A stretch of DNA of 64,000 nt from a virus: IMG/VR virus record IMGVR_UViG_3300042691_051382; one strand, written 5' to 3'. This document shows, in pieces, positions 1-64,000 of the stretch. The notes under the pieces were generated by a model. That model searched no databases, was not told the origin of the DNA, and saw only the letters and a program-made list of their open reading frames with translations. The translations under genes were made by a program, and so were the position numbers. Numbering within the stretch: position 1 is the stretch's first letter; each line of letters begins with the position of its first letter.

Positions 1-197
1 AAGTCTGTATCGGATTTTACGCAGTCGATATTTTTGGGTGGAGCATTGTCTTGATTTGCACCAGATGCGCTGATCCATTCGGTTGGTTTACCGATACCAA
101 GGAAAACGGTATCGCCCGACAACACATCAAAATTTTGATAAAAATCTTGTATAAGATACTGTCGAAAATCTTGTCTAAATGGATCACATACGGGCAT
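1..197 (-). CDS. baseplate wedge gp8-like, N-terminal part (runs off window start)
   Basis: Not in the ORF track. ATG at 197 reads MPVCDPFRQDFRQYLIQDFYQNFDVLSGDTVFLGIGKPTEW...DNAPPKNID, which matches the gp8 N-terminal F.GIG+P..W...D..PP...D pattern. Follows gp6-gp7 and is preceded by a late-type ATAAATA. Confidence 0.7.
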   Translation of the reverse strand, partial: MPVCDPFRQDFRQYLIQDFYQNFDVLSGDTVFLGIGKPTEWISASGANQDNAPPKNIDCVKSDTD

Positions 198-218
198 ACG
201 TTTCTCTCTTTAATATAT

Positions 219-2213
219 TTATGGGTCGAATGATACATCTATCAAATCTGATTGGGTTGTTCCAGTGGCTGATCCGAAACCGCCACCGGTTAAACCGCCA
301 CCAAAAATATCTGGTATGATTTCGCTTGAATCGATTTGGAATGTTCCGGTGAATCCAGCCGGGAATCCGGTTGCTCCTGTTGCTCCTGTGGAACCAGTTG
401 GAGCGGTGACACCAGTCAAACCACCTGTTGTGCTTGTTGTTATGTAACAAATCGTGGCTTGCAGCAAATTGTTGGGGCTTGCATCGTGTGTGATTTGATT
501 TGCCCATTCGAGAGCACAACGGAATTCTTCACCAACTGGCATATTAAAAAAGCTGTTTAAAGTTATTTTTCTAAACTCTGTGTTGCTGGAATATCTCAAA
601 ATTGCATATTTAAAATCACCAGTAAAACTGCTAGCCCAACCGTATCGCAACGAATCGGATGTCAAGTTCCATTCGGGCCACGATTGCGAGCCAGTTGTAC
701 CCAGCAAAAAGTCGTTTTTACCGGCTCCGACGCTAGCGGTTCCGTAAATACCTTTAAGATCGTATTCGATGCGAGCCAACACCGGCTCGTTGATGCGTCG
801 ATTTGGATGTTGGTATATAACCCACCAGGGGTCCGATGCAGGAAATCCTAAATTTGCCAATGGCGACAAAGGAATCTCAAAATTTATGCCTTCCGACACA
901 GGATTCGGTTGAGTGGTTAGTATCGGATCGTGAATATTGGGGTCGTAACCGTATGCTGTTGCGCCAAACCAACTTCGTAAATCATCAAAAGTTTCGTTTG
1001 TGTACGGTAAATAGTGTCCAATCAACGGAACTTCGTATTTGATAAGCGCACTTTCTGCATCCAAATTGGATTGAGCGCATCTTTTTATCAAAACTTGACC
1101 AAAAAATCCAAGACCCGCTGGGTGAATAAGACGTTTGAGTGCATCTCGATATTTGTTTACCACAAGTTCTGTTTTGAGAACATACGAATAATTTTGGTAG
1201 TAGTGATTGTCTTGTAAAACTTTGTTTGTGCTGAGACGACCGTCGTTGTTGGCATAATATCCAGCGAAATTACAAACAGCACCAATTGAACATGTTCCGC
1301 TGAATCCTGTTCCTTTTTCGGAACGCACGGTTATTGAAGGTGCGGTGTTGTAATTTATACCAAAATCTTCTATTTCAATTTTTAATATCTTGCCAGAGTT
1401 GTTTACTTGTGTGACTTTTGCTCGTGCGCCTTGACCGATATCACCCGCTGCATTTGTGAACACCACTCGATCGCCGACACGATATCCAGAACCACCCGAA
1501 GATATTGTTATGGTTGCAGCAACCGAATATATTTTTGGTTCGATTACTTTTTCGGTTGCAGTTTCTATTTCAAGCGGTCGAGTAGCAACAAACGATCCAT
1601 TTATGTTTCCGATTGTTAATTCGTAAACCAAAAATGGACCCAATTGAAATTTAGAAACTTCAACGACTGTTGCGGCTGCAACAGTTGTACCGCTAGCATT
1701 TTTTTGATATATTCTTCTGCCAGCCGATTCAAACAGTTTGTTTCCCTGCGCACCAGCAACACGCAAAGTTTTTCTTTGTATCCATTTACCATCCGATGCT
1801 TTGAGTATATCAACTTTTGGATAGTAAAATTCTACGTTTGTGTCGTACAATATTCTGAATAAAAATTCAAAAGTTTTTTCTGTGCCTTTTGCTTTGTAAA
1901 ACTGTTTGATGTATTTTACAAGAGTTTTTACTTCGACCGGCAAACCGGTTTCTTTGTTTATCGCCAAACCTTCAGGAAAATCTAGAAGAAATTGTTTCTT
2001 GAAATATTCAACATATTCATCGAAAGTTGTGTCGATGTCTTTTACTTTCGCCAAATCCATGCTGTTGCGAATGTATGCACCTTGAGTTTCCAACCACTCA
2101 TAATACGCATTCAAAAATGCAACAAATGTGGGATGATCGATGCGTACGAATTCTGGTACTTGCGCATTAACAAGCGGAGATATTTTATCTAAACTTTTAA
2201 ATTCGCTGCGCAT
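219..2213 (-). CDS. baseplate wedge subunit gp7-like
   Basis: Motifs QVPEFVR...FVAFLNAYYEWLE, FYKAKGT...FLFRILY, ASDGKW, LQDNHYYQNYSYVLK, IHPAG; lies downstream of gp6. Confidence 0.8.
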   Translation of the reverse strand: MRSEFKSLDKISPLVNAQVPEFVRIDHPTFVAFLNAYYEWLETQGAYIRNSMDLAKVKDIDTTFDEYVEYFKKQFLLDFPEGLAINKETGLPVEVKTLVKYIKQFYKAKGTEKTFEFLFRILYDTNVEFYYPKVDILKASDGKWIQRKTLRVAGAQGNKLFESAGRRIYQKNASGTTVAAATVVEVSKFQLGPFLVYELTIGNINGSFVATRPLEIETATEKVIEPKIYSVAATITISSGGSGYRVGDRVVFTNAAGDIGQGARAKVTQVNNSGKILKIEIEDFGINYNTAPSITVRSEKGTGFSGTCSIGAVCNFAGYYANNDGRLSTNKVLQDNHYYQNYSYVLKTELVVNKYRDALKRLIHPAGLGFFGQVLIKRCAQSNLDAESALIKYEVPLIGHYLPYTNETFDDLRSWFGATAYGYDPNIHDPILTTQPNPVSEGINFEIPLSPLANLGFPASDPWWVIYQHPNRRINEPVLARIEYDLKGIYGTASVGAGKNDFLLGTTGSQSWPEWNLTSDSLRYGWASSFTGDFKYAILRYSSNTEFRKITLNSFFNMPVGEEFRCALEWANQITHDASPNNLLQATICYITTSTTGGLTGVTAPTGSTGATGATGFPAGFTGTFQIDSSEIIPDIFGGGLTGGGFGSATGTTQSDLIDVSFDP

Positions 2214-2216
2214 TTA

Positions 2217-4145
2217 TTAGTTTGTTCCGTTGAATGGACTACCCGAAGCAGAATATGGATCATAACGGAAAGTTTGTGGCGAGCAAGTTACGGTAATATC
2301 TTCCAAATTTAATATAAGAATCTGATTTCTTCTCGACAAAACATCATTCTCTTTGGGTATTGCAGAAAAAGTAATGTCGGTTTGCGTTTCGGGACTCAAA
2401 TATTGAGGAACAAAGTTTGAAAGTGTCACTTTTCCTGTTGTATAATCGATTGTTCCGGCTTGTTCATTAATATAAATCTTGGAACCTCCAACCAATTTAT
2501 ATATTCTGACGTTTCCGCTTCCATCGTCATCGATATAAGCATCGACATTTGGTTTTGGCGACGATGTGCTGGTCGAATCTTGATATCCAAATGCCGAAGA
2601 GGTCAAAATTGGAGTGTATCCATCGATAGGATGATACAATTCGTTGTCAAAATTGATTGTATAGTTGGTTATTGTGGTTAAATTTGGTTCCAGCTTCTTT
2701 TTGAGCGTCAAATCTATGTTGCAAGAAATAACCGGAGGATTGTAATTGGTGTTTATGTGCGACACAAACAAAGATTCGTTGAAATCTCTATCAAATTTTC
2801 CTACATTGTCGATGCCATAGATGTAAATTAAATTTTTGATGTTTTGTTCGAGAGTTTCTTTGGTCAAAGTGGTTTTGGCTGTGTTGTATTTTATGTTTAT
2901 ATCCAAAACAAGATACAAATAATCCGGATCAACCACCTCTGGTATGATAGAAACAAGATTTTTTTCTTTTAAAATGTTCTTTGCTATGGCAAGTTTTTGC
3001 AACTGAGTCAATTTTATTGCATTTTTCGGTTTTATCGACAAAAACACTTTACCATAAATCGGTGGATCATTGTCTTCGCCACCCCACACAAAAACACTTT
3101 CAGCTTGTTCGCCATAATCTTTTGACAATATTGCTCGATAGTCTTCGGCAGTTACGGCACGCTCTTGAGCTTGATAGTTTCTTGGAGCATAATATTTTAT
3201 GGATTGCATCGTTTCAGTTTCGCTGCCACCAAAAGACGATGTATATTTGCCATCGGTTCCGATAAGGAGTGTTGCTTGTGAAGCAGTTCTTTCGGCATAT
3301 CTGAAACTTCTCGTGCTGGAAGTGTCGTTTTTACCGATACCATTCGCCAACGATCCGCTGCAAGTGCGATAAAACACAGAAATTACATTTCCGGGAAGTG
3401 GTTGTTGACCAACAACTCCATCGCCAAAATAAATTTCGTATTGACCGCTAGAGTTGTACTGTAAAAAGTATACTTTGGAATCGCCGCCAACTTTGTTTAT
3501 GTCGTTCACAAGCGTCCACAGTGTTTCGATTCCGGTGGTGTTGTTTATAGAATACGACACACGAACTTCCAACGATGTGGTATCAACGTTGATATCGGGA
3601 ATTATAAATTTTTGATCGATATTAGAGTTTGGATCGTAAACGTATGTGATGGTTTTTACGGATCCTTCTTTTATTTCCACGTTTCTTGCAAAATAACGCG
3701 AACCTTCCGATTCAACTTTTACGTTTTCGGTTGTTGTGAATATGAAAGTTTGCGAACCTAGAGTTCCGGTAAAACGGCTGCCGGATGGTATAAATTCGGT
3801 TCCGTTTAATATACTTTGAGCCGTGGGAGTATTTACATTCAAATATTCCACATCCACATAAGCCACTGCCGATCGATACGACTTGGGAACATAGTTCAAG
3901 TGCTTGGCGATCGAGACTACCGATGGTTGCAACAAAGCACTGTCTAAAAATGTTTCATTTGCCACCATGTTGGCATAGTAACTTTGATAGTGAGTATTGT
4001 AAGATAAAATATCCAAAAGGATATTCAATCCAGAACCTTCGAAATCGTAATCTTTAAATTGATTTTGACTTTGAAGATACAGCTTCAAATTTTGTTTGAT
4101 ACCATCAAAATCGAGCGCATCAATTTTAAGATTTGTTGTTGCCAT
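2217..4145 (-). CDS. baseplate wedge subunit gp6
   Basis: LDFDGIKQNLK...FKDYDFEGSGL...LSYNTHY, YEIYFGDG, QERAVTAEDY, WGGEDNDPPIYGKVF. Confidence 0.95.
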   Translation of the reverse strand: MATTNLKIDALDFDGIKQNLKLYLQSQNQFKDYDFEGSGLNILLDILSYNTHYQSYYANMVANETFLDSALLQPSVVSIAKHLNYVPKSYRSAVAYVDVEYLNVNTPTAQSILNGTEFIPSGSRFTGTLGSQTFIFTTTENVKVESEGSRYFARNVEIKEGSVKTITYVYDPNSNIDQKFIIPDINVDTTSLEVRVSYSINNTTGIETLWTLVNDINKVGGDSKVYFLQYNSSGQYEIYFGDGVVGQQPLPGNVISVFYRTCSGSLANGIGKNDTSSTRSFRYAERTASQATLLIGTDGKYTSSFGGSETETMQSIKYYAPRNYQAQERAVTAEDYRAILSKDYGEQAESVFVWGGEDNDPPIYGKVFLSIKPKNAIKLTQLQKLAIAKNILKEKNLVSIIPEVVDPDYLYLVLDINIKYNTAKTTLTKETLEQNIKNLIYIYGIDNVGKFDRDFNESLFVSHINTNYNPPVISCNIDLTLKKKLEPNLTTITNYTINFDNELYHPIDGYTPILTSSAFGYQDSTSTSSPKPNVDAYIDDDGSGNVRIYKLVGGSKIYINEQAGTIDYTTGKVTLSNFVPQYLSPETQTDITFSAIPKENDVLSRRNQILILNLEDITVTCSPQTFRYDPYSASGSPFNGTN

Positions 4146-4534
4146 TATCGATTTCTCGTTATGTTAAATGTGAAATTGAACGGAGTCTGCAAATTTATAA
4201 TACTATAAGTGAGCGACACAGAAAAACTATTTCCATCTAAATTTGGCAAAATAACAACATCAAATAGTTGAACTCGAGGTTCATATTTTTTTATCAATTG
4301 TGAAACCACAGTTTTCATTGCATCCAGATGAAGACTCGATGTGTTTTCAAACAAACAATCGTATATTCCAGAATTTATTTCGGGATGAAATGGTTTTTCG
4401 TATCGTTTGAGCATCAAAAGATTTTTTAAAGATTTTTTGACGCTATCCGATTCGACAAATTGAGTAACATCATTCGTCAAAGGATGACGATTGAAGTTGA
4501 GGTCCAAATCGCGATAATTTACAATTTTTGCCAT
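4145..4534 (-). CDS. baseplate wedge subunit gp25
   Basis: YRDLDLNF..HP...D, EKPFHPE, YEPRV. Start moved to ATG 4534 (SD ACAGGA, TATAAATA upstream). Confidence 0.9.
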   Translation of the reverse strand: MAKIVNYRDLDLNFNRHPLTNDVTQFVESDSVKKSLKNLLMLKRYEKPFHPEINSGIYDCLFENTSSLHLDAMKTVVSQLIKKYEPRVQLFDVVILPNLDGNSFSVSLTYSIINLQTPFNFTFNITRNR

Positions 4535-4551
4535 TTGTTTTCCTGTAATAT

Positions 4552-4559
4552 TATTTATA
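4552..4559 (-). promoter_or_regulatory. T4-type late promoter TATAAATA
   Basis: Exact T4 gp55 consensus just upstream of gp25. Confidence 0.75.
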
Positions 4560-4563
4560 ACAG

Positions 4564-4845
4564 TCAATTACAGAAAACATTGTTGCTTCCTGATTCACAT
4601 TTGCTGCCACAATCAACAAGATCTCCGACGCGCCCGAGCTGTTTGTCGTTCACAAATACATTCGATGAGCCTTGAGCCAAATTTCCTGCATGGCAAGAAT
4701 TGTTGCAGTGAACCGCCCATGCATCTCCAACACGATGCGCTGGAGTTTCGTTCACGAACACATCCGGCGAACCTTGAATGTTTTCTCGACTAGGATAACC
4801 ACCATGACCCGTACAAATATCACCTTTTCTGACTACTTGTGGCAT
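4564..4845 (-). CDS. PAAR spike-tip protein (gp5.4-like)
   Basis: GDICTGH, GSPDVFVN..PAHRVGD, GSSNVFVN, RVGD...CG...GSNNVF. Confidence 0.93.
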   Translation of the reverse strand: MPQVVRKGDICTGHGGYPSRENIQGSPDVFVNETPAHRVGDAWAVHCNNSCHAGNLAQGSSNVFVNDKQLGRVGDLVDCGSKCESGSNNVFCN

Positions 4846-4848
4846 ATG

Positions 4849-5034
4849 TTATCTCCAAACGCTAGAATTTTTCAGGAATGTGACCACTTGCCGCCACACT
4901 CCATTCACCTTCAAATACACCCGTACTTTTTTCCAAACGCCGTTGACCTTGAGCCAAATGCGGGTGTCAGACGACACAATCGGCAAACTGCCGATTTCTT
5001 CCTGTGCGCCGTCAAAAAATATTCTTCCGCCCAT
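4849..5034 (-). CDS. small tail-fibre-associated protein with (W/Y)LKVNGVW repeats
   Basis: ATG 5034 overlaps the upstream stop (TAATG); three xLKxxxVW(K/R) repeats. Confidence 0.6.
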   Translation of the reverse strand: MGGRIFFDGAQEEIGSLPIVSSDTRIWLKVNGVWKKVRVYLKVNGVWRQVVTFLKNSSVWR

Positions 5035-5852
5035 TAGTTGTCGGTCTCCACTACTTGAACTTTCATACACGTTGTAGCGGTTGCGTTGCTACCATTTATC
5101 TGAACAAGCACCAAACAAGCATCAGTAACATCAGGTATCCCACATGGCATACGACCTGTCACAAAATCGCAGTCGTTGGATCTACCCACTTCATCCACAG
5201 CAAACACACCCAAAGGTTTGAATAATGTAACTCCAAATGCTCCAGCAGTACCGGTTGTTGCGGACAATGTTACGCTTGCTACACTTCTGACTCCAGTATC
5301 GCCGTATTGCAACGGAAGCATTATCATTCTAGTTGCTTCGCGATATCCAGTGTTTCCGATTGTTGTAAGAGGAGTGGTTCTACTGTTGGTTCCTGCTTGG
5401 TTGGTGTAACTTGCACTTACTTTTGTGGTTGTTGCTCCAATTTGAGTGTATATTGTCAATCCAATCATAACACCCACACCATCGGTATATCTTGTTAAAG
5501 ATGCGGTTGGAAGATTGGTGGTCTGAGCTGTTGTGACAGTTCCGCTGAGACCACCTTGATGACTTAAAATATCAACCAACAAAAAATAACCGTTTGTAAA
5601 ATAAGAGGTTATATTTGCGCCAACAAGTTTCAAACGACGCGTACCAGAAACGGCTGGTATGGGAAAAGCGATGTTTCCGGTTCGCGAAAGTGCAATCGCA
5701 GTGGTTGGTGGTGTAGCGGGTACTGGTAATCCCAAAGCCCAAGTGTTGCTGCTTTTTCCTACCGATGCGGCGTTTCCGGAAATAATATATTGTTGCGATT
5801 CGATTTCGTTTTTTACGTAGTTTTTGTACGTTGAAAAATTTGAAATGGGCAT
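5034..5852 (-). CDS. putative virion protein, paralog 3 of a tandem triplet
   Basis: Start at ATG 5852 (TAATG coupling). Shares LTRYTDGVG, YTNQ.G, GDTGVR.V.SVTL.A.TGT.G.FG with the two upstream ORFs. Confidence 0.7.
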   Translation of the reverse strand: MPISNFSTYKNYVKNEIESQQYIISGNAASVGKSSNTWALGLPVPATPPTTAIALSRTGNIAFPIPAVSGTRRLKLVGANITSYFTNGYFLLVDILSHQGGLSGTVTTAQTTNLPTASLTRYTDGVGVMIGLTIYTQIGATTTKVSASYTNQAGTNSRTTPLTTIGNTGYREATRMIMLPLQYGDTGVRSVASVTLSATTGTAGAFGVTLFKPLGVFAVDEVGRSNDCDFVTGRMPCGIPDVTDACLVLVQINGSNATATTCMKVQVVETDN

Positions 5853-6724
5853 TATTTTTCCACCGTAGTTAAAGTTCCTATGATTTCTGGCGCGGTTGTT
5901 GTGTTCCCTATCCACAAAAAAGCAAGGTGAGCGTTGTCGTGTATTTTTTGAATTCCTGGTAAACCAGTTGCAAAATCTCGCCATCCCATACCACCTGCAA
6001 CCGGGACATTTATGTATGCCAACGGATGTGCTATGGTTATTCCAAAATTTCCTTGAGTACCGGTGGATGCGCTGAGTGTTACGCTTTTAACTTCTCGCAC
6101 TCCTGTATCGCCGCTAGTTAAACCCAGAAAAATGACTCTCGACACTTCACGAAAGTTTGTTGCGCCGAAGTCTGCGGCAACGCTAGTTTGACCAGTAACA
6201 CCATTTTGATTGGTATAATTCATGGTGATGGTTCGCGCAGTTGTACCTACGATTGTGTATATTTCTGCAAAAGCGATGTTTCCCTCACCATTGGTATAGC
6301 GTGTGAGTGCAGGCGAAGCGGGGTTGCCCTGAACTGTTTGCTCGGTTGTAGCCGTGCCGCTCAGATTATGATTGTGATACAGACGGTCGTAAAGAATCAG
6401 CGTTCCTGCCACATGCGTTGATGCACTCGTGCTAACAAGCCATTTTTCTTTTCCGCTACTTGCATTTCTTTGTTTGAGTGCGCCATCGGATGTGTTGGTG
6501 GGAATCGAACCAACTGTTCCCGAAGCAGCAATATCAGCGGTTGTACCATGTGATGGTTGTCCAACATAGTTCCAAAGACTTGCGGGTCTTGCTTGGATAA
6601 CACTAACTGCGGCACCAGCTGGCGTGTAAGCTTGTTTGTGAAAGAATATAGTTTCAGCACCAGATGTGGTGCCGGTTATGGTCATTAAATTCAATAAATC
6701 CGACAAATCTGTGATACTAGCCAT
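5852..6724 (-). CDS. putative virion protein, paralog 2 of a tandem triplet
   Basis: LYDRLYHNHNLSGT, TRYTNGEGN, GDTGVREVKSVTL shared with 6726-7601. Confidence 0.75.
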   Translation of the reverse strand: MASITDLSDLLNLMTITGTTSGAETIFFHKQAYTPAGAAVSVIQARPASLWNYVGQPSHGTTADIAASGTVGSIPTNTSDGALKQRNASSGKEKWLVSTSASTHVAGTLILYDRLYHNHNLSGTATTEQTVQGNPASPALTRYTNGEGNIAFAEIYTIVGTTARTITMNYTNQNGVTGQTSVAADFGATNFREVSRVIFLGLTSGDTGVREVKSVTLSASTGTQGNFGITIAHPLAYINVPVAGGMGWRDFATGLPGIQKIHDNAHLAFLWIGNTTTAPEIIGTLTTVEK

Positions 6725-6725
6725 A

Positions 6726-7601
6726 TTAAGTTTCTACCATTGTTATGCTACCAAAAAACTCTGGAACTGTTGCTGTGGTTGGTATAAACATCCAAGCAAG
6801 ACATGCATTGTCTAATATTTTTGGTATTCCCGGAACTCCAGTGGTGTAATCGCGCCAACCACAAACTCCTGCGCCATTTCCAGCAAACATAGCCAACGGA
6901 TGTGCTATTGTTACTCCAAAGTTACCAACGGTTCCGGTTGTGGCTGTTAATGTCACGCTTTTCACTGCACGCACACCAGTATCGCCTTTTTTCAAAGGCA
7001 TTGGTATGGTGCGTGGCGACTCACGCCGTGCGTTGCCTCCAATACCAGTCAATTCGCTCACACAACCAGTTACACCATTTTGATTGGTATAGTTCATTCG
7101 TATGGTTGTGAGCGTGTTGCCAATGGTGGTGTAAATCTCAATGAACACCATGTTGCCCACACCATCCGTGTAGCGTGTGATAGCAGGAGTTGGATTTGGG
7201 TCGCCCTGAACTGTTTGTTCAACGGCTGATGTTCCGCTAAGATTGTGGTTGTGATACAATCGGTCGTAAAGAATGTATGTTCCTCCTATCGATCCCACAC
7301 CAGAAGTTTGTATTAACCATTTGTCGTTGCCGCTTTGAGCATTCGCAAAAGACATACTTCCAGTTGTACCGCTTGTTGGAATCGATCCAGTTGTACCAGA
7401 GGTTGCTATGTCTCCTGTGATGCCACCGCAAGGCACACCATCTTGTCGCCACAAACTCATTTCACGACCAGTCATAAATGTAATTGTAACATCGGTTGCG
7501 GTACCACCAATAAATGTAGTTTTGTGAAAAAATTCAGTTTCACAATTGCCTGTGGAACTCGCTAAACTAATCAGTTCATCAAGATCGGCGATACTAGGCA
7601 T
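6726..7601 (-). CDS. putative virion protein, paralog 1 of a tandem triplet
   Basis: Strong similarity to 5852-6724; located in the tail-fibre cluster. Confidence 0.75.
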   Translation of the reverse strand: MPSIADLDELISLASSTGNCETEFFHKTTFIGGTATDVTITFMTGREMSLWRQDGVPCGGITGDIATSGTTGSIPTSGTTGSMSFANAQSGNDKWLIQTSGVGSIGGTYILYDRLYHNHNLSGTSAVEQTVQGDPNPTPAITRYTDGVGNMVFIEIYTTIGNTLTTIRMNYTNQNGVTGCVSELTGIGGNARRESPRTIPMPLKKGDTGVRAVKSVTLTATTGTVGNFGVTIAHPLAMFAGNGAGVCGWRDYTTGVPGIPKILDNACLAWMFIPTTATVPEFFGSITMVET

Positions 7602-7602
7602 A

Positions 7603-7830
7603 TCAATTGTTCTCCCAATTCACTCCTCTGGAGATGAGGTCATTTTTGGCAAAGGTAATCACTTCGGTGAGTGAATCCAGATTCACTCCAGAAGCCATAT
7701 CCGTGTTCATAATTTGTGCTATACCATCCAGGTGAATATAAAATGGTTCTAAAATTGCGGTGAGTCGCCAATCGTGACGGTCGTCTTCGTATACTATTGC
7801 GGTTGGAGATGATGAAACAATGCTTGCCAT
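7603..7830 (-). CDS. hypothetical protein
   Basis: 75 aa, GAGGA SD, tightly packed with neighbours. Confidence 0.65.
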   Translation of the reverse strand: MASIVSSSPTAIVYEDDRHDWRLTAILEPFYIHLDGIAQIMNTDMASGVNLDSLTEVITFAKNDLISRGVNWENN

Positions 7831-7839
7831 GTGTTATCC

Positions 7840-9624
7840 TCAAACTGTGTATTGTAAATAAATGTTTCCATCGGTTCCGCCTGACGGTTCGGCAGTTCCG
7901 CTAGAAATTCCAAGTGCCACAAAAATGTTGCTTCCTTGAACCGTGATTGTCATGTTGCTTGCGGAGTTTGCGGTAAGCGAAGGTGTTCCTGTGACTCCGT
8001 TGACGGATTTTACATAGTTGCTTGTGAGGCTTACTGCACCCAAAGCACTCACCACAAACTCATCGCCGAAACTGGCAACACCCGTGATGCTACTGGTTGC
8101 TAGTGGAGGCGAACCTCCACCACCTGCCGATGAAGAAATAGTAATGGTGCTTCCGACTGTGCTTACGGTGACATTTGAACCTTGAGCAATCGTGACCGCA
8201 CCCGTAACTCCGTTGACGGTTTTGACATAGTTTCCAGTAAGACTTACGGCTCCTGCGGCAGAGACCACAAACTCATCGCCGAAACTGGCCACACCCGTAA
8301 CACTAGAAGTAGCGAGAGGAGGTGAATAAGACACAGCACCCGTAAGACTGTTGAATGATTGAACGCCTGTGTTTGTGACTGTTGCTACATTTCCCGAACG
8401 AGACACTGATATCGCTGTTCCTGCCGCAACCGTATCGCCCGTCACTTGATACGCCGAAGCGAGGCTTACGGCTCCGCTTGAAACGCTAAAATATGTTGAG
8501 TTGAAACTGGCCACACCAGTGACGCTTGTGGTTGCCAACGGAGGAGCATACGAAACCGCACCAGTAAGACTGTTGAACGACAGCACGCCCGTGTTGGACA
8601 GCGTGACCGTCGAACCGAGAGCCACCGATCCACCACCGCCCAATCCAGTTCCCGCACTCACGGTCGCCGAGTTGTTGACAAGTTGAAGCGTGTCGCCCAA
8701 AATCTGAATCGTGGAACCGTCAACATTCACATTCAACGAGTTGCCAGATTTGCTGAGACCGCTACCTGCGGTGGTTACATCCACGCCCGTGTATTGTGTC
8801 CATACGATGGGACTGGTTCCGAGTGTGAGACCCACACCCGAAGTACCAATCAACACAAAACCCGCACCGCCGTTGGTTACGCCTTCTTCAACATAAACCG
8901 TATCGCCACCCGCCACCTGACCAGGAATGCTGTTGTTGGCATCAGTGGCACGAATTAGTTTCCATTTTTGACTTGCGCTACCTGTGAGCGACACATAATA
9001 AATGCCGTTTTCTAAGGTGCTTGTCTGGTCCTTAACTAGAATACGGTCGTTGGCATCTGCTGTGTGACCATCAATTTGACCGATAAATCCGTTCGCAAGA
9101 CCTTCAAGATATGCGCCAACACCAGTGAGTCCATTGTCGTAGGTTGCACCAAGCGCAACTGTGGTGGCCACATGGCAGTTGGGGTGATAGTTAAGACCTG
9201 CGGCGATGTTGTCAACATAATACTTGTTGGCGGCATCATAGGTGTTGGTGGGTGTCAACAGGTCGGTAATCTTGTAGTTGTTGAGCGAAAGATTTCCGCT
9301 GATGCCCGTGGTGAAAGTTTGCTGTTGCGAGAATGTGTTGGTGGCGTTGGTTCGGGCGACATTTGTGAGACTTACCGCACCTGTAGAGACGGTGAAGTCG
9401 GACGAGTTGAAACTGGCCACGCCTGTGACGCTTGTGGTGGCGAGAGGAGGAGCATATGTGACTGTGCCTGTAGTACCGTTGAAACTATTGACAATATTAG
9501 GTGCTGAAACATTTCCACTAAAAGTAGCACCAGCAGCACTAATATTACGGTTTGAATCAATAAATTGATCGGCAGAAGCTCCAACCGAAAATCCGCCAAC
9601 TGAATTGTAAGGTCTCAATCCCAT
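7840..9624 (-). CDS. tail fibre protein with internal repeats
   Basis: Repeats of VxSFNxxTGAV..PPLATxSxTGVASF; DAANKYYVD; DRILVKDQT...ENGIY; C-terminal PSGGTDGNIYLQY. Confidence 0.8.
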   Translation of the reverse strand: MGLRPYNSVGGFSVGASADQFIDSNRNISAAGATFSGNVSAPNIVNSFNGTTGTVTYAPPLATTSVTGVASFNSSDFTVSTGAVSLTNVARTNATNTFSQQQTFTTGISGNLSLNNYKITDLLTPTNTYDAANKYYVDNIAAGLNYHPNCHVATTVALGATYDNGLTGVGAYLEGLANGFIGQIDGHTADANDRILVKDQTSTLENGIYYVSLTGSASQKWKLIRATDANNSIPGQVAGGDTVYVEEGVTNGGAGFVLIGTSGVGLTLGTSPIVWTQYTGVDVTTAGSGLSKSGNSLNVNVDGSTIQILGDTLQLVNNSATVSAGTGLGGGGSVALGSTVTLSNTGVLSFNSLTGAVSYAPPLATTSVTGVASFNSTYFSVSSGAVSLASAYQVTGDTVAAGTAISVSRSGNVATVTNTGVQSFNSLTGAVSYSPPLATSSVTGVASFGDEFVVSAAGAVSLTGNYVKTVNGVTGAVTIAQGSNVTVSTVGSTITISSSAGGGGSPPLATSSITGVASFGDEFVVSALGAVSLTSNYVKSVNGVTGTPSLTANSASNMTITVQGSNIFVALGISSGTAEPSGGTDGNIYLQYTV

Positions 9625-9639
9625 TTATTCAAAACCTTT

Positions 9640-10680
9640 TTATAGAGGTACAACTGCACTTCCTTGATACAATGTGGAGCGAACTGAAAAAATTGTTGAA
9701 TCGGTTGATGCCGGTGTAACATACAAAGCCCAACTGTTGCCAGTGGCTTCAACAGCAAATGTTCCAACATTCGAACCGACAGATAAATTTGCATATTCCG
9801 AATAATCAAAAGTAATACCAACACCATCGTAAATAATCATGTATTTTTTGATGGTACTTCCGCTGTTGTCGGTTTTATAACCATACACAGTGATGTCTGC
9901 CGAATTCATGTATTTAAAAGTTGTAAGAGTAGCAGTAGCACCATCAACTGTTCCGAAAGTTTCTTCTTCGCGATAACCTTCAACCAGCAATATTTTTGAT
10001 GTTGATGTTGTTGTTTTTTGGTTGCCAATGGTTTCGGCAAAACTGACACCCGATGTGGTTCCCGAAGACAATAATCCAATTCTATTTGTTTCGGTTGAAA
10101 CGCCACCGCGAAGAAGAAAGTTTCCAGTACTTGTTGAACTTTCTTTTGCAAGTACTGGACTCAAACTTACATTACCATTGATTACTTGAAACTGAGTTTG
10201 CTTGAAAGAAGCAACACCTGTAAGACTGTAACCTGCGACTGGAGGCGCATATGTTACAATTCCTGTTGCGCCGTTGAAACTTTCAACATAATTACCAACT
10301 GGACCTGTGGCTCCTGTGGCTCCTCGGTCGCCAGTTGCTCCGGTTGCACCTGTAACACCTTGAGAACCAGTAGCTCCAGTAGCTCCTGTGGCACCTGTGG
10401 CACCTGTGGCTCCAGTGGCTCCAGTGGCTCCAGTAGCTCCTCCACCGCCACCACCACCGCTAGAAGCAATTTGTATGGCTTGTCCAACAACCGTAACTGT
10501 GACGTTGGATCCAGCAGTAACTTCAACGGGTCCTGTTAATCCATTCAATGTGCTTACGCGAACTCTTACGAGTCGCCAATAACCACCGGTGTTGTTCCAT
10601 ATCCAATAGTCAGCGGTAGTTCCGTTTGGAGCATACACCTGACCATCCGATGGACCTGTTGGAAAACTTAATTCAGCCAT
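9640..10680 (-). CDS. fibre/collagen-like virion protein with (GAT)n tract
   Basis: N-terminal [13 protein letters not shown]...WIWN...W; G-A-T triplet run; VESFNGATG motif. Confidence 0.75.
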
Positions 10681-10702
10681 ATAGTTTATTTATCTAAAAA
10701 AA

Positions 10703-10933
10703 TTAACCCACTCCAATCCAATTATCTTGATAATAAATGTAGAATTTGCCTTCTTCGCTGTTGTACCAAATCTTGCCTTCGTAGTTTCCGCTGGTTGGTT
10801 TGGTGGTGGAGATTTCGGTGGCAACCAAAGTTGGCAGATACGCGTTCCAAGCCATGCCGTCCCATTGCCAATTGCTGTTGCCTTCTTGATATATTTGACC
10901 AACTGTTGGGTTGTTTGGAAATGCGAGTGCCAT
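10703..10933 (-). CDS. small virion protein (FPNNPTVGQ...WQWDG.AW)
   Basis: Motif common at the N-terminus of T4-like fibre proteins; C-terminal GKIWYN...YIYY...WIGV. Confidence 0.7.
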   Translation of the reverse strand: MALAFPNNPTVGQIYQEGNSNWQWDGMAWNAYLPTLVATEISTTKPTSGNYEGKIWYNSEEGKFYIYYQDNWIGVG

Positions 10934-10942
10934 GGTTGCTCC

Positions 10943-12208
10943 TTAGATGATGTCAAACCAACTCAGGTCAACCGAAATATCGGTGTTTGACTGAAATGCT
11001 CGCATCGCAACAGTCAGAACATCACTGGTTCCTGTTGATCCCGTGATGCTCGTTTGCGTGCGTCCAAGTTGAAAGTTGAAGTCGTTGATCGTCGATATGA
11101 TAAGCGATCCCGTCGAGTCGAAGAATCCTCCGATGATGTCGGTTCCTCCCGTCAAACTTGTGGCGGAAAGATCGTAATCCACGTTTCCGATGGGATGCGT
11201 CTGCCAAGAAGCACCCGAAATCGAAGCATTTTGAAGAATACGATATTCAACGGTTCGTGTTCCCGCCGCATTATTGGAAGACGTAATGAGCGCACTGATG
11301 TTTGATGGAACCACCACGCTGTCAAGACGGTTTTGGTTGAGTCGAATTGAAACCAAGGGAATCAGGTTGGTCGTGGAAATGCTGGTCCGAGGAATTCCAT
11401 CGGTGCTTACGTTTGATCTGCGGCTGAAACCTTCGTATCCTGCTTCGCTCATCACCGACGAGCAAATCTGCTTCATCGTAGCACCAGTGATTCCCTGTCC
11501 GCCCACGGTTCCAGTGATTCCCGTTCCGATTGATTCGATTTCGTAACGAATCGGAAGAACCGCAGTGGCCATATAGGTTGTTGGATTGATGTTGTCGTTG
11601 TGAAACGTGTGTGCTATGACTGGACGACCATCCACAAAAAATCCTGTTCGTATATCGCCCACACCCAACCATTCAACATCCGTCCAAAAAATGTTTGCGC
11701 CAGTGACACTCAACACTCGACCGCTTGCACCGTTGCCGTCAAATGTATCGCCGTTCCAATTGGTTTGTTGAATGCGTCGAGTTGTGCTGTCAACGGTTCC
11801 TGTAACATTTGAGCGAATAACCATGTATGCGGTCAAACCGTCTTGCTCGAAATACACGCCATTTTTCTCGCCAAAATATCCCACTCGCTGACGAAGATTT
11901 TGGTGCGGTGTGTTCATCACGAATGTGTTCAAATTCAAAAGAGATTTGCCGGGTTGATATGGAAACACTCGTTTGGTTTCACGATACACCAACGATCCAG
12001 CCGTCAAGCCGATTCGCATGTGTATGCTGCTTTCGTTGGGCATGTGATGGTGTGTTCCGCCGGTTGCGGTCAATGTGCTCCATTTGTCGTTTTCTTGATA
12101 ACGATGTTGCGAATCAAAAAGTGTGAACGGTTGCGACACGCGCAAACGGCTAAACGCATCAACAGAATCTGCTCTGAATCCAACCAAATCGTTGAACAAG
12201 TAACTCAT
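10943..12208 (-). CDS. virion structural protein (beta-rich, [14 protein letters not shown] family)
   Basis: True start is ATG 12208 (ATGA overlap, GGAG SD); YQPGKS, RVGYF...[14 protein letters not shown] motifs. Confidence 0.75.
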
Positions 12209-13761
12209 ATGATTCTCCAACCAGCGCGATAGATAAAGTGTAAAGCTCCGTTGCTGATGTTTAAAATAGCGGAATTTTGGTTGTCGATTGTGTCGGCTGC
12301 GGTTGCTCCAACAATCGTTATTGCACGATGCACGCCATCGCCAGCGTGTCCCGATTCGTCTTTCACAACCACTTCCATTCCGGTTTGTGCGCCAGACGGT
12401 AGTGTCACAGTGCAAGTTCCGGTGCGATTCACACCAATATAATAATCCAAAAGCGTAGCTGAATATGTGGCTCCGGTTACGCTAACGGTTGACATCACCG
12501 AAGCAACTGCTTTGTTGGGCACAGCCGGTTGCAACCAAACATACGAACCACCCGTACCAGCCGGAGCATACGTGTACTCGATGCCCGAGTCGCTGTCCAT
12601 CCAACGACTACCGCTGGTTATGCCGTTGGTTGGTGCGTTGGAACCGTATGTAAAATCGTTTGCGTGTATCGATACGGTGTTGGTCGTCGGATCCGTATAA
12701 AGATCCACATGATAACCAGCTTCGAGTGTGAGCGTTTCGGCAACGTATGCCACAGCCGTGAGACCGCTTTGACCGCTCACCGAAACAAATTTGAAAGCTT
12801 CTCCAACGCCACCGCCACTCGAAACCATCGAGCCACGATTGCTAAAATACTTTTCAAAAGTTCGCGTGTCGAGTTTCAGGTGTTTTTTGCTGCGATCGTA
12901 AACAAGTGGGTACGCAGCATCCAACAAACCCGTTTCGCCCTGCGGACCTTGTGGTCCAGCTTCACCCTGCGGTCCTTGCGGTCCAACTTCGCCTTGCGGT
13001 CCTCGAGGTCCAGCTTCGCCGGGTTCGCCGTCTTTTCCATCCGCACCATCGCGACCATCCGCACCTTGCGGTCCAGCTTCACCCTGTGGTCCTTGTGGTC
13101 CAGCTTCACCCTGCGGTCCTTGCGGTCCAACTTCGCCTTGCGGTCCAGCTTCACCCTGTGGTCCTTGAGGTCCAGGTTCACCCTGCGGTCCCTGTGATCC
13201 TTGCGGTCCTGCTTCGCCCGGTGGTCCTGGTTCTCCCTGCGGTCCTTGAGGTCCAGCTTCACCCTGTGGTCCTTGCGTTCCCGGTTCGCCCTGTGGTCCT
13301 TGGATTCCCTGCTTGCCTTCGGCTCCAGCTTCACCCTGCGGTCCTTGCGGTCCTTGAGGTCCCGGTTCGCCTACTACACCAGCTTCACCTTGCACACCAC
13401 GCGGACCAATTGGTCCGATTCTGCCGATTGCACCATCGGTTCCGTTGCGACCGTCCTTTCCGGGTGGTCCAGCAGGACCTTGCGGACCCATGGGTCCTTG
13501 AATCGTTTGTGGTTGAGTTTGTTCATCAACCACTGTGGGAAAAACAAAATATTCCAGCAGTTTTTCGGAACTGCCGTAAAAAACAACCGACTCGCCGTGG
13601 CGATCGATCGTGTACAACCGATTGTTGCCTTCATCGAGACGATGTTCGGTGGGAAAAACACAAAGCTCTTCGGATACAATGTCAAAAAAACTGTTGCCGC
13701 TGTATTGTTGCAGCGGTTTTTTGAGATAGCAGCGCAACGTTTGATTGCTGCGTTTAGTCAT
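12205..13761 (-). CDS. collagen-like fibre protein
   Basis: About 190 aa of uninterrupted Gly-X-Y (GPQ/GEA/GEP); C-terminal DYYIGVN...VTLP...VKDESG domain. Confidence 0.88.
12930..13500 (-). repeat. 9-bp-period collagen coding repeats
   Basis: ggtcc(t/a/c) recurring with a 9-nt period. Confidence 0.85.
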
Positions 13762-14347
13762 TCAAAAAATCGTTCCAGTTTTTAGAATATTGAAGATCGT
13801 GCTCGGTGAGCGGATAGCTTATCAAGTTGTTTTTTCGAAAGTGATACTGCACATCTTCGTTGATTGCCACTTCAAGACCATGCATGGTTGTTTTTTTACC
13901 GTAGATTGTGCCGAGTATTTGTTGAAAACGCGTGACGCTTGCTTCTTCGTTGACTGTTTGCACGTTTTCGTTGCTCAACACGCGAATTGTGTTGCCGTTG
14001 GTGTAAACAGCACTGAAATTTTTCAGCTGATAGTAAGCATCGCTGATGGTTTCACGAAAATCCTGCGAGCGCACATGCGATTTTTTGGTGACAACATAAA
14101 TGCGACCATGTGCATTTTTGTTGCTGATGGCTACCGGATACAAACTGCAACGATTTTCTTGAAAATACGAACGTATTGTTTCGTTTTCTCGACGTGCGTT
14201 GAGATTGGTTGGAGCAATCAAAACATATTCAAGATTTGGGCGTTCAAACAGCAGTTTTTCAAGCGATGTAAACGATACAACCGTTGCGTCCGAATCGATC
14301 CAGTCGGGCGTGTGCGATTCGCCCATGTATTTCTTGAAAGGTATCAT
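13754..14347 (-). CDS. hypothetical protein ([10 protein letters not shown] start typical of T4-like late proteins)
   Basis: AGGAG SD; CTAAATA late-type motif upstream. Confidence 0.65.
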
Positions 14348-14367
14348 TGCAGTTGCTCCTACGCATG

Positions 14368-14706
14368 TTATTTAGTCACTTCAGGATCAACCGTAATTGT
14401 TCCTTGCAACTGACGCACAACTTTTCCGGTTGGAAACGCAAGTTCAATGTCGTAAACATAACGACCCGGCTTGAGCGCAGCAGTGTTGGTTGCACCAAGT
14501 GTGAAAGTTATGTTGCCGGTTGCTCCTGTGACACCAACGCTGAATGAAGTGCTGGTCAAAGAATAGTAACTGCGTCGCAATTGACCGCTAGCAGTGTATC
14601 CACTACCGGCTGTGATGCTCAGAGCTGTTCCGTTTTCGTCGGTTGCAGTGATAGAATAACTAAAACTGCTGCCTTGATCGATAAAAATATTTTTTGTGGT
14701 TGCCAT
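14368..14706 (-). CDS. conserved virion protein (NIFIDQG..F...GRYVYD...G..TV.P.VT family)
   Basis: Motif pattern common in T4-like cyanophage-type tail regions. Confidence 0.8.
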   Translation of the reverse strand: MATTKNIFIDQGSSFSYSITATDENGTALSITAGSGYTASGQLRRSYYSLTSTSFSVGVTGATGNITFTLGATNTAALKPGRYVYDIELAFPTGKVVRQLQGTITVDPEVTK

Positions 14707-14708
14707 GT

Positions 14709-17700
14709 TTATACCATTCTAGTAATCATGATACTACCGATTCTTGCTTTTTGTGGTTCGTTATAAACATTAGTATAGAAATTCAAAGTAAATTTTCCAC
14801 CAGAAACAATTTTGACTATCCCTTGGAATGTCTTAAAATCTGGATTTGGGGGATTTTCACCCATAATATGAAACGGTCTACTTCTAGAAACTTGATTTAA
14901 ACCTGAATCGTATCCTAGAATTAAACAAGATATCACACTATTGGTTCCATCTGAGTCGCAACTCATATTTACTGTTAGTGAGTATATACCTGGTTCGATG
15001 CTTGCATTTGTATTGCTATTTTTCGAGTTCCAATTACCTATATCAGTGGTAATCTTACGCAAATAATAAGTGTTTACTGTTGAATCAAATGAAGGAAGAG
15101 TGCTGTTAGTACCAGTAACACCTAGAAATCCAGTCGCAGGTTCCGGATAATCAGAACTTTCGTCGTCAGGGCTAAACTGATATATCAAATTTTTACTGTC
15201 TACATAATACTTGTTGGCGGCTTGATCGTCCGCAACCGGAGCCGTAAGACCCGTTATTTTACCTATGTTCGAAACGCCAGGATTTGCAGTATCAATGAAA
15301 GACAGAACTGGCGATGGTTTTCCAAGATTGTTGCTGCTGCCTTCGACTGTAATAGTGCTGATCATCGGATCAACAGCAAATGTTACCGAACTGTGACCGG
15401 TTCTGTTTCCAGCCGCACCCGAGTGAGTCAATCCGTCGCCGAAAACGGTAAAGTCGCCGTACAAATGCGTTTCGCAAGCACTGTCTCTGATTCCGTTCAA
15501 ATTATTTTGATCGTATTTTACTTTGAGAATGCTTGTTTCGGAACCAGGACGCGTTGCGAGAGCCGTTGAGTCGTGACGCACGTCCCAATCGTTTGTGGTT
15601 CCAACAAATTTAATTGTTTTGTCGCTGGTGTCGGAATAATATTTGGATGTGGCGTGACTGTCGTTGGTTATGCCAGCCGTCAAACTAAGACCAAAAATTG
15701 TTCCGATTGTTGGACCGGTTGTTAAACCGTTTGAAAAACTCAAAACTGGAGCCGGTCGAGTCAATGTAAGAGCACTTCCGGTTCCACCAACAATCGTAAC
15801 GGTGCTTATGTTTGGACGAACAAGGAAAGTTTCACCGTATCTTGGTGCGCTTGTGAATCCATCGGATGTAAGACCGTTTGCGTACACATAGAAATCACCA
15901 CGAACTGTAACTTCGGTGTTGGAACCACCGCTTTGAAGCGGCGACTGATCCGCGTACACACTCAAAATGGTTCGCTGTTCTTTACCGCTACCAGCAACAC
16001 CGGTTGCTGCTATGATGTTGAAAGAGTTGGATGGTACCGTTTCGCTGATTGCGTTGTTTGAAGCGGCTGTTAATGTAAATACTGGATAGTTTAAAGGATG
16101 ATAACTATTGTCGTGGTTGTGACCCGTCAATATGGTTGCGCCAGTATTAGCTTTGGCGCGAATTATATAATGCGTAACCAAATATGGCGAGTGATTGTCG
16201 ATCGGCGAACCGGTGCTTGCGACACCATCCGACGATACGCTGGTGATGAGTTGCTGCGATCCGCTTGATATTGTTGCAAACACAGAAGTTGTGTTGTGCA
16301 AGTGTGGCGGCAAACTTCCGGGACCGATTTCGATTGTTTCGGCTCCACCAAATTCACCGCTATTGTAAGCACTGAGACCAACGCTTGTATAGTTTGCGCT
16401 GCCGGTGCTTCCACCGAGTGGAGTGCGTGTGCGAAGATCCGGAACAAAGAACAATCTTTCGCCACTTGAATTGGTGGTTGGCACCAAACGATAGCTACCA
16501 GCGGTTGTAACACTCACAGAAGTTGCAGAGAAAGTTATGGCTCCTGTGGTGGCATTTGCACCCGAAACAGTAATTTCGGTTGTTATTGCACCAACAGTAA
16601 CATTGAACTTTTGCCCAACTTGAATCGAGCGTGTACCACCAACAACCGTACCGGTTGTTACGGTTCCTGCCGCAAGAGTTATGCGAGCATCGTAAGTTGT
16701 TCCGATTGTGTTGTAAAGTTCCGGATAATCAACCGCACGGTACACGTCGCCATCGCAAAGCAACCATTCGTCGGTGAGAGTGCTGAGACTACCAGCGTAT
16801 GGATAGATGCTGCCAACTGGAACCAAACCGTACAAATAAACTTGATCGGTTGGCGTTGGAACTTTGGTACCAACATAATCCAAAACGTAACCTTGAGTCG
16901 CACTCAAAGCCAACAACAAAGGCTTGCGAATTTGACCAGAGACAATACGAGTGGCAGCAGCATAATCCGGATCGGCTATGAGTTTGCCGCGATTTGATGC
17001 GGATGCACCAAGGAAGTAAACATTTCCTGCGGTGAATCCAGCACCTTCGAGTGTCATCGAACCGCCGCTGATGCCGTCTATTTTACCTTGATGTGTTACT
17101 GTAAATTCGCTGCTCGAATGCACTGCCGAAACAATACCAACCGCTTCACCAAGTTCTGCGGTAGTGGCAACAGCTGCTGTGAAACCTCCGGTGCTTGGAA
17201 TAACTCGAACCGCCATACCAAACGTCAAACCGTGACTTGCTTGAACGTAACGGCGACGAACCGCATCGGCATTCAAAAAGTCGCCGTTGATTTTTCCGGT
17301 AGAATCCGCCACAGGAATTGTGTACGCTGCAGCGGTTGTGCTTGCGTGCGCACCATCCAACAAATCGGCGTTGAAGTTTTTAGCATAGTTGTTGACGGTC
17401 ACACCCGAATATGTTGTGCCGCTTGCTCCGGGAGTAATCAAGAAACTTTCGGTCACACCACTTACACCGGTGGTTCCAGTAGAAAACACAAGATAATTGT
17501 CGGCAGAACGCTTGCTGATTTTCCAAGATCCACCGGTAAATGTCAACGGAACCGTTTGCGTGCTGGTTTCAGCAAGGAAAATATCGGCATTTCTGCCGCT
17601 TTCGGCTGTGAATATAAATTCTGATTGACTTATTCCGGTATAACCATATGAACGATACACGCGTGAAATGATACCGTACGTGTCGCCATTCACACCGATG

Positions 17701-18713
17701 TTGCTATTGGTTTGCCAACTATCGTAATAAGCACCCGTATCGTTGTCGGTCCAAATCCAAAGCAGCGACTTGTCGCCTTCGCTGCCTTTGAGAACAATAC
17801 CACCTTCATCGAGATTGATGTTGTTTAAAAATGCACTGGTTATACCACCAAGCGATTCGTAGAGATAACGAGTCGAACCGGTGGAACTCAAGCTGATATA
17901 GCCGGTGGCTCCAAAGTTTTCTGGACCGTAAGCATTTTGATTGTACAAACTACCAAACAAAGATCCAATCACAAGCGTGCCGGTTGGACCGGCTGCGTTT
18001 CCTGTGAACGATTGAATGTGACCATAAAATGCTGATGTTACTGTGGTAACATCCGTGAAATAATAAGCAGTTGGACCACCCGTAAGCGGGAACGTGCCGC
18101 TGGTAACACCCGTCATACCCAACGGTATTGCTTGTTGATAAGCGAGTTCGATTTGTTTGTCTTCGATTCGCAGATCGTTGGCAGCAATAAAAGTATTGCT
18201 ACCGTATGTGCTCAGATTTCCAAGAATCACCACGTTTCCGCTGATCGTAAGAATATCCATTGCGACTTCTGGCGGCAACATGTAGCGAGCCTGAACTTTC
18301 TTGGCCACACCCTCGCCACCAACACTAACATCGTTTACGATATATTCGTCGCTTGAAGCAACACGGTTGCTGCTGCCGCTTGGACCAGTACCACTCAAAA
18401 CTCTACCGTAATCATCAAAATAACGGAAATCCACAACCGTTCTGGATTCGCCACCGAGACTTTCGTAAGCGATACCGGGACCGGGATTCAATCCAATGGT
18501 GATAACACCGTTGTAATTGCCAGCCACTTCGCCGGTGTATTTGGCGAGACCTGCTCCAGTTTCAACCGCAGTGGTTCCTGCGCCAACATCCAGGTCGTAC
18601 ACCTGCAACGGATTGATGCTATCAACAATTTGATTGGTACGATTCAACCATGTGTTGAACGTATCGGTAAGCACGAGCGTATTAAGATTTACTAAATCAC
18701 CTGTTGTTGGCAT
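14709..18713 (-). CDS. long tail fibre protein with tail-collar domain
   Basis: N-terminal DTFNTW..RTN; VPVGSIYPYAG..WLLCDG...YPELY..IG and VPDLR collar motif; duplicated GDF.V..(N/D)GLT modules. Confidence 0.85.
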   Translation of the reverse strand: MPTTGDLVNLNTLVLTDTFNTWLNRTNQIVDSINPLQVYDLDVGAGTTAVETGAGLAKYTGEVAGNYNGVITIGLNPGPGIAYESLGGESRTVVDFRYFDDYGRVLSGTGPSGSSNRVASSDEYIVNDVSVGGEGVAKKVQARYMLPPEVAMDILTISGNVVILGNLSTYGSNTFIAANDLRIEDKQIELAYQQAIPLGMTGVTSGTFPLTGGPTAYYFTDVTTVTSAFYGHIQSFTGNAAGPTGTLVIGSLFGSLYNQNAYGPENFGATGYISLSSTGSTRYLYESLGGITSAFLNNINLDEGGIVLKGSEGDKSLLWIWTDNDTGAYYDSWQTNSNIGVNGDTYGIISRVYRSYGYTGISQSEFIFTAESGRNADIFLAETSTQTVPLTFTGGSWKISKRSADNYLVFSTGTTGVSGVTESFLITPGASGTTYSGVTVNNYAKNFNADLLDGAHASTTAAAYTIPVADSTGKINGDFLNADAVRRRYVQASHGLTFGMAVRVIPSTGGFTAAVATTAELGEAVGIVSAVHSSSEFTVTHQGKIDGISGGSMTLEGAGFTAGNVYFLGASASNRGKLIADPDYAAATRIVSGQIRKPLLLALSATQGYVLDYVGTKVPTPTDQVYLYGLVPVGSIYPYAGSLSTLTDEWLLCDGDVYRAVDYPELYNTIGTTYDARITLAAGTVTTGTVVGGTRSIQVGQKFNVTVGAITTEITVSGANATTGAITFSATSVSVTTAGSYRLVPTTNSSGERLFFVPDLRTRTPLGGSTGSANYTSVGLSAYNSGEFGGAETIEIGPGSLPPHLHNTTSVFATISSGSQQLITSVSSDGVASTGSPIDNHSPYLVTHYIIRAKANTGATILTGHNHDNSYHPLNYPVFTLTAASNNAISETVPSNSFNIIAATGVAGSGKEQRTILSVYADQSPLQSGGSNTEVTVRGDFYVYANGLTSDGFTSAPRYGETFLVRPNISTVTIVGGTGSALTLTRPAPVLSFSNGLTTGPTIGTIFGLSLTAGITNDSHATSKYYSDTSDKTIKFVGTTNDWDVRHDSTALATRPGSETSILKVKYDQNNLNGIRDSACETHLYGDFTVFGDGLTHSGAAGNRTGHSSVTFAVDPMISTITVEGSSNNLGKPSPVLSFIDTANPGVSNIGKITGLTAPVADDQAANKYYVDSKNLIYQFSPDDESSDYPEPATGFLGVTGTNSTLPSFDSTVNTYYLRKITTDIGNWNSKNSNTNASIEPGIYSLTVNMSCDSDGTNSVISCLILGYDSGLNQVSRSRPFHIMGENPPNPDFKTFQGIVKIVSGGKFTLNFYTNVYNEPQKARIGSIMITRMV

Positions 18714-18745
18714 TTGCTAAATTCCTGTAATTTATCTTTATTTAT

Positions 18746-18958
18746 TTATTGTACACCGATCCAGTTATTGTCGTAACGAAGGTACAATTTGGAGTCTTGC
18801 GAGTTGATATTGAACCACATGCTACCCTGTGCAGCCGAAGTTGGAGCCGTAGCAGATATATAAAATTCAGAAAATGCAGTTGCGCCCGTTACTTCGGTTT
18901 CCGGTAACGGCTCGCGAGCAGCATTTATTTTTATTAAATCTTCGACTGAAACAACCAT
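18746..18958 (-). CDS. small virion protein
   Basis: APTSA.QGSMWFN...LYLRY...WIGV; similar to 10703-10933. Confidence 0.65.
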   Translation of the reverse strand: MVVSVEDLIKINAAREPLPETEVTGATAFSEFYISATAPTSAAQGSMWFNINSQDSKLYLRYDNNWIGVQ

Positions 18959-19947
18959 TATGTTATGTCTCCAACATCCGATGGAGATATTCCATTTGGA
19001 TTCAAATCTATTCTTGGTGCTAAGAAAGTCATATTTTTTTCACTCACTACGGTATATGTTCCTTTAACTTTGTGAAAAAAATCTCCGTTTGTTTGTACCC
19101 AACAATCGCCTTTTACCCATACCAAAACATTTCCTTCAACTTCAACATTCAAATTTTCGCCAATTTTGATATTGGCATCTTTATCAACATTTTCAAATTT
19201 TTTACCCTTGATTAATATTCTTTCATCGTTGTATATAATTTCATATTTTTTAGATACAATTTTATTTACAGTTGAACCATCTGGATGAATTTCCTGAAAT
19301 GTTCCCGAACGATGATATGTGTGAATTCTTTCGTGTTCGGGTGTATCGTCAAATTCTTGAATATGACCACTAGAGGTTTGATTTACGTGATTGTTTGGAT
19401 ATTCGGCAGCATAAGGCACATTAGGTTCATTCCAACGCTCACGATCGAATGGCGACACAACATCTTTTATTAAATTATCTGTTTTGGTTTTTACAACAGT
19501 ATTGTCTATTTTTTCGTTTCTTGCCAAACGACTCAAGTCCGATTCGGCAAAATGTGTTTCCAAAGGATACTTTTTGTCGGGATCCGCAAAACCGTCACCG
19601 ATACCAACACCTTGTATCAGAGGAATACCAGCAATCGAACCCAATATGATAGGTTCTTGAAAAAACTGCGGATCTCTAAAAAATCCAATCACCCAGCTGC
19701 CTTGCAACAAACCAGTTGGCGACTGGCCAACTTCGCTGATCGCAGCACTTGTGACCGGTTGAACTACCATAGCCCACGGCAAGTGATCGGTTGGAATGGC
19801 TCGTGTATCGGGATTATGGAATCCTAAAATACGCACACGGCAGCGACCGAGCTTCAAAGGATCGTTGATGTCTTCAATAACACCTTGCCACCAAACAAAT
19901 TGAGTGCCCATGAAATATGGACTAGATGGCGAATACGGTTCTTTCAT
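18958..19947 (-). CDS. baseplate central spike gp5 (no lysozyme domain)
   Basis: WWQGVIED..DP..LGRCRVR..G.H, LPWA, YP.N.V..T.SGH..EFDDTP..ERI..YH.SG, beta-helix C-terminus. Confidence 0.92.
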   Translation of the reverse strand: MKEPYSPSSPYFMGTQFVWWQGVIEDINDPLKLGRCRVRILGFHNPDTRAIPTDHLPWAMVVQPVTSAAISEVGQSPTGLLQGSWVIGFFRDPQFFQEPIILGSIAGIPLIQGVGIGDGFADPDKKYPLETHFAESDLSRLARNEKIDNTVVKTKTDNLIKDVVSPFDRERWNEPNVPYAAEYPNNHVNQTSSGHIQEFDDTPEHERIHTYHRSGTFQEIHPDGSTVNKIVSKKYEIIYNDERILIKGKKFENVDKDANIKIGENLNVEVEGNVLVWVKGDCWVQTNGDFFHKVKGTYTVVSEKNMTFLAPRIDLNPNGISPSDVGDIT

Positions 19948-21260
19948 TATGTAAACTCCACTTCTTTCTTCTCGGGATAAGCCAACGGCAACGAATCGCG
20001 TTCGAGATGCAAACGCATTTTGTAATAAAATTTAGAAATCATATGTGTTATTTGCGTAACAATATAATTACCCGACAAATAAGGATCGTAAGTTTCCTCG
20101 GTACCTCTACCCGGCTGCGATGAAGGTATATTTACCTTTATCACTTCGCCCACTCTGCGTTGCGAATCGCCAGCAACCAATATGGTCAATTGAGAGTTTT
20201 CCATTTGCGACAAATGAGCATTTCTTTCCAAAACCATTTTGTCGTAATCGTCATTAACTTCCATGTTGTCGTAAGCGTATGTGTGCCGTGGATACATTCT
20301 GTAGTGCGACAAGTTGTAGTTGCTAAATCGATCGTTGGTTTTTGGTAATATTCCATTTTCGTATATTGTATTTATTTTATTAAAATCGGTGTTGTAAGAA
20401 AATTTAATTGCATTGACCGTCTTGAAAGTGGTGTCGTGCAACAACAACATCGATCCATAAACACCGTTTGTAACATTGTTGATGGTGTTGTTTCCGCTAA
20501 CTATCTCGTATGTCTCGATACGATAAAATTCTTTCTCGATATCTTTTAATATCAACGGATCACGATCTTCGGATGTGTTGGGTCTGAACCATGTGTACTC
20601 AACTTGCGGAACACGATTTATTGCATAGTAATTGATGTTGCAAAAATAAAACCCGTCCAGATCTTCATAAAACATGTAAGATTTGTCGCGTGAATTGTCG
20701 GCGACCGATTTCACTGCTATCATGTCGATAGCATCGATCGGCGACATATACGGAACAATTAAATTTTTGTTATCGAGTGTCGGTTGAACAACAAGGTTCT
20801 TGGAAGTATTGAGATTTTGAACAAATATCTGCTTGACCATGTCGGAATATTTCATGTCACGAAGTGAAATAGAAATTTTCTTTTTGGCTGCAGTTACAAA
20901 TTCTTCCGACACAAAATGTAATCTATAGAGAACCGAACCCTTGTTGGTTTCGTCTTCCATTCGTGCATCGGTTTTGTAGCAAAAAAACTTTTTTTGCACT
21001 TTTTCGGGACGGCTTGGAGTGACGAAAGAAATAGTCACATGCTCGTTGCCAATGATCGGCAAGTTTCTTATGAGATTGAGATTGTCGGCAACGTGCAAAT
21101 AACCCGACAAACAATTATAATTCATTGATTCATTTATAACAATTTCTGTTATGTGATTGCTTATGTCAATTTGAAAACCATTGTACGAAGTCAAAACCAC
21201 CATTTCGATTTGGCAGCTTCCGGGATTTATTATTTTATTGTTTCTATTGTTGTCTGTCAT
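19947..21260 (-). CDS. baseplate hub protein (gp27-like, by position and motifs)
   Basis: Between gp53 and gp5; L...LPI.G.E, F(Y/F)E...GF.F, V.GDS...VG..I, SG.Y.V..I.H. Confidence 0.6.
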   Translation of the reverse strand: MTDNNRNNKIINPGSCQIEMVVLTSYNGFQIDISNHITEIVINESMNYNCLSGYLHVADNLNLIRNLPIIGNEHVTISFVTPSRPEKVQKKFFCYKTDARMEDETNKGSVLYRLHFVSEEFVTAAKKKISISLRDMKYSDMVKQIFVQNLNTSKNLVVQPTLDNKNLIVPYMSPIDAIDMIAVKSVADNSRDKSYMFYEDLDGFYFCNINYYAINRVPQVEYTWFRPNTSEDRDPLILKDIEKEFYRIETYEIVSGNNTINNVTNGVYGSMLLLHDTTFKTVNAIKFSYNTDFNKINTIYENGILPKTNDRFSNYNLSHYRMYPRHTYAYDNMEVNDDYDKMVLERNAHLSQMENSQLTILVAGDSQRRVGEVIKVNIPSSQPGRGTEETYDPYLSGNYIVTQITHMISKFYYKMRLHLERDSLPLAYPEKKEVEFT

Positions 21261-22186
21261 TTAAACAGTTTTTCAAATTGTTTTAAAATTGCTGGTAAAA
21301 ATTCTGGTCTTAAAACTTTAATATTGCGTTTAAAATCGTTCTCCATTTCTTCATTCATTCGATTGGTTATGGTGTTGTTTTGCGATCCATTTATATATTT
21401 ATTTAACATAAAATCGTTTGTGCCTGTCAATCCAACCGAACTCGAACTGGGCATACCATCTTTGTTGTTGTAAAAAATACTTTTTGTTGCGTATATGCGG
21501 TTGTCGTCGTATTCGTAATAATTTATTTTAGCATACGGATCCAAATAGTTGTTGAAGTCGTCAATAAAATGATGAACCGCATCGGCGTTATAGTTTACAA
21601 TCTTTTTGGGTGTGGCTTGAAACTCAATTTGATCGGAATTTTCCGAAACTGTAACATAAGAAGTGCTGAACGAACCACCTTGAACATTGTCCACCACCAA
21701 CTTTCTAAAAGTTGGATCCCATTCAACTATTGTTCCGGTGACTGTTTTGTTTCCTTGATTTTGCGTTAATGTGCCGCCAACCACAAAATGAGATTTGTAT
21801 GTGGTCAACAAAGAGTTTGTGCCGCTACGATAAAACTGAGTAGCTTCGGTTCCTACACAATCATAAAATATCGCCACACCAGGATATTTTACATATACAT
21901 AAGAATCTAGATCCTGCGATGACAGTGGCCAATCGTAATATGGATTGTAAATTTTGTTGGACATCAACACCACCCAATGGTAATCGGGTCGTTGATAAAC
22001 TCGTTCTGCAATGTGTTCGGGTTTTTCGCCATCTTTGATCAAATAATCAACATAGCATTTGTTTGAACGTTCAGGAAACGAATCCAAAAACTTGGCTGAG
22101 GTTAAAAGATTAACAACAGCCACCGCATTTGTTTGCTGCAGGTCAAACTTATAAGGTATGATTGAAAAGTTGTTAAAAAATGCCAT
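21257..22186 (-). CDS. baseplate wedge gp53
   Basis: LysM-like IKDGEKPE.IA..VY....HWVVL..N...P..DWPL; NE.KR.IKVL.P. Confidence 0.88.
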   Translation of the reverse strand: MAFFNNFSIIPYKFDLQQTNAVAVVNLLTSAKFLDSFPERSNKCYVDYLIKDGEKPEHIAERVYQRPDYHWVVLMSNKIYNPYYDWPLSSQDLDSYVYVKYPGVAIFYDCVGTEATQFYRSGTNSLLTTYKSHFVVGGTLTQNQGNKTVTGTIVEWDPTFRKLVVDNVQGGSFSTSYVTVSENSDQIEFQATPKKIVNYNADAVHHFIDDFNNYLDPYAKINYYEYDDNRIYATKSIFYNNKDGMPSSSSVGLTGTNDFMLNKYINGSQNNTITNRMNEEMENDFKRNIKVLRPEFLPAILKQFEKLFK

Positions 22187-22194
22187 AAAAATCC

Positions 22195-23715
22195 TTAATA
22201 ATATCCATTTTTCTGAATATTTGCATCGAAGAAATCGTCGGGCTTGGGGATATCTTCGCGAGTGAGAATTTGCATTTCTTGAAAACCCATACTCAAACTA
22301 ATTTTTATCGGTGCTTTGAACGTCGGTCCACTCTCAATATCTGCAAATTCTTGGTGTGTTATAAGCGCACCGTTTTGAGAATAATTAACATTTGTATTCA
22401 ACAGAGCGCATATTTTGTATCTGGGTAAATATAAATTTTCTACCCACTGCCCACCACCCTGTTTGTCTTCTGCGTAAGTCATATTTTGCAGAAGAAACAC
22501 ACACGGAACAGTAACAAGAGCACTTCGATTTTGACGCGAAGGATGCGAATAATATTTCATCGCTGAAATAATTTTTGCGGCTTGACGTATTTCTTCTTGA
22601 GATTTTGCGTAAAAATTAACGTTCACCGTAAACGATCTTCTTCCAACCGATTCAAACAAAAATTCAAAGTTTTGAGCTGGTGCCACTCCTATTTTTGCGA
22701 GTGCCGATTGTACCAAAGTTCCGTATCTCTCGTTTCCTAAATTTGATTTTATAAATTCACCGGCTATGGTGCTTCCAAGCTCTTTGGCTGCATCCAAATA
22801 TCCACCACCTGCCGCAAGATTTGCGGCTATATTTTGAAGATTTGGTATAACATCAACTTGCTGTTTAGCGTTCCAATTGGTGCTGTAATTATAATTTAAA
22901 TTTTCGCCAGTTGCGTAAAGATATATTATGTTTTTAACTTCATCTGGCAACAATTTATTGCTTACAGTAGTTCTAGCCGAAACATAATCGCTCATACTTT
23001 TTACAACCGATTGTGGATCATATGATGTCAAGTATTTCGAAACATATTCTTTACCAACACCACTCGACAGAATCTTTTGAGCTTGTTCGCGAAACTGGTT
23101 TCTTGCATCATTCAATGCGCCTTCTTTTTGCGCCTGACTTACAACATTATTAAAATCTTGTGAATATTGATTGGCGCGATCTTGAAAGTTGTTGATTTCG
23201 CTGGAATACAAGTTTGGATTGTTTAACAAAACGTCGTTAGCAACATCGCTAAGTTCGGTCCAACCACTAGAAAATTTTTCCCAAGAACTATCACCAGAAA
23301 ATTGTCCGCTCATTAATTTTTGTATAAAATTTAAAGATTTTTGTTTTGCTTCTTTGGTTATAAGATTGCCACCAGCATAATCCAAAATAGTAATTTTCAG
23401 AATGTTGCGAGGAACTTCGTGACCGTTAACGTACGATTTGGAAGTAATGTTTCCCAGACTTTCTGGGTAATAGTAAATTTTATTGAGTATGCTGCTGTGA
23501 ACCGATTGATAATTTTTTATTAAAGCGTCAACCACTTCATCCACAGCCGGATTCACAGATTGCTTGGAATCTTCGCCGCGAGCAACATAATCAAAAAACG
23601 GATCATTTTCTCCAGACAGATTAGGTTTGTCTGGAATACCTGGTTTGCCCAAAACCTGCGATCTCAAATTGGTATCGATATAAGGTGTGTTTGGATTTTG
23701 TGGATCGTAAGGCAA
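22195..23715 (-). CDS. baseplate tail-tube cap gp48-like
   Basis: E.LF....RSF...F.AKS..E...I..I; KIC.L....VNY; MGFQE..ILTR. Probable TTG start at 23715 with AAGGA SD. Confidence 0.7.
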   Translation of the reverse strand: MPYDPQNPNTPYIDTNLRSQVLGKPGIPDKPNLSGENDPFFDYVARGEDSKQSVNPAVDEVVDALIKNYQSVHSSILNKIYYYPESLGNITSKSYVNGHEVPRNILKITILDYAGGNLITKEAKQKSLNFIQKLMSGQFSGDSSWEKFSSGWTELSDVANDVLLNNPNLYSSEINNFQDRANQYSQDFNNVVSQAQKEGALNDARNQFREQAQKILSSGVGKEYVSKYLTSYDPQSVVKSMSDYVSARTTVSNKLLPDEVKNIIYLYATGENLNYNYSTNWNAKQQVDVIPNLQNIAANLAAGGGYLDAAKELGSTIAGEFIKSNLGNERYGTLVQSALAKIGVAPAQNFEFLFESVGRRSFTVNVNFYAKSQEEIRQAAKIISAMKYYSHPSRQNRSALVTVPCVFLLQNMTYAEDKQGGGQWVENLYLPRYKICALLNTNVNYSQNGALITHQEFADIESGPTFKAPIKISLSMGFQEMQILTREDIPKPDDFFDANIQKNGYY

Positions 23716-23726
23716 GACTGGTTCCT

Positions 23727-23756
23727 TATTTATAAATAATTTCATATTTATTTATA
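23727..23756. promoter_or_regulatory. divergent late promoters (palindromic TATTTATAAATA plus a second TATTTATA)
   Basis: TATAAATA on both strands at 23727-23738 between divergent gp48 and gp4; second minus-strand copy at 23749-23756. Confidence 0.75.
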
Positions 23757-23776
23757 TTTAAAAAAGGAAACAATTT

Positions 23777-24235
23777 ACGGCTTACAAAGGTCGCTACAGT
23801 CCCCAAAATCCCAAAAAGTATCATGGTGATCCCACCAAGATATTTTACCGTAGTCTTTGGGAGCGCAAATTTATGAAATTTTGCGATACCAACAGCTCGA
23901 TCATTGAATGGTCAAGCGAAGAAATACAAATTCCATATTTTAGCTCGATAGACAAAAAGTACCATCGTTATTTTGTAGACTTCTGGATCAAAATCAAAGA
24001 CCGAGACGGTAACATCAAGTGTAAATTGATCGAAATCAAACCACACAAGCAAACCAAACAACCCAAACCCAAACAAAGACAAACACCGGCGTACCTGAAA
24101 GAAGTTAAGAATTGGGTTATAAATAATCATAAGTGGAGCGCAGCCAACAAATACTGTCAAGAAAGAGATTGGGAGTTTTTGATATTGACTGAAAAGCATT
24201 TGTTCAAAGAAAATGATGGTAAAAACGACAAATAA
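23777..24235 (+). CDS. head completion nuclease gp4 (TnsA-like); start at ACG 23777
   Basis: (T)AYKGRYSPQNPKKYHGDP..I.YRSLWERKFMKFCD, WSSEE..IPY, HRYFVDF, IEIKP, NxxKW.AA. Confidence 0.9.
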   Translation, partial: TAYKGRYSPQNPKKYHGDPTKIFYRSLWERKFMKFCDTNSSIIEWSSEEIQIPYFSSIDKKYHRYFVDFWIKIKDRDGNIKCKLIEIKPHKQTKQPKPKQRQTPAYLKEVKNWVINNHKWSAANKYCQERDWEFLILTEKHLFKENDGKNDK

Positions 24236-24599
24236 CCATAATTGGTTGCAAAAAATCGCTAAAGATCAAAAATACATCAAAATTTTTGATCCAAAAGAGC
24301 TTTTTGGTGGTTTTGTTGCATTAAGCTTCGACAAAAACGTTACTTCAACTCAAATATTTTGGCTAGTGGGCACAAAAAACAACAAAATTTTAGCGATTGA
24401 TGTTTCAAAGCTGCCGTTCAACACCAAAAAATATTTAATTTTGTCAGTTTTTAATGATTTTTTTAAAAACCATGAAAATATTGAACTTTTTGTTCACAAG
24501 AATCGTTTAAAAACCAAAATAGTAGAACTTTCACCCGAACAAATAACAAAATTTGTTGTGTTGGATGCGAGTAACGCCAGAAACATTTTACATTTTTAA
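24213..24599 (+). CDS. hypothetical protein (position of gp2-like genes)
   Basis: 128-aa ORF overlapping the gp4 end; no recognisable motif. Confidence 0.5.
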   Translation: MMVKTTNNHNWLQKIAKDQKYIKIFDPKELFGGFVALSFDKNVTSTQIFWLVGTKNNKILAIDVSKLPFNTKKYLILSVFNDFFKNHENIELFVHKNRLKTKIVELSPEQITKFVVLDASNARNILHF

Positions 24600-24607
24600 G
24601 GTAAAAT

Positions 24608-26071
24608 ATGCCAATCCCTCCTATTCCAGATAGACCGATAGCTCCAGATCAAAGTAAAATTTTACCCGATCCGAACAATGCTTCGTATCCTGCTTCGGGA
24701 TTCGAAAAGAAGTTTTTAGAGACATCTCCCAGACCACCCGAACTTACGGTGGCGGATCGTCTGGTTCAAGGCGCAGGAAATTTCGTAGAAACCACGTTCG
24801 AAGCCGTGGATGGTAAAGTTAGACGTGCAATTAAAAATGTAGACTCTAAAATATTTGATAGCAATTCAGCCGATCCGGAAAAAACAAATCAACTGCTGCG
24901 TTCCAAATATGTTCCCGAAATAAAGAACACTCGTGGTTTGATTGGTCAGTTTATTCAACATGCCGCTAGTGTTGGTTTTTCACGCGACAATCGTTTTGTT
25001 GTTTTAGTGTATGGTCCAAACATCAAAACAGACTTTTATAAAGATGCAATCAATCGAAAAAACTTTATAGCTTTCGGACGAAATGGATCTCGCAATTACA
25101 TAGACAAAGAACATCAACGTCGCCTTGCTTTGACATGCCAAGATGCAGTATTGGCTGGAAAAGCATTGATGACCGAAGATTTCAACACAACATCAAACGG
25201 TCCAGAAACTCGACACGCATATGCCGAAAACTATACGGGTGATTTATCGTTGACGTTTTTGAACAGCAACGATTTTTTCGAAAGAATGTATTTTGAAAAT
25301 TGGATGGAAAAAATTGTAAATCCTGGCAACCATGAAGTTGCGCTTTACGACGACTATGCAAAACCCTGGTCGATAATTGTGGCTTGTCTTCCTGCTAATT
25401 TTTATAATTTGAATAATTTGAACGATCGTTACGAAAGCGGAGCCACAATCGAAGATGTTAGCAAAAGCGTTGTTCTCGATAAGACCTCCGACATTTACTT
25501 TGTAAGATACGACCATGTTTATCCGTATCGAATAAACGATCAAACGTTGAGTGCCAGCAACACCAACACGAATTTGAAATTTACAGTTCAATTTAGATAC
25601 CACCGTTGGTACGATCCGGTGGTTCGCTACATGCAAGACAAAGAATACAAACGAGTTGGTTTGATGGGTATTCCAACAGCAGGTCAAGCTCTTGTGCAAA
25701 ATGCTTTGAGAAGAAAAAAACAAGATCGAGACATAGCGCAAAACTATGTACCTGTTAGAAATTTGGAAGGACCCAATTACGCTCCGATTCCGGATGTTCC
25801 TGAAAACGTGGGTTCCACCGAAGAAGAATTGAGTCCGTTTGAAAAATTTAAGAAAATTGCAAGAACCATAGCCAGATATTCGGATCCAAGAGAGCTGAAA
25901 GGTTTGATTGTAAACACAGGAATCGAACAACTTGGTGGTGTTATCGGCGAAGGAAATCTTGAAACGATTGCTCAGGGTGGTCAAATCGTAGACGTTTATC
26001 GTCAAACACCAAACAAAGATTATCAAACAACCACAAGCAAACTTATAGGACCACTTGGAAAAATATTATAA
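24608..26071 (+). CDS. tail-tube initiator gp54-like protein
   Basis: G.SR.NRF.V, L.C....L.GK, LTF...D..ER.YFE.W, YDDY, YP, F.V.F.Y. Confidence 0.65.
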   Translation: MPIPPIPDRPIAPDQSKILPDPNNASYPASGFEKKFLETSPRPPELTVADRLVQGAGNFVETTFEAVDGKVRRAIKNVDSKIFDSNSADPEKTNQLLRSKYVPEIKNTRGLIGQFIQHAASVGFSRDNRFVVLVYGPNIKTDFYKDAINRKNFIAFGRNGSRNYIDKEHQRRLALTCQDAVLAGKALMTEDFNTTSNGPETRHAYAENYTGDLSLTFLNSNDFFERMYFENWMEKIVNPGNHEVALYDDYAKPWSIIVACLPANFYNLNNLNDRYESGATIEDVSKSVVLDKTSDIYFVRYDHVYPYRINDQTLSASNTNTNLKFTVQFRYHRWYDPVVRYMQDKEYKRVGLMGIPTAGQALVQNALRRKKQDRDIAQNYVPVRNLEGPNYAPIPDVPENVGSTEEELSPFEKFKKIARTIARYSDPRELKGLIVNTGIEQLGGVIGEGNLETIAQGGQIVDVYRQTPNKDYQTTTSKLIGPLGKIL

Positions 26072-26084
26072 TTAAGGATTTTTT

Positions 26085-26789
26085 ATGCCATTACCACAAA
26101 TTGATGTGCCGATTTACGAATTGCAACTTGTATCCAAAGAACAAAAAATACAGTATCGTCCTTTTTTAGTAAAAGAAAAGAAAATACTCATGATCGCTGC
26201 CGAATCGAAAGATCCGTCCGCAGCGTATCTTGCGGTAAAACAGATTGTCAACAACTGTACCTTCAATAAAATTGATGTTGAAGATCTGGCACTTTTTGAT
26301 CTGCAATATTTGTTTTTAAATATACGCAGCAAATCGATCGGTGAAGTTAGTGAATTTAAGTTTTCTTGTCCAAAATGTAAAAACAAAATTTTGTCGTCTA
26401 TAAATTTTGAAGAAATAAAAATAACCAAAGATCCAAACCACGACAAGAAAATAATGATAACCGATAAAATTGGTATCGTTATGAAGTACCCCAACATGCA
26501 AATCGAGAAATTAGCAAAGCAGAATTATGGGCGCGAAGAGTTGGATCTTAAGGTTGTGGTTTCTTGTATCGACTATGTTTTTGATCAAGAGCAAGTTTAT
26601 TACTCGAAAGATATAACTCAAAAAGAATTGGAAGAATTGATTGAAAGTTTAACCGAACAACAGTTTAAAAAGATAAGCAAGTTTTTTGATACACTACCAT
26701 CTTTAAAACACAATATTCCATACGCATGCTCGTCTTGTGGTCACGCCGATACGTATGAAGTAAAGGATCTTTATGGTTTTTTCGCCTGA
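26085..26789 (+). CDS. baseplate hub assembly protein gp26
   Basis: MPLP.I..P.YEL, YRPFLVKE.KIL..A.ES, FD..YLFL.IR.KS.GE, CxxC, FF..LP.L, CxxC, ends FFA. Confidence 0.92.
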   Translation: MPLPQIDVPIYELQLVSKEQKIQYRPFLVKEKKILMIAAESKDPSAAYLAVKQIVNNCTFNKIDVEDLALFDLQYLFLNIRSKSIGEVSEFKFSCPKCKNKILSSINFEEIKITKDPNHDKKIMITDKIGIVMKYPNMQIEKLAKQNYGREELDLKVVVSCIDYVFDQEQVYYSKDITQKELEELIESLTEQQFKKISKFFDTLPSLKHNIPYACSSCGHADTYEVKDLYGFFA

Positions 26790-26971
26790 GCTGCATCGAT
26801 GAAAATTTGTATCAGTACTATAAATTAAATTTTCAATTGATGCAGCATCACAAGTATTCTTTGAACGATTTGGAAAACATGGTGCCTTGGGAAAGAGAAA
26901 TTTATATTATTATGATACGCGACTATATCGATGAGGAAAACAAGCGTCTTGCTCAGCAAAATAGAGGATAA
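26777..26971 (+). CDS. gp51-like hub assembly catalyst (in -1 frame relative to gp26)
   Basis: Not in the ORF track. ENLYQYYKLNFQLMQHHKYSLNDLENMVPWEREIY is the gp51 signature; the first in-frame ATG (26840) lies inside the conserved block. Confidence 0.85.
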   Translation, partial: FFRLSCIDENLYQYYKLNFQLMQHHKYSLNDLENMVPWEREIYIIMIRDYIDEENKRLAQQNRG

Positions 26972-26973
26972 AA

Positions 26974-28923
26974 ATGGAAAAGTTAGATTTTACAAAAAAT
27001 GTAGAATTTGAAAACACTCCGGGTTCAATTGCAAAGATCATTGTGTCGATTGTTGAAGCCAACAAAACTGTTGATCAAGTTGCAAATGCTGAACCATCTG
27101 CAAAACAAGACACTCCTCCAGCTCAAAAAACAGAGACTACCACAAAACAAAATGATCTTGATATAGCACCAAGAAGCAACGAAGATAAAAAAGAAACTTA
27201 CGACACGGTTTTCACATCAAGCAAAGCTGATGATATTGAAGCTGGTGGTTCAAATTTAAATCCCGAATCAATATCTGTTAATGTACCACCGGTCGAAGAA
27301 CCAACACAAGAAGATCAAAAAACTATTGCGATCGATTCTGTTGCGATTCAACCCGACATCGATCAGCAAAAAACTGACGCAAATCAAGACCCGCAAGAAC
27401 CTAAAGATCAACAGCCACCCGATACCAAACAAGATGCGGATCAAAGTAAAATTGTTTCTCAAATTTTACAAGAAGTTCAGAAAATAGAAAGTGCTTTGAT
27501 ACCAAACGATTCGGATGCTCCAGATGTTAAGTTATCAGAACAATCTACCGATATTGCAGGTTTTCAAGAACAATTAAAATCTGATCAGCAAGAAGAAAAT
27601 AGAGCCAACGCAAAATTTGAGAAAATACAAAAAGAACACGCAAAAATATTCAATAACATTTATAATGAAGTTTCAAAGATTGAAAAATCACTTGAAAAAG
27701 ATCGTTTCGCAGCTGAAGAAGCCGAACGAGAAGCGCAAGTAACACGCGAAAAAGATGTTGAACTGAAACAAGAACAAAAAACAGAAGATAAAAAGCAGGA
27801 TGGTTTTTTTGAAAACATGTTTGGTATGCTTGGTTTTGGTGGTTTATTTAAAACTATCAAAGATTTTGGGAAAACTATATTTGATCTTTCTAAAAACATA
27901 TTTTCGCTTGTTGGAAAAATTGGACCAATGTTGTCTCGGCTTGCTTCTGGAGCCGGTGGTGCTATTTCTGCTGCAGGCAAAACTATAGCATCAGGGCTTG
28001 GAACAGCCACAAGTTTTTTGACGGGTGGCTTGGGTGTAGGCGGTTTGATGACTTCGAGTGCGGGAGCAGCACTTAGCGGAAGTTTGGGTGCTGGTGCGGC
28101 AATAGGAGCTGGTGGAGCAGCTTTGGGCGCAGCAGCTGGTGGTTTTTATGCTGGTGATTATATTGCAGAAAAAGCCGGAGTTGGTATTTATGGGTGGGCG
28201 CAAGAAGCCGAAAAACAGGGCGAACAAGCAGCTAAAGCAGCAGAAAATGAACCAGATGAATTGAAGAAACTGCAACTTGAAGTGATGGCTCTCGAGAATA
28301 AAGCCAATGCTGAAAGAAATAGAAGTCTTGGTGGTGCTGTAGGATTGTTCCGTAAAGAAGGTGTTGCAAGTGAAGAAACTTTACAGCAAATAAAAGAAAA
28401 AAGAGAAAAGATGAATAAGTTGGCGAGCGAGAGAAAAAAAGCGGAACAAGAATTAAAAGCTTATAAAGAATCTATGGGATTGGAAGAGCCAGCTTCTACA
28501 ACGCAATCCACCGATCAAATGCAAACTGTTTCAGTGGGACAGCAAACTCCAGCCACTACCGAAAGCACTCAATCTACTACGGTAGACGCAAAAGACGGTA
28601 GCGCAAACACAGATTTAACATCATATCAAACAACTAATGCACAACTAGAATACGAGACTGTTACGGTTGGTGATAATATTCCAGCTAGAATCGATCGCAT
28701 ACCCGAAACAGTAGAGTCGGTGAAAGCAACCAATGAAGCTCAAACTTCAGCATCGATGACGGTCAATGAAGTAATGCGTTTGGCTAACATGCAGACATCT
28801 CAAAAAGCATCGGCTGCGCCGGTGGTTAATCAAGTGACTGTCAACAACTCATCACAGTCTTACAATTCGGGTGGTCAATTCCGAAGACCGATAGAACCTG
28901 AAGTATCAAGAAGAAGAACATAA
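26974..28923 (+). CDS. putative tape measure / gp29-like hub protein
   Basis: 649 aa, coiled-coil plus G/A-rich hydrophobic segment, C-terminal APVVN..TVNN; follows gp26/gp51. Confidence 0.65.
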   Translation: MEKLDFTKNVEFENTPGSIAKIIVSIVEANKTVDQVANAEPSAKQDTPPAQKTETTTKQNDLDIAPRSNEDKKETYDTVFTSSKADDIEAGGSNLNPESISVNVPPVEEPTQEDQKTIAIDSVAIQPDIDQQKTDANQDPQEPKDQQPPDTKQDADQSKIVSQILQEVQKIESALIPNDSDAPDVKLSEQSTDIAGFQEQLKSDQQEENRANAKFEKIQKEHAKIFNNIYNEVSKIEKSLEKDRFAAEEAEREAQVTREKDVELKQEQKTEDKKQDGFFENMFGMLGFGGLFKTIKDFGKTIFDLSKNIFSLVGKIGPMLSRLASGAGGAISAAGKTIASGLGTATSFLTGGLGVGGLMTSSAGAALSGSLGAGAAIGAGGAALGAAAGGFYAGDYIAEKAGVGIYGWAQEAEKQGEQAAKAAENEPDELKKLQLEVMALENKANAERNRSLGGAVGLFRKEGVASEETLQQIKEKREKMNKLASERKKAEQELKAYKESMGLEEPASTTQSTDQMQTVSVGQQTPATTESTQSTTVDAKDGSANTDLTSYQTTNAQLEYETVTVGDNIPARIDRIPETVESVKATNEAQTSASMTVNEVMRLANMQTSQKASAAPVVNQVTVNNSSQSYNSGGQFRRPIEPEVSRRRT

Positions 28924-28952
28924 AAAAAGGGAGCCGAAAGGCTCCCTTTTTT
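28922..28952. terminator. bidirectional intrinsic terminator
   Basis: A7-GGGAGCC-GAAA-GGCTCCC-T6 between convergent genes. Confidence 0.9.
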
Positions 28953-28969
28953 GTTAGCACATCAACCAA

Positions 28970-29863
28970 TTATTCTTCGGCTGCAAGACGCTTGAAATAG
29001 CTGATGTTATCGTCTTCTTCGATGTCTGCCTCGAACGGAGGAGCATTATCGGTAGGCTTGGCAGTTTCCTTCTTGGCTGCAAACTTACTCGAAGGATTCG
29101 AGTCGTTGATACCAGGCTTCTGCTTACCAGCAATAACTTGCGAGAACTTGGTTTGAAGTTCTTCGTAGCTCTTGAATTCGCCGGGTGCAACAAATTCATT
29201 GAGCTTGTGCTGCTGCTTCCAAAGCTTCTCGAGCTTGCTGTCGTCACCGTCAAACAAAGCAGTGGGTGACGCAAATTCGCTAGCATCGTAGTTGGGGAAA
29301 TCGCTAATCGTACGAACCTTCAACTTGAAGTTGCGACCCTTCCAGAAATCAAAAGGATTGATCGGCTCTTCGCCAGCAAACTGAGGAGTCATCGATTCGG
29401 TGATCTTGTCAAAGATCTTCTTGCCGTAGTTGTACAGGAAGATCTTGCCTTCGTTTTCCTTGTGAGCCGGATCGCTGATCACAAGAATGTTGCTGATGTA
29501 ACGCAACTTGCGCTTGCGTGCACGAGCGATCTCCTTGTCGCTTTCGATGCCGCTGTTCCAAAGAACACTGTTGGCTTCGCAAATCGGACACTTCTGACCA
29601 AGAGTGGTGGGGCAGTTCTCGATGAACCAATCGCCACCCGGACCACGGAAGCCGTGCGAGAAGATTCGTGCCCACGGAATCTCTTCGCCCTCACAAGCCG
29701 GAAGGAAGCGGATTACCGCAAAACCGTTGCCGCTCTTGTCGCGCTCGATGTTCCAAAAGCGGTCATCCTTGAAAGATTCTCCACCCTTGTTCATCTTTTC
29801 CAACTCGCGGCTCAGAGACGCAATGTTGCTCTGAGACTGCTTCTTCAAATTCTGAAAACTCAT
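28970..29863 (-). CDS. single-stranded DNA binding protein gp32
   Basis: DDRFW...DKSGNG.AVIRFLP, WFIENCPTT, YGKKIFDKI, NPFDFW.G.NFKLK, acidic tail YFKRLAAEE. Confidence 0.96.
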   Translation of the reverse strand: MSFQNLKKQSQSNIASLSRELEKMNKGGESFKDDRFWNIERDKSGNGFAVIRFLPACEGEEIPWARIFSHGFRGPGGDWFIENCPTTLGQKCPICEANSVLWNSGIESDKEIARARKRKLRYISNILVISDPAHKENEGKIFLYNYGKKIFDKITESMTPQFAGEEPINPFDFWKGRNFKLKVRTISDFPNYDASEFASPTALFDGDDSKLEKLWKQQHKLNEFVAPGEFKSYEELQTKFSQVIAGKQKPGINDSNPSSKFAAKKETAKPTDNAPPFEADIEEDDNISYFKRLAAEE

Positions 29864-29918
29864 ATTTTACTCCTTATGTAAAGTTTTGTGTGTTTGTGTG
29901 AGTTTTGTGTACAAATAT

Positions 29919-30539
29919 TTATGCAACCGAGTAACGATTTACATTATCTAGTAGTACTTTTTTATACTGTTTGATATTGTTTATTTTTAAAAAACATTTG
30001 TACTTTTTGAATTTAAGTGACATGCTATTGTATGCAGCATCTTCTGAAAGTTTACGATCAAATTGCTTATTAAATTCAAGAATAAAATCTAAAATTACAT
30101 ATGTTTCGGGGTTGATTTGTTTGCGCATCAAAAGCTTAAATATCTCTGGATGCGTGGCTTCGCACGAGAATAAATCGTCAAATTTTTGATTGTTATTTTC
30201 TAAGTAATTGCAAATAGTTTCTACATCTTGTTGATAATTATATTCGATACTTTCGTTTCGTTTGCACCATTCTTTGTACACTTCTTCCAATCGAGTCGTT
30301 AAAAAATCTCCAATCCAAACATTTTCATCCACTAAAAAATTCGAAACAAACAAATTTACTATTTGATCGTCTCGATATTTCTTGCTGATTTTTTCAAAAA
30401 AATATCTATCTTTTCGACTTAAAAAAGTCGAGTGTTTGGCTTTGACATTTCCGTATTTTGTATAATCGTACGAAGCACTGGTAAAATGAGACTTTACACC
30501 AAGGTAAGTTTTATAAACTGTAAAAGCATCCATTGTCAC
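29919..30539 (-). CDS. helicase loader gp59
   Basis: YK.YL..K.HFT...YDY.KY, R.D.YFFEK. Confidence 0.92.
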   Translation of the reverse strand: MTMDAFTVYKTYLGVKSHFTSASYDYTKYGNVKAKHSTFLSRKDRYFFEKISKKYRDDQIVNLFVSNFLVDENVWIGDFLTTRLEEVYKEWCKRNESIEYNYQQDVETICNYLENNNQKFDDLFSCEATHPEIFKLLMRKQINPETYVILDFILEFNKQFDRKLSEDAAYNSMSLKFKKYKCFLKINNIKQYKKVLLDNVNRYSVA

Positions 30540-30540
30540 C

Positions 30541-30768
30541 TCACAGTGGCAAAGAGTTTTTCTTTGGTCTCAAATTGAGTTGTTGTCCTTCAAAATCCAC
30601 TTTTTCTTTTATTGATTTGCTGATAAGCTTTCCGATAGAGTCTGGTTCGATTTGATTCAACTCACACAAACACAGTATGGCTTCAATATACTTGCAATTG
30701 TTCTTTTGTCGATATTCTTCAATTTGTTTGTTGAATGTTTTTTTGTCTAATTTAAATGATGCACCCAT
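30541..30768 (-). CDS. late transcription coactivator gp33
   Basis: YIEAI...CE.N.IE...I.KLI.K..KEK...E...LN. Confidence 0.88.
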   Translation of the reverse strand: MGASFKLDKKTFNKQIEEYRQKNNCKYIEAILCLCELNQIEPDSIGKLISKSIKEKVDFEGQQLNLRPKKNSLPL

Positions 30769-30773
30769 AATAA

Positions 30774-31478
30774 TTACTCCTTGATTTTGTTTTGTATTTC
30801 TTGAAAATCGTTTGCTTTCCAATAATCTTTAATGGTTTTGTTTAAACTCTTTAAATAATTTTTGGGGTTCTTTTTGAATTCTTGCACTGTTCCGTCTTCG
30901 CTGCTGATCAATATCACAATTTGATTAACAGGAGTGCCTGTTAATTCTTGATACATCAGCGAGTAGCAACTTGCTTGTTCAAAATAATTGGTGATCCAGT
31001 CTTCACGCTTTTGTTTTCCGGATCCTTTAAAGTCAATAATCGACAAAACACCATCGTATTCGGCAATACAGTCAACTCTACCAGCCATTCGCAAAGTATC
31101 CGACCACATGGGTGATTCTTGCAAATGTATGTTGTTTATCTTGTCTAATTGTTCTTGCATCTGCTGAAAAAGATAAACCGTCAATAAATTTTTGTTTTTC
31201 TTGTAGTCGTCTTGGTTTTTTAGATACTTCTCGATCATTTCATGCAATTCGTTTCCACGATTTGATGCATGTTTGCTCAATTTTTCATTGTCGGGATTTT
31301 TTCTCCATTCGGCAAAAAATTCACTTTTTGCAAATCCCGTGACTGTGGTCACCGAAGGATACCAATAATTTGGCATTCTTGGCGAACGATAAAAGCGTCC
31401 GAAGCTTGTCTCTTTGGAACATATCAATCCACAATCGTGTGGCATCTTTGATGAAACATCAACACGGTTGAATTTCAT
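30774..31478 (-). CDS. PD-(D/E)xK exonuclease
   Basis: YPSVTTV, RG...H...E.YL, AGRVDCIAEYDG.LSIIDFK, YF.Q...Y. Confidence 0.88.
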   Translation of the reverse strand: MKFNRVDVSSKMPHDCGLICSKETSFGRFYRSPRMPNYWYPSVTTVTGFAKSEFFAEWRKNPDNEKLSKHASNRGNELHEMIEKYLKNQDDYKKNKNLLTVYLFQQMQEQLDKINNIHLQESPMWSDTLRMAGRVDCIAEYDGVLSIIDFKGSGKQKREDWITNYFEQASCYSLMYQELTGTPVNQIVILISSEDGTVQEFKKNPKNYLKSLNKTIKDYWKANDFQEIQNKIKE

Positions 31479-31729
31479 GAATACTTGCTTTGTATGTTGG
31501 TTCGATTGGATCTATTGAATTTAGACATAACTTCATGCCAACCCTTGTCGTGCTTTTTTACTCCGATATTAACTGGATCACAAACGGCAGGTATACCAAT
31601 AGAAAGTTCAACTTTCTTTTTGCCGCATGATGGGCATGCTTTTTTGGTGGGTTTGTTGCGATCTGCAACTTTTTGAAATTCTTCAAACTTGTGATTGCAC
31701 GAACCACAAGTGTAATCATACAAAGGCAT
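31475..31729 (-). CDS. FmdB-like zinc-ribbon protein
   Basis: MPLYDY.C..C...FE...CP.CG. Confidence 0.85.
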   Translation of the reverse strand: MPLYDYTCGSCNHKFEEFQKVADRNKPTKKACPSCGKKKVELSIGIPAVCDPVNIGVKKHDKGWHEVMSKFNRSNRTNIQSKYS

Positions 31730-32660
31730 GTGAATACTCCGATCGTAATTTTATATGGTTTTGAATCGCTGCGTCTTTCATTTTGAATTCCATGTCAACG
31801 TCGATATCCACACCGTAAGTGTTGAACACGTTGGTGGAGTAGTTGGCATGTTTGCGAGGATTCGATTGACCCGGAAGCGACTCGCTGTAGTGAAACAGTT
31901 GTCGATAACCTCTCCAAGTGCTAGCAGCCACCTCGAAAGCTTCTTGTGTGGACAGTTTGCCGGGATTGCACTTGTGGTGCAAATAGTCGAATGTAATGGG
32001 CGTACCGGTAGGTACATACACATATTTATATAGGTTTTCGACGGTCCAAATACCTTTGTCTTCGTTCTCTACCACAAGACGACTACGAGCAGCTTCGCCT
32101 AGACGCTCGAGATTTGCGGCAAAGCGGTCGGCGATGTCTTGGATGTTACCCTTGCTGCAGTTGATGTGAATGTTCATTGGCGACTCGTAGCTGTTGCGTG
32201 CACCGAGCATGGTCATCACACGCGCTTCCATATTGAGTTCGCGAATGGTTTTGTCTACGGCTTGAGAGTTGTCGCTCGCAAGAACATTGAATTGATCGGG
32301 GTGATTGCTGATGCGCAAACCATCGTCAACAAGTCGTTTGACGCGCAAACAAGCAGCATCAAACCGGTTTGACTTTTGGTTAACAGATTCGATCAGCGTG
32401 TCGAGATCAAACTTTGCTTCGGGTAGCGTAACAAGCGGAATCAAACCGCTACTGACGCGATACACCCATCCACGAGCAAAGCACTCGACCGCAATCTTTT
32501 CGGTGACATTGATGTTGTTCAACGCACGATCGGCGATGATAGAGTGAGACGATTCGCCAAGTTCAAGATAACGCTTGCGCGTCATGGTTTGAAACTTGTA
32601 GCCTTTTTCGGCAAGACCAAGGTGAATGCAACACAGACCGTATCGAATGTTTGATATCAT
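31716..32660 (-). CDS. uvsE: UV-damage endonuclease UvsE
   Basis: GLCCI, YRVSS..IP, HPDQF.VL.S, RLVVENED, PI.FD..HH..N, H.SE, R.HA.Y, E.K.KD.A. Confidence 0.9.
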   Translation of the reverse strand: MISNIRYGLCCIHLGLAEKGYKFQTMTRKRYLELGESSHSIIADRALNNINVTEKIAVECFARGWVYRVSSGLIPLVTLPEAKFDLDTLIESVNQKSNRFDAACLRVKRLVDDGLRISNHPDQFNVLASDNSQAVDKTIRELNMEARVMTMLGARNSYESPMNIHINCSKGNIQDIADRFAANLERLGEAARSRLVVENEDKGIWTVENLYKYVYVPTGTPITFDYLHHKCNPGKLSTQEAFEVAASTWRGYRQLFHYSESLPGQSNPRKHANYSTNVFNTYGVDIDVDMEFKMKDAAIQNHIKLRSEYSHAFV

Positions 32661-32694
32661 ATTGTACTGTATGCAGCAAAATTTAGTTGTAAAC

Positions 32695-32720
32695 AAAAAA
32701 GCCGGATAAACCGGCTTTTT
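32695..32720. terminator. intrinsic terminator
   Basis: AAAAAAGCCGG-ATAAA-CCGGCTTTTT. Confidence 0.8.
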
Positions 32721-32729
32721 GAGAATTAC

Positions 32730-32960
32730 TTATTGGTCTTCGTCTTGATACTCTTCTTCGTCGTACTCTTCATCTTCCGAGTACTCGGAGTCGTCGTACT
32801 CTTCGCCTTCGTATTCTTGGTCTTCGTCTTCGTATTCAAAATCTTCGCTTTCTTCGTCGGCATATTCTTCATCTCCGTATTCTTCTTCGCCATCGGTTTC
32901 TTCAACATCTTCGTCTTCATATTCAATGTGCTCGTCGTCATCGTAATACTCGTCTTGCAT
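32730..32960 (-). CDS. extremely acidic small protein (D/E/Y-rich)
   Basis: ATG 32960 with AAGGAG SD; MQDEYYDDDEHIEYEDED... Confidence 0.75.
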   Translation of the reverse strand: MQDEYYDDDEHIEYEDEDVEETDGEEEYGDEEYADEESEDFEYEDEDQEYEGEEYDDSEYSEDEEYDEEEYQDEDQ

Positions 32961-32982
32961 ATAAAACTCCTTATAAGGAAAA

Positions 32983-33054
32983 AGCAGGTGAAGGGGATTG
33001 AACCCTCGACAGATGGATTGGAAATCCATCACTCTACCGCTGAGTTACACCTGC
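32983..33054 (-). tRNA. tRNA-Gly(TCC)
   Basis: GCAGGTG acceptor stem, anticodon loop TT-TCC-AA, GGTTCAATCC T-arm; CCA not encoded. Confidence 0.9.
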
Positions 33055-33069
33055 ATATTTCTATATATC

Positions 33070-33276
33070 TCACTTGAAAGAAATTTCGTTGCGGCGCATC
33101 CAGAAAAATTCTTCACCCATATCACGATCCGGGACAGCAACAAGATATTGAGGACCCCACACCTTGTCATGCTCCACGCGAACCACTTCACCATACTTCT
33201 TGATGGTTTGATCGCTGTGAACCACAACCGAACGAGTAGCATTACGAACACCAGAAACATTAGCAACATTAGCCAT
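33070..33276 (-). CDS. hypothetical protein between tRNAs
   Basis: ATG 33276 with GGAG SD; 68 aa. Confidence 0.6.
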   Translation of the reverse strand: MANVANVSGVRNATRSVVVHSDQTIKKYGEVVRVEHDKVWGPQYLVAVPDRDMGEEFFWMRRNEISFK

Positions 33277-33340
33277 TTTCAAAACTCCAAGCATTTGTTT
33301 GGCGGCAACACACCGTTTCACAAACACTACTTTCTGAAAG

Positions 33341-33414
33341 TCAGGGTGACAGGATTTGAACCTGCGACCTTCTGGACCCAAACCAGACGCTCTACCAAGC
33401 TGAGCTACACCCTG
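33341..33414 (-). tRNA. tRNA-Pro(TGG)
   Basis: CAGGGTG stem, TCTGG-TTTGGGT-CCAGA anticodon arm, GGTTCAAATCC. Confidence 0.93.
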
Positions 33415-33505
33415 AAACCCCCACCCTTGATGAGCATCACCTTGCGGCGAGAGGCTTGGTGGGGCAGTGGTTCGCGAATTGTCCGGACTGCAAACCACCC
33501 TCTAA

Positions 33506-33578
33506 TGACCCTGCGGGGACTCGAACCCCGGTATCAGCCTTGAAAGGGCTGAGTCCTGGACCGCTAGACGACAGGGCC
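33506..33578 (-). tRNA. tRNA-Glu(TTC)
   Basis: GGCCCTG stem, CAGCC-CTTTCAA-GGCTG, GGTTCGAGTCC. Confidence 0.93.
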
Positions 33579-33674
33579 AACACCACAGTATATAGCGCAG
33601 CAAACGAGTTTCTAGCAACAGCTTGAAAAAAATGTTGCTATGAATACAATCCGATATATAACGCAGGAGAACGT

Positions 33675-34793
33675 ATGCCGTCTATTGTAGATTACAAGCT
33701 TTACGGTGAAGAGCCAACATGGGATATTGTGTACACAGACAATACAGATCGTCTTTGTGCAATCGTGAAAGCTTTCAATTGGTACAACTATATGAGCGAC
33801 AGCAAAGACCACAAAAAGTGGGTCTTGGAATATCTCAAAAACAATAAGTTTGACTCTCAAGTAATCGATAATGTATCAAGAGTTCCAAGCGAACAAATCG
33901 ATATTCAATTGGGAGATTTAAAAGGATGCATCGGTTTTAAAACCGGTACAATCGCACGAATGTTGAATCTGGGTGCACCTCTGGATCAAACCGATATTGA
34001 TATGCTCGCAACAGCTATTGATTTCTTGAACACCAAAGGTGCAGCAATTCAAGAAATAAACTCAATCAAGCCTAATGTGCAAAAATACATCGACGACACA
34101 TTCACAAAAATTGTAGAATACTTTGAAATCAAATGCGATGATGTTTTGCAAACCAATAGTCTTTCCACTACCGAAATCGAAACATATGTAAAATCCATCA
34201 AACCTTTATATTGCAAAAAGATTATCGAGCACTATGAGCCATTTTACGAAGAAATTTCCGTGGTTGTTTCCGGAAAAGATGCAGAGTTGAACGAAGGTTA
34301 TTCGTGTTACAAGCCTGTTGCTCTTAGCAACCTTAAAAAGTTAATACAAGAAATCATCTCAAATTGTAAAAATAATATCGATTCTGCACCCAAGCAGTTC
34401 AAGCCACGCAAAAAGCGAAGAAAAGCCCCGGCACAAGTTGTGAAGAACCTTAAATATAAAAAAGACGAACCATCGTTGGGATTGGTATCGATTCTTGCAT
34501 CCAAAATAGTAGACGCTCAAAAGCTGGTGGTATACAATACCAAACTCAGAACCGTCACTATATACGAAGCCGCTTCGTCTCAAGGATTGAGTGTAAAAGG
34601 TTGCACCGTTATCGATTTCGATGAAAAGAAATCGAGAACCAAGAAGTTGAGAAAACCCAAAGAATTCTTTGAAAAGATCAAAGACAAGGGAATCAAAGCA
34701 TTCAAAAACGCATTCGATTCGATCAAATGTGTAGAAAAACCCGCAAAGGGACGCATCAACGCAGATGTAATTTTATATGGAGTTTATGCATGA
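33675..34793 (+). CDS. conserved T4-like hypothetical protein
   Basis: AFNWYNY; C-terminal VYNTK.R....Y...GLSVKG.T...FD...S..K.LRKP, GRIN...IL. Confidence 0.8.
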   Translation: MPSIVDYKLYGEEPTWDIVYTDNTDRLCAIVKAFNWYNYMSDSKDHKKWVLEYLKNNKFDSQVIDNVSRVPSEQIDIQLGDLKGCIGFKTGTIARMLNLGAPLDQTDIDMLATAIDFLNTKGAAIQEINSIKPNVQKYIDDTFTKIVEYFEIKCDDVLQTNSLSTTEIETYVKSIKPLYCKKIIEHYEPFYEEISVVVSGKDAELNEGYSCYKPVALSNLKKLIQEIISNCKNNIDSAPKQFKPRKKRRKAPAQVVKNLKYKKDEPSLGLVSILASKIVDAQKLVVYNTKLRTVTIYEAASSQGLSVKGCTVIDFDEKKSRTKKLRKPKEFFEKIKDKGIKAFKNAFDSIKCVEKPAKGRINADVILYGVYA

Positions 34794-35665
34794 TATTGGT
34801 TGACATGAACCAGATTACTATCGGAAACATCATGGCTGAATCCAAAGGTCAACCATCGTTGAATCCCGATTTGATTCGACATATGGTGATCAATAATCTT
34901 CGAACTATTCGCAGCAAATATCATAAAGAATATGGAGAGATGGTAATTTGCTACGATTATCCCAGAAGTTGGAGAAAAAATCTTTTTCCGCAATACAAAG
35001 AAGCTCGCAAGCGCGAACGAAAAAACAGCGACTTTGATTGGCCAGGTTTGTTCAACTTGCTGAATGAAATCAAGCAAGAACTCACCGAAAACTTTCCATA
35101 CAAGGTTATGCAGATTGAATACTGCGAAGCCGATGATGTGATTGCAATTTTAGCCAGAAACAATTCACATAAAGAAAAGATTTTGATTGTTAGTTCCGAT
35201 GGCGATTTTCAGCAATTACAGAAATATCCAAACATCGATCAATACAGCCCAATTCTAAAGAAACTGGTAAAATGTGAAGACCCAGCCGAATATCTGTTTG
35301 AACATGTGGTTCGAGGAGATTCATCGGATGGAGTTCCAAATATTCTGTCGCCCGACGATATCTTTATCCAAGAAACCGGTCGCCAATCGCCAATCAGCAA
35401 AAAGAAATATGAAAATTGGTTGGAGCTTTGGAAAAACAGTGGCACAACAAATCGAAACATCAAGTCGATTTCTCAAGATGATAACATGTTGATTAATATA
35501 AATAGAAATAGCATTCTTATCGATTTTGACAACATACCCGAGCAACTTTGTGCGGATGTGTTGAATAAATACGAAACTATGCCTACTGCTGGACGTGATA
35601 AAATTGTTAATTATTTTATGACAAAAGGCATGAGAAATTTAATTCAACATGCATCGGAGTTTTAA
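34790..35665 (+). CDS. rnh: T4-type RNase H (5'-3' exonuclease)
   Basis: MILVDMNQI, WRK..FP.YK..R, EADDVIA, SSDGDF.QLQ, GDSSDGVPN. Confidence 0.94.
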   Translation: MILVDMNQITIGNIMAESKGQPSLNPDLIRHMVINNLRTIRSKYHKEYGEMVICYDYPRSWRKNLFPQYKEARKRERKNSDFDWPGLFNLLNEIKQELTENFPYKVMQIEYCEADDVIAILARNNSHKEKILIVSSDGDFQQLQKYPNIDQYSPILKKLVKCEDPAEYLFEHVVRGDSSDGVPNILSPDDIFIQETGRQSPISKKKYENWLELWKNSGTTNRNIKSISQDDNMLININRNSILIDFDNIPEQLCADVLNKYETMPTAGRDKIVNYFMTKGMRNLIQHASEF

Positions 35666-36103
35666 ATGCAAAAGATGATTCATGAGATTTTAGATGATGT
35701 TAGCAAAGCAGCAGACAAACAAACTAAAATACAAATATTGCGTCAATACAACACTCAAGCTTTGCGCGAAGTGTTGCGTTACGGCACCATGCCTCAACTG
35801 AAGTTTTTTACCGACAAAGCACCAAAATATAAAATCGATGAAGCTCCCGAGGGACTGAGCTTCAATACGCTGTTCAACGAATGCAGAAGATTTTATATTT
35901 TGACTCGCCCAGAAACAGAATTTGCGTTGAGTGGTAAAATCACCAACGAAACAAGAAAAAATCAAATACTCATACAAATTCTTGAAAACATCCATCCGAA
36001 AGAAGCCGAACTGCTGTGCTCGATGATCGATGGAACTTTCGCCAAAAAGTACGGACTCAACAAAAAACTAATCGAAGAGGCTATTCCAAACATATTAAAG
36101 TGA
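35666..36103 (+). CDS. conserved T4-like hypothetical protein
   Basis: EIL..VSK...K...L; IQILE.IHP.EAELL; commonly follows rnh. Confidence 0.75.
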   Translation: MQKMIHEILDDVSKAADKQTKIQILRQYNTQALREVLRYGTMPQLKFFTDKAPKYKIDEAPEGLSFNTLFNECRRFYILTRPETEFALSGKITNETRKNQILIQILENIHPKEAELLCSMIDGTFAKKYGLNKKLIEEAIPNILK

Positions 36104-36106
36104 TTT

Positions 36107-36286
36107 ATGAAAAATACGAATTTTAAAAATGAAGCTGCGATTCAAGACAAATCGCAGCGAGAGATTGAAAACAATAAATCAAAACGACAAGTTAAAAAGG
36201 CTTTAAAGCGTTTTGAAAAAATGCAGGATTGTGAAAACGAAGAAATTTATTCAAATTTCGAAAAATTCAACAATCGAAATCGGTAA
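36107..36286 (+). CDS. small hypothetical protein (59 aa)
   Basis: Open from ATG 36107 to TAA 36286, ending at a terminator. Confidence 0.55.
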   Translation: MKNTNFKNEAAIQDKSQREIENNKSKRQVKKALKRFEKMQDCENEEIYSNFEKFNNRNR

Positions 36287-36288
36287 AC

Positions 36289-36319
36289 AAACAAGGGGCT
36301 TTTCAGCCCCTTGTTTTTT
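36289..36319. terminator. bidirectional terminator
   Basis: AAACAAGGGGCT-TTTC-AGCCCCTTGTTTTTT. Confidence 0.85.
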
Positions 36320-37040
36320 ATTTTGATCTGTAAAGCTTGTCGATCTTGGCCACAATTGGCGATCTCACACAATGTTCTTCCAACATCTCAAAGAATCCAA
36401 TCTCTTGTACATCTTTCAAACGATCCAAACAATCACTCAGTCCATTTCGTGTTTCACGATCTCTAAAGTAAAGATCCGATTGTTCGGTATCGCCCGTAAC
36501 CACTAACTTTGAATTTTCTCCGATGCGCGTAAAAATCATTCGCATCTGTTGAATTGTGGAGTTTTGCATTTCATCCGCAACCACAAATGCGTTTTTGAAT
36601 GTAACGCCACGCATGTATGCAAGCGGAAGAATTTGAATGTTTCCCTTGTCGATCAAATCGGTTATGATGTTTTTACCCAACTGATCGATGCTGATTTCCA
36701 TCAGTGGCATCATAAACGGGGCGATTTTGTGATTGAAATCGCCCGGCAAGAATCCCATCTTTTCGCCAGCTTCCACGTATGGGCGCGTCAATATCAATCG
36801 TTCGTAACTGCCGTTGAGAAGTCCCATCAAGCCCGCAACCATTGCTATATGACTCTTACCCGAACCAGGAACGCCATATATCACCGACACTTCATGAGTA
36901 TTGATTGTCTTGATTGCTTGTTTTTGCCCTTCGTTTTTTCCTGCAAGGCAAAGACCTTGGTGCATATGTTTTTCTTGAATTTTATGCGGTGATCCAAGTT
37001 CTTCAACGAGAGCTTTTGCCTTTTTTGCTTTTTTAGACAT
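36318..37040 (-). CDS. phoH: PhoH-family ATPase
   Basis: GVPGSGKS, RP.VEAGE.MGFLPG, LAYMRG.TF, DEMQN, TRIGE.SK.VVTGD..Q.DL. Confidence 0.95.
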   Translation of the reverse strand: MSKKAKKAKALVEELGSPHKIQEKHMHQGLCLAGKNEGQKQAIKTINTHEVSVIYGVPGSGKSHIAMVAGLMGLLNGSYERLILTRPYVEAGEKMGFLPGDFNHKIAPFMMPLMEISIDQLGKNIITDLIDKGNIQILPLAYMRGVTFKNAFVVADEMQNSTIQQMRMIFTRIGENSKLVVTGDTEQSDLYFRDRETRNGLSDCLDRLKDVQEIGFFEMLEEHCVRSPIVAKIDKLYRSK

Positions 37041-37044
37041 ACAG

Positions 37045-37590
37045 TTACTCCAACGGATTGTTGTTAAGATATTTTGCCAAGTAGTACGAATCGACTATAT
37101 CTGAGAGTGGGTTGCCTATATTTTCTCCTTTGTAATTAAAAAGTTTTTTGAGATCGATTTTGGTTTCATTCACAAAAGTTTCATACATCTTTGGTTTGTC
37201 GGCGTTGCCTTTTCCGGTTGCAAATTTCTTGAGCGACATGGGAGGCAACGCTGCCCATCGCTTGCTGTTGGTGTGTAATTTGTATTTGAGCATCGCTGTG
37301 TTTTCGGCGATGTGAAACACCTTGCCACGCGATCCCATGGCATAGTCTTCGATCATCACTTGATCGCAATCTTTCACGATGTCGTATGCCCATTCGCTGA
37401 TGCGAATAAAGCGTTCCATTTGGTTTTCAGGACGCTCAAACAAATATCCAGTTATGTTTTTGAATTTACCTTCGTATCGTTTGGTGTCGGTCAGGTAATG
37501 AACCGAGCATTTTTTAAAATCTAGTTGGTGCGAATCGCCCACCGTTATACACGGGCAACTCATCGAATAATCAACACCAGCTATTAACAT
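37045..37590 (-). CDS. RuvC-like nuclease
   Basis: IAGVDYS, IEDYAMG, LKKFATGKGNA.K, DIVDSY. Confidence 0.75.
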   Translation of the reverse strand: MLIAGVDYSMSCPCITVGDSHQLDFKKCSVHYLTDTKRYEGKFKNITGYLFERPENQMERFIRISEWAYDIVKDCDQVMIEDYAMGSRGKVFHIAENTAMLKYKLHTNSKRWAALPPMSLKKFATGKGNADKPKMYETFVNETKIDLKKLFNYKGENIGNPLSDIVDSYYLAKYLNNNPLE

Positions 37591-37610
37591 CTATCAATAT
37601 TTATGAAAAA

Positions 37611-37638
37611 CAAGAGGCAGAATTTCTCCTGCCTCTTG
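37611..37638 (-). terminator. hairpin/terminator after the porin
   Basis: CAAGAGGCAG...CTGCCTCTTG followed by T-run on the minus strand. Confidence 0.7.
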
Positions 37639-37661
37639 TGAATCTAAATTTATTTTAGATT

Positions 37662-38675
37662 TTAGAACAACACTTGGAACTGCGAGGTGAACACAAATTC
37701 ACCCTCTTCGGTTCCCGAGACCCAACCAGTGTTGGTGGTGTCCCAAGTGGCTGTGACATCTTCCACAGCGTAACCAACTTGGTTGGTCCACTTGACGGCG
37801 CGATTCACAGCGTAGTAGTTTACACCAACTGTGAACACGCTCATGTCTTCTTCCGATTCAACGCTAGCCCATTCAGCACGAGCGAATGGCTGGAAGTTTT
37901 CGGTCATGTCGAAAGCGACAGTACCGACGACTGCATGCTCAACTTCTTGATCCGAGTGAGCATAGTCAACTCCAACGTTGAACTTACGGTAGTTCCATGC
38001 GGCATCAGCCACATAAACCGTAAAGTCGTCTTCGTGATTGATTCCTGCACCCACAGCGAGACCGCTGTTGGAAGTCTTGAAAACATTCCAACCAAAACGA
38101 GCGGTGGTGGCGTAATCAGGTTCGATATCGATAGGAGTGTTAGCACGATCAACTCCTTCGGTCAAAGCAGCACTGATCGAGAACGTATCGTTCGACCACT
38201 TGCCTTCAACGCCCTGTGTGAACGTCTGGCCAAGAGTGTTGGCAACAAGGCTGTGCGTAGCGGGCACAATGTCTTCGTCGTTGCCGTTGAGTTCCGTCAT
38301 AAACTGAGGACGGAACTGACCAAACTTGACGTTGAGGTTGTTGACGCTGCTGAAATCATAATCAGCAAAAGCATTCTGAAGATCCAAGTCTCCATCGGCA
38401 TCAACGAATGGGCTTACAACAAAGCCGAATCCGTGACCGAGATCACCCGAAACATCGAGGCGAACGAGCGGAATTTCAAAACCATTGGCATCGCTCGAAC
38501 CGTTGGACGAGTATCCAAAACGGAACTGAGCAACACCACCGATGTTCACCGAATGCTTTTGAGCAGCGGTGATTTGATCCGAACGCTCCATGAGCTTGGT
38601 GGTGTCAACTTGAGCACCAGCAACAACCGAAATCATCGAAACAATCATAGCAAAAATAAAACTAAACTTATTCAT
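37662..38675 (-). CDS. outer-membrane beta-barrel porin (OprO/OprP-like)
   Basis: Signal peptide; IGG.AQFR, GFEI...RL..SG, L..A..D, KFGQF+P.F..E; C-terminal FQVLF beta-signal. Confidence 0.78.
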   Translation of the reverse strand: MNKFSFIFAMIVSMISVVAGAQVDTTKLMERSDQITAAQKHSVNIGGVAQFRFGYSSNGSSDANGFEIPLVRLDVSGDLGHGFGFVVSPFVDADGDLDLQNAFADYDFSSVNNLNVKFGQFRPQFMTELNGNDEDIVPATHSLVANTLGQTFTQGVEGKWSNDTFSISAALTEGVDRANTPIDIEPDYATTARFGWNVFKTSNSGLAVGAGINHEDDFTVYVADAAWNYRKFNVGVDYAHSDQEVEHAVVGTVAFDMTENFQPFARAEWASVESEEDMSVFTVGVNYYAVNRAVKWTNQVGYAVEDVTATWDTTNTGWVSGTEEGEFVFTSQFQVLF

Positions 38676-38771
38676 CTGAAACCTTTCTTTGTTAAAATAC
38701 CTGTTAAGTTAGTCATAGCAAGTGTTGTTTGTTTATCTAAACACTACATGGCTATCTCCTTTGTGTTAAGT

Positions 38772-41700
38772 TTATACCAAGCACACGCCTCCGGCGCATG
38801 CGATTTCTTGTGTACCGTTTGTTGTGTTTGTGCCTTCATACAATTCAGTATAATCAACCTTCTTGTGTTCCTTGACGATATCATACCACAACTTCCAGTT
38901 GTATACATCCTTGAGAAGATACGTAACTTTCTTGACATCGTTACCGTAATACTTTTTGGCAAACTTCTTGACACGCACAATCCAATTTAATTTGTTTTGA
39001 CGGTGCAATTCTTCGTGTTCGAGTACTCGCTTTTCGTCAAGGTTTTCGCCATAACCAAGAGCGGTTGCACAAGCTTTCCAAAGATCACCGTACGACATCA
39101 TTGCTTCTTCGATGATACCCGAAGCAAACAGACTTGCGTTGCCATAAATTTCTACAATTTCTGCAGGAGTGAAAACTTCGGTGAACGGAGCTTGAGTATA
39201 ATCCTTGTCGCCACTCGAACCAATCAAAGACACACCCGCAAAATATTGACGGTTGTCGTAAATGTAGTGTTCGACTGCATCCCATTCTTCGGGCTTCACA
39301 ACAACTGTGTTGCTCACGTTGTGGCTCAACCAAGGTTGAGTTCCAAGTTCAGCGTTGCATCCACTCGCAACCCAATTCATTTGAGTTGTCTTGACATTGT
39401 CGAGCATTTGAATTGCATCGATTTGATTTTTGAGAATCGCATTGTCGTTGACTTCGCAAGCAAAGCTGATGCACACGTCGGTGTTGTTGGCACTCCAACT
39501 GCTTTCTTCAACAGAACGCGGATTGAGATTTGCGTAATACTGTGCAGGTGCTTCCATCTTGTTGGCTTGCACACGACGAATGTAACGCTTGGCGTGATGT
39601 GGGTGAATACCACTGCTTGTGCCAAGCATGCAACTGGTGCTGCCTTCGGGCTTGATGCAAGTGATGCGAGCCGCAGGATTGATACCGATGATTGCTGCAA
39701 CTTCACGATTGACCGCAGACAATTCACTTGCAACTTCGCGTTGATAGTATGCACTGAGCAGAACCTTGGGATTTTCCATCATACCCGTGATGCTTACACC
39801 AAGCAATGCTTCGCGACGAACGATGCTTTCGGTTACCTTTCCAAGATACGGAAAGTCGGTGTATCCTGCTTGAAGCGTGCCGATGATTGTAGCAGCACGA
39901 GCAGCTTTGCGGAAATCGGCTGCAGTCTTGATCTTGCTACCGTTGATCGTAGAAAGATTGCAGAACTGCCAGCCACTGTTGCCATCTGCATCGTAACAAT
40001 AGAAGCCAATCTCAACACAATTATGAGTGTAGAAACCGTTTGCATCAAAAGCATGAATGTCGTTTACTGTACAATCGTATACCATTTCAGAATCTTTTTG
40101 AACAATCGAAGACACCGTAGCAACAAATTTAGTTTTATAAAAATTCTTTTGATACGAACATACTAAATTATTAAGTTTCAATTTCTTTTCCGGGTCTTCA
40201 AAACCAATCAAATCTAAATATCTTCCAATCATGTTTCGGCTAATAACCAATTCATGACATGCCTGACAAGCATAAACACCATTCTTTATTTTACGTTCGC
40301 CAGCGGGACGACGATTTGCAAAAATTTTACTGTAAATACCAAGACGTAAAAGCATGCGTTGAACTATTTCAAGATTGTGCATATTTACCGAGCACAAGCG
40401 AATCGAAGTTCCTTTTGCAGTATTACCTTGAACACTACCGTCAGCGTCAAAATATCCTCGCAAAAATCCTCGATATGCATCGCTACTGATCTCTTCTATG
40501 TTTTCGTTGAGGTTTTTGTTGCCACGACGCATACCGTAACTGTTTGCAAGTTTCTTCAAATTTACAGATTCGACTCGTTGTTTTGTTACTGTCGCAATCT
40601 GACTGTAACCAGAAACATGTTCAGCAATCATATTGTTGCTCTTCAAATTATCAAGAGCAATATTCTTCATGATATTTGCGTTATCTCCCCAATAATCAAG
40701 ATAAGCTGTATCATCTGAAATGCAGCCATCACCCAACAAGCTTCCAAGCAACCAACCTTCACGTTCGTTCAATTTTCCGTCCCATTGGATATTATCGTGA
40801 TCATGTATTACCATACAATCACCAATATTCAATTGATCGATAGTTTTCCACGATTGATTGTTGTGTTCATCAACAATCAAAAATTGGTGATTGTGAGTTG
40901 CACTTACGCTATATCCTTCGCTTGTTTTAACTTGATAAATCTTTTGATAACCTGTATGAAAGAAACCAGTAGGCGAATGATAAAGCTTACCGTTTACATA
41001 TGCGTCAAAAGATTTTCCAATCAAATCTTTAATTTGTCTAGGACCTTGTTTGGTAAGAACCCACGCATCGGAAGGTAAACATGGATTAGGAATCATTTCG
41101 GTGCTGTCGCTCCAATAGAATCCAGGTTCACCGAATTGCTTGGTGCTTTCGATCAGCAACTTGAATTGTTCGGGTGAAGTGTTGTTCTTGAGCAACAATG
41201 CACTGTTGTTGCTGCGACCGCGCTGAGGATTGTCGATGAACCAATTGCCAGTTTTGGCGTTCATCATTTCTTGATCGTCAACCGAAAAAATACAAATGGT
41301 TGCAGAGCGACGAATACCACCCGAAAGAACAGCATCCGATGAATGCATCACGATATCGTAAGCATTGATTGGCTTGAGATTTGTTTGTCCGTTAGCAACA
41401 CATTCGTCGAGCAACTTGCGAATCTTTTCATGAGCATTGCGAAGCGGTTCGGCTCCGGGTGCGCGACCGATTCCGTGTGAAAATGGAGTACCCTTTTCGC
41501 GAATGTTCTTGTAAACAAACTTTACAACTTTACCTTGATATTCGGGATAGATGCTATTTTGATCTACAATCTTGAAATATGAACTCACAAGAATGCCAAT
41601 ACTGTCAGCCCATCCTTCGATGCTATCAGAAATTTCATGAGTAACAATTTCGGTCTTCTCGCGCAAATCAAGCGGAGGAAGTTTTGCAACATGATGCGCT

Positions 41701-42062
41701 TGAACGCTAAAACCTACGCCAGTACCGCAAAGCAAGTTGTACATAGCTTCTTGAAAGAATCGCAAACGATCAACGTAAGAACCACAGCAATTATAACTGC
41801 GAGCGTTATGACGAAAAACGGCATCGCCAGCAAATTGCAGATTGCGTTGACTGCCGACACAAATTTTGTTTTCATAAGCATCAAATGCTTCGTCGATAAA
41901 AGGCTTGAGAGTTTCAATCGATCCTGCATATTTAGAAAGGTGCATACCACGACTGCGTTCGATACATTCTTTCCATGTTTCTCGACGATGAAGCTCGGTG
42001 TTATACTTGGCGTACTTTGAAACAAAGGTATAATCTGCAAGTGCCTGTACTTGTGCGTTCAT
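38772..42062 (-). CDS. nrdJ: class II (B12-dependent) ribonucleotide reductase with intein
   Basis: YNC, GTGVGFSV, GGIRRSA, QR..SNNS, GEPG, NP[intein]CVE, CNL, TCIKP.G, IACAGG.C; no small subunit nearby. Confidence 0.9.
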   Translation of the reverse strand: MNAQVQALADYTFVSKYAKYNTELHRRETWKECIERSRGMHLSKYAGSIETLKPFIDEAFDAYENKICVGSQRNLQFAGDAVFRHNARSYNCCGSYVDRLRFFQEAMYNLLCGTGVGFSVQAHHVAKLPPLDLREKTEIVTHEISDSIEGWADSIGILVSSYFKIVDQNSIYPEYQGKVVKFVYKNIREKGTPFSHGIGRAPGAEPLRNAHEKIRKLLDECVANGQTNLKPINAYDIVMHSSDAVLSGGIRRSATICIFSVDDQEMMNAKTGNWFIDNPQRGRSNNSALLLKNNTSPEQFKLLIESTKQFGEPGFYWSDSTEMIPNPCLPSDAWVLTKQGPRQIKDLIGKSFDAYVNGKLYHSPTGFFHTGYQKIYQVKTSEGYSVSATHNHQFLIVDEHNNQSWKTIDQLNIGDCMVIHDHDNIQWDGKLNEREGWLLGSLLGDGCISDDTAYLDYWGDNANIMKNIALDNLKSNNMIAEHVSGYSQIATVTKQRVESVNLKKLANSYGMRRGNKNLNENIEEISSDAYRGFLRGYFDADGSVQGNTAKGTSIRLCSVNMHNLEIVQRMLLRLGIYSKIFANRRPAGERKIKNGVYACQACHELVISRNMIGRYLDLIGFEDPEKKLKLNNLVCSYQKNFYKTKFVATVSSIVQKDSEMVYDCTVNDIHAFDANGFYTHNCVEIGFYCYDADGNSGWQFCNLSTINGSKIKTAADFRKAARAATIIGTLQAGYTDFPYLGKVTESIVRREALLGVSITGMMENPKVLLSAYYQREVASELSAVNREVAAIIGINPAARITCIKPEGSTSCMLGTSSGIHPHHAKRYIRRVQANKMEAPAQYYANLNPRSVEESSWSANNTDVCISFACEVNDNAILKNQIDAIQMLDNVKTTQMNWVASGCNAELGTQPWLSHNVSNTVVVKPEEWDAVEHYIYDNRQYFAGVSLIGSSGDKDYTQAPFTEVFTPAEIVEIYGNASLFASGIIEEAMMSYGDLWKACATALGYGENLDEKRVLEHEELHRQNKLNWIVRVKKFAKKYYGNDVKKVTYLLKDVYNWKLWYDIVKEHKKVDYTELYEGTNTTNGTQEIACAGGVCLV
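40020..41081 (-). mobile_element. intein (354 aa) with LAGLIDADG homing endonuclease
   Basis: Begins CLPSDAWV, has block B T.NH, LLGSLLGDG and FLRGYFDADG, ends FYTHN before Cys+1. Confidence 0.93.
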
Positions 42063-42070
42063 ACGAATCC

Positions 42071-42922
42071 TTATTTATTGAAATTTGAAACGTTTAAAAT
42101 TTTATTTGAGAATTCTAAATATTCTCTGCGGCTCATGCCAAGATCTTCGGCTTGAGCTTCGGTAAAAATCGTGAGCTTTTGATTTTTGATCAACTCTTTT
42201 AACAAATGCAATTCCATTCTAGAAAAACTTTGTGTGTTCAAAACGTAATCTTCAAAAGCTTCGAATGTCAACGGGAACCGTTCTCTCAGTAAAGTATATA
42301 TGCTTTCAGCGTAAATTTGAATCTCTTTTTGAGCGTGAGAATGCATACGTAAACGTAGAAAATGCAAGATGTTATGAATATCGCACTTCCAATATGCAAG
42401 AGTATAATGGCTTACCGGCAAACAAGAGCGAGCCAATTCTCTGCTGACTCCTTCATTCAGCCTACGACGATATTCATTGAATGCTTCATTTTCCACATCA
42501 TTTGACTCGTAAAACATCGGCTCTTCGCCACCTTGCTTGTTGGTGACGCTTTGTGCACGCCATTCATCGGGAACATAATATTCTTCGGGTAGCTCCGAAT
42601 AACGTCCCGACAATTCGTTCACGTTTGCAGTACGATGACGAATCCACTGTCGCCAAATAAAAACCGGAACCTTCACAAGAAAACGCGCTTCAGCCATTTC
42701 AAACGGGCTGGTGTGATGATGGCGCATCAGATAACGAATCAGATTGCGATCATCCGAAATGGTTTTGGTGCCAGCACCGTAACTTACACGCGCACTTTCG
42801 GCAATCGTAGAATCGCTACCCATTGTTTCTTTGAGAACCACAAAACCGTGATCCAAAACTTTGATCGCATTGGGATCGTTTTTTACATCGTCCCAAACAA
42901 TATTTTTTGTTAATTCGCTCAT
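42071..42922 (-). CDS. thyX: flavin-dependent thymidylate synthase
   Basis: ARVSY, HTSPFE, RQW.RHR...NE.SGRY, RELAR..LP, HAQ.EI. Confidence 0.96.
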   Translation of the reverse strand: MSELTKNIVWDDVKNDPNAIKVLDHGFVVLKETMGSDSTIAESARVSYGAGTKTISDDRNLIRYLMRHHHTSPFEMAEARFLVKVPVFIWRQWIRHRTANVNELSGRYSELPEEYYVPDEWRAQSVTNKQGGEEPMFYESNDVENEAFNEYRRRLNEGVSRELARSCLPVSHYTLAYWKCDIHNILHFLRLRMHSHAQKEIQIYAESIYTLLRERFPLTFEAFEDYVLNTQSFSRMELHLLKELIKNQKLTIFTEAQAEDLGMSRREYLEFSNKILNVSNFNK

Positions 42923-43944
42923 ACTCGTTTCCACTTTGAAAGTTTAAGATGTGCCGCCAAACCTTGATGGGTATTATTATCTATCATCTGCTGAATCCAC
43001 TCGATCGACATCAAACCCATATGCATGTCGTTGACATCTTTGAAAGTTACAGTATCGGGCCATATACAAACTTTCAAACCAGCATCGATAGCATCTTTGA
43101 TTGTCGCAACAATTTCTGCATTTCTGGGTTCGTTGTCGTACACAAAAACTGTATTGCTTGTGTCGAACGGCATGCGATCAAAAGAAATGGAAGATCCTGC
43201 TAGAGCAACCGAATTGTCGATAAACAAACTATCGATTGGTCCTTCAAAACAATAATTCTTTTTGGTTTGATCGAGTCGTTCCATGCCATAAATTTTAGCC
43301 ACATCCTGTTCGCTGTCGCGAATGGTTATATATCGACTAACAGCGTTGGGATCAAGAGCACGACCCTGGATTGCAAACAGTTTTTTGTCGGCTGTATAAA
43401 AAGGAATCACAATTCGCTCGTCTCTGGGTCCACCCGATTCATGCAAGTTCTTTTTTGCTGCTTCGTTGAAGTTTTCTGTGTAGTAAAGAATACGCCAGTG
43501 CTTTTCGGGAATCAAACGATCAGCAATATATTTTTTAGCATGATGATCATCGGGTAGATCGCAGATTCTAGTACAACACAGCAAATCGTTTTTGGTATCA
43601 AAAACAGGTTTGTTTGAAGCAACAATTTTAGTTATTTCTTTGTAGTTGGCTGTGGTACCTGAAGTAAACTTTTCTTTGATCGTTTCCAAACGATAATCTT
43701 CGTACAACACTCCACCAGTTTGTTCTAAAAATTTTGGAAAAGTTGTGGAGTACGAACAGTTGTGGCACTTGACAAAAAACTTACCCTTTTCTTCAAAAAA
43801 GAAAAAACGAGTTTTGTTTTTATTTTTCTTGGAATCACCGCAAATAGGACAACGACACACAGCAACATTGTTGCGCTTCCAGGAAAACTTTTCAAGGCGA
43901 GCACCAACAAGATTGATATATTTCATTTCAACAAAATAACTCAT
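42919..43944 (-). CDS. DNA primase gp61
   Basis: RCPICGDS.K...K.R, CHNC, QGR, EGPIDS.F, DNEPRN, KD.ND. Confidence 0.95.
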   Translation of the reverse strand: MSYFVEMKYINLVGARLEKFSWKRNNVAVCRCPICGDSKKNKNKTRFFFFEEKGKFFVKCHNCSYSTTFPKFLEQTGGVLYEDYRLETIKEKFTSGTTANYKEITKIVASNKPVFDTKNDLLCCTRICDLPDDHHAKKYIADRLIPEKHWRILYYTENFNEAAKKNLHESGGPRDERIVIPFYTADKKLFAIQGRALDPNAVSRYITIRDSEQDVAKIYGMERLDQTKKNYCFEGPIDSLFIDNSVALAGSSISFDRMPFDTSNTVFVYDNEPRNAEIVATIKDAIDAGLKVCIWPDTVTFKDVNDMHMGLMSIEWIQQMIDNNTHQGLAAHLKLSKWKRV

Positions 43945-45287
43945 GAGAAAAATCCTTCAAGCGTATTCTTGCGTTCGTGACTCCATTTGACTGCATCAAG
44001 CAAACCAATCAAAGGTTCCAGAAATGTTTTCTCAAACTGCAAATTGTAGTCAACATACTGTGTCAATTTCATTTCGGGTGGGATTTTTCCAACATAACTT
44101 ATCACACGATCGCCTGTTGGATTTGGCTCGCGCAAATACAAAAAGCGAATTTTGTCTCCGTCGCCGATCTTGGTGTACAGTTTGTTGAGTTTCATTTTGT
44201 CGAGCATGTGATTGAATATCAAAGCACCCTTGACGTGAATGGGTGTTCCCTTCGTGAATACAGTACTCTTGCTGGCATATTTTTCCAGTCCATTTACGCC
44301 ACGAGGAAAAGAAATATCTTCGGGTTGACTTGCAAAAAACACTTGCTTGAAATTGTCAATATAATCAATCAAACTGTTTTCGTCTTGCGTGAGAATAATC
44401 TTAACACACTGCTTGAGATGTTCACGACAAATCGATGGAGTACTGGATCTTTGAACTTCGATGCCCATGATCTTGAGTTGCGGTTCGCTGTAACGAACTC
44501 CTTCGCTGTCGTGAACATTCAAGCAATACATTTTCTTGGCTTTCCACAAGCCACGATCCGCAATAACTTCGCGCTTCATTTCCATCTTTTGTGAATACGC
44601 ATTCATACGATCAGCCAATTGCTGATAGCACTTTTCGATGTACGGATCCATGATCTGCTTGCAGAACTTGTCCAAGAAATCAACAATCTTGGTTTTGTTG
44701 GTTTCGTTGGGACACGAAACTTCAACAGCCGTTTTGAGATTCAAGTACACGCTGTCGGTGTCGCTTGCGATCACATAATCACGGTTTTTTGTTTTGAACA
44801 ACTTGTTGAGATATTCGTTGAGTTTGTTTTGAATCCAACGAATACTCAACTGCCCCGACAGCGTGATTGCTTCGGCTTGACGCACATCGTAGTGACGGAA
44901 ATACTGATTACCCAAAGCACCATACGCAGAATTTAATGCTATCTTGTATGCCGATTGTTGAGTATTGTATTTGTCTATTTGTTTTTGAATATTGTTTTTT
45001 TGATCGATGGTAATGTCTTTTTTTGATGCTTCTTTTTTTAACAAAGACATTTTTTGTTTACTGTATTTGCGCTTTTCGTACATAGAATTCATTAATTCTG
45101 GTAAAAATCCATCAGAATCTTTTTTATAAATTGTACCATTGGATGCAATAGCAAAATTCAGCAATTGACATGCTTCAAAGATCAAAGGATTTACTTTACC
45201 ATCAATTATAGAGTCTGGAGAAATACTAGTTATTCTTCCATTTTCCATCGAATCCAGTAGAATTTTTAATGCTTCTTTTTTTGTCAT
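43941..45287 (-). CDS. DNA polymerase gp43, C-terminal fragment
   Basis: GFLP, K..LNS.YGA.GN (motif B), DTDS (motif C), KK.Y, clamp-binding TLEGFF; ATG 45287 overlaps the endonuclease stop. Confidence 0.93.
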   Translation of the reverse strand: MTKKEALKILLDSMENGRITSISPDSIIDGKVNPLIFEACQLLNFAIASNGTIYKKDSDGFLPELMNSMYEKRKYSKQKMSLLKKEASKKDITIDQKNNIQKQIDKYNTQQSAYKIALNSAYGALGNQYFRHYDVRQAEAITLSGQLSIRWIQNKLNEYLNKLFKTKNRDYVIASDTDSVYLNLKTAVEVSCPNETNKTKIVDFLDKFCKQIMDPYIEKCYQQLADRMNAYSQKMEMKREVIADRGLWKAKKMYCLNVHDSEGVRYSEPQLKIMGIEVQRSSTPSICREHLKQCVKIILTQDENSLIDYIDNFKQVFFASQPEDISFPRGVNGLEKYASKSTVFTKGTPIHVKGALIFNHMLDKMKLNKLYTKIGDGDKIRFLYLREPNPTGDRVISYVGKIPPEMKLTQYVDYNLQFEKTFLEPLIGLLDAVKWSHERKNTLEGFFS

Positions 45288-45952
45288 TTGAAACGGCATT
45301 CCCTAGAACAAAACAATCTAGTTTTGATGCAATTTGGTGTATAAAATTCTTTATTACAATTTTTGCATATCCATTTTTTCTTTTTTGGATATAAAAGTTC
45401 TTTTGGTTTTTTTCCCGCGATTCCTAATTCCTGTATTCTTTTTTTAACTAAAGAAGCACTGCAATTATTTTCTTTTGCTATCTCTGGCTTCGTTTTTCCT
45501 TTGACTACAAATTCTTCGTATAATTCTTCATAAGTAGGATCATATATCCTTAATCCTTTGCAAGCTTTGCGAAAAGATTGTATAGATTCTTCTGACCATT
45601 CTGGACGTTTACAGCCAGAATACGATCCACCTTTAAAATCGGATATATTAAATAATATCCCACCGTCAACAAAACGTCTACCATGTTTTTTAATATATTC
45701 ATGTTCAATATTATATGCTTGTTCGTCTGAAATGTTTTCGGCTAGAATAACTATATGTGGTTTTTTACCAGATTCCATCATTGATTTTATTTTATAATAT
45801 AAGTATGGATTTGTCGTTTTTTCCGGATTTTTCCATAGAGATGGTTTTAAATGAGCATTTTTTCGATTGTCGTGACCTTTTCCAACATAAAATCCCGGAT
45901 CTTCGGATTCTTCTGTTTCTTTATACAGATACACGTAACAGTTATTTTTCAT
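45284..45952 (-). CDS. free-standing GIY-YIG-type homing endonuclease
   Basis: YVYLY...FYVGKG...R...H, A...E...I...G...L.N; C-terminal HTH-like segment and CxxC...FCS..C zinc finger; AT-rich. Confidence 0.8.
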   Translation of the reverse strand: MKNNCYVYLYKETEESEDPGFYVGKGHDNRKNAHLKPSLWKNPEKTTNPYLYYKIKSMMESGKKPHIVILAENISDEQAYNIEHEYIKKHGRRFVDGGILFNISDFKGGSYSGCKRPEWSEESIQSFRKACKGLRIYDPTYEELYEEFVVKGKTKPEIAKENNCSASLVKKRIQELGIAGKKPKELLYPKKKKWICKNCNKEFYTPNCIKTRLFCSRECRFK

Positions 45953-45959
45953 TGCATTC

Positions 45960-46006
45960 TCCTAAATAAGATGGGGGTATAGTATGTATCCCCATCTTAT
46001 TTAGGA
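45960..46006 (-). promoter_or_regulatory. 17-bp hairpin sequestering the endonuclease RBS, with a late-type CTAAATA in the 5' arm
   Basis: TCCTAAATAAGATGGGG / CCCCATCTTATTTAGGA perfect inverted repeat; AGGAG SD overlaps the stem. Confidence 0.8.
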
Positions 46007-46007
46007 A

Positions 46008-47282
46008 TTAGCAATTTTTGATCATCTGCAACAGGTCTTCTTCGGTGACCATCTTGCTAGGGCAAATATTAAATTGTGAAATAGTCATAGGATACATAGA
46101 ATTTAAATCATAACTCACAACCCAATCGTGAAATCCAACGATCGGATCTTTTACGTATGCGCCTGCGTATTGACTGTCTTTGTTTTTGTCGCGACGTTGC
46201 GAGATCACAATGTTGCTGCGAAGCAGATGGTTGTAAATGATCGTGTCCCACATTCGCACTTGACCAAACACATCGTTGTAATTGGTTTTAGCGAGATAAG
46301 CCATCGATATGTGCAGTTCAAGCAGATTGAGTTTGTCGTCCAGTTCACGAACCAGATCCACGTCTTGAACGTTATATTCAACAAACTTTTGAAAGTTTTT
46401 GGTGTAGAAATCTCGGATGTGACCGTACTCGGAATAATCAACTTTCTTTTTGCCGAGTTCTATGCTTGCGATATAATCAAGCTTGTAGCTTTCGCGTGGC
46501 GCAAGAACATACTTGCGATACAACTCGTAGTAATCGAGAATATCAACGCCCGAGATTTTGTAAACCTGTTGCGTTTTGCCTTTGTAATCTACTTCGTCGT
46601 CACGCAGATTGCGCCACGGCGAAAGGCTGCGAGCCACATCGTTTCCGCGCTTGCCAAACACACGCTTGATGCGATTCACAATATATGGAATATCGTAGAA
46701 ACGAACATTCCATCCTGTCACTACATCCGGATCAATCTCTCGCCAAATCTCAACAAACTTTTCTAAAAGATCTTTTTCGTCTTGAAAAACTTGTTGATAT
46801 ACATTCGCATCTTCAGGAAGTATGAAATTGTTTGTCGCAAGTACATACTTGCGATCATTGTATCTAACGGTGATAACATTGATTTTCTCGCTTGCGTCTT
46901 TGGGATCGCTAAAGCCATCTTCGCATTCGTTCTCAATATCTATGTACACCGTACGAATCGTATTCATGTCATACTCGGCATCCTCGTGATTGGGATACAA
47001 ACTAGAGATGTATTGATAAATCCAATCGGTATGACCGTGGACCTCAAAGTTTTGAACATCCGAATATGTTTCCACAAAATCTTCGCAATCGCGAATGGTT
47101 CCGGGTTGAATTGGTTCCACAGCCACACCCTTGATGGTGCGATATGTTGCTGTCGCATTTTTGCTAGGAACATACAACGTCGGTCTAAATGCAATGCGCT
47201 GTTCCACACGCTTGCCGTTCTCGTAACCACGATACAAAATATTGTCGCCGCTCGTTTGAACGTTTGTGTAAAATGTATTCAT
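46008..47282 (-). CDS. DNA polymerase gp43, N-terminal fragment (exonuclease + motif A)
   Basis: MNTFYTNV, DIE, TGWN..FYD.PY, LDY..LY.K, YN..DV, Y.GAYVK.P, SYDLNSMYP; start at ATG 47282. Confidence 0.93.
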   Translation of the reverse strand: MNTFYTNVQTSGDNILYRGYENGKRVEQRIAFRPTLYVPSKNATATYRTIKGVAVEPIQPGTIRDCEDFVETYSDVQNFEVHGHTDWIYQYISSLYPNHEDAEYDMNTIRTVYIDIENECEDGFSDPKDASEKINVITVRYNDRKYVLATNNFILPEDANVYQQVFQDEKDLLEKFVEIWREIDPDVVTGWNVRFYDIPYIVNRIKRVFGKRGNDVARSLSPWRNLRDDEVDYKGKTQQVYKISGVDILDYYELYRKYVLAPRESYKLDYIASIELGKKKVDYSEYGHIRDFYTKNFQKFVEYNVQDVDLVRELDDKLNLLELHISMAYLAKTNYNDVFGQVRMWDTIIYNHLLRSNIVISQRRDKNKDSQYAGAYVKDPIVGFHDWVVSYDLNSMYPMTISQFNICPSKMVTEEDLLQMIKNC

Positions 47283-47288
47283 ATAAAA

Positions 47289-47360
47289 AGCCACCTGCGG
47301 GATTTGCACCCGCGCTCTGACGCTTACAAGGCGACCGCATTACTACTCTGCTAAGGTGGC
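47289..47360 (-). tRNA. tRNA-Thr(TGT), atypical
   Basis: GCCACCT/AGGTGGC acceptor, loop CT-TGT-AA; T-loop reads TGCAAAT and the anticodon stem has a T-T mismatch. Confidence 0.75.
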
Positions 47361-47365
47361 TAAAA

Positions 47366-47710
47366 TCACCAAGTTGTGTTGTTATCGCAACGAAAATCTT
47401 TGCGATCTTTGATGAACGATGCAAACAGCACCGCATAGTTGATCACATCAACGATTGTGTCTTCGAGTGTTTCGTCTTTGACTTGAAACACTCCCGTTTC
47501 CACAAACGAACTGAGGCGACTCATCTTGTCGGTCATGCGCACAAGAAAACCTTGTTCGGTGGTGCAGATGCCCATAGCTTCGCAGCGTGTGAAATTTGCA
47601 AATGGTTGATCGCCACCCGAACCTGCGTAGTCGGCATTCTTGCGGCGCATCAATTCGAGTGCTTTCTTGCAAAGCTCTTCGTGATTCTTCAACAATTCAT
47701 CGCGAGTCAT
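47366..47710 (-). CDS. DUF1599/Nmad1-like nucleotide-modification-associated protein
   Basis: KN.DY...PF.NF, G.LVR..DK..RL, ET..DT..D..NYA. Confidence 0.75.
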   Translation of the reverse strand: MTRDELLKNHEELCKKALELMRRKNADYAGSGGDQPFANFTRCEAMGICTTEQGFLVRMTDKMSRLSSFVETGVFQVKDETLEDTIVDVINYAVLFASFIKDRKDFRCDNNTTW

Positions 47711-47720
47711 AATGTTCCTT

Positions 47721-48272
47721 TCACTGTTTGCCGGTGCTACCAAATCCACCCGAACGATCGGTCTTTGCAGACGGGCGTGCATCTGCCAACTCGATAGTAT
47801 ATTCAGGTAGCTTCACCAATTCCAATTGCGCAACACGATCTCCATGATCGATGCGTACTTCCGAATCGCTGATGTTAACAACAGAAATATAAAGTTGTTC
47901 AACATAATCCCAGTCAACAATTCCTTCGCAATTCGAAAGCGATAATCCGGTCTTGAACGACATTCCCGAACGCGGATGCACACGCACCGAATATCCTTCG
48001 GGAATATCCAAAACAATTCCAGTTGGAATCAATGCACGATCGCCTGGATTTAAAATTGTATGAAATTTGTCGCCAGTAAAAAGTTGAAATGCCATGTATT
48101 GCATTTCTTTGTTTTTATTGTCGTACACTTTGAACATACGTTCGTGTGTACCGAAATATGCACGAACGTCCGCACAAGCCGAACCTTGTGTTGCAAACTT
48201 CAAATCATCAACATCCGCATAAAGTTTATGATATTTCAGAACTGATTTTTTAACAAAATTCAATTGACTCAT
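47721..48272 (-). CDS. dut: dUTPase
   Basis: GSACAD, LIPTG, PRSG, GIVD.DY, GDR.AQ, R.GGFGSTG. Confidence 0.95.
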   Translation of the reverse strand: MSQLNFVKKSVLKYHKLYADVDDLKFATQGSACADVRAYFGTHERMFKVYDNKNKEMQYMAFQLFTGDKFHTILNPGDRALIPTGIVLDIPEGYSVRVHPRSGMSFKTGLSLSNCEGIVDWDYVEQLYISVVNISDSEVRIDHGDRVAQLELVKLPEYTIELADARPSAKTDRSGGFGSTGKQ

Positions 48273-48289
48273 AATATAATCTCCTAAAA

Positions 48290-48317
48290 TTTGGCTGCGC
48301 TTTTCAACGCAGCCAAA
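48290..48317 (-). terminator. hairpin after hsp20
   Basis: TTTGGCTGCG...CGCAGCCAAA. Confidence 0.6.
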
Positions 48318-48320
48318 GTG

Positions 48321-48746
48321 TTATTGAATTTCAATTCGTGCTTCAAGCTTTTTGGCCATCGGCAAATCCAAACGAATCGTCAGGATGCCGTCTTCGAGTT
48401 TGGCACTGTGAACCACGTACTTTTCACCCACACGAAATTGACGCACAAAATCGCGCTTGGCGATTCCACGGTATCCAGTTACGGGTGTGTTGCTTTGCTT
48501 TTGCCCCTTGACGGTCAGCACATTGTTTTCAAGATACGCATCCAATTCGCATTTCTTGAAACCGGCAACCGCAAGTTCCACATACGTAGTTTCGGCTACA
48601 TCTTGCTGTGTGGGTTTTACCGACCACACGTTGAACGGTGGATACGCTGAATTGTCTTTGGAAGCCAGCACAACTTCCAGTTCTTTGAACAAATCATCGT
48701 AGCCAATAAACGAACGAAACAGCGGACTATTAAAAACCAAATCCAT
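48321..48746 (-). CDS. small heat-shock protein Hsp20 (IbpA-like)
   Basis: YPP.N, ELAVAGF, YRGIA.R.F.R.F, A.L.DG.L.I.L. Confidence 0.92.
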   Translation of the reverse strand: MDLVFNSPLFRSFIGYDDLFKELEVVLASKDNSAYPPFNVWSVKPTQQDVAETTYVELAVAGFKKCELDAYLENNVLTVKGQKQSNTPVTGYRGIAKRDFVRQFRVGEKYVVHSAKLEDGILTIRLDLPMAKKLEARIEIQ

Positions 48747-48821
48747 ATTTGCCTCCTTATAAAGCAAGGTTTTTACACGAGTCCCCGATCGGGCAACTCA
48801 GTATTATATAGTAGTTTTTGC

Positions 48822-49025
48822 TTAATAATCTCGCAGTTCTCGGCGAGAACTTCTGCGATCTTGTTTAGAGGTCGGACGACCACCAAATGTACTGGATCTT
48901 GGTTTTCCTACCAAACGTTCACGTTCCAAGCGTTGCTCGCGAGCAATCTTTGCTGCAGCCGACAAAAAATCTTGAACAGAATCTTTCTTTTTGTTTTCAA
49001 CAACAAATTGTTTGAAGCTAATCAT
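48822..49025 (-). CDS. small basic protein (MISFKQFV.E start)
   Basis: M.SFK.F..E N-terminus typical of T4-like head-internal proteins. Confidence 0.6.
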   Translation of the reverse strand: MISFKQFVVENKKKDSVQDFLSAAAKIAREQRLERERLVGKPRSSTFGGRPTSKQDRRSSRRELRDY

Positions 49026-49032
49026 TTTTGTC

Positions 49033-49272
49033 TCACTTGTCGTTTCTGCGATTTTGATCGCCAATGATCGCACCACCTACACCACCTATAATGGCTCCAG
49101 CAGCCGCTCCTTTGCCCATATCGCCCGTTAGCGAGCCGATACCCATTCCAGCCAGTGCTCCAAGGGCTGCACCGCTTAAACCGCCTTGTACGGCATTGTT
49201 GCACCCCGGCAGAAAAATGAATCCACTTGCTGCAACAAAAATCTTAATTTTGCTCTTCAGATTGAGTTTCAT
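49033..49272 (-). CDS. glycine-zipper lipoprotein
   Basis: Basic N-terminus, hydrophobic stretch, LPG-C lipobox, GAALGA..G...G...GAAAGA..G..GG. Confidence 0.75.
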   Translation of the reverse strand: MKLNLKSKIKIFVAASGFIFLPGCNNAVQGGLSGAALGALAGMGIGSLTGDMGKGAAAGAIIGGVGGAIIGDQNRRNDK

Positions 49273-49681
49273 TTTTAATTTTCTTTCCGATATTGTATTT
49301 GGGAACAAGTTTCCACTCGTTTTTTTCTTTGTAATTCAATACTTTGATTGTGTTCATCAAAGCAACCGGTTCCTCGGTTTTTGCTTGATCTACTATATTG
49401 ATCAAGCCCCAATCTTCCAATAAATTTGTGATGGTATTTCTACGAGCCAGATCGTCTTCATCGAAAGTTATATCGTGACCATCCAAACCAAACAACTCTT
49501 TAAAGTGAACTATGTAATATTTGCCGCGTTTGTGAAGTATATGACACGATTGATAGAGTGTGTTTTCTTTGCGACTCGCAACACCAATTCGGGTCAAAGT
49601 TTCTTTTATTTTCAAGAAATTTTGCGGATCGGTTAAAGTGACTTCCACTAGACTTTCTAAACCTTTAAATTCTGTATTCAT
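49244..49681 (-). CDS. regA: translational repressor RegA
   Basis: FLKIKETLTRIGVASRK...LYQSCHILHK.G.YYIVHFKELF. Confidence 0.96.
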   Translation of the reverse strand: MNTEFKGLESLVEVTLTDPQNFLKIKETLTRIGVASRKENTLYQSCHILHKRGKYYIVHFKELFGLDGHDITFDEDDLARRNTITNLLEDWGLINIVDQAKTEEPVALMNTIKVLNYKEKNEWKLVPKYNIGKKIKNETQSEEQN

Positions 49682-49729
49682 TTTTATAATCCTAAAACAA
49701 CCAGTTTCAAGATTATTTATAAATACAGA

Positions 49730-50116
49730 TTATTTACCGTTCATGTGTTGAGTCTCTTTTAAGATTTTTTCAATATCTTCGGGTTTAAGTACGCTCAAAG
49801 CTTGACGAGCACGAGCTTCGCTGTAACCAAACACCGTTTTGATGGCATCAACTTCAAATTGATTGTTGTATTCGGGCTTGTGCCATTTGGAATATCGCTT
49901 CTTTTTGCTTGTGCTGTAAAACAAATAATCGTATTGCATTCGTTTGTCGATATGATGATTGGTGTTCATGGCATTAGCCAGAAATATCGTATCGGCAAAA
50001 TTACTCAAGCTTCTGTTGGTGATGTATGGATTGTATTCTCGCTCTTCGAGCGGATCGCCGTTCATCATTGGGTTTTTGGAATTTGTTATCGAGTTTACAT
50101 AATCAAAAGGATTCAT
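49730..50116 (-). CDS. clamp loader small subunit gp62
   Basis: PFDY.NSI, Y.PY..NR.LS...DT...AN.MN, QYD, KKR.SKW.K. Confidence 0.92.
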   Translation of the reverse strand: MNPFDYVNSITNSKNPMMNGDPLEEREYNPYITNRSLSNFADTIFLANAMNTNHHIDKRMQYDYLFYSTSKKKRYSKWHKPEYNNQFEVDAIKTVFGYSEARARQALSVLKPEDIEKILKETQHMNGK

Positions 50117-50118
50117 AA

Positions 50119-50832
50119 TTAATCTTCAAAAAACATAGGGTGATCTTTTGCACGCATATTTATAATAAACTTGACAGGAAAGTATTGATAACTTTCGGTT
50201 TGAACATTATAAAAAGATTTCAGCAAAAATGTATCAAACATATTTTCACCCACAACACGATCGATCAGCGGAGCTTCCACGTAGTCTTCTCCGAGTTCAA
50301 TTTTTCGATATTGCAACTCTGCTGTTTTGGTGGTGCCATCCGATGTTTCGTATTCGATAATCAAAGTGTTTGGAAAGATTTTTTTCAAAAGCTTTTCAAC
50401 CCACTTGGCAACAAATTGTTGTTCGGCATAATCAACATTCAAACGCTCCAGCGCAGATAATTTGCCGCTGGTTGTGAACCGAATAAATTTTGAAGAATTG
50501 AATATGTAATTTTTTCGCTGTTGAAGAAAATTTTTACGCAAAGCATGACCTTCGCGCACGTAAGAATTATAGTTGTACTTTTTCTTTATCTTTTTATATT
50601 CGGAAATACATTCGGCTAATTGTTTTTGGTCTACGCTATCCAACGGATAGATGTAACCATACATTCCCGAACCAGGATTGTTTAAAAAGCTTTCAATATT
50701 TTTTTCTTCAATATTGATTGTTCTGAAAACACTTTTGATTTCTTCGGTAAAATTCTTGATTTGATATTTTTCGTTCAGCTGCTGAACTTGTGTTATCAAA
50801 TCTCTGAAGTTATCTTTTTTGTTGTTCATCAT
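50119..50832 (-). CDS. hypothetical protein between gp44 and gp62
   Basis: 237 aa; late-type GATAAATA upstream. Confidence 0.65.
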   Translation of the reverse strand: MMNNKKDNFRDLITQVQQLNEKYQIKNFTEEIKSVFRTINIEEKNIESFLNNPGSGMYGYIYPLDSVDQKQLAECISEYKKIKKKYNYNSYVREGHALRKNFLQQRKNYIFNSSKFIRFTTSGKLSALERLNVDYAEQQFVAKWVEKLLKKIFPNTLIIEYETSDGTTKTAELQYRKIELGEDYVEAPLIDRVVGENMFDTFLLKSFYNVQTESYQYFPVKFIINMRAKDHPMFFED

Positions 50833-50838
50833 AATTAT

Positions 50839-51780
50839 TTATCTAAATTGAGCGTTCATCATGATCTCTGCCATGCATGCAGCCATACAAATTTCATGAT
50901 CTGCGCTAAAAGCCATACGATACTGATATTCGGCTAAAATAAGCACCACACTCGGAATCGAAGATTTATCAATTTGTTCGTTGAGTTCGTCGTAAATTTT
51001 TCTGAAAAACTTCGAGTGATCAATGTCGCTGTTGGTGGCAACCCACTTTCTCACTTCACTGAAATTTTTGCTTTTCATGTGTGCAAACAACTCGGCGTAG
51101 GTGCTGTGCTTGATGGTAGATAAAATACCCGAGTCGATCTTTCCCGATACACTGTAACGCTGCAACTCGTTGATGATTCTGCGGAAGTCGGGAAAAAATT
51201 CCATAACAACTTCTGCAACAACTTTACGATCGTATGGAATTTTCTCGCCATCGAGAATCGAAGAAACTCTGGCCATTACAGCCGCAGCCATTTGCGGTTT
51301 TTCTTTGTTTGGAATGTTGAATTCAACAATCGAACAACGCGAATGCAAAGGTTCGATGATTCGATTTTTAAAATTGCATGTAAAAATGAATCGGCAGTTG
51401 CTGCTGAATTCTTCGATAAATCCACGCAAAGCTGGCTGCGTGCTTTGTGGATTCAAATAATCTGCTTCGTCTAGAATAACTACTTTTCGATTGCCGCTCA
51501 GCGAAACAGCACTGGCAAAATTACGAACAGTTGTTCGCAAAGTATCGATGTTTCCATTCTCGCTTGCATTCAAAAAAATATGATCCAAATTCATCTGTTG
51601 GCAAAGTGCTCGAGCAACAGTGGTTTTACCACAACCAGGACCTCCACACAACAAGAGATTTTGTATCTCGTTGGACTTTACAATGTTATGAAACGTGTTG
51701 CGAATCGATTCTGGCAACACACAATCTTCGATCTTATGCGGTCTATATTTTTCAACCCAAAGCAAATTTTGAATACTCAT
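50839..51780 (-). CDS. clamp loader large subunit gp44
   Basis: LWVEKYRP, GGPGCGKTT, DEADYL...TQPALR, PLHSRC, FPDFRR..NELQ. Confidence 0.96.
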   Translation of the reverse strand: MSIQNLLWVEKYRPHKIEDCVLPESIRNTFHNIVKSNEIQNLLLCGGPGCGKTTVARALCQQMNLDHIFLNASENGNIDTLRTTVRNFASAVSLSGNRKVVILDEADYLNPQSTQPALRGFIEEFSSNCRFIFTCNFKNRIIEPLHSRCSIVEFNIPNKEKPQMAAAVMARVSSILDGEKIPYDRKVVAEVVMEFFPDFRRIINELQRYSVSGKIDSGILSTIKHSTYAELFAHMKSKNFSEVRKWVATNSDIDHSKFFRKIYDELNEQIDKSSIPSVVLILAEYQYRMAFSADHEICMAACMAEIMMNAQFR

Positions 51781-51783
51781 TTT

Positions 51784-52455
51784 TTAGTTCCAACGGCTAT
51801 CAAGTTCCAAGCTGATCCAATAACGAATGTTGGTGTTGTTGTTTGAAAATTCACTGATGTTTTTGTTGCTAACGCAAACGGTATAATCACCAGCAATAAG
51901 TTTTAAATTTTCAGTCTTGAGATACGCCAAGCAGTTGATGTTGTTTTTGTTGTCGCTGACATTCACAGCATACTGGTGGCTGGTATCATCACGCTTGTCG
52001 TTCACACGAAGATCGATTGCTCCTTCGGTTCCAACGATTGCAAGATCGGGTGCTTGAAGCACAGCACTTGCACGAAGCAATTCATTGAAATCTCGTGTGT
52101 TGAGAGTGAATTCAATTTGGTGTGCTGGCATGTTGAAATTCTTGGGAGGATTCGTAAGCAGCGAAGGATCGCTATAAAAATAGTTGATCTTTGCGTTGCT
52201 GCTTGCACTGCTGATGCTTACATGCTTGTCGTTGAAAGTGAATTCAGGATCTTTGAACAAGCTGATTGTAGCCAAAAACTTGTTGAGATCGTAAATACCA
52301 AATTCACAATCAAATGTTTCTGCGACTTTGGCTTCGGCGAAAATGTTTCGACTCGCAGAAAGTGTTCGCAAAACATTTCCTGGCTTCACAACAATGTTGC
52401 TGTTGATACCCGCAAAGTTCTTCAAAATGTTCAAAGTGTCGTTGCTAATCTTCAT
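51784..52455 (-). CDS. sliding clamp gp45
   Basis: LKNFA.IN, FGIYDL..FL, K.ENL..I.GDY.V, Y.I.LE.DS. Confidence 0.95.
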   Translation of the reverse strand: MKISNDTLNILKNFAGINSNIVVKPGNVLRTLSASRNIFAEAKVAETFDCEFGIYDLNKFLATISLFKDPEFTFNDKHVSISSASSNAKINYFYSDPSLLTNPPKNFNMPAHQIEFTLNTRDFNELLRASAVLQAPDLAIVGTEGAIDLRVNDKRDDTSHQYAVNVSDNKNNINCLAYLKTENLKLIAGDYTVCVSNKNISEFSNNNTNIRYWISLELDSRWN

Positions 52456-52538
52456 AATATCTCCTAAAGAAAAACCCGCCAAAGTGTGCTGCCTACGGCT
52501 CGCATGGCGGGTCTACTTGCATGTTTTATTGTATGCAA

Positions 52539-52910
52539 TTAAACGTGCTTTTCCACAAGGTCGCGAATGTTTTTCTTTTCGCCCAAGTTCTCGAGCAGGT
52601 GAATCAAAGTTTCACGATTTTGAACTTTGTCGATACGATCCCAGATGGTGCTGATGGTTTGCTCGACTTCGCGAATACGATCGTAGCTGTCTCGATAGCT
52701 CAATTCAAAACGTTCGTTGATTGTTTTGTTTTGCTGGCGTTCAGTTTCGTCGAATAGGTTGCGCATGCGCATCATTTCGAGATTCAGTTCGCGATCTTTG
52801 TTATCAAAGTTTTGACGCATCTTGAGCAACTGATACGAAAGCATACCATACACAATCATACATCCCAAAAACGTACCAAACAAAGCAGCCCAGAGTGTCA
52901 CAAAATCCAT
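52539..52910 (-). CDS. membrane-anchored coiled-coil hypothetical protein
   Basis: N-terminal TM segment, AGGAG SD. Confidence 0.65.
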   Translation of the reverse strand: MDFVTLWAALFGTFLGCMIVYGMLSYQLLKMRQNFDNKDRELNLEMMRMRNLFDETERQQNKTINERFELSYRDSYDRIREVEQTISTIWDRIDKVQNRETLIHLLENLGEKKNIRDLVEKHV

Positions 52911-52928
52911 AATGTATTCTCCTGTGAA

Positions 52929-53090
52929 TTAATACTTTTCAATAACCTTTTTGACTTCCGCTTCGCCTTTGGCAGCGGCAGCAAGAACTTCACCACGAAT
53001 CTTTGCGATTGTGTTCTTGTTGTTCTTGCTGAGAAGAACCACAACCAACGCACCGATCACCAAACCACCAACAAATGCAATCCAAATCAT
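52929..53090 (-). CDS. small membrane protein (53 aa)
   Basis: Not in the ORF track. MIWIAFVGGLVIGALVVVLLSK...; AAGGAG SD. Confidence 0.65.
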   Translation of the reverse strand: MIWIAFVGGLVIGALVVVLLSKNNKNTIAKIRGEVLAAAAKGEAEVKKVIEKY

Positions 53091-53168
53091 AATAGTCTCC
53101 TTATAAAGAAAAACCGTCTACTATTATATAGACGGTAAACGGTTTTTCTAGTTGTGTTTAAAAATTAA

Positions 53169-54707
53169 TTATTTTTTACCTTTTTTTCCGCCATACTTTT
53201 TCCACATGGCAGCGGCTGCTACCGCACGACCGCGTTCTTCGCTGCCATAACGTTCGGCTGCTTTGCTTGCAATTTCTTCAAAATGCTTGCCCTTTTTGCC
53301 GATGTCTTTGCCAGCGCGAATCTTCTTGGCAAGACGCTTGCGACCAGCTGCGGTGCCGTACTTGGCACGTTCGTCGATCAACATGTTCACATACTCGGCT
53401 TCTTCTTGGTTGAGCGTTTCAACAAATTCGTTGAGTTGATTTGCATCGAGCGATGTGACGTACTCGACAATATCGTTTTGTTCGTCGCTGTTTTCATCAA
53501 CCTGCATCATGCTGTTCTTGATGTCTTCGATTGCGGAATGAGCATGATAATCAAGTGCATCGCGCACCGTCTTGGTGAAATCGAGAACTTCTCCTTCGAT
53601 TGCCGATTGCACAAAAACGTTTTCAACGATTTGTGGTTGATCGGTTTCGTATGAGCTGTTTACCATTTTTCCAACTTCTCGTGCCGCTTTTTGCGAACCT
53701 TTTGGTACTTTAAAACCTTGAAGTGCGGTGTTAAGTGCTCCAAATCCGCGTTTAGAACCACCACGTGACTTTTTGGGTTTGTCTTCGCCTCGCACACCAG
53801 CACCAACACCTTTGGCAACTACTGTACTTTCATCATCGCCAGTTTTCTTTCTCGAATCAGGATTGGCATCTCCTTGCATCGCCTTGGCTTGAGCATAACG
53901 AATGTTTCCTGCTTCATCGGTACCCGCACCGCGTTCGATTTCGCGCTTGGTGCGACGATCGTCTTCGGCTCGCATTTGTTCTATGGTTTTTCCCATTATT
54001 TTTGCTGCAACTTTTTGCGCAATTTCTGGATACAATTCTTGTGCAGTTCGAACGTCGCGCTCTTGTTGTGGTGTCAATTCTTGACCAGCTTTTGCTGCTC
54101 GTTTCGCAAACAAAATATGTTTTGCAGCGGTTCTTGGGTCCACTTGCGCTTCTTGCAAATACTCAAAAGCTGCTTGGATCAATTCGATTTGTTGTTCGTC
54201 GAGTTGGTCCATAAATTCATCGAGTTGATCGTCGTTGTATGTGCTGATTTCTTCGACAATCTGAAAAAGATTTTCAAGATCGTACTGATCGCCTGCGGCG
54301 ATGTTTTGAGGAGTTGACATTGGTTCACCCGTTTCCTTGTTTTTCAATTTTAAAAGTTTAGGATTGATTTCTTCGGCTTCGCGACGACCGCCAGTTTCGA
54401 CCTTGGGTACTTTGCCGCGAGCATCGCGCACGCTGATGTTGCGTTCTTGGGTTCCGCCACGAACACGATCAAAATAACGATCGATCGTTTGCGGCGACAA
54501 AACAAATTTACTTTTGTTGCCTTGCGGTAAAAAAAGCATGCTATTGCCAGCTTGACCTTCGTAAGCTTGGCTGCTTTTGGCGGGCATGCCCGGTTCGACT
54601 TGCATTTTTCTTCCGCCACCCAATTCTACAGATGCACGCTTGGTGCCCTCCCATTTGAGGGTCATGGGGTGCTTGGTTGTGGTTGGTATGTATTTCTTTT
54701 TGCCCAT
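53169..54707 (-). CDS. putative head-internal/core protein
   Basis: TATAAATA at about 54739-54746; alternating acidic (QLDE/QVDE) and basic segments. Confidence 0.6.
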   Translation of the reverse strand: MGKKKYIPTTTKHPMTLKWEGTKRASVELGGGRKMQVEPGMPAKSSQAYEGQAGNSMLFLPQGNKSKFVLSPQTIDRYFDRVRGGTQERNISVRDARGKVPKVETGGRREAEEINPKLLKLKNKETGEPMSTPQNIAAGDQYDLENLFQIVEEISTYNDDQLDEFMDQLDEQQIELIQAAFEYLQEAQVDPRTAAKHILFAKRAAKAGQELTPQQERDVRTAQELYPEIAQKVAAKIMGKTIEQMRAEDDRRTKREIERGAGTDEAGNIRYAQAKAMQGDANPDSRKKTGDDESTVVAKGVGAGVRGEDKPKKSRGGSKRGFGALNTALQGFKVPKGSQKAAREVGKMVNSSYETDQPQIVENVFVQSAIEGEVLDFTKTVRDALDYHAHSAIEDIKNSMMQVDENSDEQNDIVEYVTSLDANQLNEFVETLNQEEAEYVNMLIDERAKYGTAAGRKRLAKKIRAGKDIGKKGKHFEEIASKAAERYGSEERGRAVAAAAMWKKYGGKKGKK

Positions 54708-54757
54708 AGTTGATACCTTTGATCAAGAAAATCAAAAGTATTTATAATGGCAAATGT

Positions 54758-55318
54758 TTAGTTCCAAAGACGATGGTATATTTTTGTTAAATCCATCAAA
54801 TTCTTGATTTTGACCGCTTCAAACTCTTGTTCACGAGCCACTTGCATCGCACGCTCGCGAGCCAACATTTCTTGGTCCACACCTTCGAATTGCATTTTGT
54901 ATGTGCCATTCTCGAGCGGAACCGAAGTGATTTGCAGCTGTTCGAGCAGTTGACTATAGGTGGCGGTGTGCGGCACCGGCTCGTTCCAATCGATGCTGGT
55001 GTACCATTCGTACAAACCAAGCATTTGTTGATGATCTTGAATTTGATTCACCAAAAAAGCATCTTCACGATCGGTTTGTGGTTGCGTGCGCATCTGCTCG
55101 AGACGCGAAATGTATTGCTCGAGACCCGCTGCACCGTTCATTTCTTGTTCCACAAAGTCTGCCACAACCGTGAAAGCTGCGTGAAAAAACAAATGATCGC
55201 GATCCACCCATGGCCATTCGGGTTGGATGTTTCGAACCATCAAACGATTGCACGGTGAAAACCACCCACGCAAAACACCACCAAACCATTTGAAAACTTT
55301 TTTCATAATCACTCGCAT
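54758..55318 (-). CDS. hypothetical protein
   Basis: W.DRD...HA.F....DFVE.E; LY.W; L......LW. Confidence 0.65.
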   Translation of the reverse strand: MRVIMKKVFKWFGGVLRGWFSPCNRLMVRNIQPEWPWVDRDHLFFHAAFTVVADFVEQEMNGAAGLEQYISRLEQMRTQPQTDREDAFLVNQIQDHQQMLGLYEWYTSIDWNEPVPHTATYSQLLEQLQITSVPLENGTYKMQFEGVDQEMLARERAMQVAREQEFEAVKIKNLMDLTKIYHRLWN

Positions 55319-55355
55319 ATTGTATGCACATCAAACACATTTTCAATAAAATTGA

Positions 55356-57260
55356 TTACACAATCAAATTTGGATAAAAGCTTTCCAATATTTTTCTATA
55401 TTGATCGGGAGTGTAAATTTTTCCGGCAAACCATACACCCGAAACAGAAGATGGATTCGAGCTACCAACAATTTGACTCGAGTTGTAATAATTGTACGCT
55501 GCTTGCACGCTGTCCCATTCGGCTTGCGAATAAATTCTGAAACCAGTGTACGAAAAATGCGAAAGATCGAGCGTGTCGGAATTGTCGCTGCGCCCAGCCA
55601 ATCCTTTTGTGTCGGCAGTGAATCCTTGAGTGAGCAAAAACATATTAACAGCCGCAACGCGGTCGTTGTTGTTGCTCACTTGCACCGCAGCTTGACGTGC
55701 AAAATCTAAACTAGAATCGTTGTACTCTTGAGGCGGTGATGCAACAAACAACCAATAAAGATTGCTGTTGTTCCATCCGTTTGCAGAATATACAGCATTG
55801 AATCGATTTATTATTGCTTGCCAATTGTCGGCAAGTCCCGATGCAGTATCGCTGCTGAGTCCAGCATTTGGACCAACCGATGTGGTACCAGCTTCGTACC
55901 CTGTTGATGGACGATCGTTTACGCCTCCGTGTACGCGTATCAACAACGGAGCCGATGCAGCGTTTGTGTATCCTGCGTGCTCTGCCATGCCTTGCAAAAC
56001 GTTTGTTAAAAATTCGTTGCTTTGATTTTGCAAAGTTACCGCATGTGTTCGTGCACCGCGACTACCAAGATACATCATGACGGTGGATGCATAACCGTTT
56101 GTTGCTCCACTCACCGCAGCTGCCGAAAACATGCTGCACCAAGGACCGCTGGCTCCCGCATTAAACGGCATGAATACGGTGGTGTAATCGCGACCGGCAC
56201 TCGCACCGATTGCAAAATCCAAACGACGCATGTATTGAGTTGCGCTGCCATCGAGCGTTTGCGAACCGGCTGTGAGAGTGCTGCCAGTTCGCACCGGCGT
56301 AAAAAATCCGCCAGCACTGGCTCCGTACGTTTCCACAAAAACAGTGCTGCCGCTGTAACCGTTGCCTTGGTATTGACTCGTCAACGAACTGCCGGTTACG
56401 CTGGCCAACGGAAGATTTGTGCCGGCGTAATTGCCGCCGATTCCGATCGAGATGGCAGCATCGCCCGAAAACAAATTGCTTCCCGATTCGCTCACCGATA
56501 CGGTTGCGGTCAATCCCGGAAAACTTGCGTGCAAAGCTGTGCGTATGTTGCTGGCAAAAGTTGAACTGTTGCTCGAATAAGTGATGCCTGCGGTGGTGGT
56601 CAAACCCAACTGCAACTGAAAAGTTCCGCCAGCCGAACTCAGGTAGTTGTTGATGTTCACGACTTGCGTTTGATCTTGATTGCTACTTTTGCGAGCCGCA
56701 ACGGTTGTGGCGCGACCGTTCACCACCGCGTCGGTGACAAGGTACCAGTGTTGAAACACCAAATCGCTGGCGAGACGTTCGAACGGTCGCGAATGACTCG
56801 CCACGTTGCTGCCGTGCACCGCAAAACCAAACGTGGTGTTCGACAAATTGCTGGCGGTCACCACAAACGGTCGCAGCGCACCCATGTACGTGCGCGTGGC
56901 ATCGGTTGTGGCAGAGCCGCTGCCGCGATTGGTGACCAAACTGTGCCACGCAACCGGCAAGCTGGCGGTGAATCCCGCATCGGCAGTGGTGCTGGGCGAT
57001 GCGTTGTTGCTGAGCGTGTCTTGATTGGCACCGTGACCGATTGCGGTGTTTTCTCCGGTGCCAATCAACCCGGTTCCGAAACGTTGCAAATTTTGACTGT
57101 TGAGAGCCAACACAACTCCCGAATCCCAACCGTGACCTTGATATTGTGTGGTGCTGTCGCCGATCAACCCGATGCTGACACGAGCGGTACCACCGTACAA
57201 TTGTTGTAAAAACCCGTTGATTTTACTGGCGTTGTGAACAGCTGTGACTAGACTTTGCAT
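55356..57260 (-). CDS. SGNH/GDSL-like hydrolase with inserted beta-rich domains
   Basis: IGDS (block I), GGVND (block III), DLSH (block V); late-type CATAAATA upstream. Confidence 0.6.
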   Translation of the reverse strand: MQSLVTAVHNASKINGFLQQLYGGTARVSIGLIGDSTTQYQGHGWDSGVVLALNSQNLQRFGTGLIGTGENTAIGHGANQDTLSNNASPSTTADAGFTASLPVAWHSLVTNRGSGSATTDATRTYMGALRPFVVTASNLSNTTFGFAVHGSNVASHSRPFERLASDLVFQHWYLVTDAVVNGRATTVAARKSSNQDQTQVVNINNYLSSAGGTFQLQLGLTTTAGITYSSNSSTFASNIRTALHASFPGLTATVSVSESGSNLFSGDAAISIGIGGNYAGTNLPLASVTGSSLTSQYQGNGYSGSTVFVETYGASAGGFFTPVRTGSTLTAGSQTLDGSATQYMRRLDFAIGASAGRDYTTVFMPFNAGASGPWCSMFSAAAVSGATNGYASTVMMYLGSRGARTHAVTLQNQSNEFLTNVLQGMAEHAGYTNAASAPLLIRVHGGVNDRPSTGYEAGTTSVGPNAGLSSDTASGLADNWQAIINRFNAVYSANGWNNSNLYWLFVASPPQEYNDSSLDFARQAAVQVSNNNDRVAAVNMFLLTQGFTADTKGLAGRSDNSDTLDLSHFSYTGFRIYSQAEWDSVQAAYNYYNSSQIVGSSNPSSVSGVWFAGKIYTPDQYRKILESFYPNLIV

Positions 57261-57292
57261 GAAAATTTCCTTGAAAAATCACATGCAATTAT

Positions 57293-57499
57293 TTATGGTT
57301 CGGGTGCTGCAACCGGTTGAACCGGAATGAAACTTCGGCGCGCCAAAACCGAGTCGATTGCCATGTTGGTCGTGTTGGTTGCTTCGAGCGTTGCCACACG
57401 CTGCACCAACACTCCCACTTGATACGTTAAAAACGCCAACACAATCAAAACGAACGTGTATGCAACGATGCTAAAATTTTGAAAACGATGCTGGTTCAT
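57293..57499 (-). CDS. small membrane protein
   Basis: AGGAG SD, TM segment, CTATATACT upstream. Confidence 0.55.
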   Translation of the reverse strand: MNQHRFQNFSIVAYTFVLIVLAFLTYQVGVLVQRVATLEATNTTNMAIDSVLARRSFIPVQPVAAPEP

Positions 57500-57639
57500 T
57501 GTTGCTCCTAGAGTGGTTGCAAGTATATAGCGAAACACCCGCATGCTGGCGGGTGTTTGAGTACCTTAAGGTTGTTTGAGGTTGATCGGCGAAGCGGTTG
57601 ATATCATCCGAGACATGCATATTTAGCGGTTGTGTTGCC

Positions 57640-57990
57640 GAGAAAAATTCAAGAAAAACAATTTTTGCAGTTTTTTTTTGCACGGTGCATATACCCTAAC
57701 AAAAATCTTAAATAGTTTGGTAACGTAAAAATTTTTGTGGCGATTTTTTTTGCGGGGGGCTAGTGCAACAAGGGGGGGGTGGCTTACGTATGGGGGGGGT
57801 GGATCAAAAATCTTAAATTTGTTTGGGTGTGTTTGTTTTTTTGTGGCGATTTTTTTGTGGGGGTTTTGCGGGGTTTTTGCGGGGTTTTTGCGGGGTTTTT
57901 GGGCGGTCGGAAAATTTGCGAAATTTGGTGGCTATAGGGGTATAGGGCTTTGGGGGGTCGGCTTATATATGGGGGGGGTAGCCAATTTGC
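57640..57990. repeat. non-coding G/T-tract region with 11-bp repeats (GGGGTTTTTGC)
   Basis: G-runs at 57859, 57870, 57881, 57892; duplicated TTTTGTGGCGATTTTTTT and GGCTTA.[AG]TATGGGGGGGGT. Confidence 0.85.
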
Positions 57991-58101
57991 CGATTTGACT
58001 TGTCGAGTCGAGTCGGCTTGTGACCGGGACTTGCGGGTGGCCAGACCCGAGTCAACCCCGAGCCTAACCCTACCCGAACAAAAAAATTTCGTGCTTGTCA
58101 C

Positions 58102-58130
58102 TCGACACGCCTACGGTCGAAGCCTATACT
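58102..58130 (+). promoter_or_regulatory. cassette promoter 1
   Basis: TCGACA-cgc-CTACGGT-N7-TATACT. Confidence 0.85.
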
Positions 58131-58206
58131 CTCTTGTCGGAAGCGGGTCGCGTGACTCGCACCGACCGAAACCTGCTCCCTATGGGGAGCCTTTGGAGAC
58201 TGTGTC

Positions 58207-58608
58207 ATGGCTAAGAATGAAATCCGTCAAGCATACAACAAGATTTGTGCCGAGGCGAAATCCGCAGGCAAGTGGTTCGTGAGCCTGTACGCAATCGAGT
58301 CGTATTACGGTGGCCCCGAAGAAGGTGGGTGGTGGGGCAACGACTGCGTGCTTGTGGAATACCAAGAAGTGCGCACCGAGGAGGAGGCAGATCTTCTCGC
58401 AGAGAAGATCACGCAACTCGCCGCACAGATGACCGAGGATGCCAAACGGCAACACGGCGAGCGATGCTTGCGTGAAAGCGAGTGGTGCGCCGCTCGTGGT
58501 CTCGACGACGACTTCCTACCCGAAGTCGATGGTCACGACGAATACCGAGTCGTGATCGAGGAAACTCCTGGTTCGCAAGAACATCGAGGATCCCGTCACT
58601 ATGAATGA
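58207..58608 (+). CDS. cassette 1 hypothetical protein
   Basis: 133 aa; V.LY.....YGGPEEGGWW motif; GGAG SD. Confidence 0.85.
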   Translation: MAKNEIRQAYNKICAEAKSAGKWFVSLYAIESYYGGPEEGGWWGNDCVLVEYQEVRTEEEADLLAEKITQLAAQMTEDAKRQHGERCLRESEWCAARGLDDDFLPEVDGHDEYRVVIEETPGSQEHRGSRHYE

Positions 58609-58724
58609 TCGTTTCACCGCAGCGATGCGGTGATGCCGCCAGACCCGATGGTACTGTATGGTGTGCGATTTGTGCCAACCCCGAGCCTAACCCTACCCGA
58701 ACGCAAATATTCTGTTGCGAATAG

Positions 58725-58753
58725 TAGACGCGCCTACGGTCGAAGGCTATACT
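58725..58753 (+). promoter_or_regulatory. cassette promoter 2
   Basis: TAGACG-cgc-CTACGGT-N7-TATACT. Confidence 0.85.
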
Positions 58754-58829
58754 CTGGTGTCTGGAGTGAGTCGCGTGACTCGCACCGACCGAAACCTGCT
58801 CCCTATGGGGAGCCTTTGGAGACTGTGTC

Positions 58830-59153
58830 ATGGGCAAGATCGGTAAAGTCGCAACCAAGATTAGACGTGATGAAAATGGTAACGTTTTTGTTCGTTACCA
58901 CAACACCGACGTGGTGACTATCACGGACCATTCGGTGATCTTGAACCACGGCGGCTGGATCACCCGCACCACTCTTCGACGCATGAATCAAGCAAGCGCT
59001 CAGTGGAACCTCGGGTATCGGGTGTTCCAACGCAAGGGTCAACTCATGCTTCACTGGGTTGGCTGTAACTTCAAGTGGAACGGAGCCACCAGCGGCGACA
59101 GCCGCACGTTCACCATGAACTGGTGCGAGAACCCACTCGATCAAGTCAAGTAA
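58830..59153 (+). CDS. cassette 2 hypothetical protein
   Basis: 107 aa; V.YH.T.VV...LN.GGW.T.TT..RMN. Confidence 0.85.
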   Translation: MGKIGKVATKIRRDENGNVFVRYHNTDVVTITDHSVILNHGGWITRTTLRRMNQASAQWNLGYRVFQRKGQLMLHWVGCNFKWNGATSGDSRTFTMNWCENPLDQVK

Positions 59154-59165
59154 AAACCTCCAGTA

Positions 59166-59196
59166 GCCCCAGGGAGACCGATTCCCTGGGGCGTTT
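59166..59196 (+). terminator. cassette terminator type A
   Basis: GCCCCAGGGA-gaccgat-TCCCTGGGGC-gttt; identical copy at about 60588-60618. Confidence 0.75.
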
Positions 59197-59283
59197 CGTT
59201 GGTGCGCCAGACCCGATGTGGTACGGTGATGTGCGATTTGTACCCCGACCGAACCCCAAACACAAATATTCTGCTCGAAACAG

Positions 59284-59312
59284 TTGACACCGCTACGGTC
59301 GAAGGCTATACT
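59284..59312 (+). promoter_or_regulatory. cassette promoter 3
   Basis: TTGACA-ccg-CTACGGT-N7-TATACT. Confidence 0.9.
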
Positions 59313-59356
59313 TGTGTGTGGAGCGAATGGGTCGCTCCCGTACTGGAGACTGAATC

Positions 59357-59773
59357 ATGCTTAGCGTATCCGAAGCCGTTGAAACTGTCGCTCGCATCCA
59401 AGCACTTCACCTTGCGGATCGTGCCGCACTCGCAAGTGCCGCCAAGCCCCGCAACTCGGAGATTCCCCCAGGCGAGTATCCCGTAGACTTCACGGTGCGA
59501 ATCGTTGGTATGGTCAAGAAGGGCGAAGACTACGTTTCTACGCAACCGCAAGCCATCAACCCGTGGGCGTTGTGTGGCTACCTTCTCAGCAAACTCAACG
59601 CCACCACCGCCGCAAGCGTGGCGCAGTACGTCGCCGAAGCGTACAAGAGCGGCGAAGACTTTGACGCATATAAGAAATATGCGGAAGCGGCTATGGAAAC
59701 TATCGCCGAAGCCACCACCACCACCAAGAGCGGGCGAACCGACTGTGTGGTGTCGGTGACCGTAATCAAATAA
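59357..59773 (+). CDS. cassette 3 hypothetical protein
   Basis: 138 aa; G.Y.VDF.V...G.V..GEDY. Confidence 0.85.
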   Translation: MLSVSEAVETVARIQALHLADRAALASAAKPRNSEIPPGEYPVDFTVRIVGMVKKGEDYVSTQPQAINPWALCGYLLSKLNATTAASVAQYVAEAYKSGEDFDAYKKYAEAAMETIAEATTTTKSGRTDCVVSVTVIK

Positions 59774-59784
59774 ACCTCCAGTAG

Positions 59785-59814
59785 CCCAGCGGGACCGCCA
59801 ACCGCTGGGTGTTT
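59785..59814 (+). terminator. cassette terminator type B
   Basis: CCCAGCGG-gaccgccaa-CCGCTGGG-(t/c)gttt; copies at about 62067 and 63507. Confidence 0.75.
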
Positions 59815-59921
59815 CGTTGGTGCGCCAGACCCGAGTCAGCCCCAGGCTGTGCGATTTGTGCCAACCCCGAGCCGAACAAACACCTAATTTCAACAATTTG
59901 CATCCGAATTGTTGAAACAAG

Positions 59922-59950
59922 TCGACGCGCCTACGGTCGAAGCCTATGCT
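59922..59950 (+). promoter_or_regulatory. cassette promoter 4
   Basis: TCGACG-cgc-CTACGGT-N7-TATGCT. Confidence 0.8.
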
Positions 59951-60005
59951 TCCCTGTCGGAAGCGGGTCGCGTGACTCGCGCCGACCGAAACCAGGAGTC
60001 AAGTC

Positions 60006-60578
60006 ATGGCAAACAAGCGTATCGTTTCAATCCCCGTCTCGGTGTATCATATCGTCGGTCTCGCGGTTGCGGGTCAAGATGGACGATACTGGTATCACTC
60101 GGAGGGTGCTACCCTCCAAACGGCTGCCGAAACCCTAAAGGTTTCGGCGGAACATTTCGCGAGTGTACTCGCGATCACCTCACCTCAAGTCCCCGTCGCA
60201 CGCAACGGTAGGATTACGGTAGGGTTTTTGAGCAAGGGATTGCGCTGGGCCATGATGCCGTCGGTGCATAGCGCACTGGATCACTATCTCGCCACGGGCG
60301 AGATTCGTGGTCCCAAGACGGGACCGTTCGCTCGCGCATTGCTCGGCGACGAGCAAGCGATTGTATTGGATGTTTGGATGGCACGTGCATTCGGCGTGCC
60401 GCAAGGGTGGTTCAAACTCGTGGACTGCCGCGAGAAATGCGAGGCGATGATTCGCCAAGCGGCAGCGATTCTCGGATGGACCCCCGCCCAAGTTCAGGCG
60501 GCGGTTTGGACCGAGATGACCCGCAAGCGAGGCGGCGGAAGCCTCCAGTTGATGCGGTGGGTCGATATGTACAAATAA
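60006..60578 (+). CDS. cassette 4 protein, HhH-glycosylase-like fold (tentative)
   Basis: G..WY, LA.TSP...V..N, GPK...F...L.GD...V.D.WM.RA, TPA.VQA..W. Confidence 0.7.
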   Translation: MANKRIVSIPVSVYHIVGLAVAGQDGRYWYHSEGATLQTAAETLKVSAEHFASVLAITSPQVPVARNGRITVGFLSKGLRWAMMPSVHSALDHYLATGEIRGPKTGPFARALLGDEQAIVLDVWMARAFGVPQGWFKLVDCREKCEAMIRQAAAILGWTPAQVQAAVWTEMTRKRGGGSLQLMRWVDMYK

Positions 60579-60704
60579 CCTCCAGTAGCCCCAGGGAGAC
60601 CGATTCCCTGGGGCGTTTCGCTAGCCGCCGGACCCGATGGGATACAATGTTGTGCGATTTGTACCCCAACCGAACCCCGAACAAACTTTTTTGCTAGCAT
60701 TTTC

Positions 60705-60733
60705 TTGACACCGCTACGGTCGCAGGCTATACT
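60705..60733 (+). promoter_or_regulatory. cassette promoter 5
   Basis: TTGACA-ccg-CTACGGT-N7-TATACT. Confidence 0.9.
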
Positions 60734-60776
60734 TGTGTGCGGGCGCGATGGTGCGACTCGCTTCTGGAGAATCGGC

Positions 60777-60941
60777 ATGGAAGAAACCAAAAAATGTAAG
60801 TGTGGCGAAGCGGCTGTGTGGGTTCCCAAGGAACCCGCTGCGGGATTGCCCGCAGGGTGGGTATGCGCCAAGGAATCGACAATCGCTCCGTTTGTCGATG
60901 AAGGGTGCGATTACTTTGTACCCGAATCAAACCCCAACTAG
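60777..60941 (+). CDS. cassette 5 small Cys-containing protein (54 aa)
   Basis: ATG 60777 after CTGGAG; MEETKKCKCG...WVC...GCDYFVPESNPN. Confidence 0.7.
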   Translation: MEETKKCKCGEAAVWVPKEPAAGLPAGWVCAKESTIAPFVDEGCDYFVPESNPN

Positions 60942-61047
60942 GAAAAAAGCCCCGAAAGGGGCACGCCGCCAGACCCGAGACGTATCGGTCGCTGCACCCT
61001 AACAAACACCTAATCTCTACGATTTTCAAGCGAATCGTTGAAATGAG

Positions 61048-61076
61048 TCGACGCGCCTACGGTTGCGGGATATACT
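61048..61076 (+). promoter_or_regulatory. cassette promoter 6
   Basis: TCGACG-cgc-CTACGGT-N7-TATACT. Confidence 0.85.
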
Positions 61077-61123
61077 GTTCATGCCGGAAGCGAATGGTTC
61101 GCATCTGGCATCTGGAGAATGTT

Positions 61124-61489
61124 ATGCAAACTGAAACGGCTGAAACAATCAAGACAATCTTTGAACCGGCTTTGGGCAGGGAGATTCCCGTCGCACGTCG
61201 ATGGGAGGGTGTACCCAAGTGGATCACCACCCACTTCATCGTTGTTGATGGAGCCGGGAACTGGGGTCGGGGTCGAACCCTGACCGATGCCAAGGGTGTA
61301 GTGTTGAAGGCGGCAGGCGCAAAGTCGCACGCCCACTTCAACCGGGTGGGCATGTTGGCGTACATGATCCGGCAGGACGAACGCTCGCCCGAACCGTGGG
61401 TCAACGGTTACGGAATGATCTGCAACTATGCGGATCAGTTCAACGGTGATTACAGCTTGATCGAAGAGATCAAGTGCAAGCGCAAATAA
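61124..61489 (+). CDS. cassette 6 hypothetical protein (121 aa)
   Basis: ATG 61124 after CTGGAG; WGRG.T..DA. Confidence 0.8.
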   Translation: MQTETAETIKTIFEPALGREIPVARRWEGVPKWITTHFIVVDGAGNWGRGRTLTDAKGVVLKAAGAKSHAHFNRVGMLAYMIRQDERSPEPWVNGYGMICNYADQFNGDYSLIEEIKCKRK

Positions 61490-61622
61490 CAATCCGGGTT
61501 TGAACCTCCCCACGGGAACATTCCCGTGGGGATTTGTTTGCGCCAGCCAGACCCGAGCCAGCCAGCGGCTGTGCGATTTGTACCCCAACAGAACCCGAAC
61601 ACAAATATTCTGCTCGAAACAG

Positions 61623-61651
61623 TTGACGGTGCTACGGTCGGAGAGTATACT
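61623..61651 (+). promoter_or_regulatory. cassette promoter 7
   Basis: TTGACG-gtg-CTACGGT-N7-TATACT. Confidence 0.85.
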
Positions 61652-61695
61652 TCAGTGTCGAGCGAATGGGTCGCTCGAACAAACTGGAGACTGCG

Positions 61696-62055
61696 ATGAA
61701 ATATTCTGAAACAATCCGTGTGGATGTTCGTCGGTTCTTTGAAGACTTTGAGTGTGAAGTCGAGTATGATATGCACAACAACTCGGCACAAGATCGTGCC
61801 GAAGGGTTAGGTGCTACCACGCTCGATGAGGGTAGTGTCACCATCACGAATCTCAACGAACTCTGGCAAGAGTTCGTAGACGACGCAGTTCGTGAAGACT
61901 ACGCAGTCGAGGGTACGGGAATCAAAGCGGTGGTGACGCTTCCCGAAGAGACGACCAACACCAAGAGATATCCCGTCGAACAAGTCCACTTCGAGGACTT
62001 TGAAGGATACTTGATCGAGTCGCTGATCAATCGACTCAGCGACAACAAGTGGTGA
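61696..62055 (+). CDS. cassette 7 acidic hypothetical protein (119 aa)
   Basis: ATG 61696 after CTGGAG. Confidence 0.8.
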   Translation: MKYSETIRVDVRRFFEDFECEVEYDMHNNSAQDRAEGLGATTLDEGSVTITNLNELWQEFVDDAVREDYAVEGTGIKAVVTLPEETTNTKRYPVEQVHFEDFEGYLIESLINRLSDNKW

Positions 62056-62183
62056 ACCTCCAGTAGCCCAGCGGGACCGCCAACCGCTGGGCGTTTCGTT
62101 GGTGCGCCAGACCCGAGTCAGCCCCAGGCTGTGCGATTTGTACCCCGACCGAACCCCAAACAAACTTTTTCGCTAGGATTTTC

Positions 62184-62212
62184 TTGACACCGCTACGGTT
62201 GCGGGCTATGCT
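62184..62212 (+). promoter_or_regulatory. cassette promoter 8
   Basis: TTGACA-ccg-CTACGGT-N7-TATGCT. Confidence 0.85.
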
Positions 62213-62260
62213 TCCCTGCGGGGAGCGAATGGTTCGCCTCCTGCATCTGGAGACCGAATC

Positions 62261-62518
62261 ATGTGCAGTTGCGAAGACCGTCCGTGCTGTGGCTGTGGTT
62301 ACGATGACTTCACGGTTCCCGAAAGCGGGTACGATGCCGAAGCGTACTACGACGATGAGGAAGCCGAGGACATGGGCGACGGCGAACCGATGGGTTCGCA
62401 CGACATGAGCGACGATGCCGATGCGCTCGCAAGCGCAGGGTTCGGCATGGACGAGGACTACAATCACTTCGACTCAATCGAAGACCAATGGCTCGACGGG
62501 TCGTACGAAGGTGAATGA
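62261..62518 (+). CDS. cassette 8 very acidic protein with N-terminal Cys cluster
   Basis: MCSCEDRPCCGCG...DDADALASAGFG.DEDY. Confidence 0.8.
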   Translation: MCSCEDRPCCGCGYDDFTVPESGYDAEAYYDDEEAEDMGDGEPMGSHDMSDDADALASAGFGMDEDYNHFDSIEDQWLDGSYEGE

Positions 62519-62631
62519 CCCAGCCCCGCAAGGGGCATGCGCCAGACCCGAGCCACACACGCCGCCAGACCCGAGTCAACCGCAACCCGATCCCGAACAG
62601 AACCCAAACACAAATATTCTGTTGCGAATAG

Positions 62632-62660
62632 TAGACACGCCTACGGTCGAAGGCTATACT
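62632..62660 (+). promoter_or_regulatory. cassette promoter 9
   Basis: TAGACA-cgc-CTACGGT-N7-TATACT. Confidence 0.85.
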
Positions 62661-62733
62661 TCCCCTGTCGGGAGCGAGTGGTTCGCAACCGACCGAACCC
62701 GCTCCCGCACGGGAGCAACTGGAGCCTAGTATC

Positions 62734-63495
62734 ATGCAACTTCTCGATGACGGTGATTCGAATACTAAACTGAGCAAGAATACCGCTCGCACGTGGGGGC
62801 TGTCGCTTGCCCCAGCCGATTCAAGCGGCTACAACGTTTGCCCGTGGAGCACCGATGGCTGTCGCACGGCGTGCGTAGCCTACGCTGGTCTCTCGATCGT
62901 ATGGGCGAGCATTCATGCGGCACGGGTGCGAAAGACCCGTTGGTTCTTCCAAGAACGTCAAGCGTTCGTGTCTCGCTTGAACCGTGAAATCACCAACAAG
63001 AATCGTTGGTGTGCTCGCAACGATACCATCGGATACATGCGCTTGAATGTGTATTCGGATATTGGTTGGGAGAACATGGTTGACCTGAATCGGTCGAACA
63101 TCCGCTTCTACGATTACACCAAGTCACTCAAGCGAGCATGGGCGCAACTGTGCGATTCGTGCTACCGTCTGTGCTACTCGTACAATGAATCAAGCAACCC
63201 CGCCGAAGTGCGCAAGTTTCTCGAAGCGGGTGGAACCATTGCGATGGTTCGAGCCGACATCAAGTACGTCAACAAGAACAACAAGGGACCGATCCCCGCA
63301 ACCGTCACCATCGACGGGGTCGAGTTTCCGACGTTCGATGCGGACGAACAAGACAATCGATTCCTTGACCCGAAGGGTGCGGTTGGAATCCTCCGACTCA
63401 AGGGCGACAAAGAGATGCGCAAGCATGCAATCGACACCCACTTCGCCCAAGGAACCCCACACCACACTCACCTCACCGTGAGTGCCAAGAAGTAA
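62734..63495 (+). CDS. cassette 9 GP88-family-like protein
   Basis: N.KL.K, L.LAPA..SG.NVCP....GC...C, RLN..SDI.W, FYDYTK, D..D.RFLD..G....L..KG. Confidence 0.75.
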   Translation: MQLLDDGDSNTKLSKNTARTWGLSLAPADSSGYNVCPWSTDGCRTACVAYAGLSIVWASIHAARVRKTRWFFQERQAFVSRLNREITNKNRWCARNDTIGYMRLNVYSDIGWENMVDLNRSNIRFYDYTKSLKRAWAQLCDSCYRLCYSYNESSNPAEVRKFLEAGGTIAMVRADIKYVNKNNKGPIPATVTIDGVEFPTFDADEQDNRFLDPKGAVGILRLKGDKEMRKHAIDTHFAQGTPHHTHLTVSAKK

Positions 63496-63614
63496 ACCTC
63501 CAGTAGCCCAGCGGGACCGCCAACCGCTGGGCGTTTCGCTCGCCGCCAGACCCGAGCCAGCCGCTGGTTGTGCGATTTGTGCAACCCAGACGCAACATTT
63601 TTGGTTGCGAAAAG

Positions 63615-63643
63615 TTGACACCGCTACGGTCGCGGGATATACT
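63615..63643 (+). promoter_or_regulatory. cassette promoter 10
   Basis: TTGACA-ccg-CTACGGT-N7-TATACT. Confidence 0.9.
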
Positions 63644-63680
63644 GTGGTGCAAGCAAGCCGCTTGCATCTGGAGAATCACA

Positions 63681-63902
63681 ATGGTCGAGTCGATCAACTG
63701 GGAGTTTGAAACAAGCCGCGCTCGTCGTATGACGGTCGAGAGTCTTCGGTGGAGCATCCAAGACGCTCGCGAGGCGTTGGACTGTGCCGAGGAGATGGAG
63801 CGTGCGGGACTTGCCAACAACGCAGGCAAGTATGCGGATCAAATCCATGTGTACAACGCCGAACTCAACCGCCGATTGCAAGTCGGCAAGCGCAACAAAT
63901 AA
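63681..63902 (+). CDS. cassette 10 hypothetical protein (73 aa)
   Basis: ATG 63681 after CTGGAG; SL...I.DA.EA...GKY.D..H....EL.RR. Confidence 0.8.
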   Translation: MVESINWEFETSRARRMTVESLRWSIQDAREALDCAEEMERAGLANNAGKYADQIHVYNAELNRRLQVGKRNK

Positions 63903-64000
63903 GTTTTTTGCCCTTCATAGCCTCGCTTATCTTTCGACGACGTTCTTCCGAAAGTTTTTTTCCTTTGTTAGCCTCGCTCAACTTTCGACGATGTTCTTCC
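63901..64000 (+). repeat. start of a different ~51-bp tandem repeat (2 copies, truncated)
   Basis: AAGTTTTTT..C.TT..TAGCCTCGCT.A.CTTTCGACGA.GTTCTTCC twice. Confidence 0.75.

Follow-up and report, generated by a model that had tools for sequence, protein, structure and literature searches.

A probable PeSL-type array of single-gene cassettes in an uncultured, distant T4-like myovirus

The ten small genes near the end of this 64,000-nt stretch of phage DNA (the window) very probably form the first half of a promoter-early stem-loop (PeSL)-type hyperplastic region of an uncultured T4-like myovirus, in which the genes would mostly be single-gene transcription units. The spacer before each gene, combining terminator, promoter and leader, and the gain, loss, movement and replacement of genes among relatives point to an elaborate version of PeSL gene-shuffling regions. 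The array fits the published PeSL model, not the integron, and is not a new kind of platform. An earlier note on this sequence had proposed an integron-like, integrase-free platform; the gene-exchange joints stand, as does the lack of any recorded integrase or recombinase family among the called array genes of the two phages compared, whereas the integron serves as an analogy only.

The phage is a distant relative of T4. The window encodes the baseplate parts gp6, gp53 and gp5, a Gp18-like tail sheath domain, T4 RNase H and a family B DNA polymerase, and the nearest cultured relatives by gp6 are Methylophilales phage Melnitz and Pelagibacter myophages (36–38% identity). We compared the window with contig L002, which overlaps it and extends the array, with L052 (relative B) and with contigs of near-identical strains (L003–L011). 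The array is visibly GC-richer than the rest of the window, as had been claimed (0.558 versus 0.42), and this composition reaches beyond it into the adjoining convergent genes. The GC jump at the array boundary and the many contig ends inside spacers could suggest a chimera, with repeats and GC-rich block mis-joined from unrelated contigs. However, exact repeats as long as ~56 nt, common to the spacers, account for the contig breaks, independent assemblies from several ENA and JGI samples and from two centres gave the identical sequence, the junction with the G/T-rich boundary region included (100% identity to L003 over 6,065 nt), and the same core-gene junction is kept in relative B. We therefore rejected an assembly artefact as refuted in practice, its probability being negligible.

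Within the window the array comprises ten plus-strand open reading frames between 58041 and 63902. No similarity among them was found by all-against-all BLASTP, and each is preceded by a homologous spacer of 180–230 nt. ORF calls, BLASTP, alignment and motif counts confirm the earlier description of unrelated genes behind an ordered, common spacer grammar. The features are as follows.

58023–58206, plus: spacer 1, first unit, no upstream gene; CCAGACCCGA at 58041–58050, without GTGCGATTTGT; promoter −35 at 58102–58107 and −10 at 58125–58130, then a two-hairpin leader, GGAG and ATG at 58207
58207–58608, plus: ORF1, 133 aa; phrog_24642 (unknown function); no homologue in relative B
58609–58829, plus: spacer 2; hairpin, CCAGACCCGA at 58639, GTGCGATTTGT at 58663, promoter 58725–58753; leader matching spacer 1 (87% over 155 nt)
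58830–59153, plus: ORF2, 107 aa; Pfam Kyano_Gp96 / phrog_554; 38% identity to B4 of relative B
59154–59356, plus: spacer 3; anti-SD ACCTCCAG immediately past the stop, terminator hairpin 59166–59192, CCAGACCCGA at 59207, GTGCGATTTGT at 59231, promoter 59284–59312 (TTGACA-17-TATACT), then leader hairpin
59357–59773, plus: ORF3, 138 aa; no family match; no homologue in relative B
59774–60005, plus: spacer 4; mosaic, promoter 59922–59950; 5' part 94% identical to spacer 8, middle like spacers 2 and 6, leader like spacer 1
60006–60578, plus: ORF4, 190 aa; Pfam DUF7178; 50% identity to B7
60579–60776, plus: spacer 5; variant CCGGACCCGA at 60628, GTGCGATTTGT at 60652, promoter 60705–60733
60777–60941, plus: ORF5, 54 aa, Cys-rich; absent from relative B. 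Its last codons hold a degenerate copy of the GTGCGATT/C/A-rich spacer module
60942–61123, plus: spacer 6; short GC hairpin, CCAGACCCGA at 60969, without GTGCGATTTGT, promoter 61048–61076
61124–61489, plus: ORF6, 121 aa; 69% identity to B13
61490–61695, plus: spacer 7; terminator 61507–61532, CCAGACCCGA at 61547, GTGCGATTTGT at 61571, promoter 61623–61651
61696–62055, plus: ORF7, 119 aa; 50% identity to B8, which lies directly 3' of the ORF4 homologue in relative B
62056–62260, plus: spacer 8; anti-SD, hairpin, CCAGACCCGA at 62107, GTGCGATTTGT at 62131, promoter 62184–62212
62261–62518, plus: ORF8, 85 aa, acidic, N-terminus Cys-rich; 82% identity to B9
62519–62733, plus: spacer 9; two CCAGACCCGA copies (62542, 62565), without GTGCGATTTGT, promoter 62632–62660, two-hairpin leader
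62734–63495, plus: ORF9, 253 aa; Pfam GP88 / phrog_1617; 77% identity to B11
63496–63680, plus: spacer 10; anti-SD, hairpin, CCAGACCCGA at 63546, GTGCGATTTGT at 63570, promoter 63615–63643
63681–63902, plus: ORF10, 73 aa; 85% identity to B12
63865–64000, minus: 3' portion of a GIY-YIG/NUMOD3 homing-endonuclease gene that runs past the window end (whole gene at L002 3225–3761)

Each spacer follows the same order: hairpin, CC(A/G)GACCCGA, GTGCGATTTGT (7 of 10), C/A-rich tract, A/T-rich tract, sigma-70-type promoter, leader hairpin, GGAG and ATG. The ten-spacer alignment had a mean column identity of 59% and 40 invariant columns. The decamer CCRGACCCGA matches 11 times in the window, always on the plus strand and from 58041 to 63555 (0.07 expected). 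For the 11-mer GTGCGATTTGT, the earlier count of seven units in ten held: all seven exact copies lie inside spacers. The pattern GAC-N4-CTACGGTYG-N2-G-N2-TATRCT occurs 10 times, once per unit (0.00 expected). A scan for sigma-70-type promoters recovered nine of the ten units, all with a 17-nt spacer; the tenth promoter (59922–59950, TCGACG/TATGCT) is visible in the spacer alignment and not in the scan. The promoters conform to nnGACr-17-TATrCT, with an invariant (C)TACGGT at about −26 to −20, within the 17-nt promoter spacer.

Hairpins were present after all nine upstream stop codons, only two of them with a T-rich tail. The leader hairpin begins 1–6 nt past the −10 hexamer in every unit, and leaders folded better than shuffled sequences (z −1.5 to −3.5) except in unit 5 (z +0.6). 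The ribosome-binding site is CTGGAG, and in about half of the units an anti-SD follows just after the stop codon; the two are predicted on thermodynamic grounds to pair. Between hairpin and promoter lies a strictly spaced bipartite motif, (C/T)AGACCCGA-N14-GTGCGATTTGT, in the same stretch as ACCCGA-like C/A-rich repeats. Its 14-nt gap was constant in 17 of 17 co-occurrences in four phages, while the sequence of the gap and the spacing from motif to promoter (41–82 nt) vary. Read directly from the alignments, the boundary motifs are not palindromic.

These elements are restricted to the array. A profile HMM of the ten spacers, a check that the earlier note had suggested, gave no further match on either strand of the window, and the spacer motifs were absent from its other 58 kb; the profile matched 16 times in this phage and ~21 times in relative B. 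The extent first proposed, 58041–63902, does hold the ten units, but the array is larger. It crosses the window end, resumes past the homing-endonuclease gene and runs for ~6.5 kb more on L002, where promoters and spacer motifs persist, giving ~16 spacers and ~25 genes over ~12.5 kb. Relative B has no counterpart of the homing-endonuclease gene, which interrupts the array and overlaps the end of ORF10. Distal promoters at L002 5713, 7255 and 9209 are followed by short, hairpin-less leaders and each serves several genes; the single-gene layout therefore does not extend to the far end of the array.

Relative B, 67% identical in a flanking core gene, has the same spacer grammar. The flanking genes are syntenic between the two phages and array content differs, with cassette insertions, deletions, replacements and displaced genes; array genes are 38–92% identical, compared with 67% for the flanking core gene. 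Gene order in this phage is O1–O10 (ORF1–ORF10), homing endonuclease, O11, ArdC and so on, and in relative B (primes marking homologues) B1–B6, O4', O7', O8', B10, O9', O10', O6', B14, ArdC' and so on. This phage has seven genes that relative B lacks, relative B has ten that this phage lacks, and O6 and O19 have been translocated. The ORF6 homologue, B13, is placed after the ORF10 homologue and behind a different leader, which resembles the O11 leader of this phage and not its O6 leader; this sets the junction near the start codon, crossover points being only approximate at 50–85% divergence. In closer relatives, phage D lacks B1 and has one additional 103-aa cassette, and in phage C the B4 gene is 45% identical while its neighbours B5 and B6 are 96–98% identical. 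Contigs L003–L011, from near-identical strains, all share one gene order and hence give no instance of rearrangement in progress. Gene order and content thus vary between relatives, as gene-family maps and the O6 leader swap show, and the core idea of the earlier note survives the refuting condition that it had named, a fixed order and content in relatives.

The spacers are themselves mosaic. Most are closer to a paralogue in their own genome (best 85–94% over 100–166 nt) than to the orthologue in relative B (72–78%), and their 5' and 3' halves differ in best-matching partner. Together these comparisons support the view that the spacers act as joints at which single genes may be added, removed or moved, each with its own expression signals.

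Under the PeSL reading, an intrinsic-terminator-like hairpin would close the upstream unit, the stretch with the bipartite motif and ACCCGA-like repeats would be non-transcribed, the A/T-rich tract would be UP-element-like, and a near-consensus host sigma-70 promoter would start each unit, with a hairpin at the predicted mRNA 5' end that may protect against 5'-end-dependent decay. With head-to-tail copies of the 180–230-nt element separating unrelated genes, recombination between copies could delete, insert, move or replace whole genes, within one genome or between co-infecting relatives, probably by T4-type phage or host recombination machinery. Every product would stay correctly expressed. 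Putative roles for the three extra invariant motifs are considered below.

PeSLs are composite terminator/promoter elements that reach from stop codon to ATG in the T4-type phages RB49/phi1, PST/T4 and nt-1/KVP40; ~100 bp are conserved, nt-1 has an uninterrupted run of six such ORFs, and a mini-circle mechanism has been described (Arbiol et al. 2010, PMC2839356; Comeau et al. 2014, PMC4122927); the present layout agrees with both definition and mechanism. Like PeSLs, the present array belongs to a T4-type genome and occupies a variable hyperplastic region beside conserved core modules, where many copies stand among small ORFan genes. Each copy has a stem-loop followed by an A/T-rich tract, a sigma-70-type promoter with hexamers 17 nt apart, and an SD, and the indels, replacements and displaced ORF seen between relatives map to the elements. 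It differs in a spacer twice as long (180–230 nt versus ~100 bp conserved), a GC content of 0.56 in a 0.42 genome, a host phage only 36–38% identical in gp6 to any cultured phage, and mini-circles, promoter activity and terminator activity that are putative here. As published, PeSLs also have no invariant decamer, no 11-mer set 14 nt from it, no ACCCGA-like repeats, no promoter-spacer heptamer, no second hairpin past −10 at the mRNA 5' end and no anti-SD after the stop. The decamer, 11-mer, heptamer and hairpin downstream of −10 are not explained by the PeSL model. New here, each with a candidate function, are AGACCCGA-N14-GTGCGATTTGT, the heptamer and the predicted pairing of ribosome-binding site and anti-SD; these three testable elements could reveal how arrays of this type are controlled or recombined.

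Like integron cassette arrays, the array has unrelated single-gene cassettes in one orientation, a recurring boundary element and content that varies between relatives. Unlike integrons, it has no IntI, attI/attC or shared Pc promoter, nearly all cassettes carry a promoter and a terminator of their own, and exchange looks homologous, not site-specific. A true integron analogue, in which (C/T)AGACCCGA-N14-GTGCGATTTGT would be an attC-like recombination site for a specific phage or host protein, could account for the fixed gap across four phages despite varying gap sequence and promoter distance, for the decamer at every cassette boundary, including the array's convergent end where no promoter follows, and for the one mosaic breakpoint (spacer 4 versus spacer 8) directly after GTGCGATTTGT. 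Yet no integrase, resolvase, transposase or IntI/recombinase family was recorded on called genes of L002 or L052, Pfam scans of 18 array proteins gave no IntI/recombinase family, and the sole nuclease is the GIY-YIG homing endonuclease of one phage. Moreover, the junction resolved best, that of the O6 move, maps close to the −10/start codon, away from the bipartite motif, several breakpoints per spacer fall at differing modules, as homologous exchange predicts, and the 11-mer is missing from three of the ten units. We regard site-specific exchange as very unlikely.

In the SPO1 host-takeover module and T4 early-gene clusters, small early genes also stand behind many strong host-type promoters and terminators; promoters there are alike only in the consensus hexamers, whereas here the whole intergenic region is homologous. 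The promoter-spacer heptamer raises the possibility of regulation: (C)TACGGT may be an operator through which a phage protein shuts all early promoters off together, the bipartite motif a site for an activator or architectural protein of phage or host, and recombination a by-product of repeats kept for regulation. CTACGGT is better conserved than the −35 hexamer, where only GAC is invariant, and is located where RNA polymerase normally makes no base-specific contact. The motifs are conserved between phages with only 67% identity in the flanking core gene, and the array encodes a phage sigma factor, which makes a programmed switch away from the array promoters plausible. On the other hand, no candidate DNA-binding regulator was found, and the bipartite motif keeps no single helical phase relative to the promoter. 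A search of 185,579 species genomes gave no copy of the bipartite motif, which is thus not recognisable as a site of a host regulon, and promoter-pattern matches in bacterial genomes were at chance level only. Such regulation is a genuine possibility, though less likely than not.

The C/A-rich tract could instead act on RNA, as a Rho-loading (rut) site of which CCAGACCCGA would be part, stopping read-through past a weak terminator. In every spacer the transcribed strand of the tract is rich in C and A and poor in G, the terminators look weak (CGTTTCG follows the hairpin in place of a U run, and T-rich tails are few), and the decamer trails the terminal hairpin even where no promoter follows. 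But the tract is just ~40–60 nt and directly adjoins the next promoter, so that Rho release would fall inside the next unit, and a rut site needs neither an invariant decamer nor a fixed 14-nt gap; we consider RNA-level insulation unlikely.

Pairing of 5' and 3' UTRs is known from the icaR mRNA of Staphylococcus aureus (PMC3868564) and the hbs mRNA of Bacillus subtilis (PMC5737220). Here too the SD would find its complement in an anti-SD within the 3' UTR of its own mRNA; unlike those cases, this would be a reusable module common to many unrelated phage genes, and the pairing is a thermodynamic prediction. A more ambitious and unlikely model would make AGACCCGA-N14-GTGCGATTTGT a protein-recognised joint for cassette exchange or coordinate control and would have the SD/anti-SD pair around each ORF fold every finished mRNA into a panhandle, a translation or stability timer travelling with the cassette, together a portable self-regulating format not described for phages.

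With the PeSL reading, modular shuffling would span not only the T4-like phages of enterobacteria and Vibrio but also a very distant, uncultured lineage of this type known only from metagenome assemblies, in support of the idea that large lytic phages generally try out accessory genes through repeated expression cassettes. Most array genes have no known function; the cargo on L002 includes an ArdC-like anti-restriction protein, the sigma factor and a lysozyme. What suggests early timing is the near-consensus sigma-70 promoters, and what hints at host-takeover or anti-defence cargo is the one ArdC-like gene, just outside the window. The array thus marks ~25 early-gene candidates for anti-defence screening, the ArdC-like gene among them.

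The array at window 58041-63902 comprises ten open reading frames (ORF1-ORF10) of 54-253 aa, all on the + strand, among which an all-against-all comparison found no mutual similarity. Aligned from stop codon to ATG, the spacers upstream of these genes (n = 10) had a mean column identity of 59%, with 40 invariant columns, and shared the following elements, in order:

1. GC-rich hairpin directly 3' of the upstream stop codon (9/9)
2. Decamer CC(A/G)GACCCGA, 11 copies, all + (0.07 expected, none elsewhere in the 64 kb)
3. 11-mer GTGCGATTTGT (7/10 units)
4. C/A-rich repeats resembling ACCCGA
5. A/T-rich tract of 20-25 nt, often with a short inverted repeat
6. Promoter nnGACr-17 nt-TATrCT, with CTACGGTYG invariant at promoter-spacer positions 4-12 (10 matches, 0.00 expected)
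7. Hairpin starting 1-6 nt past the -10
8. Ribosome-binding site (SD) CTGGAG or a near variant, then ATG

The earlier note had described ten unrelated + strand genes set between ordered spacer elements in a GC-rich region, and the alignment, motif counts and promoter matches bear this anatomy out. GC content was 0.558 in the array versus 0.42 elsewhere in the window; GC3 was 0.55-0.69 versus 0.36-0.52 in core genes. A profile HMM built from the ten spacers found no further match on either strand of the window, matches being confined to the array. Given the motif counts, the spacer HMM and the GC values, the observation was confirmed in every particular.

The array continues past the window end. 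L002, a contig that overlaps the window and extends 8.9 kb beyond it, carries six further spacers of the array type and encodes a 104-aa protein, an ArdC-like protein, a sigma-70-family factor, a Destabilase-type lysozyme, a beta-solenoid protein and small unknowns. Near L002 9925 the + strand block runs into convergent genes; with this continuation, the array in full comprises about 16 spacers, 17 promoter cores and 25 genes in about 12.5 kb. Exact copies of ORF9 were present in at least 15 contigs from ENA and JGI metagenome assemblies, L002 among them.

Outside the array, the window encodes T4-type baseplate proteins gp6, gp53 and gp5, a Gp18-like tail sheath domain, a tail-collar fibre, T4 RNase H, a family B DNA polymerase, ribonucleotide reductase and four tRNAs. 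The closest cultured phages were Methylophilales phage Melnitz and Pelagibacter myophages, with gp6 identity of only 36-38%. The DNA polymerase (window 43941-47309, minus strand) is split into two ORFs with other ORFs in between, one of 433 aa (exonuclease domain and start of the polymerase domain) and one of 452 aa (the remainder), and at its start the upstream ORF overlaps tRNA-Thr. An intein that carries a LAGLIDADG endonuclease domain interrupts the large subunit of ribonucleotide reductase (window 38772-42062, minus strand). Between minus-strand core genes and the array lies a gene-free, G/T-rich divergent region (window 57640-58020) with four GGGGTTTTTGC repeats of 11-nt period and runs of G6-G8; it is about 77-78% conserved in three relatives (B, C and D, below) and might act as an origin or in regulation.

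The array region had no Megablast match among 50,697 phage records. An exact-pattern scan of IMG/VR returned one chance coding-region match (L001) for the promoter and none for the bipartite motif formed by the decamer and 11-mer, and an IMG/VR search with the flanking 634-aa protein gave no match; thus no relatives were found among cultured-phage records or IMG/VR. Relatives were recovered by scanning metagenomes with the promoter pattern, followed by exact-protein look-ups. These yielded a second phage, B (L052, part of a 99-kb contig), and three more variants as fragments: A (L030/L041), C (L020/L028) and D (L050). The array of B follows the same grammar across about 21 spacers, with the same 11-mer, CTGGAG, (C/T)TACGG(T/C) in the promoter spacer and the decamer variants CTAGACCCGA and GCAGACCCGA. 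A flanking 185-aa core gene is 67% identical between the two phages. The 634-aa fibre-like protein adjoining the array (window 55356-57260, minus strand) has only its last 25 residues in common with its B counterpart (L052 4546-6495), beside which B carries an additional 923-aa gene; a module for tail fibres or host range has probably been swapped here.

Comparison of cassette content and order between relatives, proposed in the earlier note, showed that both differ and that order is not fixed (O, array genes of this phage, with O11 onward in L002; B, array genes of phage B; primes, B homologues of O genes; HEG, homing-endonuclease gene):

This phage: O1 O2 O3 O4 O5 O6 O7 O8 O9 O10 [HEG] O11 ArdC O13 O14 sigma lysozyme...
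Phage B: B1 B2 B3 B4(~O2) B5 B6 O4' O7' O8' B10 O9' O10' O6' B14 ArdC' .. O14' sigma' lysozyme'...

In this phage, unlike B, O4 and O7 are separated by O5 and O6, B10 is missing, the HEG is present, and the gene ahead of ArdC is O11 rather than B14. The slot of O6 also differs. The promoter and leader ahead of its homologue in B match the O11 leader of this phage, not the O6 leader, and O6 and O11 have their first codons in common, which places one junction at the border of leader and start codon. B1 is missing from variant D, which carries an additional 103-aa cassette with spacers on both sides; in variant C, B4 is only 45% identical while its neighbours are 85-98% identical. Array genes shared by this phage and B were between 38% and 92% identical, values on both sides of the 67% of the core neighbour; this spread points to single cassettes having been exchanged across lineages. 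Near-identical strains had one gene order only. We also considered a clustering of contig ends in spacers as a sign of population-level rearrangement, and rejected it, since spacers share exact repeats of up to about 56 nt, which account for the breaks.

The spacers themselves are mosaic. For most, the best match was a paralogue in the same genome (the best 85-94% over 100-166 nt), compared with 72-78% for orthologous spacers in B, and within a single spacer the 5' half (terminator) and the 3' half (promoter/leader) had different best partners. Spacer 4 resembles spacer 8 up to GTGCGATTTGT, then spacer 2, then spacer 6, and its leader is of the spacer 1 type. Judged by these sequences, spacers recombine. 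At the end of ORF5 (window 60895-60941), a degenerate GTGCGATT/ACCCCAA spacer module lies inside the coding sequence, and the following spacer lacks an 11-mer of its own; together these look like the footprint of a rearrangement inside a spacer.

Promoter-early stem-loops (PeSLs) are composite terminator/promoter elements running from stop codon to ATG; they cluster between ORFans in hyperplastic regions of T4-type phages and accompany indels, replacements and displaced ORFs, and their excision as mini-circles has been demonstrated (PMC2839356, PMC4122927). The layout of the array fits this published definition, and the comparison of relatives supports the cassette shuffling proposed earlier. 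The array had also been called integron-like but integrase-free. A recombinase family is recorded in neither array; with none recorded and a promoter in every cassette, the likeness to integrons is an analogy only. On sequence grounds, the array is an elaborate variant of the known PeSL kind, and it is real, striking and well conserved. As a PeSL-type early-gene region, it would be transcribed by host sigma-70 RNA polymerase, given its near-consensus promoters, and the leader hairpin would shield the mRNA 5' end. The PeSL model does not explain the bipartite motif, the promoter-spacer heptamer, the SD/anti-SD pair described below, or the GC-rich composition of the array and adjacent convergent genes.

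In the bipartite motif, AGACCCGA-N14-GTGCGATTTGT, the gap was exactly 14 nt in 17/17 co-occurrences across four phages, while gap sequence and distance to the promoter (41-82 nt) varied. These distances cluster in two helical phases, counting paralogous spacers, which are not independent. The decamer also occurs 3' of the last hairpin of the array, with no promoter after it. Its position just past the point where the terminated RNA should end makes a DNA-level role likelier than an RNA role; it may serve as a binding site for a regulator, as an architectural site or as a joint for recombination. With 0 matches to the bipartite motif among 185,579 species genomes, we rejected its reading as a Chi-like host sequence or as a site of a host regulon. 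Scanning for the promoter pattern returned 10 single matches in unrelated MAGs, about chance by a rough estimate, and AGACCCGA was in none of them; neither genome scan provided a host clue. An NtcA/CRP-like reading of TGTGCGATTTGTAC was rejected by inspection (spacing one base short, half-sites asymmetric). In the promoter spacer, (C)TACGGT is conserved more strongly than the -35 hexamer, and this suggests an operator that shuts the promoters off coordinately.

About half of the units carry A(A)CC(C)TCCAG directly 3' of the stop codon, complementary to the CTGGAG of the same cassette. This anti-SD-like element lies at:

Window 59154-59166, 59774-59786, 60579-60590, 62056-62068 and 63496-63508
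L002 4332-4345 and 5386-5400

In partition-function folds of predicted full-length monocistronic mRNAs, the SD is predicted to pair with the element after the stop codon, with P 0.75-1.0 in 7/7 folded cassettes of this phage and >=0.85 in 5/7 cassettes of B. The paired probability of the SD was 0.82-1.00 with the element intact versus 0.23-0.82 with it replaced. In B4 both sides of the pair are changed (UUGGAG/CUCCAA). The pair resembles the 5'/3' UTR interactions of the icaR and hbs mRNAs (PMC3868564, PMC5737220), here as a thermodynamic prediction only.

Genes and promoters at or beyond the window end include:

Window 63865-64000 to L002 3761, minus strand: GIY-YIG/NUMOD3 HEG, between ORF10 and the next cassette
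L002 4549-5385: ArdC-like protein (ArdcN ssDNA-binding domain and zincin metallopeptidase), one array cassette
L002 6227-7172: sigma-70-family factor (173 aa, regions 2 and 4 only) and Destabilase-type lysozyme
L002 5713-5739, 7255-7281 and 9209-9235: second promoter class, CTACGGTTGGTGAGTATAGT, in the distal array

The HEG has a lower GC content (0.45), overlaps the 3' end of ORF10 by 38 nt and is absent from B, where the ORF6 homologue occupies its place; its NUMOD3 repeat number varies with the strain, the protein being 178 aa long in L002 and 236 aa in L003. The ArdC-like gene, whose product is 80% identical to the B version, is the only recognisable anti-restriction family member in the array. 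PADLOC on ten array proteins and a PDB sequence search with ORF9 and ORF4 gave no match, and Rfam gave no relevant family, its single tmRNA match (E=0.61) being taken as chance. The sigma factor and lysozyme form the one tightly coupled gene pair and are the most conserved array genes relative to B (92% and 90%). Homologue searches with the sigma factor found only its own lineage plus a weak primary-sigma match. The lysozyme has a signal-like N-terminus, and its N-terminal codons contain an exact GTGCGATTTGT. Second-class promoters have a short AAGGAGA leader that lacks a hairpin, and each of them drives several genes. In the 226-aa beta-solenoid (YdcK-repeat) gene, an internal 18-nt tandem repeat (L002 8240-8620) varies in copy number between strains, with a 36-nt difference between L013 and L002.

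Follow-up and report, generated by a model that had tools for sequence, protein, structure and literature searches.

Mosaic PeSL-like spacers in an array of single-gene early cassettes of an uncultured T4-like myovirus

PeSLs, integrons and the cassette array

Promoter-early stem-loops (PeSLs) are elements of the hyperplastic regions of T4-type phages, in which strong sigma-70-like promoters are combined with stem-loops (PMC2839356, PMC4122927). They have been described in RB49/phi1 (Arbiol et al., 2010, PMC2839356) and also in PST/T4 and nt-1/KVP40 (Comeau et al., 2014, PMC4122927). Crossovers at several internal positions of PeSLs lead to chimeric PeSLs and mini-circles (PMC2839356, PMC4122927), and measurements on RB49 cover the mini-circles as well as promoter strength and termination (PMC2839356). 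Local gene conversion driven by the homing endonucleases of T4 (seg and mob genes) is a second exchange route (PMC4122927).

The window analyzed here, a stretch of 64,000 nt, stems from an uncultured T4-like myovirus (record IMGVR_UViG_3300042691_051382) and contains T4-like genes for a baseplate wedge protein (phrog_219, 5e-159), tail tube, tail-tube cap, and ribonucleotide reductase. Ten unrelated small ORFs (58207-63902, + strand) are separated by spacers of 183-233 nt. In a contig of a sister form (L001), genes similar to gp44 and gp45 adjoin the array and seven further CTACGGT-type promoters follow downstream. The full array comprises at least 15 single-gene early cassettes, and the window shows the first ten. 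Most of the unit proteins are of unknown function, and they are mutually unrelated.

Each spacer begins with a hairpin, followed by the word A1 (CCAGACCCGA), usually a 14-nt linker and the word A2 (GTGCGATTTGT), and a C-rich block. Next come an AT-rich pre -35 block and a predicted TTGACA-N17-TATACT promoter that includes CTACGGT, and then a leader hairpin and GGAG-ATG. Of the 12 sigma-70 consensus positions, the promoter of each unit matches 9-11. Each small gene is preceded by a GC-rich hairpin, which lies upstream of the -35 hexamer at a distance of 75-130 nt; a strict terminator pattern, including a T run, was found in two of nine hairpins. The array holds 11 copies of A1 (at most one mismatch) versus 1.7 expected in the whole window, seven exact copies of A2, and ten copies of the promoter core CTACGGT versus 0 expected. 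The features are as follows.

58041..63902 (+): ten units of the single-gene early cassette array, which runs past the window end
58041..58206 (+): spacer 1; A1 58041-58050, without A2; two-hairpin leader
58102-58130: spacer 1 promoter, TCGACA-N17-TATACT
58207..58608 (+): unit 1 ORF, 133 aa; phrog_24642, function unknown
58609..58829 (+): spacer 2; hairpin E 58615-58632, A1 58639, A2 58663; pre -35 type 2/9, leader type 1/2
58830..59153 (+): unit 2 ORF, 107 aa; Kyano_Gp96-like
59154..59356 (+): spacer 3; terminator A 59167-59191, A1 59207, A2 59231; pre -35 type 3/7, promoter 59284-59312
59357..59773 (+): unit 3 ORF, 138 aa; without family match
59774..60005 (+): spacer 4; terminator B 59785-59809, A1 59825, A2 59849; pre -35 type 4/6 with 8-bp palindrome, leader type 1/2/4
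60006..60578 (+): unit 4 ORF, 190 aa; DUF7178
60579..60776 (+): spacer 5; terminator A 60589-60613, A1 variant CCGGACCCGA at 60628, A2 60652; pre -35 type 5/8
60777..60941 (+): unit 5 ORF, 54 aa; 3' end with degenerate A2 copy and C-rich block
60942..61123 (+): spacer 6; hairpin C 60949-60962, A1 60969, without A2; pre -35 type 4/6
61124..61489 (+): unit 6 ORF, 121 aa; without family match
61490..61695 (+): spacer 7; terminator D 61508-61531, A1 61547, A2 61571; pre -35 type 3/7
61696..62055 (+): unit 7 ORF, 119 aa; without family match
62056..62260 (+): spacer 8; terminator B 62067-62091, A1 62107, A2 62131; pre -35 type 5/8, leader type 6/8
62261..62518 (+): unit 8 ORF, 85 aa; acidic
62519..62733 (+): spacer 9; hairpin C 62523-62536, tandem A1 pair 62542 and 62565, without A2; pre -35 type 2/9, hybrid leader
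62734..63495 (+): unit 9 ORF, 253 aa; Pfam GP88 (PF17338)
63496..63680 (+): spacer 10; terminator B 63507-63531, A1 63546, A2 63570; promoter 63615-63643
63681..63902 (+): unit 10 ORF, 73 aa
63865..64000 (-): free-standing homing-endonuclease gene (GIY-YIG/NUMOD3), 3' part; interrupts the array

The likeness to PeSLs extends from the T4-like myovirus genome to the build of the elements (near-consensus sigma-70 promoter, AT-rich upstream block, GC-rich stem-loop, 3' Shine-Dalgarno sequence and ATG), their crowding among small genes of unknown function, the indels and replacements flanked by elements between near-identical phages, and the multiple internal crossover positions that result in chimeric elements. 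The spacers differ from PeSLs in their length of 183-233 nt and in the position of the hairpin, which lies within or next to the promoter in PeSLs but well upstream of it here. The invariant words between hairpin and promoter (A1, the fixed 14-nt linker, and A2) and the invariant CTACGGT within the promoter spacer are absent from the PeSL descriptions compared here (PMC2839356, PMC4122927). Furthermore, the array is GC-rich (~56%) compared with the structural part of the genome (~36-48%).

Integron cassette arrays, with their attC sites and IntI, are a second point of comparison; integron cassettes are promoterless and transcribed from one common promoter. Both kinds of array line up single-gene units of unrelated function, have a recurring, partly palindromic word at every junction, and differ in cassette content and order between close relatives. 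In contrast to integrons, however, each phage unit has its own promoter and hairpin, the exchange edges are not limited to one site, and no tyrosine recombinase or attI-like site was seen among the called genes (L001, L008).

Reassortment of blocks among the spacers

The preliminary description of this DNA had proposed that the spacer blocks are combined differently from cassette to cassette, and all block groupings that it listed were recovered. Terminator type A precedes units 3 and 5, type B units 4, 8, and 10, and type C units 6 and 9. The pre -35 blocks pair differently: within a 26-nt block, identity is 92% for spacers 2 and 9 (58704-58729 and 62611-62636), 96% for 3 and 7 (59261-59288 and 61600-61627), 88% for 5 and 8 (60682-60713 and 62161-62192), and 77% for 4 and 6. 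The leaders group in yet another way. Those of spacers 1 and 2 share an exact run of 63 nt ending at the ATG, which is also the longest exact repeat between any spacers, and leader 4 is akin to them (59-66% identity). Leaders 3 and 7 are 74% and leaders 6 and 8 73% identical, and leader 9, assigned to the latter group, combines a first hairpin of the 6/8 type with a second one of the 1/2 type. The nearest relative of a spacer switches block by block, as in spacer 8, whose affinities are to spacer 4 in terminator and linker (96-100%), spacer 3 in the C block (100%), and spacer 5 in the pre -35 block (88%).

The incongruence among modules that this pattern implies was assessed by several methods. 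The block identity matrices were mostly uncorrelated (Mantel r -0.35 to +0.28 for 12 of 15 block pairs), 45% of the pairs of informative sites were incompatible, and PHI gave p=0.0005. Parsimony segmentation with exhaustive topologies reduced the tree length from 150 steps to 133 with one breakpoint and 122 with four, each lower than in all 300 site shuffles (p<=0.003). Since the blocks are just 14-75 nt long, per-block trees are poorly resolved; the basis of the tests is site compatibility and shuffling. The block matrices, PHI, and the segmentation all contradict one duplication history for the spacers.

Natural variants and exchange points

Recombination among the spacers is directly visible in natural variants of the phage. 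The sequences used for comparison are without exception metagenome contigs assembled from short reads. The 10-unit form was found again at 99.7-100% identity in contigs from ~10 other samples and at least two pipelines, and a form with eight units, lacking units 4 and 5, occurred in three assemblies from different samples. L001 and L002 diverge from the window by 0-0.7% in the flanking genes and genes 1 and 6-10, but lack the following segment.

59966..60996 (+): segment of the window form missing from L001/L002; end of spacer 4 to start of spacer 6, with units 4 and 5 and spacer 5 in between; limits inside the shared 4/6-type block

The indel of units 4 and 5 is flanked by the 4+6 pre -35 module, and the L001/L002 join lies inside the 4/6-type block. 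The single spacer between units 3 and 6 in L001/L002 is pieced together from at least five tracts, each with its best match in a different window spacer. One crossover between window spacers 4 and 6 does not yield this hybrid, which requires additional events or unsampled parents. The other differences between the window and L001/L002 are short spacer patches that resemble other spacers; divergence reaches 3-8% in spacers 1, 3, 6, and 10, with no such patches in spacers 2, 7, and 9.

Crossovers had been suggested at A1, A2, and CTACGGT. Tract edges between the window and the L001/L002 form do abut all three, at A1 (59834/59835, 63555/63557), A2 (59241/59244, 63566/63570), and CTACGGT (59290/59293, 61063/61067), but further breakpoints lie at the CGTTTCG that follows the hairpin, the CCCRAAC that precedes the AT-rich block, and the -10 hexamer, as well as within the leader. 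The strongest breakpoint found within the window by parsimony segmentation is the border between linker and A2, not A1. An exchange point can be mapped only to the invariant run between informative sites, and its coincidence with conserved words is therefore partly methodological. Part of the reassortment stems from insertion, deletion, and movement of whole cassettes, in addition to crossovers within spacers.

As with the T4 seg and mob genes, a free-standing GIY-YIG/NUMOD3 gene lies in the array on the opposite strand and is full-length, shortened, or absent depending on the variant (called as 253, 236, 178, or 62 aa depending on the assembly). Its endonuclease could raise exchange near its own site, but the gene does not account for the patchwork in all ten spacers.

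Homologous cassettes occur reordered in more distant relatives (u9'-u10'-u6'-x-u12'; u8'-f17-u9'; u7'-?-u6'-u8'; u2'-x-x-u4'-u7'; u10'..u12'..u3'..u9'), and one contig (L020) carries the extra cassette f17 between two spacers with a common pre -35 block.

Origin of the patchwork

The spacers are best explained, with a probability of roughly 0.8, as PeSL-type composite regulatory elements that act as portable homology and thereby shuffle early cassettes. An unlikely alternative is site-directed cassette exchange, in which a dedicated recombination protein would recognize A1 or A1-N14-A2 as a site comparable to integron attC. A1 is indeed the sole spacer word common to all related phages found and is retained among phages with shared proteins of ~40-60% identity, all other spacer words having changed; its 78 non-redundant copies all lie on the transcribed strand, shortly 3' of the hairpin. 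The A1-A2 distance is constant with variable linker sequence (26 of 28 copies have a 14-nt linker, and over 15 distinct linkers occur). Retention of A1 and this fixed spacing are not accounted for by homology-driven exchange alone. In L008, a more distant phage, A1 frequently forms one arm of a perfect 12-bp inverted repeat with a loop of 17-19 nt that is seen in both orientations, and tandem A1 copies occur in spacer 9, L016, L017, and L020. Junctions exactly at A1 were found in the comparison of spacer 4 with the L001 3-to-6 spacer, in a linker swap in spacer 10, and in a hybrid of spacers 3 and 2 in L039, where just 13 nt are shared at the join while the two spacers are identical over 20 nt at another place. 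However, three such junctions are too few for statistics, and that of L039 is one contig end. None of the genes called in L001 or L008 has a recorded integrase, resolvase, or transposase family. The edges at A2, CTACGGT, the -10 hexamer, and the leader, the strongest breakpoint away from A1, and the promoter in every cassette also argue against a dedicated site.

It is considerably less probable that the junction block (A1, linker, A2, and C-rich run) is a mobile or regulatory element, REP-/MITE-like or an operator, that invaded older spacers, so that the apparent reassortment would largely reflect independent insertions. Its full, partial, or tandem state by spacer (spacers 1, 6, and 9 without A2, spacer 9 with two A1), the palindromic 42-bp form in L008 with loops in both orientations, and the degenerate copy of A2 and C block within the end of ORF 5 would fit such an element. 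Yet terminators, pre -35 and -10 regions, and leaders outside the block also reassort, strand and place relative to hairpin and promoter are constant in the clade of the window, L001, and L004, and a transposase or RAYT-like gene was not seen among the called genes (L001, L008).

Convergence, with block types as functional variants such as regulator binding sites that arose independently under selection, is highly improbable. From phage to phage, a given downstream gene does tend to keep its pre -35 and leader blocks (79% identity for the former and 74% for the latter, versus 58% background), which suggests a gene-specific regulatory value, but the common tracts of 25-63 nt are exactly identical, loops and linkers without obvious constraint included, and tract-like patches separate genomes that are otherwise 0-0.7% divergent, a pattern impossible by convergence. 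Short-read chimeras at repeated spacers can practically be dismissed as the source of the mosaics and of the 8- and 10-unit forms: many contigs of the phage begin or end in spacers or a G/T-rich gap and the L039 hybrid is terminal in its contig, but both forms recur across separate samples, the exact repeats between spacers (<=63 nt) are shorter than the reads and than k=141 (ENA contigs), and the converted patches sit within otherwise identical sequence.

Under the PeSL-type explanation, the GC-rich hairpin of each spacer would end the upstream transcript and the sigma-70-type promoter would drive its own single early gene, as judged from the sequence motifs. Similar sequence of ~200 nt recurs in direct orientation every 0.4-1 kb and thereby lets the spacers act as portable homology, probably through the phage's own T4-type recombination system. 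Recombination between spacer copies or co-infecting relatives would copy short tracts (gene conversion), recombination between two spacers would delete, insert, or move the genes in between, and exchange points would resolve within short invariant words; we infer the direction of each event. The outcome would be patchwork spacers and phage variants differing by whole cassettes, and the array is a clear new example of the published PeSL shuffling mechanism of T4-type phages.

Structure of the cassette array

Judged by its gene content, the source of the window is an uncultured T4-like myovirus. Large ORFs upstream of the array match baseplate wedge (phrog_219, 5e-159), tail tube, tail-tube cap and ribonucleotide reductase families, and gp44-like (gp44-lid) and gp45-like genes lie just upstream of the array in L001, a metagenome contig that provides a second assembly; these matches assign the array to a T4-type phage genome. 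The window also carries four tRNA genes. From 58041 to the window end, ten small ORFs (units 1 to 10) are arranged in a row on the plus strand, each preceded by the spacer of the same number (S1 to S10):

58207-58608, plus strand, unit 1
58830-59153, plus strand, unit 2
59357-59773, plus strand, unit 3
60006-60578, plus strand, unit 4
60777-60941, plus strand, unit 5
61124-61489, plus strand, unit 6
61696-62055, plus strand, unit 7
62261-62518, plus strand, unit 8
62734-63495, plus strand, unit 9
63681-63902, plus strand, unit 10

The ten proteins are mutually unrelated, and their only matches are families of unknown function (phrog_24642, Kyano_Gp96, DUF7178, GP88). The G + C content is about 52-58% in the cassette region (58000-64000; L001 6000-20762), with about 56% over the ten units, versus 36-48% in most of the structural part (1-56000). 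L001 spans the change at 57.5-58.0 kb, so that a junction introduced by a single assembler is ruled out. A gene-free, G/T-rich stretch (57545-57990) with G6-G8 runs and GGGGTTTTTGC repeats separates the array from the divergent structural genes; several contigs begin or stop within it, and with 23 differences (5.2%) it is the most variable non-coding part between the 8- and 10-unit forms of the array described below. A divergent gene followed by a G-rich gap and an array was also seen in two other contigs, L008 and L028.

The array runs on past the window end, as L001 contains seven further promoters with the word CTACGGT, which precede an ArdC-like gene, a 173-aa sigma-70-family gene and others. 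The sigma-70-family gene (regions 2 and 4; 173-180 aa) is located inside the array in both L001 (14358-14879, beyond the window end) and L008 (11756-12298) and sits behind the same promoter type in both lineages, the invariant promoter-spacer word being lineage-specific (CTACGGT in the window lineage, GGTTGCGGGTAG in L008). A free-standing GIY-YIG/NUMOD3 homing-endonuclease gene lies inside the array after unit 10 (63865-64000, minus strand in the window; L001:11132-11893); its called length is 253, 236, 178 or 62 aa depending on the assembly, and it is absent at the corresponding place in the related contigs L004 and L025. Its product may make double-strand breaks and thereby promote exchange nearby.

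The spacer before each ORF has a length of 183-233 nt and a constant order of elements. The stop codon (often followed by ACCTCCAGTAG) is succeeded by a GC-rich hairpin and the anchor word A1 (CCAGACCCGA), to which a 14-nt linker and a second anchor word, A2 (GTGCGATTTGT), are added in seven of the ten spacers; a C-rich run, the AT-rich pre -35 block, the promoter, and a leader that opens with a hairpin and leads to GGAG and the ATG complete the spacer. The promoter consists of a -35 hexamer, a 17-nt spacer containing CTACGGT and a -10 hexamer (TATACT or TATGCT). A1 occurs 11 times in the array versus 1.7 expected, and the promoter core 10 times versus 0 expected. In a sigma-70 consensus scan, a purely sequence-based test, nine of the ten promoters match at 9-11 of 12 positions and have a spacer of 17 nt, as compared to 3.4 hits expected; the tenth, TCGACG-N17-TATGCT, falls outside the scan set. 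GC-rich hairpins of types A to E, predicted to be terminators or attenuators, are present in 9 of the 10 spacers, only two of them with the T run of a canonical intrinsic terminator. No Rfam family was found in 57300-64000, and inspection by eye revealed no pairing of A1 with A2 as a hairpin.

Two further features of the spacer borders were recorded. ACCTCCAGTAG directly follows five stop codons (59156, 59774, 60578, 62056, 63496); most leaders carry CTGGAG at their ribosome-binding site, of which CTCCAG, the core of ACCTCCAGTAG, is the reverse complement. In the final codons of ORF 5 (60915-60937) there is a degenerate copy of the A2 end and the C-rich block, and the next spacer has no A2 of its own.

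Mosaic composition of the spacers

The preliminary description had grouped the spacers differently for each module and concluded that no single duplication history accounts for them. Its groupings were recovered: hairpin A precedes units 3 and 5, B units 4, 8 and 10, and C units 6 and 9, and the pre -35 blocks pair as 2+9 (92%), 3+7 (96%), 5+8 (88%) and 4+6 (77%). Leaders 1 and 2 have an exact 63 nt in common up to the ATG, leader 4 resembles them (59-66% identity), and 3+7 and 6+8 form further groups, with leader 9 being a hybrid of the 6/8 and 1/2 types. Mixing extends into the terminator block, where hairpins A and B are each found with both of the tails that follow CGTTTCG, TTGGTGCG and CTNGCCG.

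The nearest neighbor of a given spacer differs block by block, and the identity matrices of the blocks are mostly uncorrelated, with positive correlations only for C block and leader, C block and promoter, and promoter and leader. Among the six spacers sharing the full layout, 45% of the informative-site pairs are incompatible, and compatibility is higher between neighboring sites than between distant ones (PHI p=0.0005). For parsimony segmentation, all 105 topologies were scored per informative site and the best segmentation was sought. One breakpoint, located at the linker/A2 border, reduced the tree length from 150 to 133 steps, and four breakpoints, the additional ones at CCCRAAC, the -10 hexamer and the leader start, reduced it to 122, each value lying under those of all 300 site shuffles. 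Block incongruence, PHI and segmentation therefore reject a single duplication history, in agreement with the preliminary description.

Exchange among close and distant relatives

Independent assemblies were retrieved by exact look-ups of the cassette proteins. The 10-unit arrangement of the window recurs at 99.7-100% identity in contigs of about ten samples (for example L005, 100% over 6065 nt, L031, L032, L034, L038 and L040), and an 8-unit form was found in L001 (JGI 3300032288), L002 (ENA ERZ28594320) and one third contig. Divergence between the two forms is only 0-0.7% in genes 1 and 6-10 and in the flanking genes. The 8-unit form lacks units 4 and 5 (absent segment ~59966-60996), and the join falls inside the pre -35 block common to spacers 4 and 6. 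The spacer remaining between units 3 and 6 in L001 matches S4 of the window through A1 and then consists of patches of other spacers, namely, in order, S3 (linker and A2), S5 (C block), S6 (pre -35), S4/S8 (-10 region), S9 (first leader hairpin) and S6 again. The other differences between the forms are tracts rather than scattered changes, and S2, S7 and S9 are identical:

59244-59290, tract in S3
61067-61094, tract in S6
63557-63566, tract in the S10 linker
58178-58194, tract in the second hairpin of leader 1

The tract edges abut A1, A2 and CTACGGT, which supports crossovers at these words as previously interpreted. In the second hairpin of leader 1 (58172-58200 versus L001:6560-6598) both arms are altered (GCTCCC/GGGAGC versus GCTCGCCC/GGGCGAGC) and the stem is kept and longer; the new 15-mer, CGTATGGGCGAGCAT, is also found within gene 9 (62898). 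On a larger scale, 58844-59770 (genes 2 and 3 with spacer 3) is 4-5% divergent as a block while neighboring genes differ by 0-0.7%, a pattern suggesting replacement from a more distant relative.

A further junction was seen in contig L039 (1270-1409), which agrees with the window without a difference as far as the A1 of S3, including unit 2 and hairpin A, and continues with the 66 nt that follow A1 in S2, thereby joining 59154-59216 to 58649-58714 with only 13 nt in common. Such a join would be expected if unit 2 were duplicated in tandem or formed a circle; as it is a single contig end, it may also be an artifact. Exact look-ups of proteins 1, 2, 4, 7 and 9 found no variants deleted between the same-type pairs 3/7, 5/8 or 2/9.

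The mosaics could in principle be assembly chimeras, and contig breaks within spacers are indeed frequent and limit phasing. These breaks do not create the described patterns. Exact repeats between spacers do not exceed 63 nt, less than the length of typical reads and less than the k=141 used for the ENA contigs, and each form recurs across several samples and pipelines.

A metagenome scan for A1-N(12-17)-A2 yielded 14 loci from related phages. In these loci, and in L004 and L008, homologues (marked by primes) of the same cassettes stand in different orders:

Cassette order in related contigs
L004, L025: u9'-u10'-u6'-x-u12'
L020: u7'-u8'-f17-u9'-u10'
L021: u7'-?-u6'-u8'-?-u10'
L023: u2'-x-x-u4'-u7'
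L018: u9'-?-u13'-u14'-u15'
L008: u10'..u12'..u3'..u9'..u15'

Both spacers flanking the extra cassette f17 in L020 carry the same pre -35 block. Among non-redundant units with differing upstream genes, the pre -35 block, promoter and leader track the downstream gene (79%, 81% and 74% identity versus backgrounds of 58%, 78% and 58%); any tie between terminator and upstream gene in the different phages is weak (65% versus 59%, n=6). The INPHARED phage collection gave no nucleotide match to the array in near or distant mode, and IMG/VR contained no A1-A2 match and, by pattern search, no close relative of proteins 9 or 4; the palindromic form of A1 described below matched one IMG/VR contig only, the L008 phage itself.

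Relation to PeSLs and a candidate junction site

Promoter-early stem-loops (PeSLs) are composite promoter and stem-loop elements in hyperplastic regions of T4-type phages (Arbiol et al., 2010, PMC2839356; Comeau et al., 2014, PMC4122927). Crossovers between them generate chimeric PeSLs and excised mini-circles (Arbiol et al., 2010), and they bracket the indels between T4 and PST and between KVP40 and nt-1 (Comeau et al., 2014). Of six defining features tested, four were found in the array. It resides in a T4-type genome; its promoters are, at the sequence level, sigma-70-like with an AT-rich upstream stretch; its spacers lie between small ORFs of mostly unknown function in a region whose gene content differs among relatives, and end in a Shine-Dalgarno sequence and start codon; and indels between close phages are bracketed by the elements (units 4-5; f17 in L020). 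As to chimeric elements and mini-circles, chimeric spacers were observed, and the L039 join comes from one contig end. The pre -35 block was also considered as the PeSL stem-loop; only that of S4 is strongly palindromic (z=-5.2) and 5 of 10 are no better than shuffles, and this idea was therefore dropped. The published PeSL mechanism is the simplest reading of these data, under which the array is a well-resolved PeSL-type system. The spacers would, like PeSLs, serve as linker homology for a very active recombination system of the phage.

This mechanism leaves the conservation of A1 and its fixed distance to A2 unexplained. A1 is kept in all related phages found; its 78 non-redundant copies lie without exception on the transcribed strand, a short distance downstream of the hairpin. 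It is retained even in L008, whose shared proteins are about 40-60% identical and which lacks A2 and CTACGGT and has its own promoter-spacer word instead. Many of the A1 copies there form an arm of a perfect 12-bp inverted repeat (GCCAGACCCGAT ... ATCGGGTCTGGC), whose loops of 17-19 nt occur in both orientations across copies, as reverse complements:

L008 1722-1763, A1 inverted repeat
L008 2486-2526, A1 inverted repeat
L008 3849-3890, A1 inverted repeat
L008 7858-7900, A1 inverted repeat

In the window lineage (window 58639-63580, L001, L004), the A1-A2 linker measures 14 nt in 26 of 28 non-redundant copies despite more than 15 linker sequences, a sample partly retrieved with the N12-17 pattern, of which all 13 copies from the window, L001 and L004 were retrieved without it; between A2 and the -35 hexamer the spacing ranges over 32-75 nt. 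Fixed spacing with free linker sequence suggests recognition by a protein. A1-N14-A2 might accordingly be a dedicated, protein-recognized junction site directing where early-gene cassettes are cut and joined, with the 12-bp A1 inverted repeat and its flipping loop as the equivalent in L008-type phages. We consider this unlikely, at a probability of about 10%, because none of the called genes in 20.7 kb of L001 and 16.8 kb of L008 has a recombinase family on record and exchange edges occur away from A1 too.

Integron cassettes are promoterless and expressed from a common promoter, with the tyrosine recombinase IntI and attI adjacent. The array differs in having a promoter-like site before each unit and no recombinase family on record in the same stretches. 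If A1-N14-A2 did act as a dedicated junction site, it would represent site-directed cassette exchange in a freshwater T4-like clade, loosely integron-like and layered on PeSL homology, and would answer the question left open by Arbiol et al. (2010) of a specific helper protein for PeSL exchange. It is the one element here that could prove new, and a concrete candidate for deciding whether homology alone drives the shuffling or a specific protein assists it.

Under the PeSL-type reading, modular shuffling, described in cultured T4-like phages of enterobacteria and Vibrio, also takes place in an uncultured environmental lineage. The length and rich structure of the spacers allow exchange points to be mapped one block at a time. 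Within metagenomes, three time scales of shuffling are visible: converted patches that distinguish genomes differing by less than 1%, the indel of two cassettes, and cassettes reordered in more distant relatives. For annotation, the spacer layout flags early genes and hyperplastic regions in this phage clade.

Follow-up and report, generated by a model that had tools for sequence, protein, structure and literature searches.

A bipartite terminator element complementary to the cassette leaders of a T4-type phage early-gene array, and its possible role in masking the Shine-Dalgarno sequence

In the early-gene array of a T4-type freshwater phage and in the arrays of its relatives, about a third of the transcription units (23 of 68 distinct units) carry, just after the stop codon, a 3' element whose flanks are the antiparallel complements of both conserved leader motifs, CGAAAC and the Shine-Dalgarno (SD) hexamer (C/T)TGGAG. 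That these flanks are complementary and conserved, and how the transcripts are predicted to fold, follows directly from the sequences, and from this we infer that the finished transcript would pair with itself in cis. We tentatively propose, at somewhat less than an even chance, that the terminator bearing these flanks (class L, for ‘long’) may serve as an anti-leader acting in cis, hiding the SD once the mRNA is complete. The 68 units come from this phage, including about 7 kb beyond the 64 kb window (the whole stretch of DNA that was analysed), and from five related metagenomic arrays; these are close kin, and counts of the element are therefore not independent events.

The array is a hyperplastic region of a T4-type phage that resembles the PeSL (promoter-early stem-loop) cassettes. 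It holds ten single-gene cassettes of small early genes within the window (57980..63902, plus strand), each consisting of a promoter, a leader with a 5' hairpin, an SD, an ORF and a terminator, and it extends roughly 7 kb beyond the window (locus L072). Its GC content is 56%, against about 41% for the remaining window. The host genome is identified as T4-type by RegA at 49244-49681 (PF01818, E 6e-47), which is 65% identical to the RegAs of T4-like cyanophages, and by the clamp loader genes gp62 and gp44, the sliding clamp gp45 and a split family-B polymerase. PeSL cassettes have been described in the T4-type phages RB49/phi1, PST and nt-1 (PMC2839356, PMC4122927), where the stem-loop terminates transcription and recombination between modules gives mini-circles (PMC2839356). 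As in those phages, a module reaching from stop codon to next ATG and containing a stem-loop, a sigma70-like promoter and an SD is repeated (ten times in the window) and flanks small ORFans in a variable region whose gene content is shuffled between relatives; RB49 and this array also have the leader motif CGAAAC..GGAGA in common. Promoter-like sites number nine on the plus strand, with 3.0 expected, and the cassette ORFs, of 54-253 aa, belong to phage families or to no family, seven of the ten lacking a Pfam family. The relatives' arrays have some of these ORFs in common with it and depart from it through insertions, replacements and a single relocation, in which the homologue of ORF6 follows that of ORF10 (L091). 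Unlike the 60-90 nt PeSL modules, those described here are about 200 nt long and add the boxes GCCAGACCCGA, TGTGCGATTTGT and CTACGGT (the last in the promoter spacer), as well as a 5'-terminal hairpin in every cassette leader. The PeSL papers describe no SD-complementary element (PMC2839356, PMC4122927), and 5'/3' complementarity was absent across 22 RB49 cassettes (mean z 0.09). Integron gene cassettes (attC) were considered as well and rejected, since integron cassettes are promoterless and each cassette here has its own promoter-like site; no integrase was found among the T4-type replication-gene neighbours scanned, which made up part of the ORFs.

The sequence ACCTCCAGTAG occurs exactly five times in the window, always on the plus strand and within the array, where the copies begin about 0-4 nt past the stops of ORFs 2, 3, 4, 7 and 9, as the initial annotation had reported (Table 1); the first A of the ORF4 copy doubles as the final base of the TAA stop. 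Allowing up to two mismatches raises the number of matches to 17, compared with 5.9 +/- 2.2 in shuffled sequences, none of 100 shuffles reaching 17. That the element is the reverse complement of the cassettes' ribosome-binding site is likewise borne out: the SD hexamer is CTGGAG in seven of the ten window cassettes, TTGGAG in two and CAGGAG in one. The initial annotation had, however, missed both the PeSL-like T4-type context and the bipartite form. With the further 7 kb and the relatives included, the element shows a constant core, CTCCA(G/A), lying 1-7 nt after the stop and 0-2 nt ahead of a long terminator hairpin, which is followed on its 3' side by GTTTCG. This full module is present in 22 of the 23 element-bearing units, the last of which, an ArdC-N (antirestriction-like domain) unit, has the core and the long hairpin without GTTTCG. 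Both CTCCA and GTTTCG are invariant in all 22 full modules (alignment A1), whose stems occur in at least six variants with compensatory changes at four of eight consensus pairs; the trailing TAG of ACCTCCAGTAG is dispensable in the relatives. Since plain-terminator cassettes also have a hairpin 2-10 nt after the stop, proximity to the stop is not specific to the element. The variant ACCTCCCC at about 61504, grouped with these copies at first, probably does not belong with them: the preceding stop is 15 nt away, the sequence runs into the 5' arm of a hairpin of another type, no GTTTCG follows, and it shows no significant complementarity to its own leader (z -1.1).

Roughly 60% of the units have the same SDs and CGAAAC leaders without the 3' element, which indicates that the leader motifs have functions of their own. 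In the window these include ORFs 5, 8 and 10, whose SD is CTGGAG, as in element cassettes (at 60764, 62247 and 63668). Within the cassette ORFs themselves the motif GGAG is depleted (65 occurrences against 111 expected, z -5.5), and control k-mers are skewed too.

Table 1. Positions of the 3' elements, terminators and leader motifs in the window
Feature	Position	Strand	Remarks
Anti-SD element ACCTCCAGTAG after ORF2	59156..59166	+	Core CTCCAG 59158-59163; P(SD-tail) 0.957 in full-length fold
Cassette 2 terminator	59166..59198	+	Hairpin 59166-59192, GTTTCG 59193-59198; GUUUCG pairs with leader CGAAAC 58790-58795 in the MFE fold
Anti-SD element after ORF3	59774..59784	+	CTCCAGTA 59776-59783, predicted to pair with TACTGGAG 59341-59348; P 0.997
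Cassette 3 terminator	59784..59816	+	Hairpin 59784-59810, GTTTCG 59811-59816
Anti-SD element after ORF4	60578..60588	+	SD pairing only GGAG/CUCC; adjoining CGAAAC/GUUUCG helix gives P 0.75
Cassette 4 terminator	60588..60620	+	Hairpin 60588-60614, GTTTCG 60615-60620
Anti-SD element after ORF7	62056..62066	+	P 0.995
Cassette 7 terminator	62066..62098	+	Hairpin 62066-62092, GTTTCG 62093-62098
Anti-SD element after ORF9	63496..63506	+	P 0.989
Cassette 9 terminator	63506..63538	+	Hairpin 63506-63532, GTTTCG 63533-63538
ORF2 SD hexamer TTGGAG	58816..58821	+	Pairs with CUCCAG via one G-U; leader CGAAAC 58790-58795
ORF3 SD hexamer CTGGAG	59343..59348	+	
ORF4 leader CGAAAC and SD CAGGAG, contiguous	59987..59998	+	CGAAAC 59987-59992, SD 59993-59998
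ORF5 SD CTGGAG	60764..60769	+	Cassette without 3' element; folded as natural negative control, as was ORF8
ORF7 SD hexamer CTGGAG	61684..61689	+	
ORF9 SD hexamer CTGGAG	62719..62724	+	
ACCTCCCC at 61504	61504..61532	+	Shares bases with a hairpin of another type (61507-61532); probably a different element

Folding of the full-length transcripts predicts the long-range contact. At equilibrium, in a calculation that includes neither ribosomes nor co-transcriptional kinetics, the SD is paired to the 3' tail with P 0.66-0.997 in 16 of the 19 element-bearing units folded, the transcript starts and 3' ends (including the presence of GUUUCG in the released RNA) being themselves predicted. Units with short GCCCC-tetraloop (plain) terminators give P 0.00-0.015, the SD is much freer in 3'-truncated RNAs than in the full-length folds, and changing CTCCAG to GAGGTC in silico lowers P from 0.75-0.997 to 0.001-0.45. 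Three element-bearing units lack predicted pairing: L087 3389 (P 0.015), L096 2893 (P 0.002) and the class M unit of L072 (P 0.069 to the defined tail), in which the SD is partly paired with bases past the hairpin. In several units, 13 contiguous leader bases (AACGAAAC followed by TGGAG) pair across the base of the hairpin, and in both the MFE and the centroid fold of the ORF3 unit an 8-bp helix abuts the terminator, formed by the inverted repeat TACTGGAG/CTCCAGTA that had been noticed on either side of this ORF. A second cassette family, with leader AACAAGGAG and the matching 3' element TTCCTTGTT, forms 9-13 bp, always with the first SD of the unit, also in its two two-gene units. Several positions that are not Watson-Crick pairs would be G-U on the transcript strand (TTGGAG/CTCCAG; AAGGAG/TTCCTT).

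Pairing between the two ends of an mRNA has precedents. In the fold-back inhibition (fbi/tac) of hok/Sok, the full-length mRNA is kept translationally silent by pairing between its two ends. The comparison with hok made in the initial annotation holds for this principle and no further: the cassette ORFs include no member of the Hok family, positions 57000-64000 contain no Rfam family, these family searches brought no toxin, mok-like overlapping frame or antisense RNA to light, and activation by 3' trimming is not implied for the cassettes. Closer parallels are the proven 5'/3'-UTR pairings of icaR and hbs (PMC3868564, PMC5737220). In the icaR mRNA of Staphylococcus aureus, the 3'-UTR anti-SD UCCCCUG pairs with the SD, blocks initiation and creates an RNase III substrate (PMC3868564); here too, sequence and folds point to a short pyrimidine anti-SD in the 3' untranslated part that is predicted to pair with the SD of the same mRNA. 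However, the icaR motif (mRNA nt 894-900) lies within the 3' UTR of a single cellular gene, whereas the phage element lies almost at the stop, abuts the terminator, is bipartite and is portable on many unrelated ORFs. The 14-nt long-range interaction of the Bacillus subtilis hbs mRNA (PMC5737220) likewise joins a 5' partner right after the 5' hairpin to a 3' partner just upstream of the terminator, but it belongs to a single gene, not a module, and its helix forms ahead of the SD, giving protection from RNase Y, while here the SD itself would be covered. In B. subtilis, moreover, anti-SD-like sequences hundreds of nucleotides downstream pair with ribosome-binding sites in vivo and repress expression (PMC12697547).

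In the proposed mechanism, once RNA polymerase completes the 3' end, the 3' flanks would anneal to the leader of the RNA they belong to, and the resulting helix would stack on the terminator hairpin. The three- or four-way junction formed in this way would draw the mRNA into a closed loop with its SD occluded. Ribosomes would therefore load mainly during mRNA synthesis, or while a terminating ribosome covers the element, and protein output from each strong early promoter would be limited to a pulse. Terminator and leader modules would remain compatible through cassette shuffling, since the anti-leader is matched to the consensus leader of the whole array. Self-masking had been one of the options of the initial annotation and is the best supported of them, in that the predicted long-range pairing has a high probability in most units with the element and is lost upon the in-silico change of the core, and the second cassette family shows a matching pair of different sequence.

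Several other explanations have to be weighed. It is rather unlikely, in our view, that the terminator module is simply an inverted copy of the leader module (CGAAAC-hairpin-CTGGAG) with no RNA role for the complementarity, its uniformity being due to recombination between modules or to use as an inverted-repeat recombination signal. The reverse complement of class L does have the layout of the long leaders of ORFs 1, 2 and 9 (CGAAAC, hairpin, TTGGAG), recombination of PeSL-type modules is known (PMC2839356), and gene order differs among the relatives. Against such an origin, the flanks are invariant while stems and spacing diverge, a second and unrelated complementary leader/3' pair exists, several mismatches are G-U on the sense strand, and recombination between inverted repeats would invert the ORF, not move it.

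The same cis pairing could also have the opposite effect, shielding the leader from endonucleases (such as RNase E, RNase Y or a RegB-like enzyme that cuts at GGAG) and stabilizing the mRNA by analogy with hbs, a reading we regard as unlikely. The geometry is nearly that of hbs, with a 5' hairpin, a pairing segment and a partner just upstream of the terminator (PMC5737220), and the terminal hairpin is found on all cassette leaders; GGAG is also scarce in the ORFs, as if it were a liability, but the skew of control k-mers makes this a weak argument. The SD itself, however, would be covered, which in the tested cases leads to lower translation and mRNA level (PMC12697547, PMC3868564), and no RegB-like gene was identified.

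Similarly improbable is an action in trans, in which 3' decay fragments protected by the terminator (CUCCA, hairpin and GUUUCG) would accumulate and act as sRNAs that mask the leader shared by all early cassettes and bring about a timed shut-off of early translation. In its favor, the element matches the consensus leader and not a private sequence, is carried by only a subset of cassettes, and in its second form matches the whole leader family (A/C)ACAAGGAG; the icaR authors could not exclude pairing in trans (PMC3868564). Taking both classes together, cognate 5'/3' duplexes are more stable than permuted ones (-10.18 and -9.07 kcal/mol, p = 0.0003), which speaks for pairing in cis, whereas in class L alone cognate specificity is marginal (p = 0.05-0.07), a weakness that suits trans pairing. 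On the other hand, units of L081 and L090 have private extensions matched to their own leaders, intramolecular pairing is favored kinetically and entropically, and the stable 3' fragments are hypothetical.

A further option, raised by the initial annotation, is pairing of the element with the following cassette's SD in read-through RNA, such that only transcripts from a cassette's own promoter are translated. The model for this comes from T4 itself, where upstream RNA sequesters the ribosome-binding sites of genes e, soc and I-TevI in early read-through transcripts, and it is the transcripts from the proximal promoter that are translated. The T4 hairpins are local, spanning tens of nucleotides, and we consider such insulation quite doubtful for the present T4-type phage. 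Element and next SD do lie on one intergenic module, RNA of that module alone gives P 0.82-0.96 between core and next SD for three of six window units, and for the ORF2 element the next SD, with 8 bp, is a better match than that of its own unit; thermodynamically, the next cassette could be silenced. Overall, however, the sequences suggest that pairing with the unit's own SD is the better fit. Mean duplex energies are -10.35 kcal/mol for the own SD and -9.03 kcal/mol for the next (n = 22), and the nucleotide following CTCCAG matches the one preceding CTGGAG in 8/9 informative own pairs as opposed to 2/8 next pairs, in a tally read by hand when two more class L units with an informative base had yet to be found. 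In two phages the ArdC-N gene is preceded by different leaders, with a matching 3' base in both cases, and its cassette retains the element even though the next unit is leaderless and has no SD. In the second family, TTCCTTGTT is mismatched to the next SD, CTGGAG (-4.3 to -9.0, against -11.9 to -14.4 for its own). As a point against cis pairing, two units combine CTGGAG with CTCCAA, leaving a terminal C-A mismatch.

Finally, CTCCA might be conserved on the upstream side of the terminator for a different function and match the SD by chance, which is highly improbable: any CTCC matches a GGAG SD and shuffle tests of single short tails are modest (z -0.5 to -5), but the two invariant flanks each correspond, in the correct order, to a leader motif of their own, the second family has a match of its own, and z is negative in 23/23 class L tails while the tails of unclassified (‘other’) units scatter around 0.

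Masking in cis by the class L terminator might also be part of something larger, although we think this unlikely: a transferable RNA device in which termination of translation is tied to initiation, and which feeds a persistent pool of anti-leader sRNAs. The closed loop would keep the SD beside the stop codon, where a terminating ribosome, its footprint extending over CTCCA, would melt the mask and pass to the freed SD; translated mRNAs would remain open and idle ones would lock. After decay, the terminator-protected 3' fragments would form a pool of small RNAs shutting off the early cassette set, and each mobile cassette would then possess a built-in expression timer. If the cis masking itself is correct, these phages would offer a rare, modular case of translation control from the 3' end, by a bipartite anti-SD on a portable module recurring on many unrelated ORFs.

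The intergenic modules of the cassette array run in the order stop codon, hairpin, GCCAGACCCGA, usually TGTGCGATTTGT, small palindrome, sigma70-like promoter, leader with a 5' hairpin, Shine-Dalgarno sequence (SD) and ATG. All but one of the ten window cassettes have (C/T)TGGAG as their SD, and the + strand carries nine promoter-like sites against 3.0 expected. ACCTCCAGTAG, the reverse complement of CTGGAG as the initial annotation had reported, occurs exactly five times in the 64 kb, each copy at the position assigned there and directly 3' of a stop codon; the 8-bp inverted repeat that the annotation described around ORF3 is also present. Its "variant" at 61504, however, is part of another hairpin type and was rejected as a member. 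A search of Rfam returned no credible match.

The element was then compared across related arrays, obtained by scanning metagenomes once for two spacer boxes and then looking up exact proteins; these arrays share 75-88% nucleotide identity and one of them is complete, on a 99-kb contig. A further contig, L072, has 3,360 bases in perfect agreement with the window and carries the array on for ~7 kb. After duplicate removal, the dataset comprised 68 distinct transcription units from few, closely related phages. In class L (23 units, including by hand the ArdC-N unit, which encodes an antirestriction-like domain and combines the core with a long hairpin but has no GTTTCG) CTCCA[AG] stands ahead of a 9-12-bp hairpin, followed by GTTTCG in 22 of the 23. 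Class M (3 units) has TTCCTTGTT ahead of another hairpin type, class S (20 units) ends in a short GCCCC-tetraloop hairpin without the element, and 22 units are grouped as "other"; the element is missing from ~60% of cassettes. When the 22 full class L modules are aligned, neither CTCCA nor GTTTCG varies, whereas compensatory changes are found at four of the eight consensus base pairs of the stem. Measured from the stop, the core lies 1-7 nt downstream, and its distance to the stem is 0-2 nt; the TAG of the 11-mer first described is not required.

The flanks of the element complement the leader motifs CGAAAC and (C/T)TGGAG in the right antiparallel order, and an uninterrupted stretch of 13 leader bases pairs across the hairpin base in several units; in the ORF2 leader, a hairpin between CGAAAC and the SD turns the fold into a four-way junction. 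CGAAAC and GUUUCG do not behave as a co-occurring pair: CGAAAC is found in 16 of 20 cassettes without GTTTCG versus 16 of 23 with it. Since it is equally common without GTTTCG and is present in leaders of phage RB49, this motif exists for reasons of its own. A restriction of CTCCAA to TTGGAG leaders is contradicted by two related loci (L101 and L107), and the private complementarity of the ORF6 family (GACGTT/AACGTC), which homologues do not keep, is probably due to chance.

The initial annotation had proposed folding each full transcript. In equilibrium partition-function folds of whole transcripts with predicted ends (230-1,010 nt), which ignore ribosomes and co-transcriptional kinetics, the probability that the SD GGAG is paired to the 3' tail is 0.66-0.997 in 16 of the 19 class L/M units folded. 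No such pairing is predicted in the full-length fold of three element-bearing units, and in class S the probability is 0.000-0.015. Truncating the predicted transcript from its 3' end frees the SD, and in-silico change of CTCCAG lowers the pairing probability from 0.75-0.997 to 0.001-0.45. An independent fold of the ORF3 unit places an 8-bp helix next to the terminator in MFE and centroid structures alike. Complementarity to the unit's own leader exceeds that of shuffled tails in all 23 class L tails (z -0.5 to -5), and the corresponding z values of "other"-class tails scatter around zero.

The reading best supported by these models is that the element would act in cis as an anti-leader: the finished mRNA would fold onto itself and bury its SD, and translation would be confined to the time before the 3' end exists, or while a terminating ribosome sits on the element. 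Published pairings make this plausible. In B. subtilis, octamers resembling the anti-SD (aSD) hundreds of nt downstream base-pair with the RBS in vivo, inhibiting initiation and favouring decay, and such octamers are depleted from genes (PMC12697547); likewise, UCCCCUG in the icaR 3'-UTR pairs with the SD of the same mRNA (PMC3868564). The third precedent, hbs, has almost the same 5'/3' geometry, but there the pairing shields the leader from RNase Y (PMC5737220), and for this reason a helix that instead stabilises the mRNA is a live variant. In another variant, suggested by the fit of the element to the consensus leader, terminator-protected 3' fragments would act in trans.

If the cis anti-leader operates, its target could be the SD of its own unit or that of the next cassette, both of which the initial annotation had entertained and both of which could pair in read-through RNAs. 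Class M is the most informative here: its short leader with AACAAGGAG and its 3' tail allow 9-13 bp at the unit's first SD, in two two-gene units as well, and the tail fits the CTGGAG of the next cassette poorly. Cognate 5'/3' pairs exceed permuted ones when classes L and M are pooled (p = 0.0003), an effect that is marginal in class L alone (p = 0.05-0.07). The mean duplex is stronger with the own than with the next SD (-10.35 vs -9.03 kcal/mol, n = 22), and the base after CTCCAG fits the base before CTGGAG in 8/9 informative own pairs and 2/8 next pairs, a hand-read tally that predates two further informative class L units. The ArdC-N gene has different leaders in two phages and a matching 3' base in each; because the unit that follows is leaderless, the element has no downstream SD that it could mask. 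As for inverted repeats acting as DNA, on the sense strand several of the mismatches are G-U pairs, a point in favour of RNA, in a small sample of closely related phages.

The array differs from the rest of the window in GC content (56% vs ~41%). Both GCCAGACCCGA and TGTGCGATTTGT sit between terminator and promoter of each module and are perhaps protein-binding sites. The promoter spacer CTACGGT has a fixed position, and its exact form is missing from some relatives (L085, most of L079). Most cassette ORFs are orphans; three match the phage families Kyano_Gp96, DUF7178 and GP88. The best homologues of ORFs 1 and 9 among isolated phages belong to Mycobacterium and Gordonia phages, which together with the high GC hints at imported cargo. 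In the coding sequences of 57 distinct cassette ORFs from the window and its relatives, GGAG is strongly depleted (65 vs 111 in codon shuffles, z -5.5), as might result if internal SDs or a GGAG-specific nuclease were being avoided; depletion of CTCC-like words was weak (z -1.9), control words being skewed too. Further along L072, two promoter-like sites may give leaderless transcripts within the array, and units downstream of a sigma70-family gene, with TATAGT promoters and short (A/C)ACAAGGAG leaders, perhaps form a second temporal class. A protein search with this sigma-like factor gave no match beyond its own cluster.

Features of the window and of related loci (L-numbers)
Feature	Location	Strand	Details
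Ribonucleotide reductase ORF and family-B polymerase	window 38772-42062 and 43941-47309		reductase ORF, 1096 aa; polymerase split into two genes, 222-aa ORF in between
G/T-rich stretch	window 57640-57990		core genome/array boundary, without genes; GGGGTTTTTGC repeats (11-bp period), G6-G8 runs
Cassette array	window 57980-63902	+	ten single-gene cassettes
GCCAGACCCGA	window 58041-63680; also L072		10 copies in window, zero elsewhere
TGTGCGATTTGT	window 58041-63680; also L072		7 copies
Promoter spacer CTACGGT	window 58111-63630		invariant in 10/10 promoters (TTGAC-N5-CTACGGT-N7-TATACT)
GIY-YIG/NUMOD3 homing-endonuclease gene	L072 3225-3761 (starts ~window 63865)	-	inserted directly past cassette 10, overlapping its 3' end; length 178 aa in one contig and, in L073, 236 aa
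Two 51-nt tandem repeats	window 63901-64000		within the homing-endonuclease gene
Two promoter-like sites	L072 5386-5759, 7173-7463		-10 TATCAT or TATAGT; ATG of small uncalled ORFs ~6-8 nt downstream
Sigma70-family protein, 173 aa	L072 6227-7172		regions 2 and 4 only; co-transcribed with Destabilase-type lysozyme, inside array
Cas_VVA1548 (PF09652) domain protein	L102 1092-1406; L105 9469-9780		encoded by cassette of related arrays
RB49 PeSL leaders	L109, 114.5-126.6 kb		ACCGAAACGAA(C)T(A)GGAGAATCA

The window derives from a T4-type phage, with genes for a split family-B DNA polymerase, RegA, the gp62/gp44 clamp loader, the gp45 clamp and ribonucleotide reductase. Its RegA is nearest to those of T4-like cyanophages (65%). 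Phage reductases match the reductase ORF in two pieces, and in the top match a homing-endonuclease gene is likewise annotated beneath the matched region, which suggests an intein or insertion. The G/T-rich stretch bordering the array may be an end of the genome or resemble an origin. Close relatives were found neither among phage records by megablast, nor in IMG/VR by two DNA patterns (single chance matches only), nor in reference collections by two proteins.

Among known systems, the array shares every testable feature of the promoter-early stem-loop (PeSL) regions of T4-type phages (PMC2839356, PMC4122927), and membership tests place it with neither hok-type systems nor integrons. The leader motif CGAAAC..GGAGA is common to the array and RB49 PeSL, and its near identity in so distant a freshwater phage suggests a conserved T4-type early-leader motif. 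The PeSL papers make no mention of an anti-SD (PMC2839356, PMC4122927), and 5'/3' complementarity is absent from 22 RB49 cassettes (mean z 0.09). We class the array as PeSL-like, its module having gained, as a reusable part, a predicted 5'/3' pairing of the icaR/hbs kind.

Few natural long-range 5'/3' pairings are known to control bacterial or phage mRNAs, a 2025 preprint citing only three, those of icaR and hbs and one more study (PMC12697547). In these arrays that principle seems to have become a standardised, exchangeable part, carried by many unrelated ORFs and kept across several related phages. If the reading is true, an aSD-like sequence would be selected for, against the published evidence of selection against such sequences in coding regions, and the part could offer synthetic biology a compact self-limiting terminator. 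For the phages themselves, PeSL-type mobile cassettes would carry post-transcriptional control besides promoter and terminator, which would explain how the dose of possibly toxic takeover genes is limited under strong early promoters.
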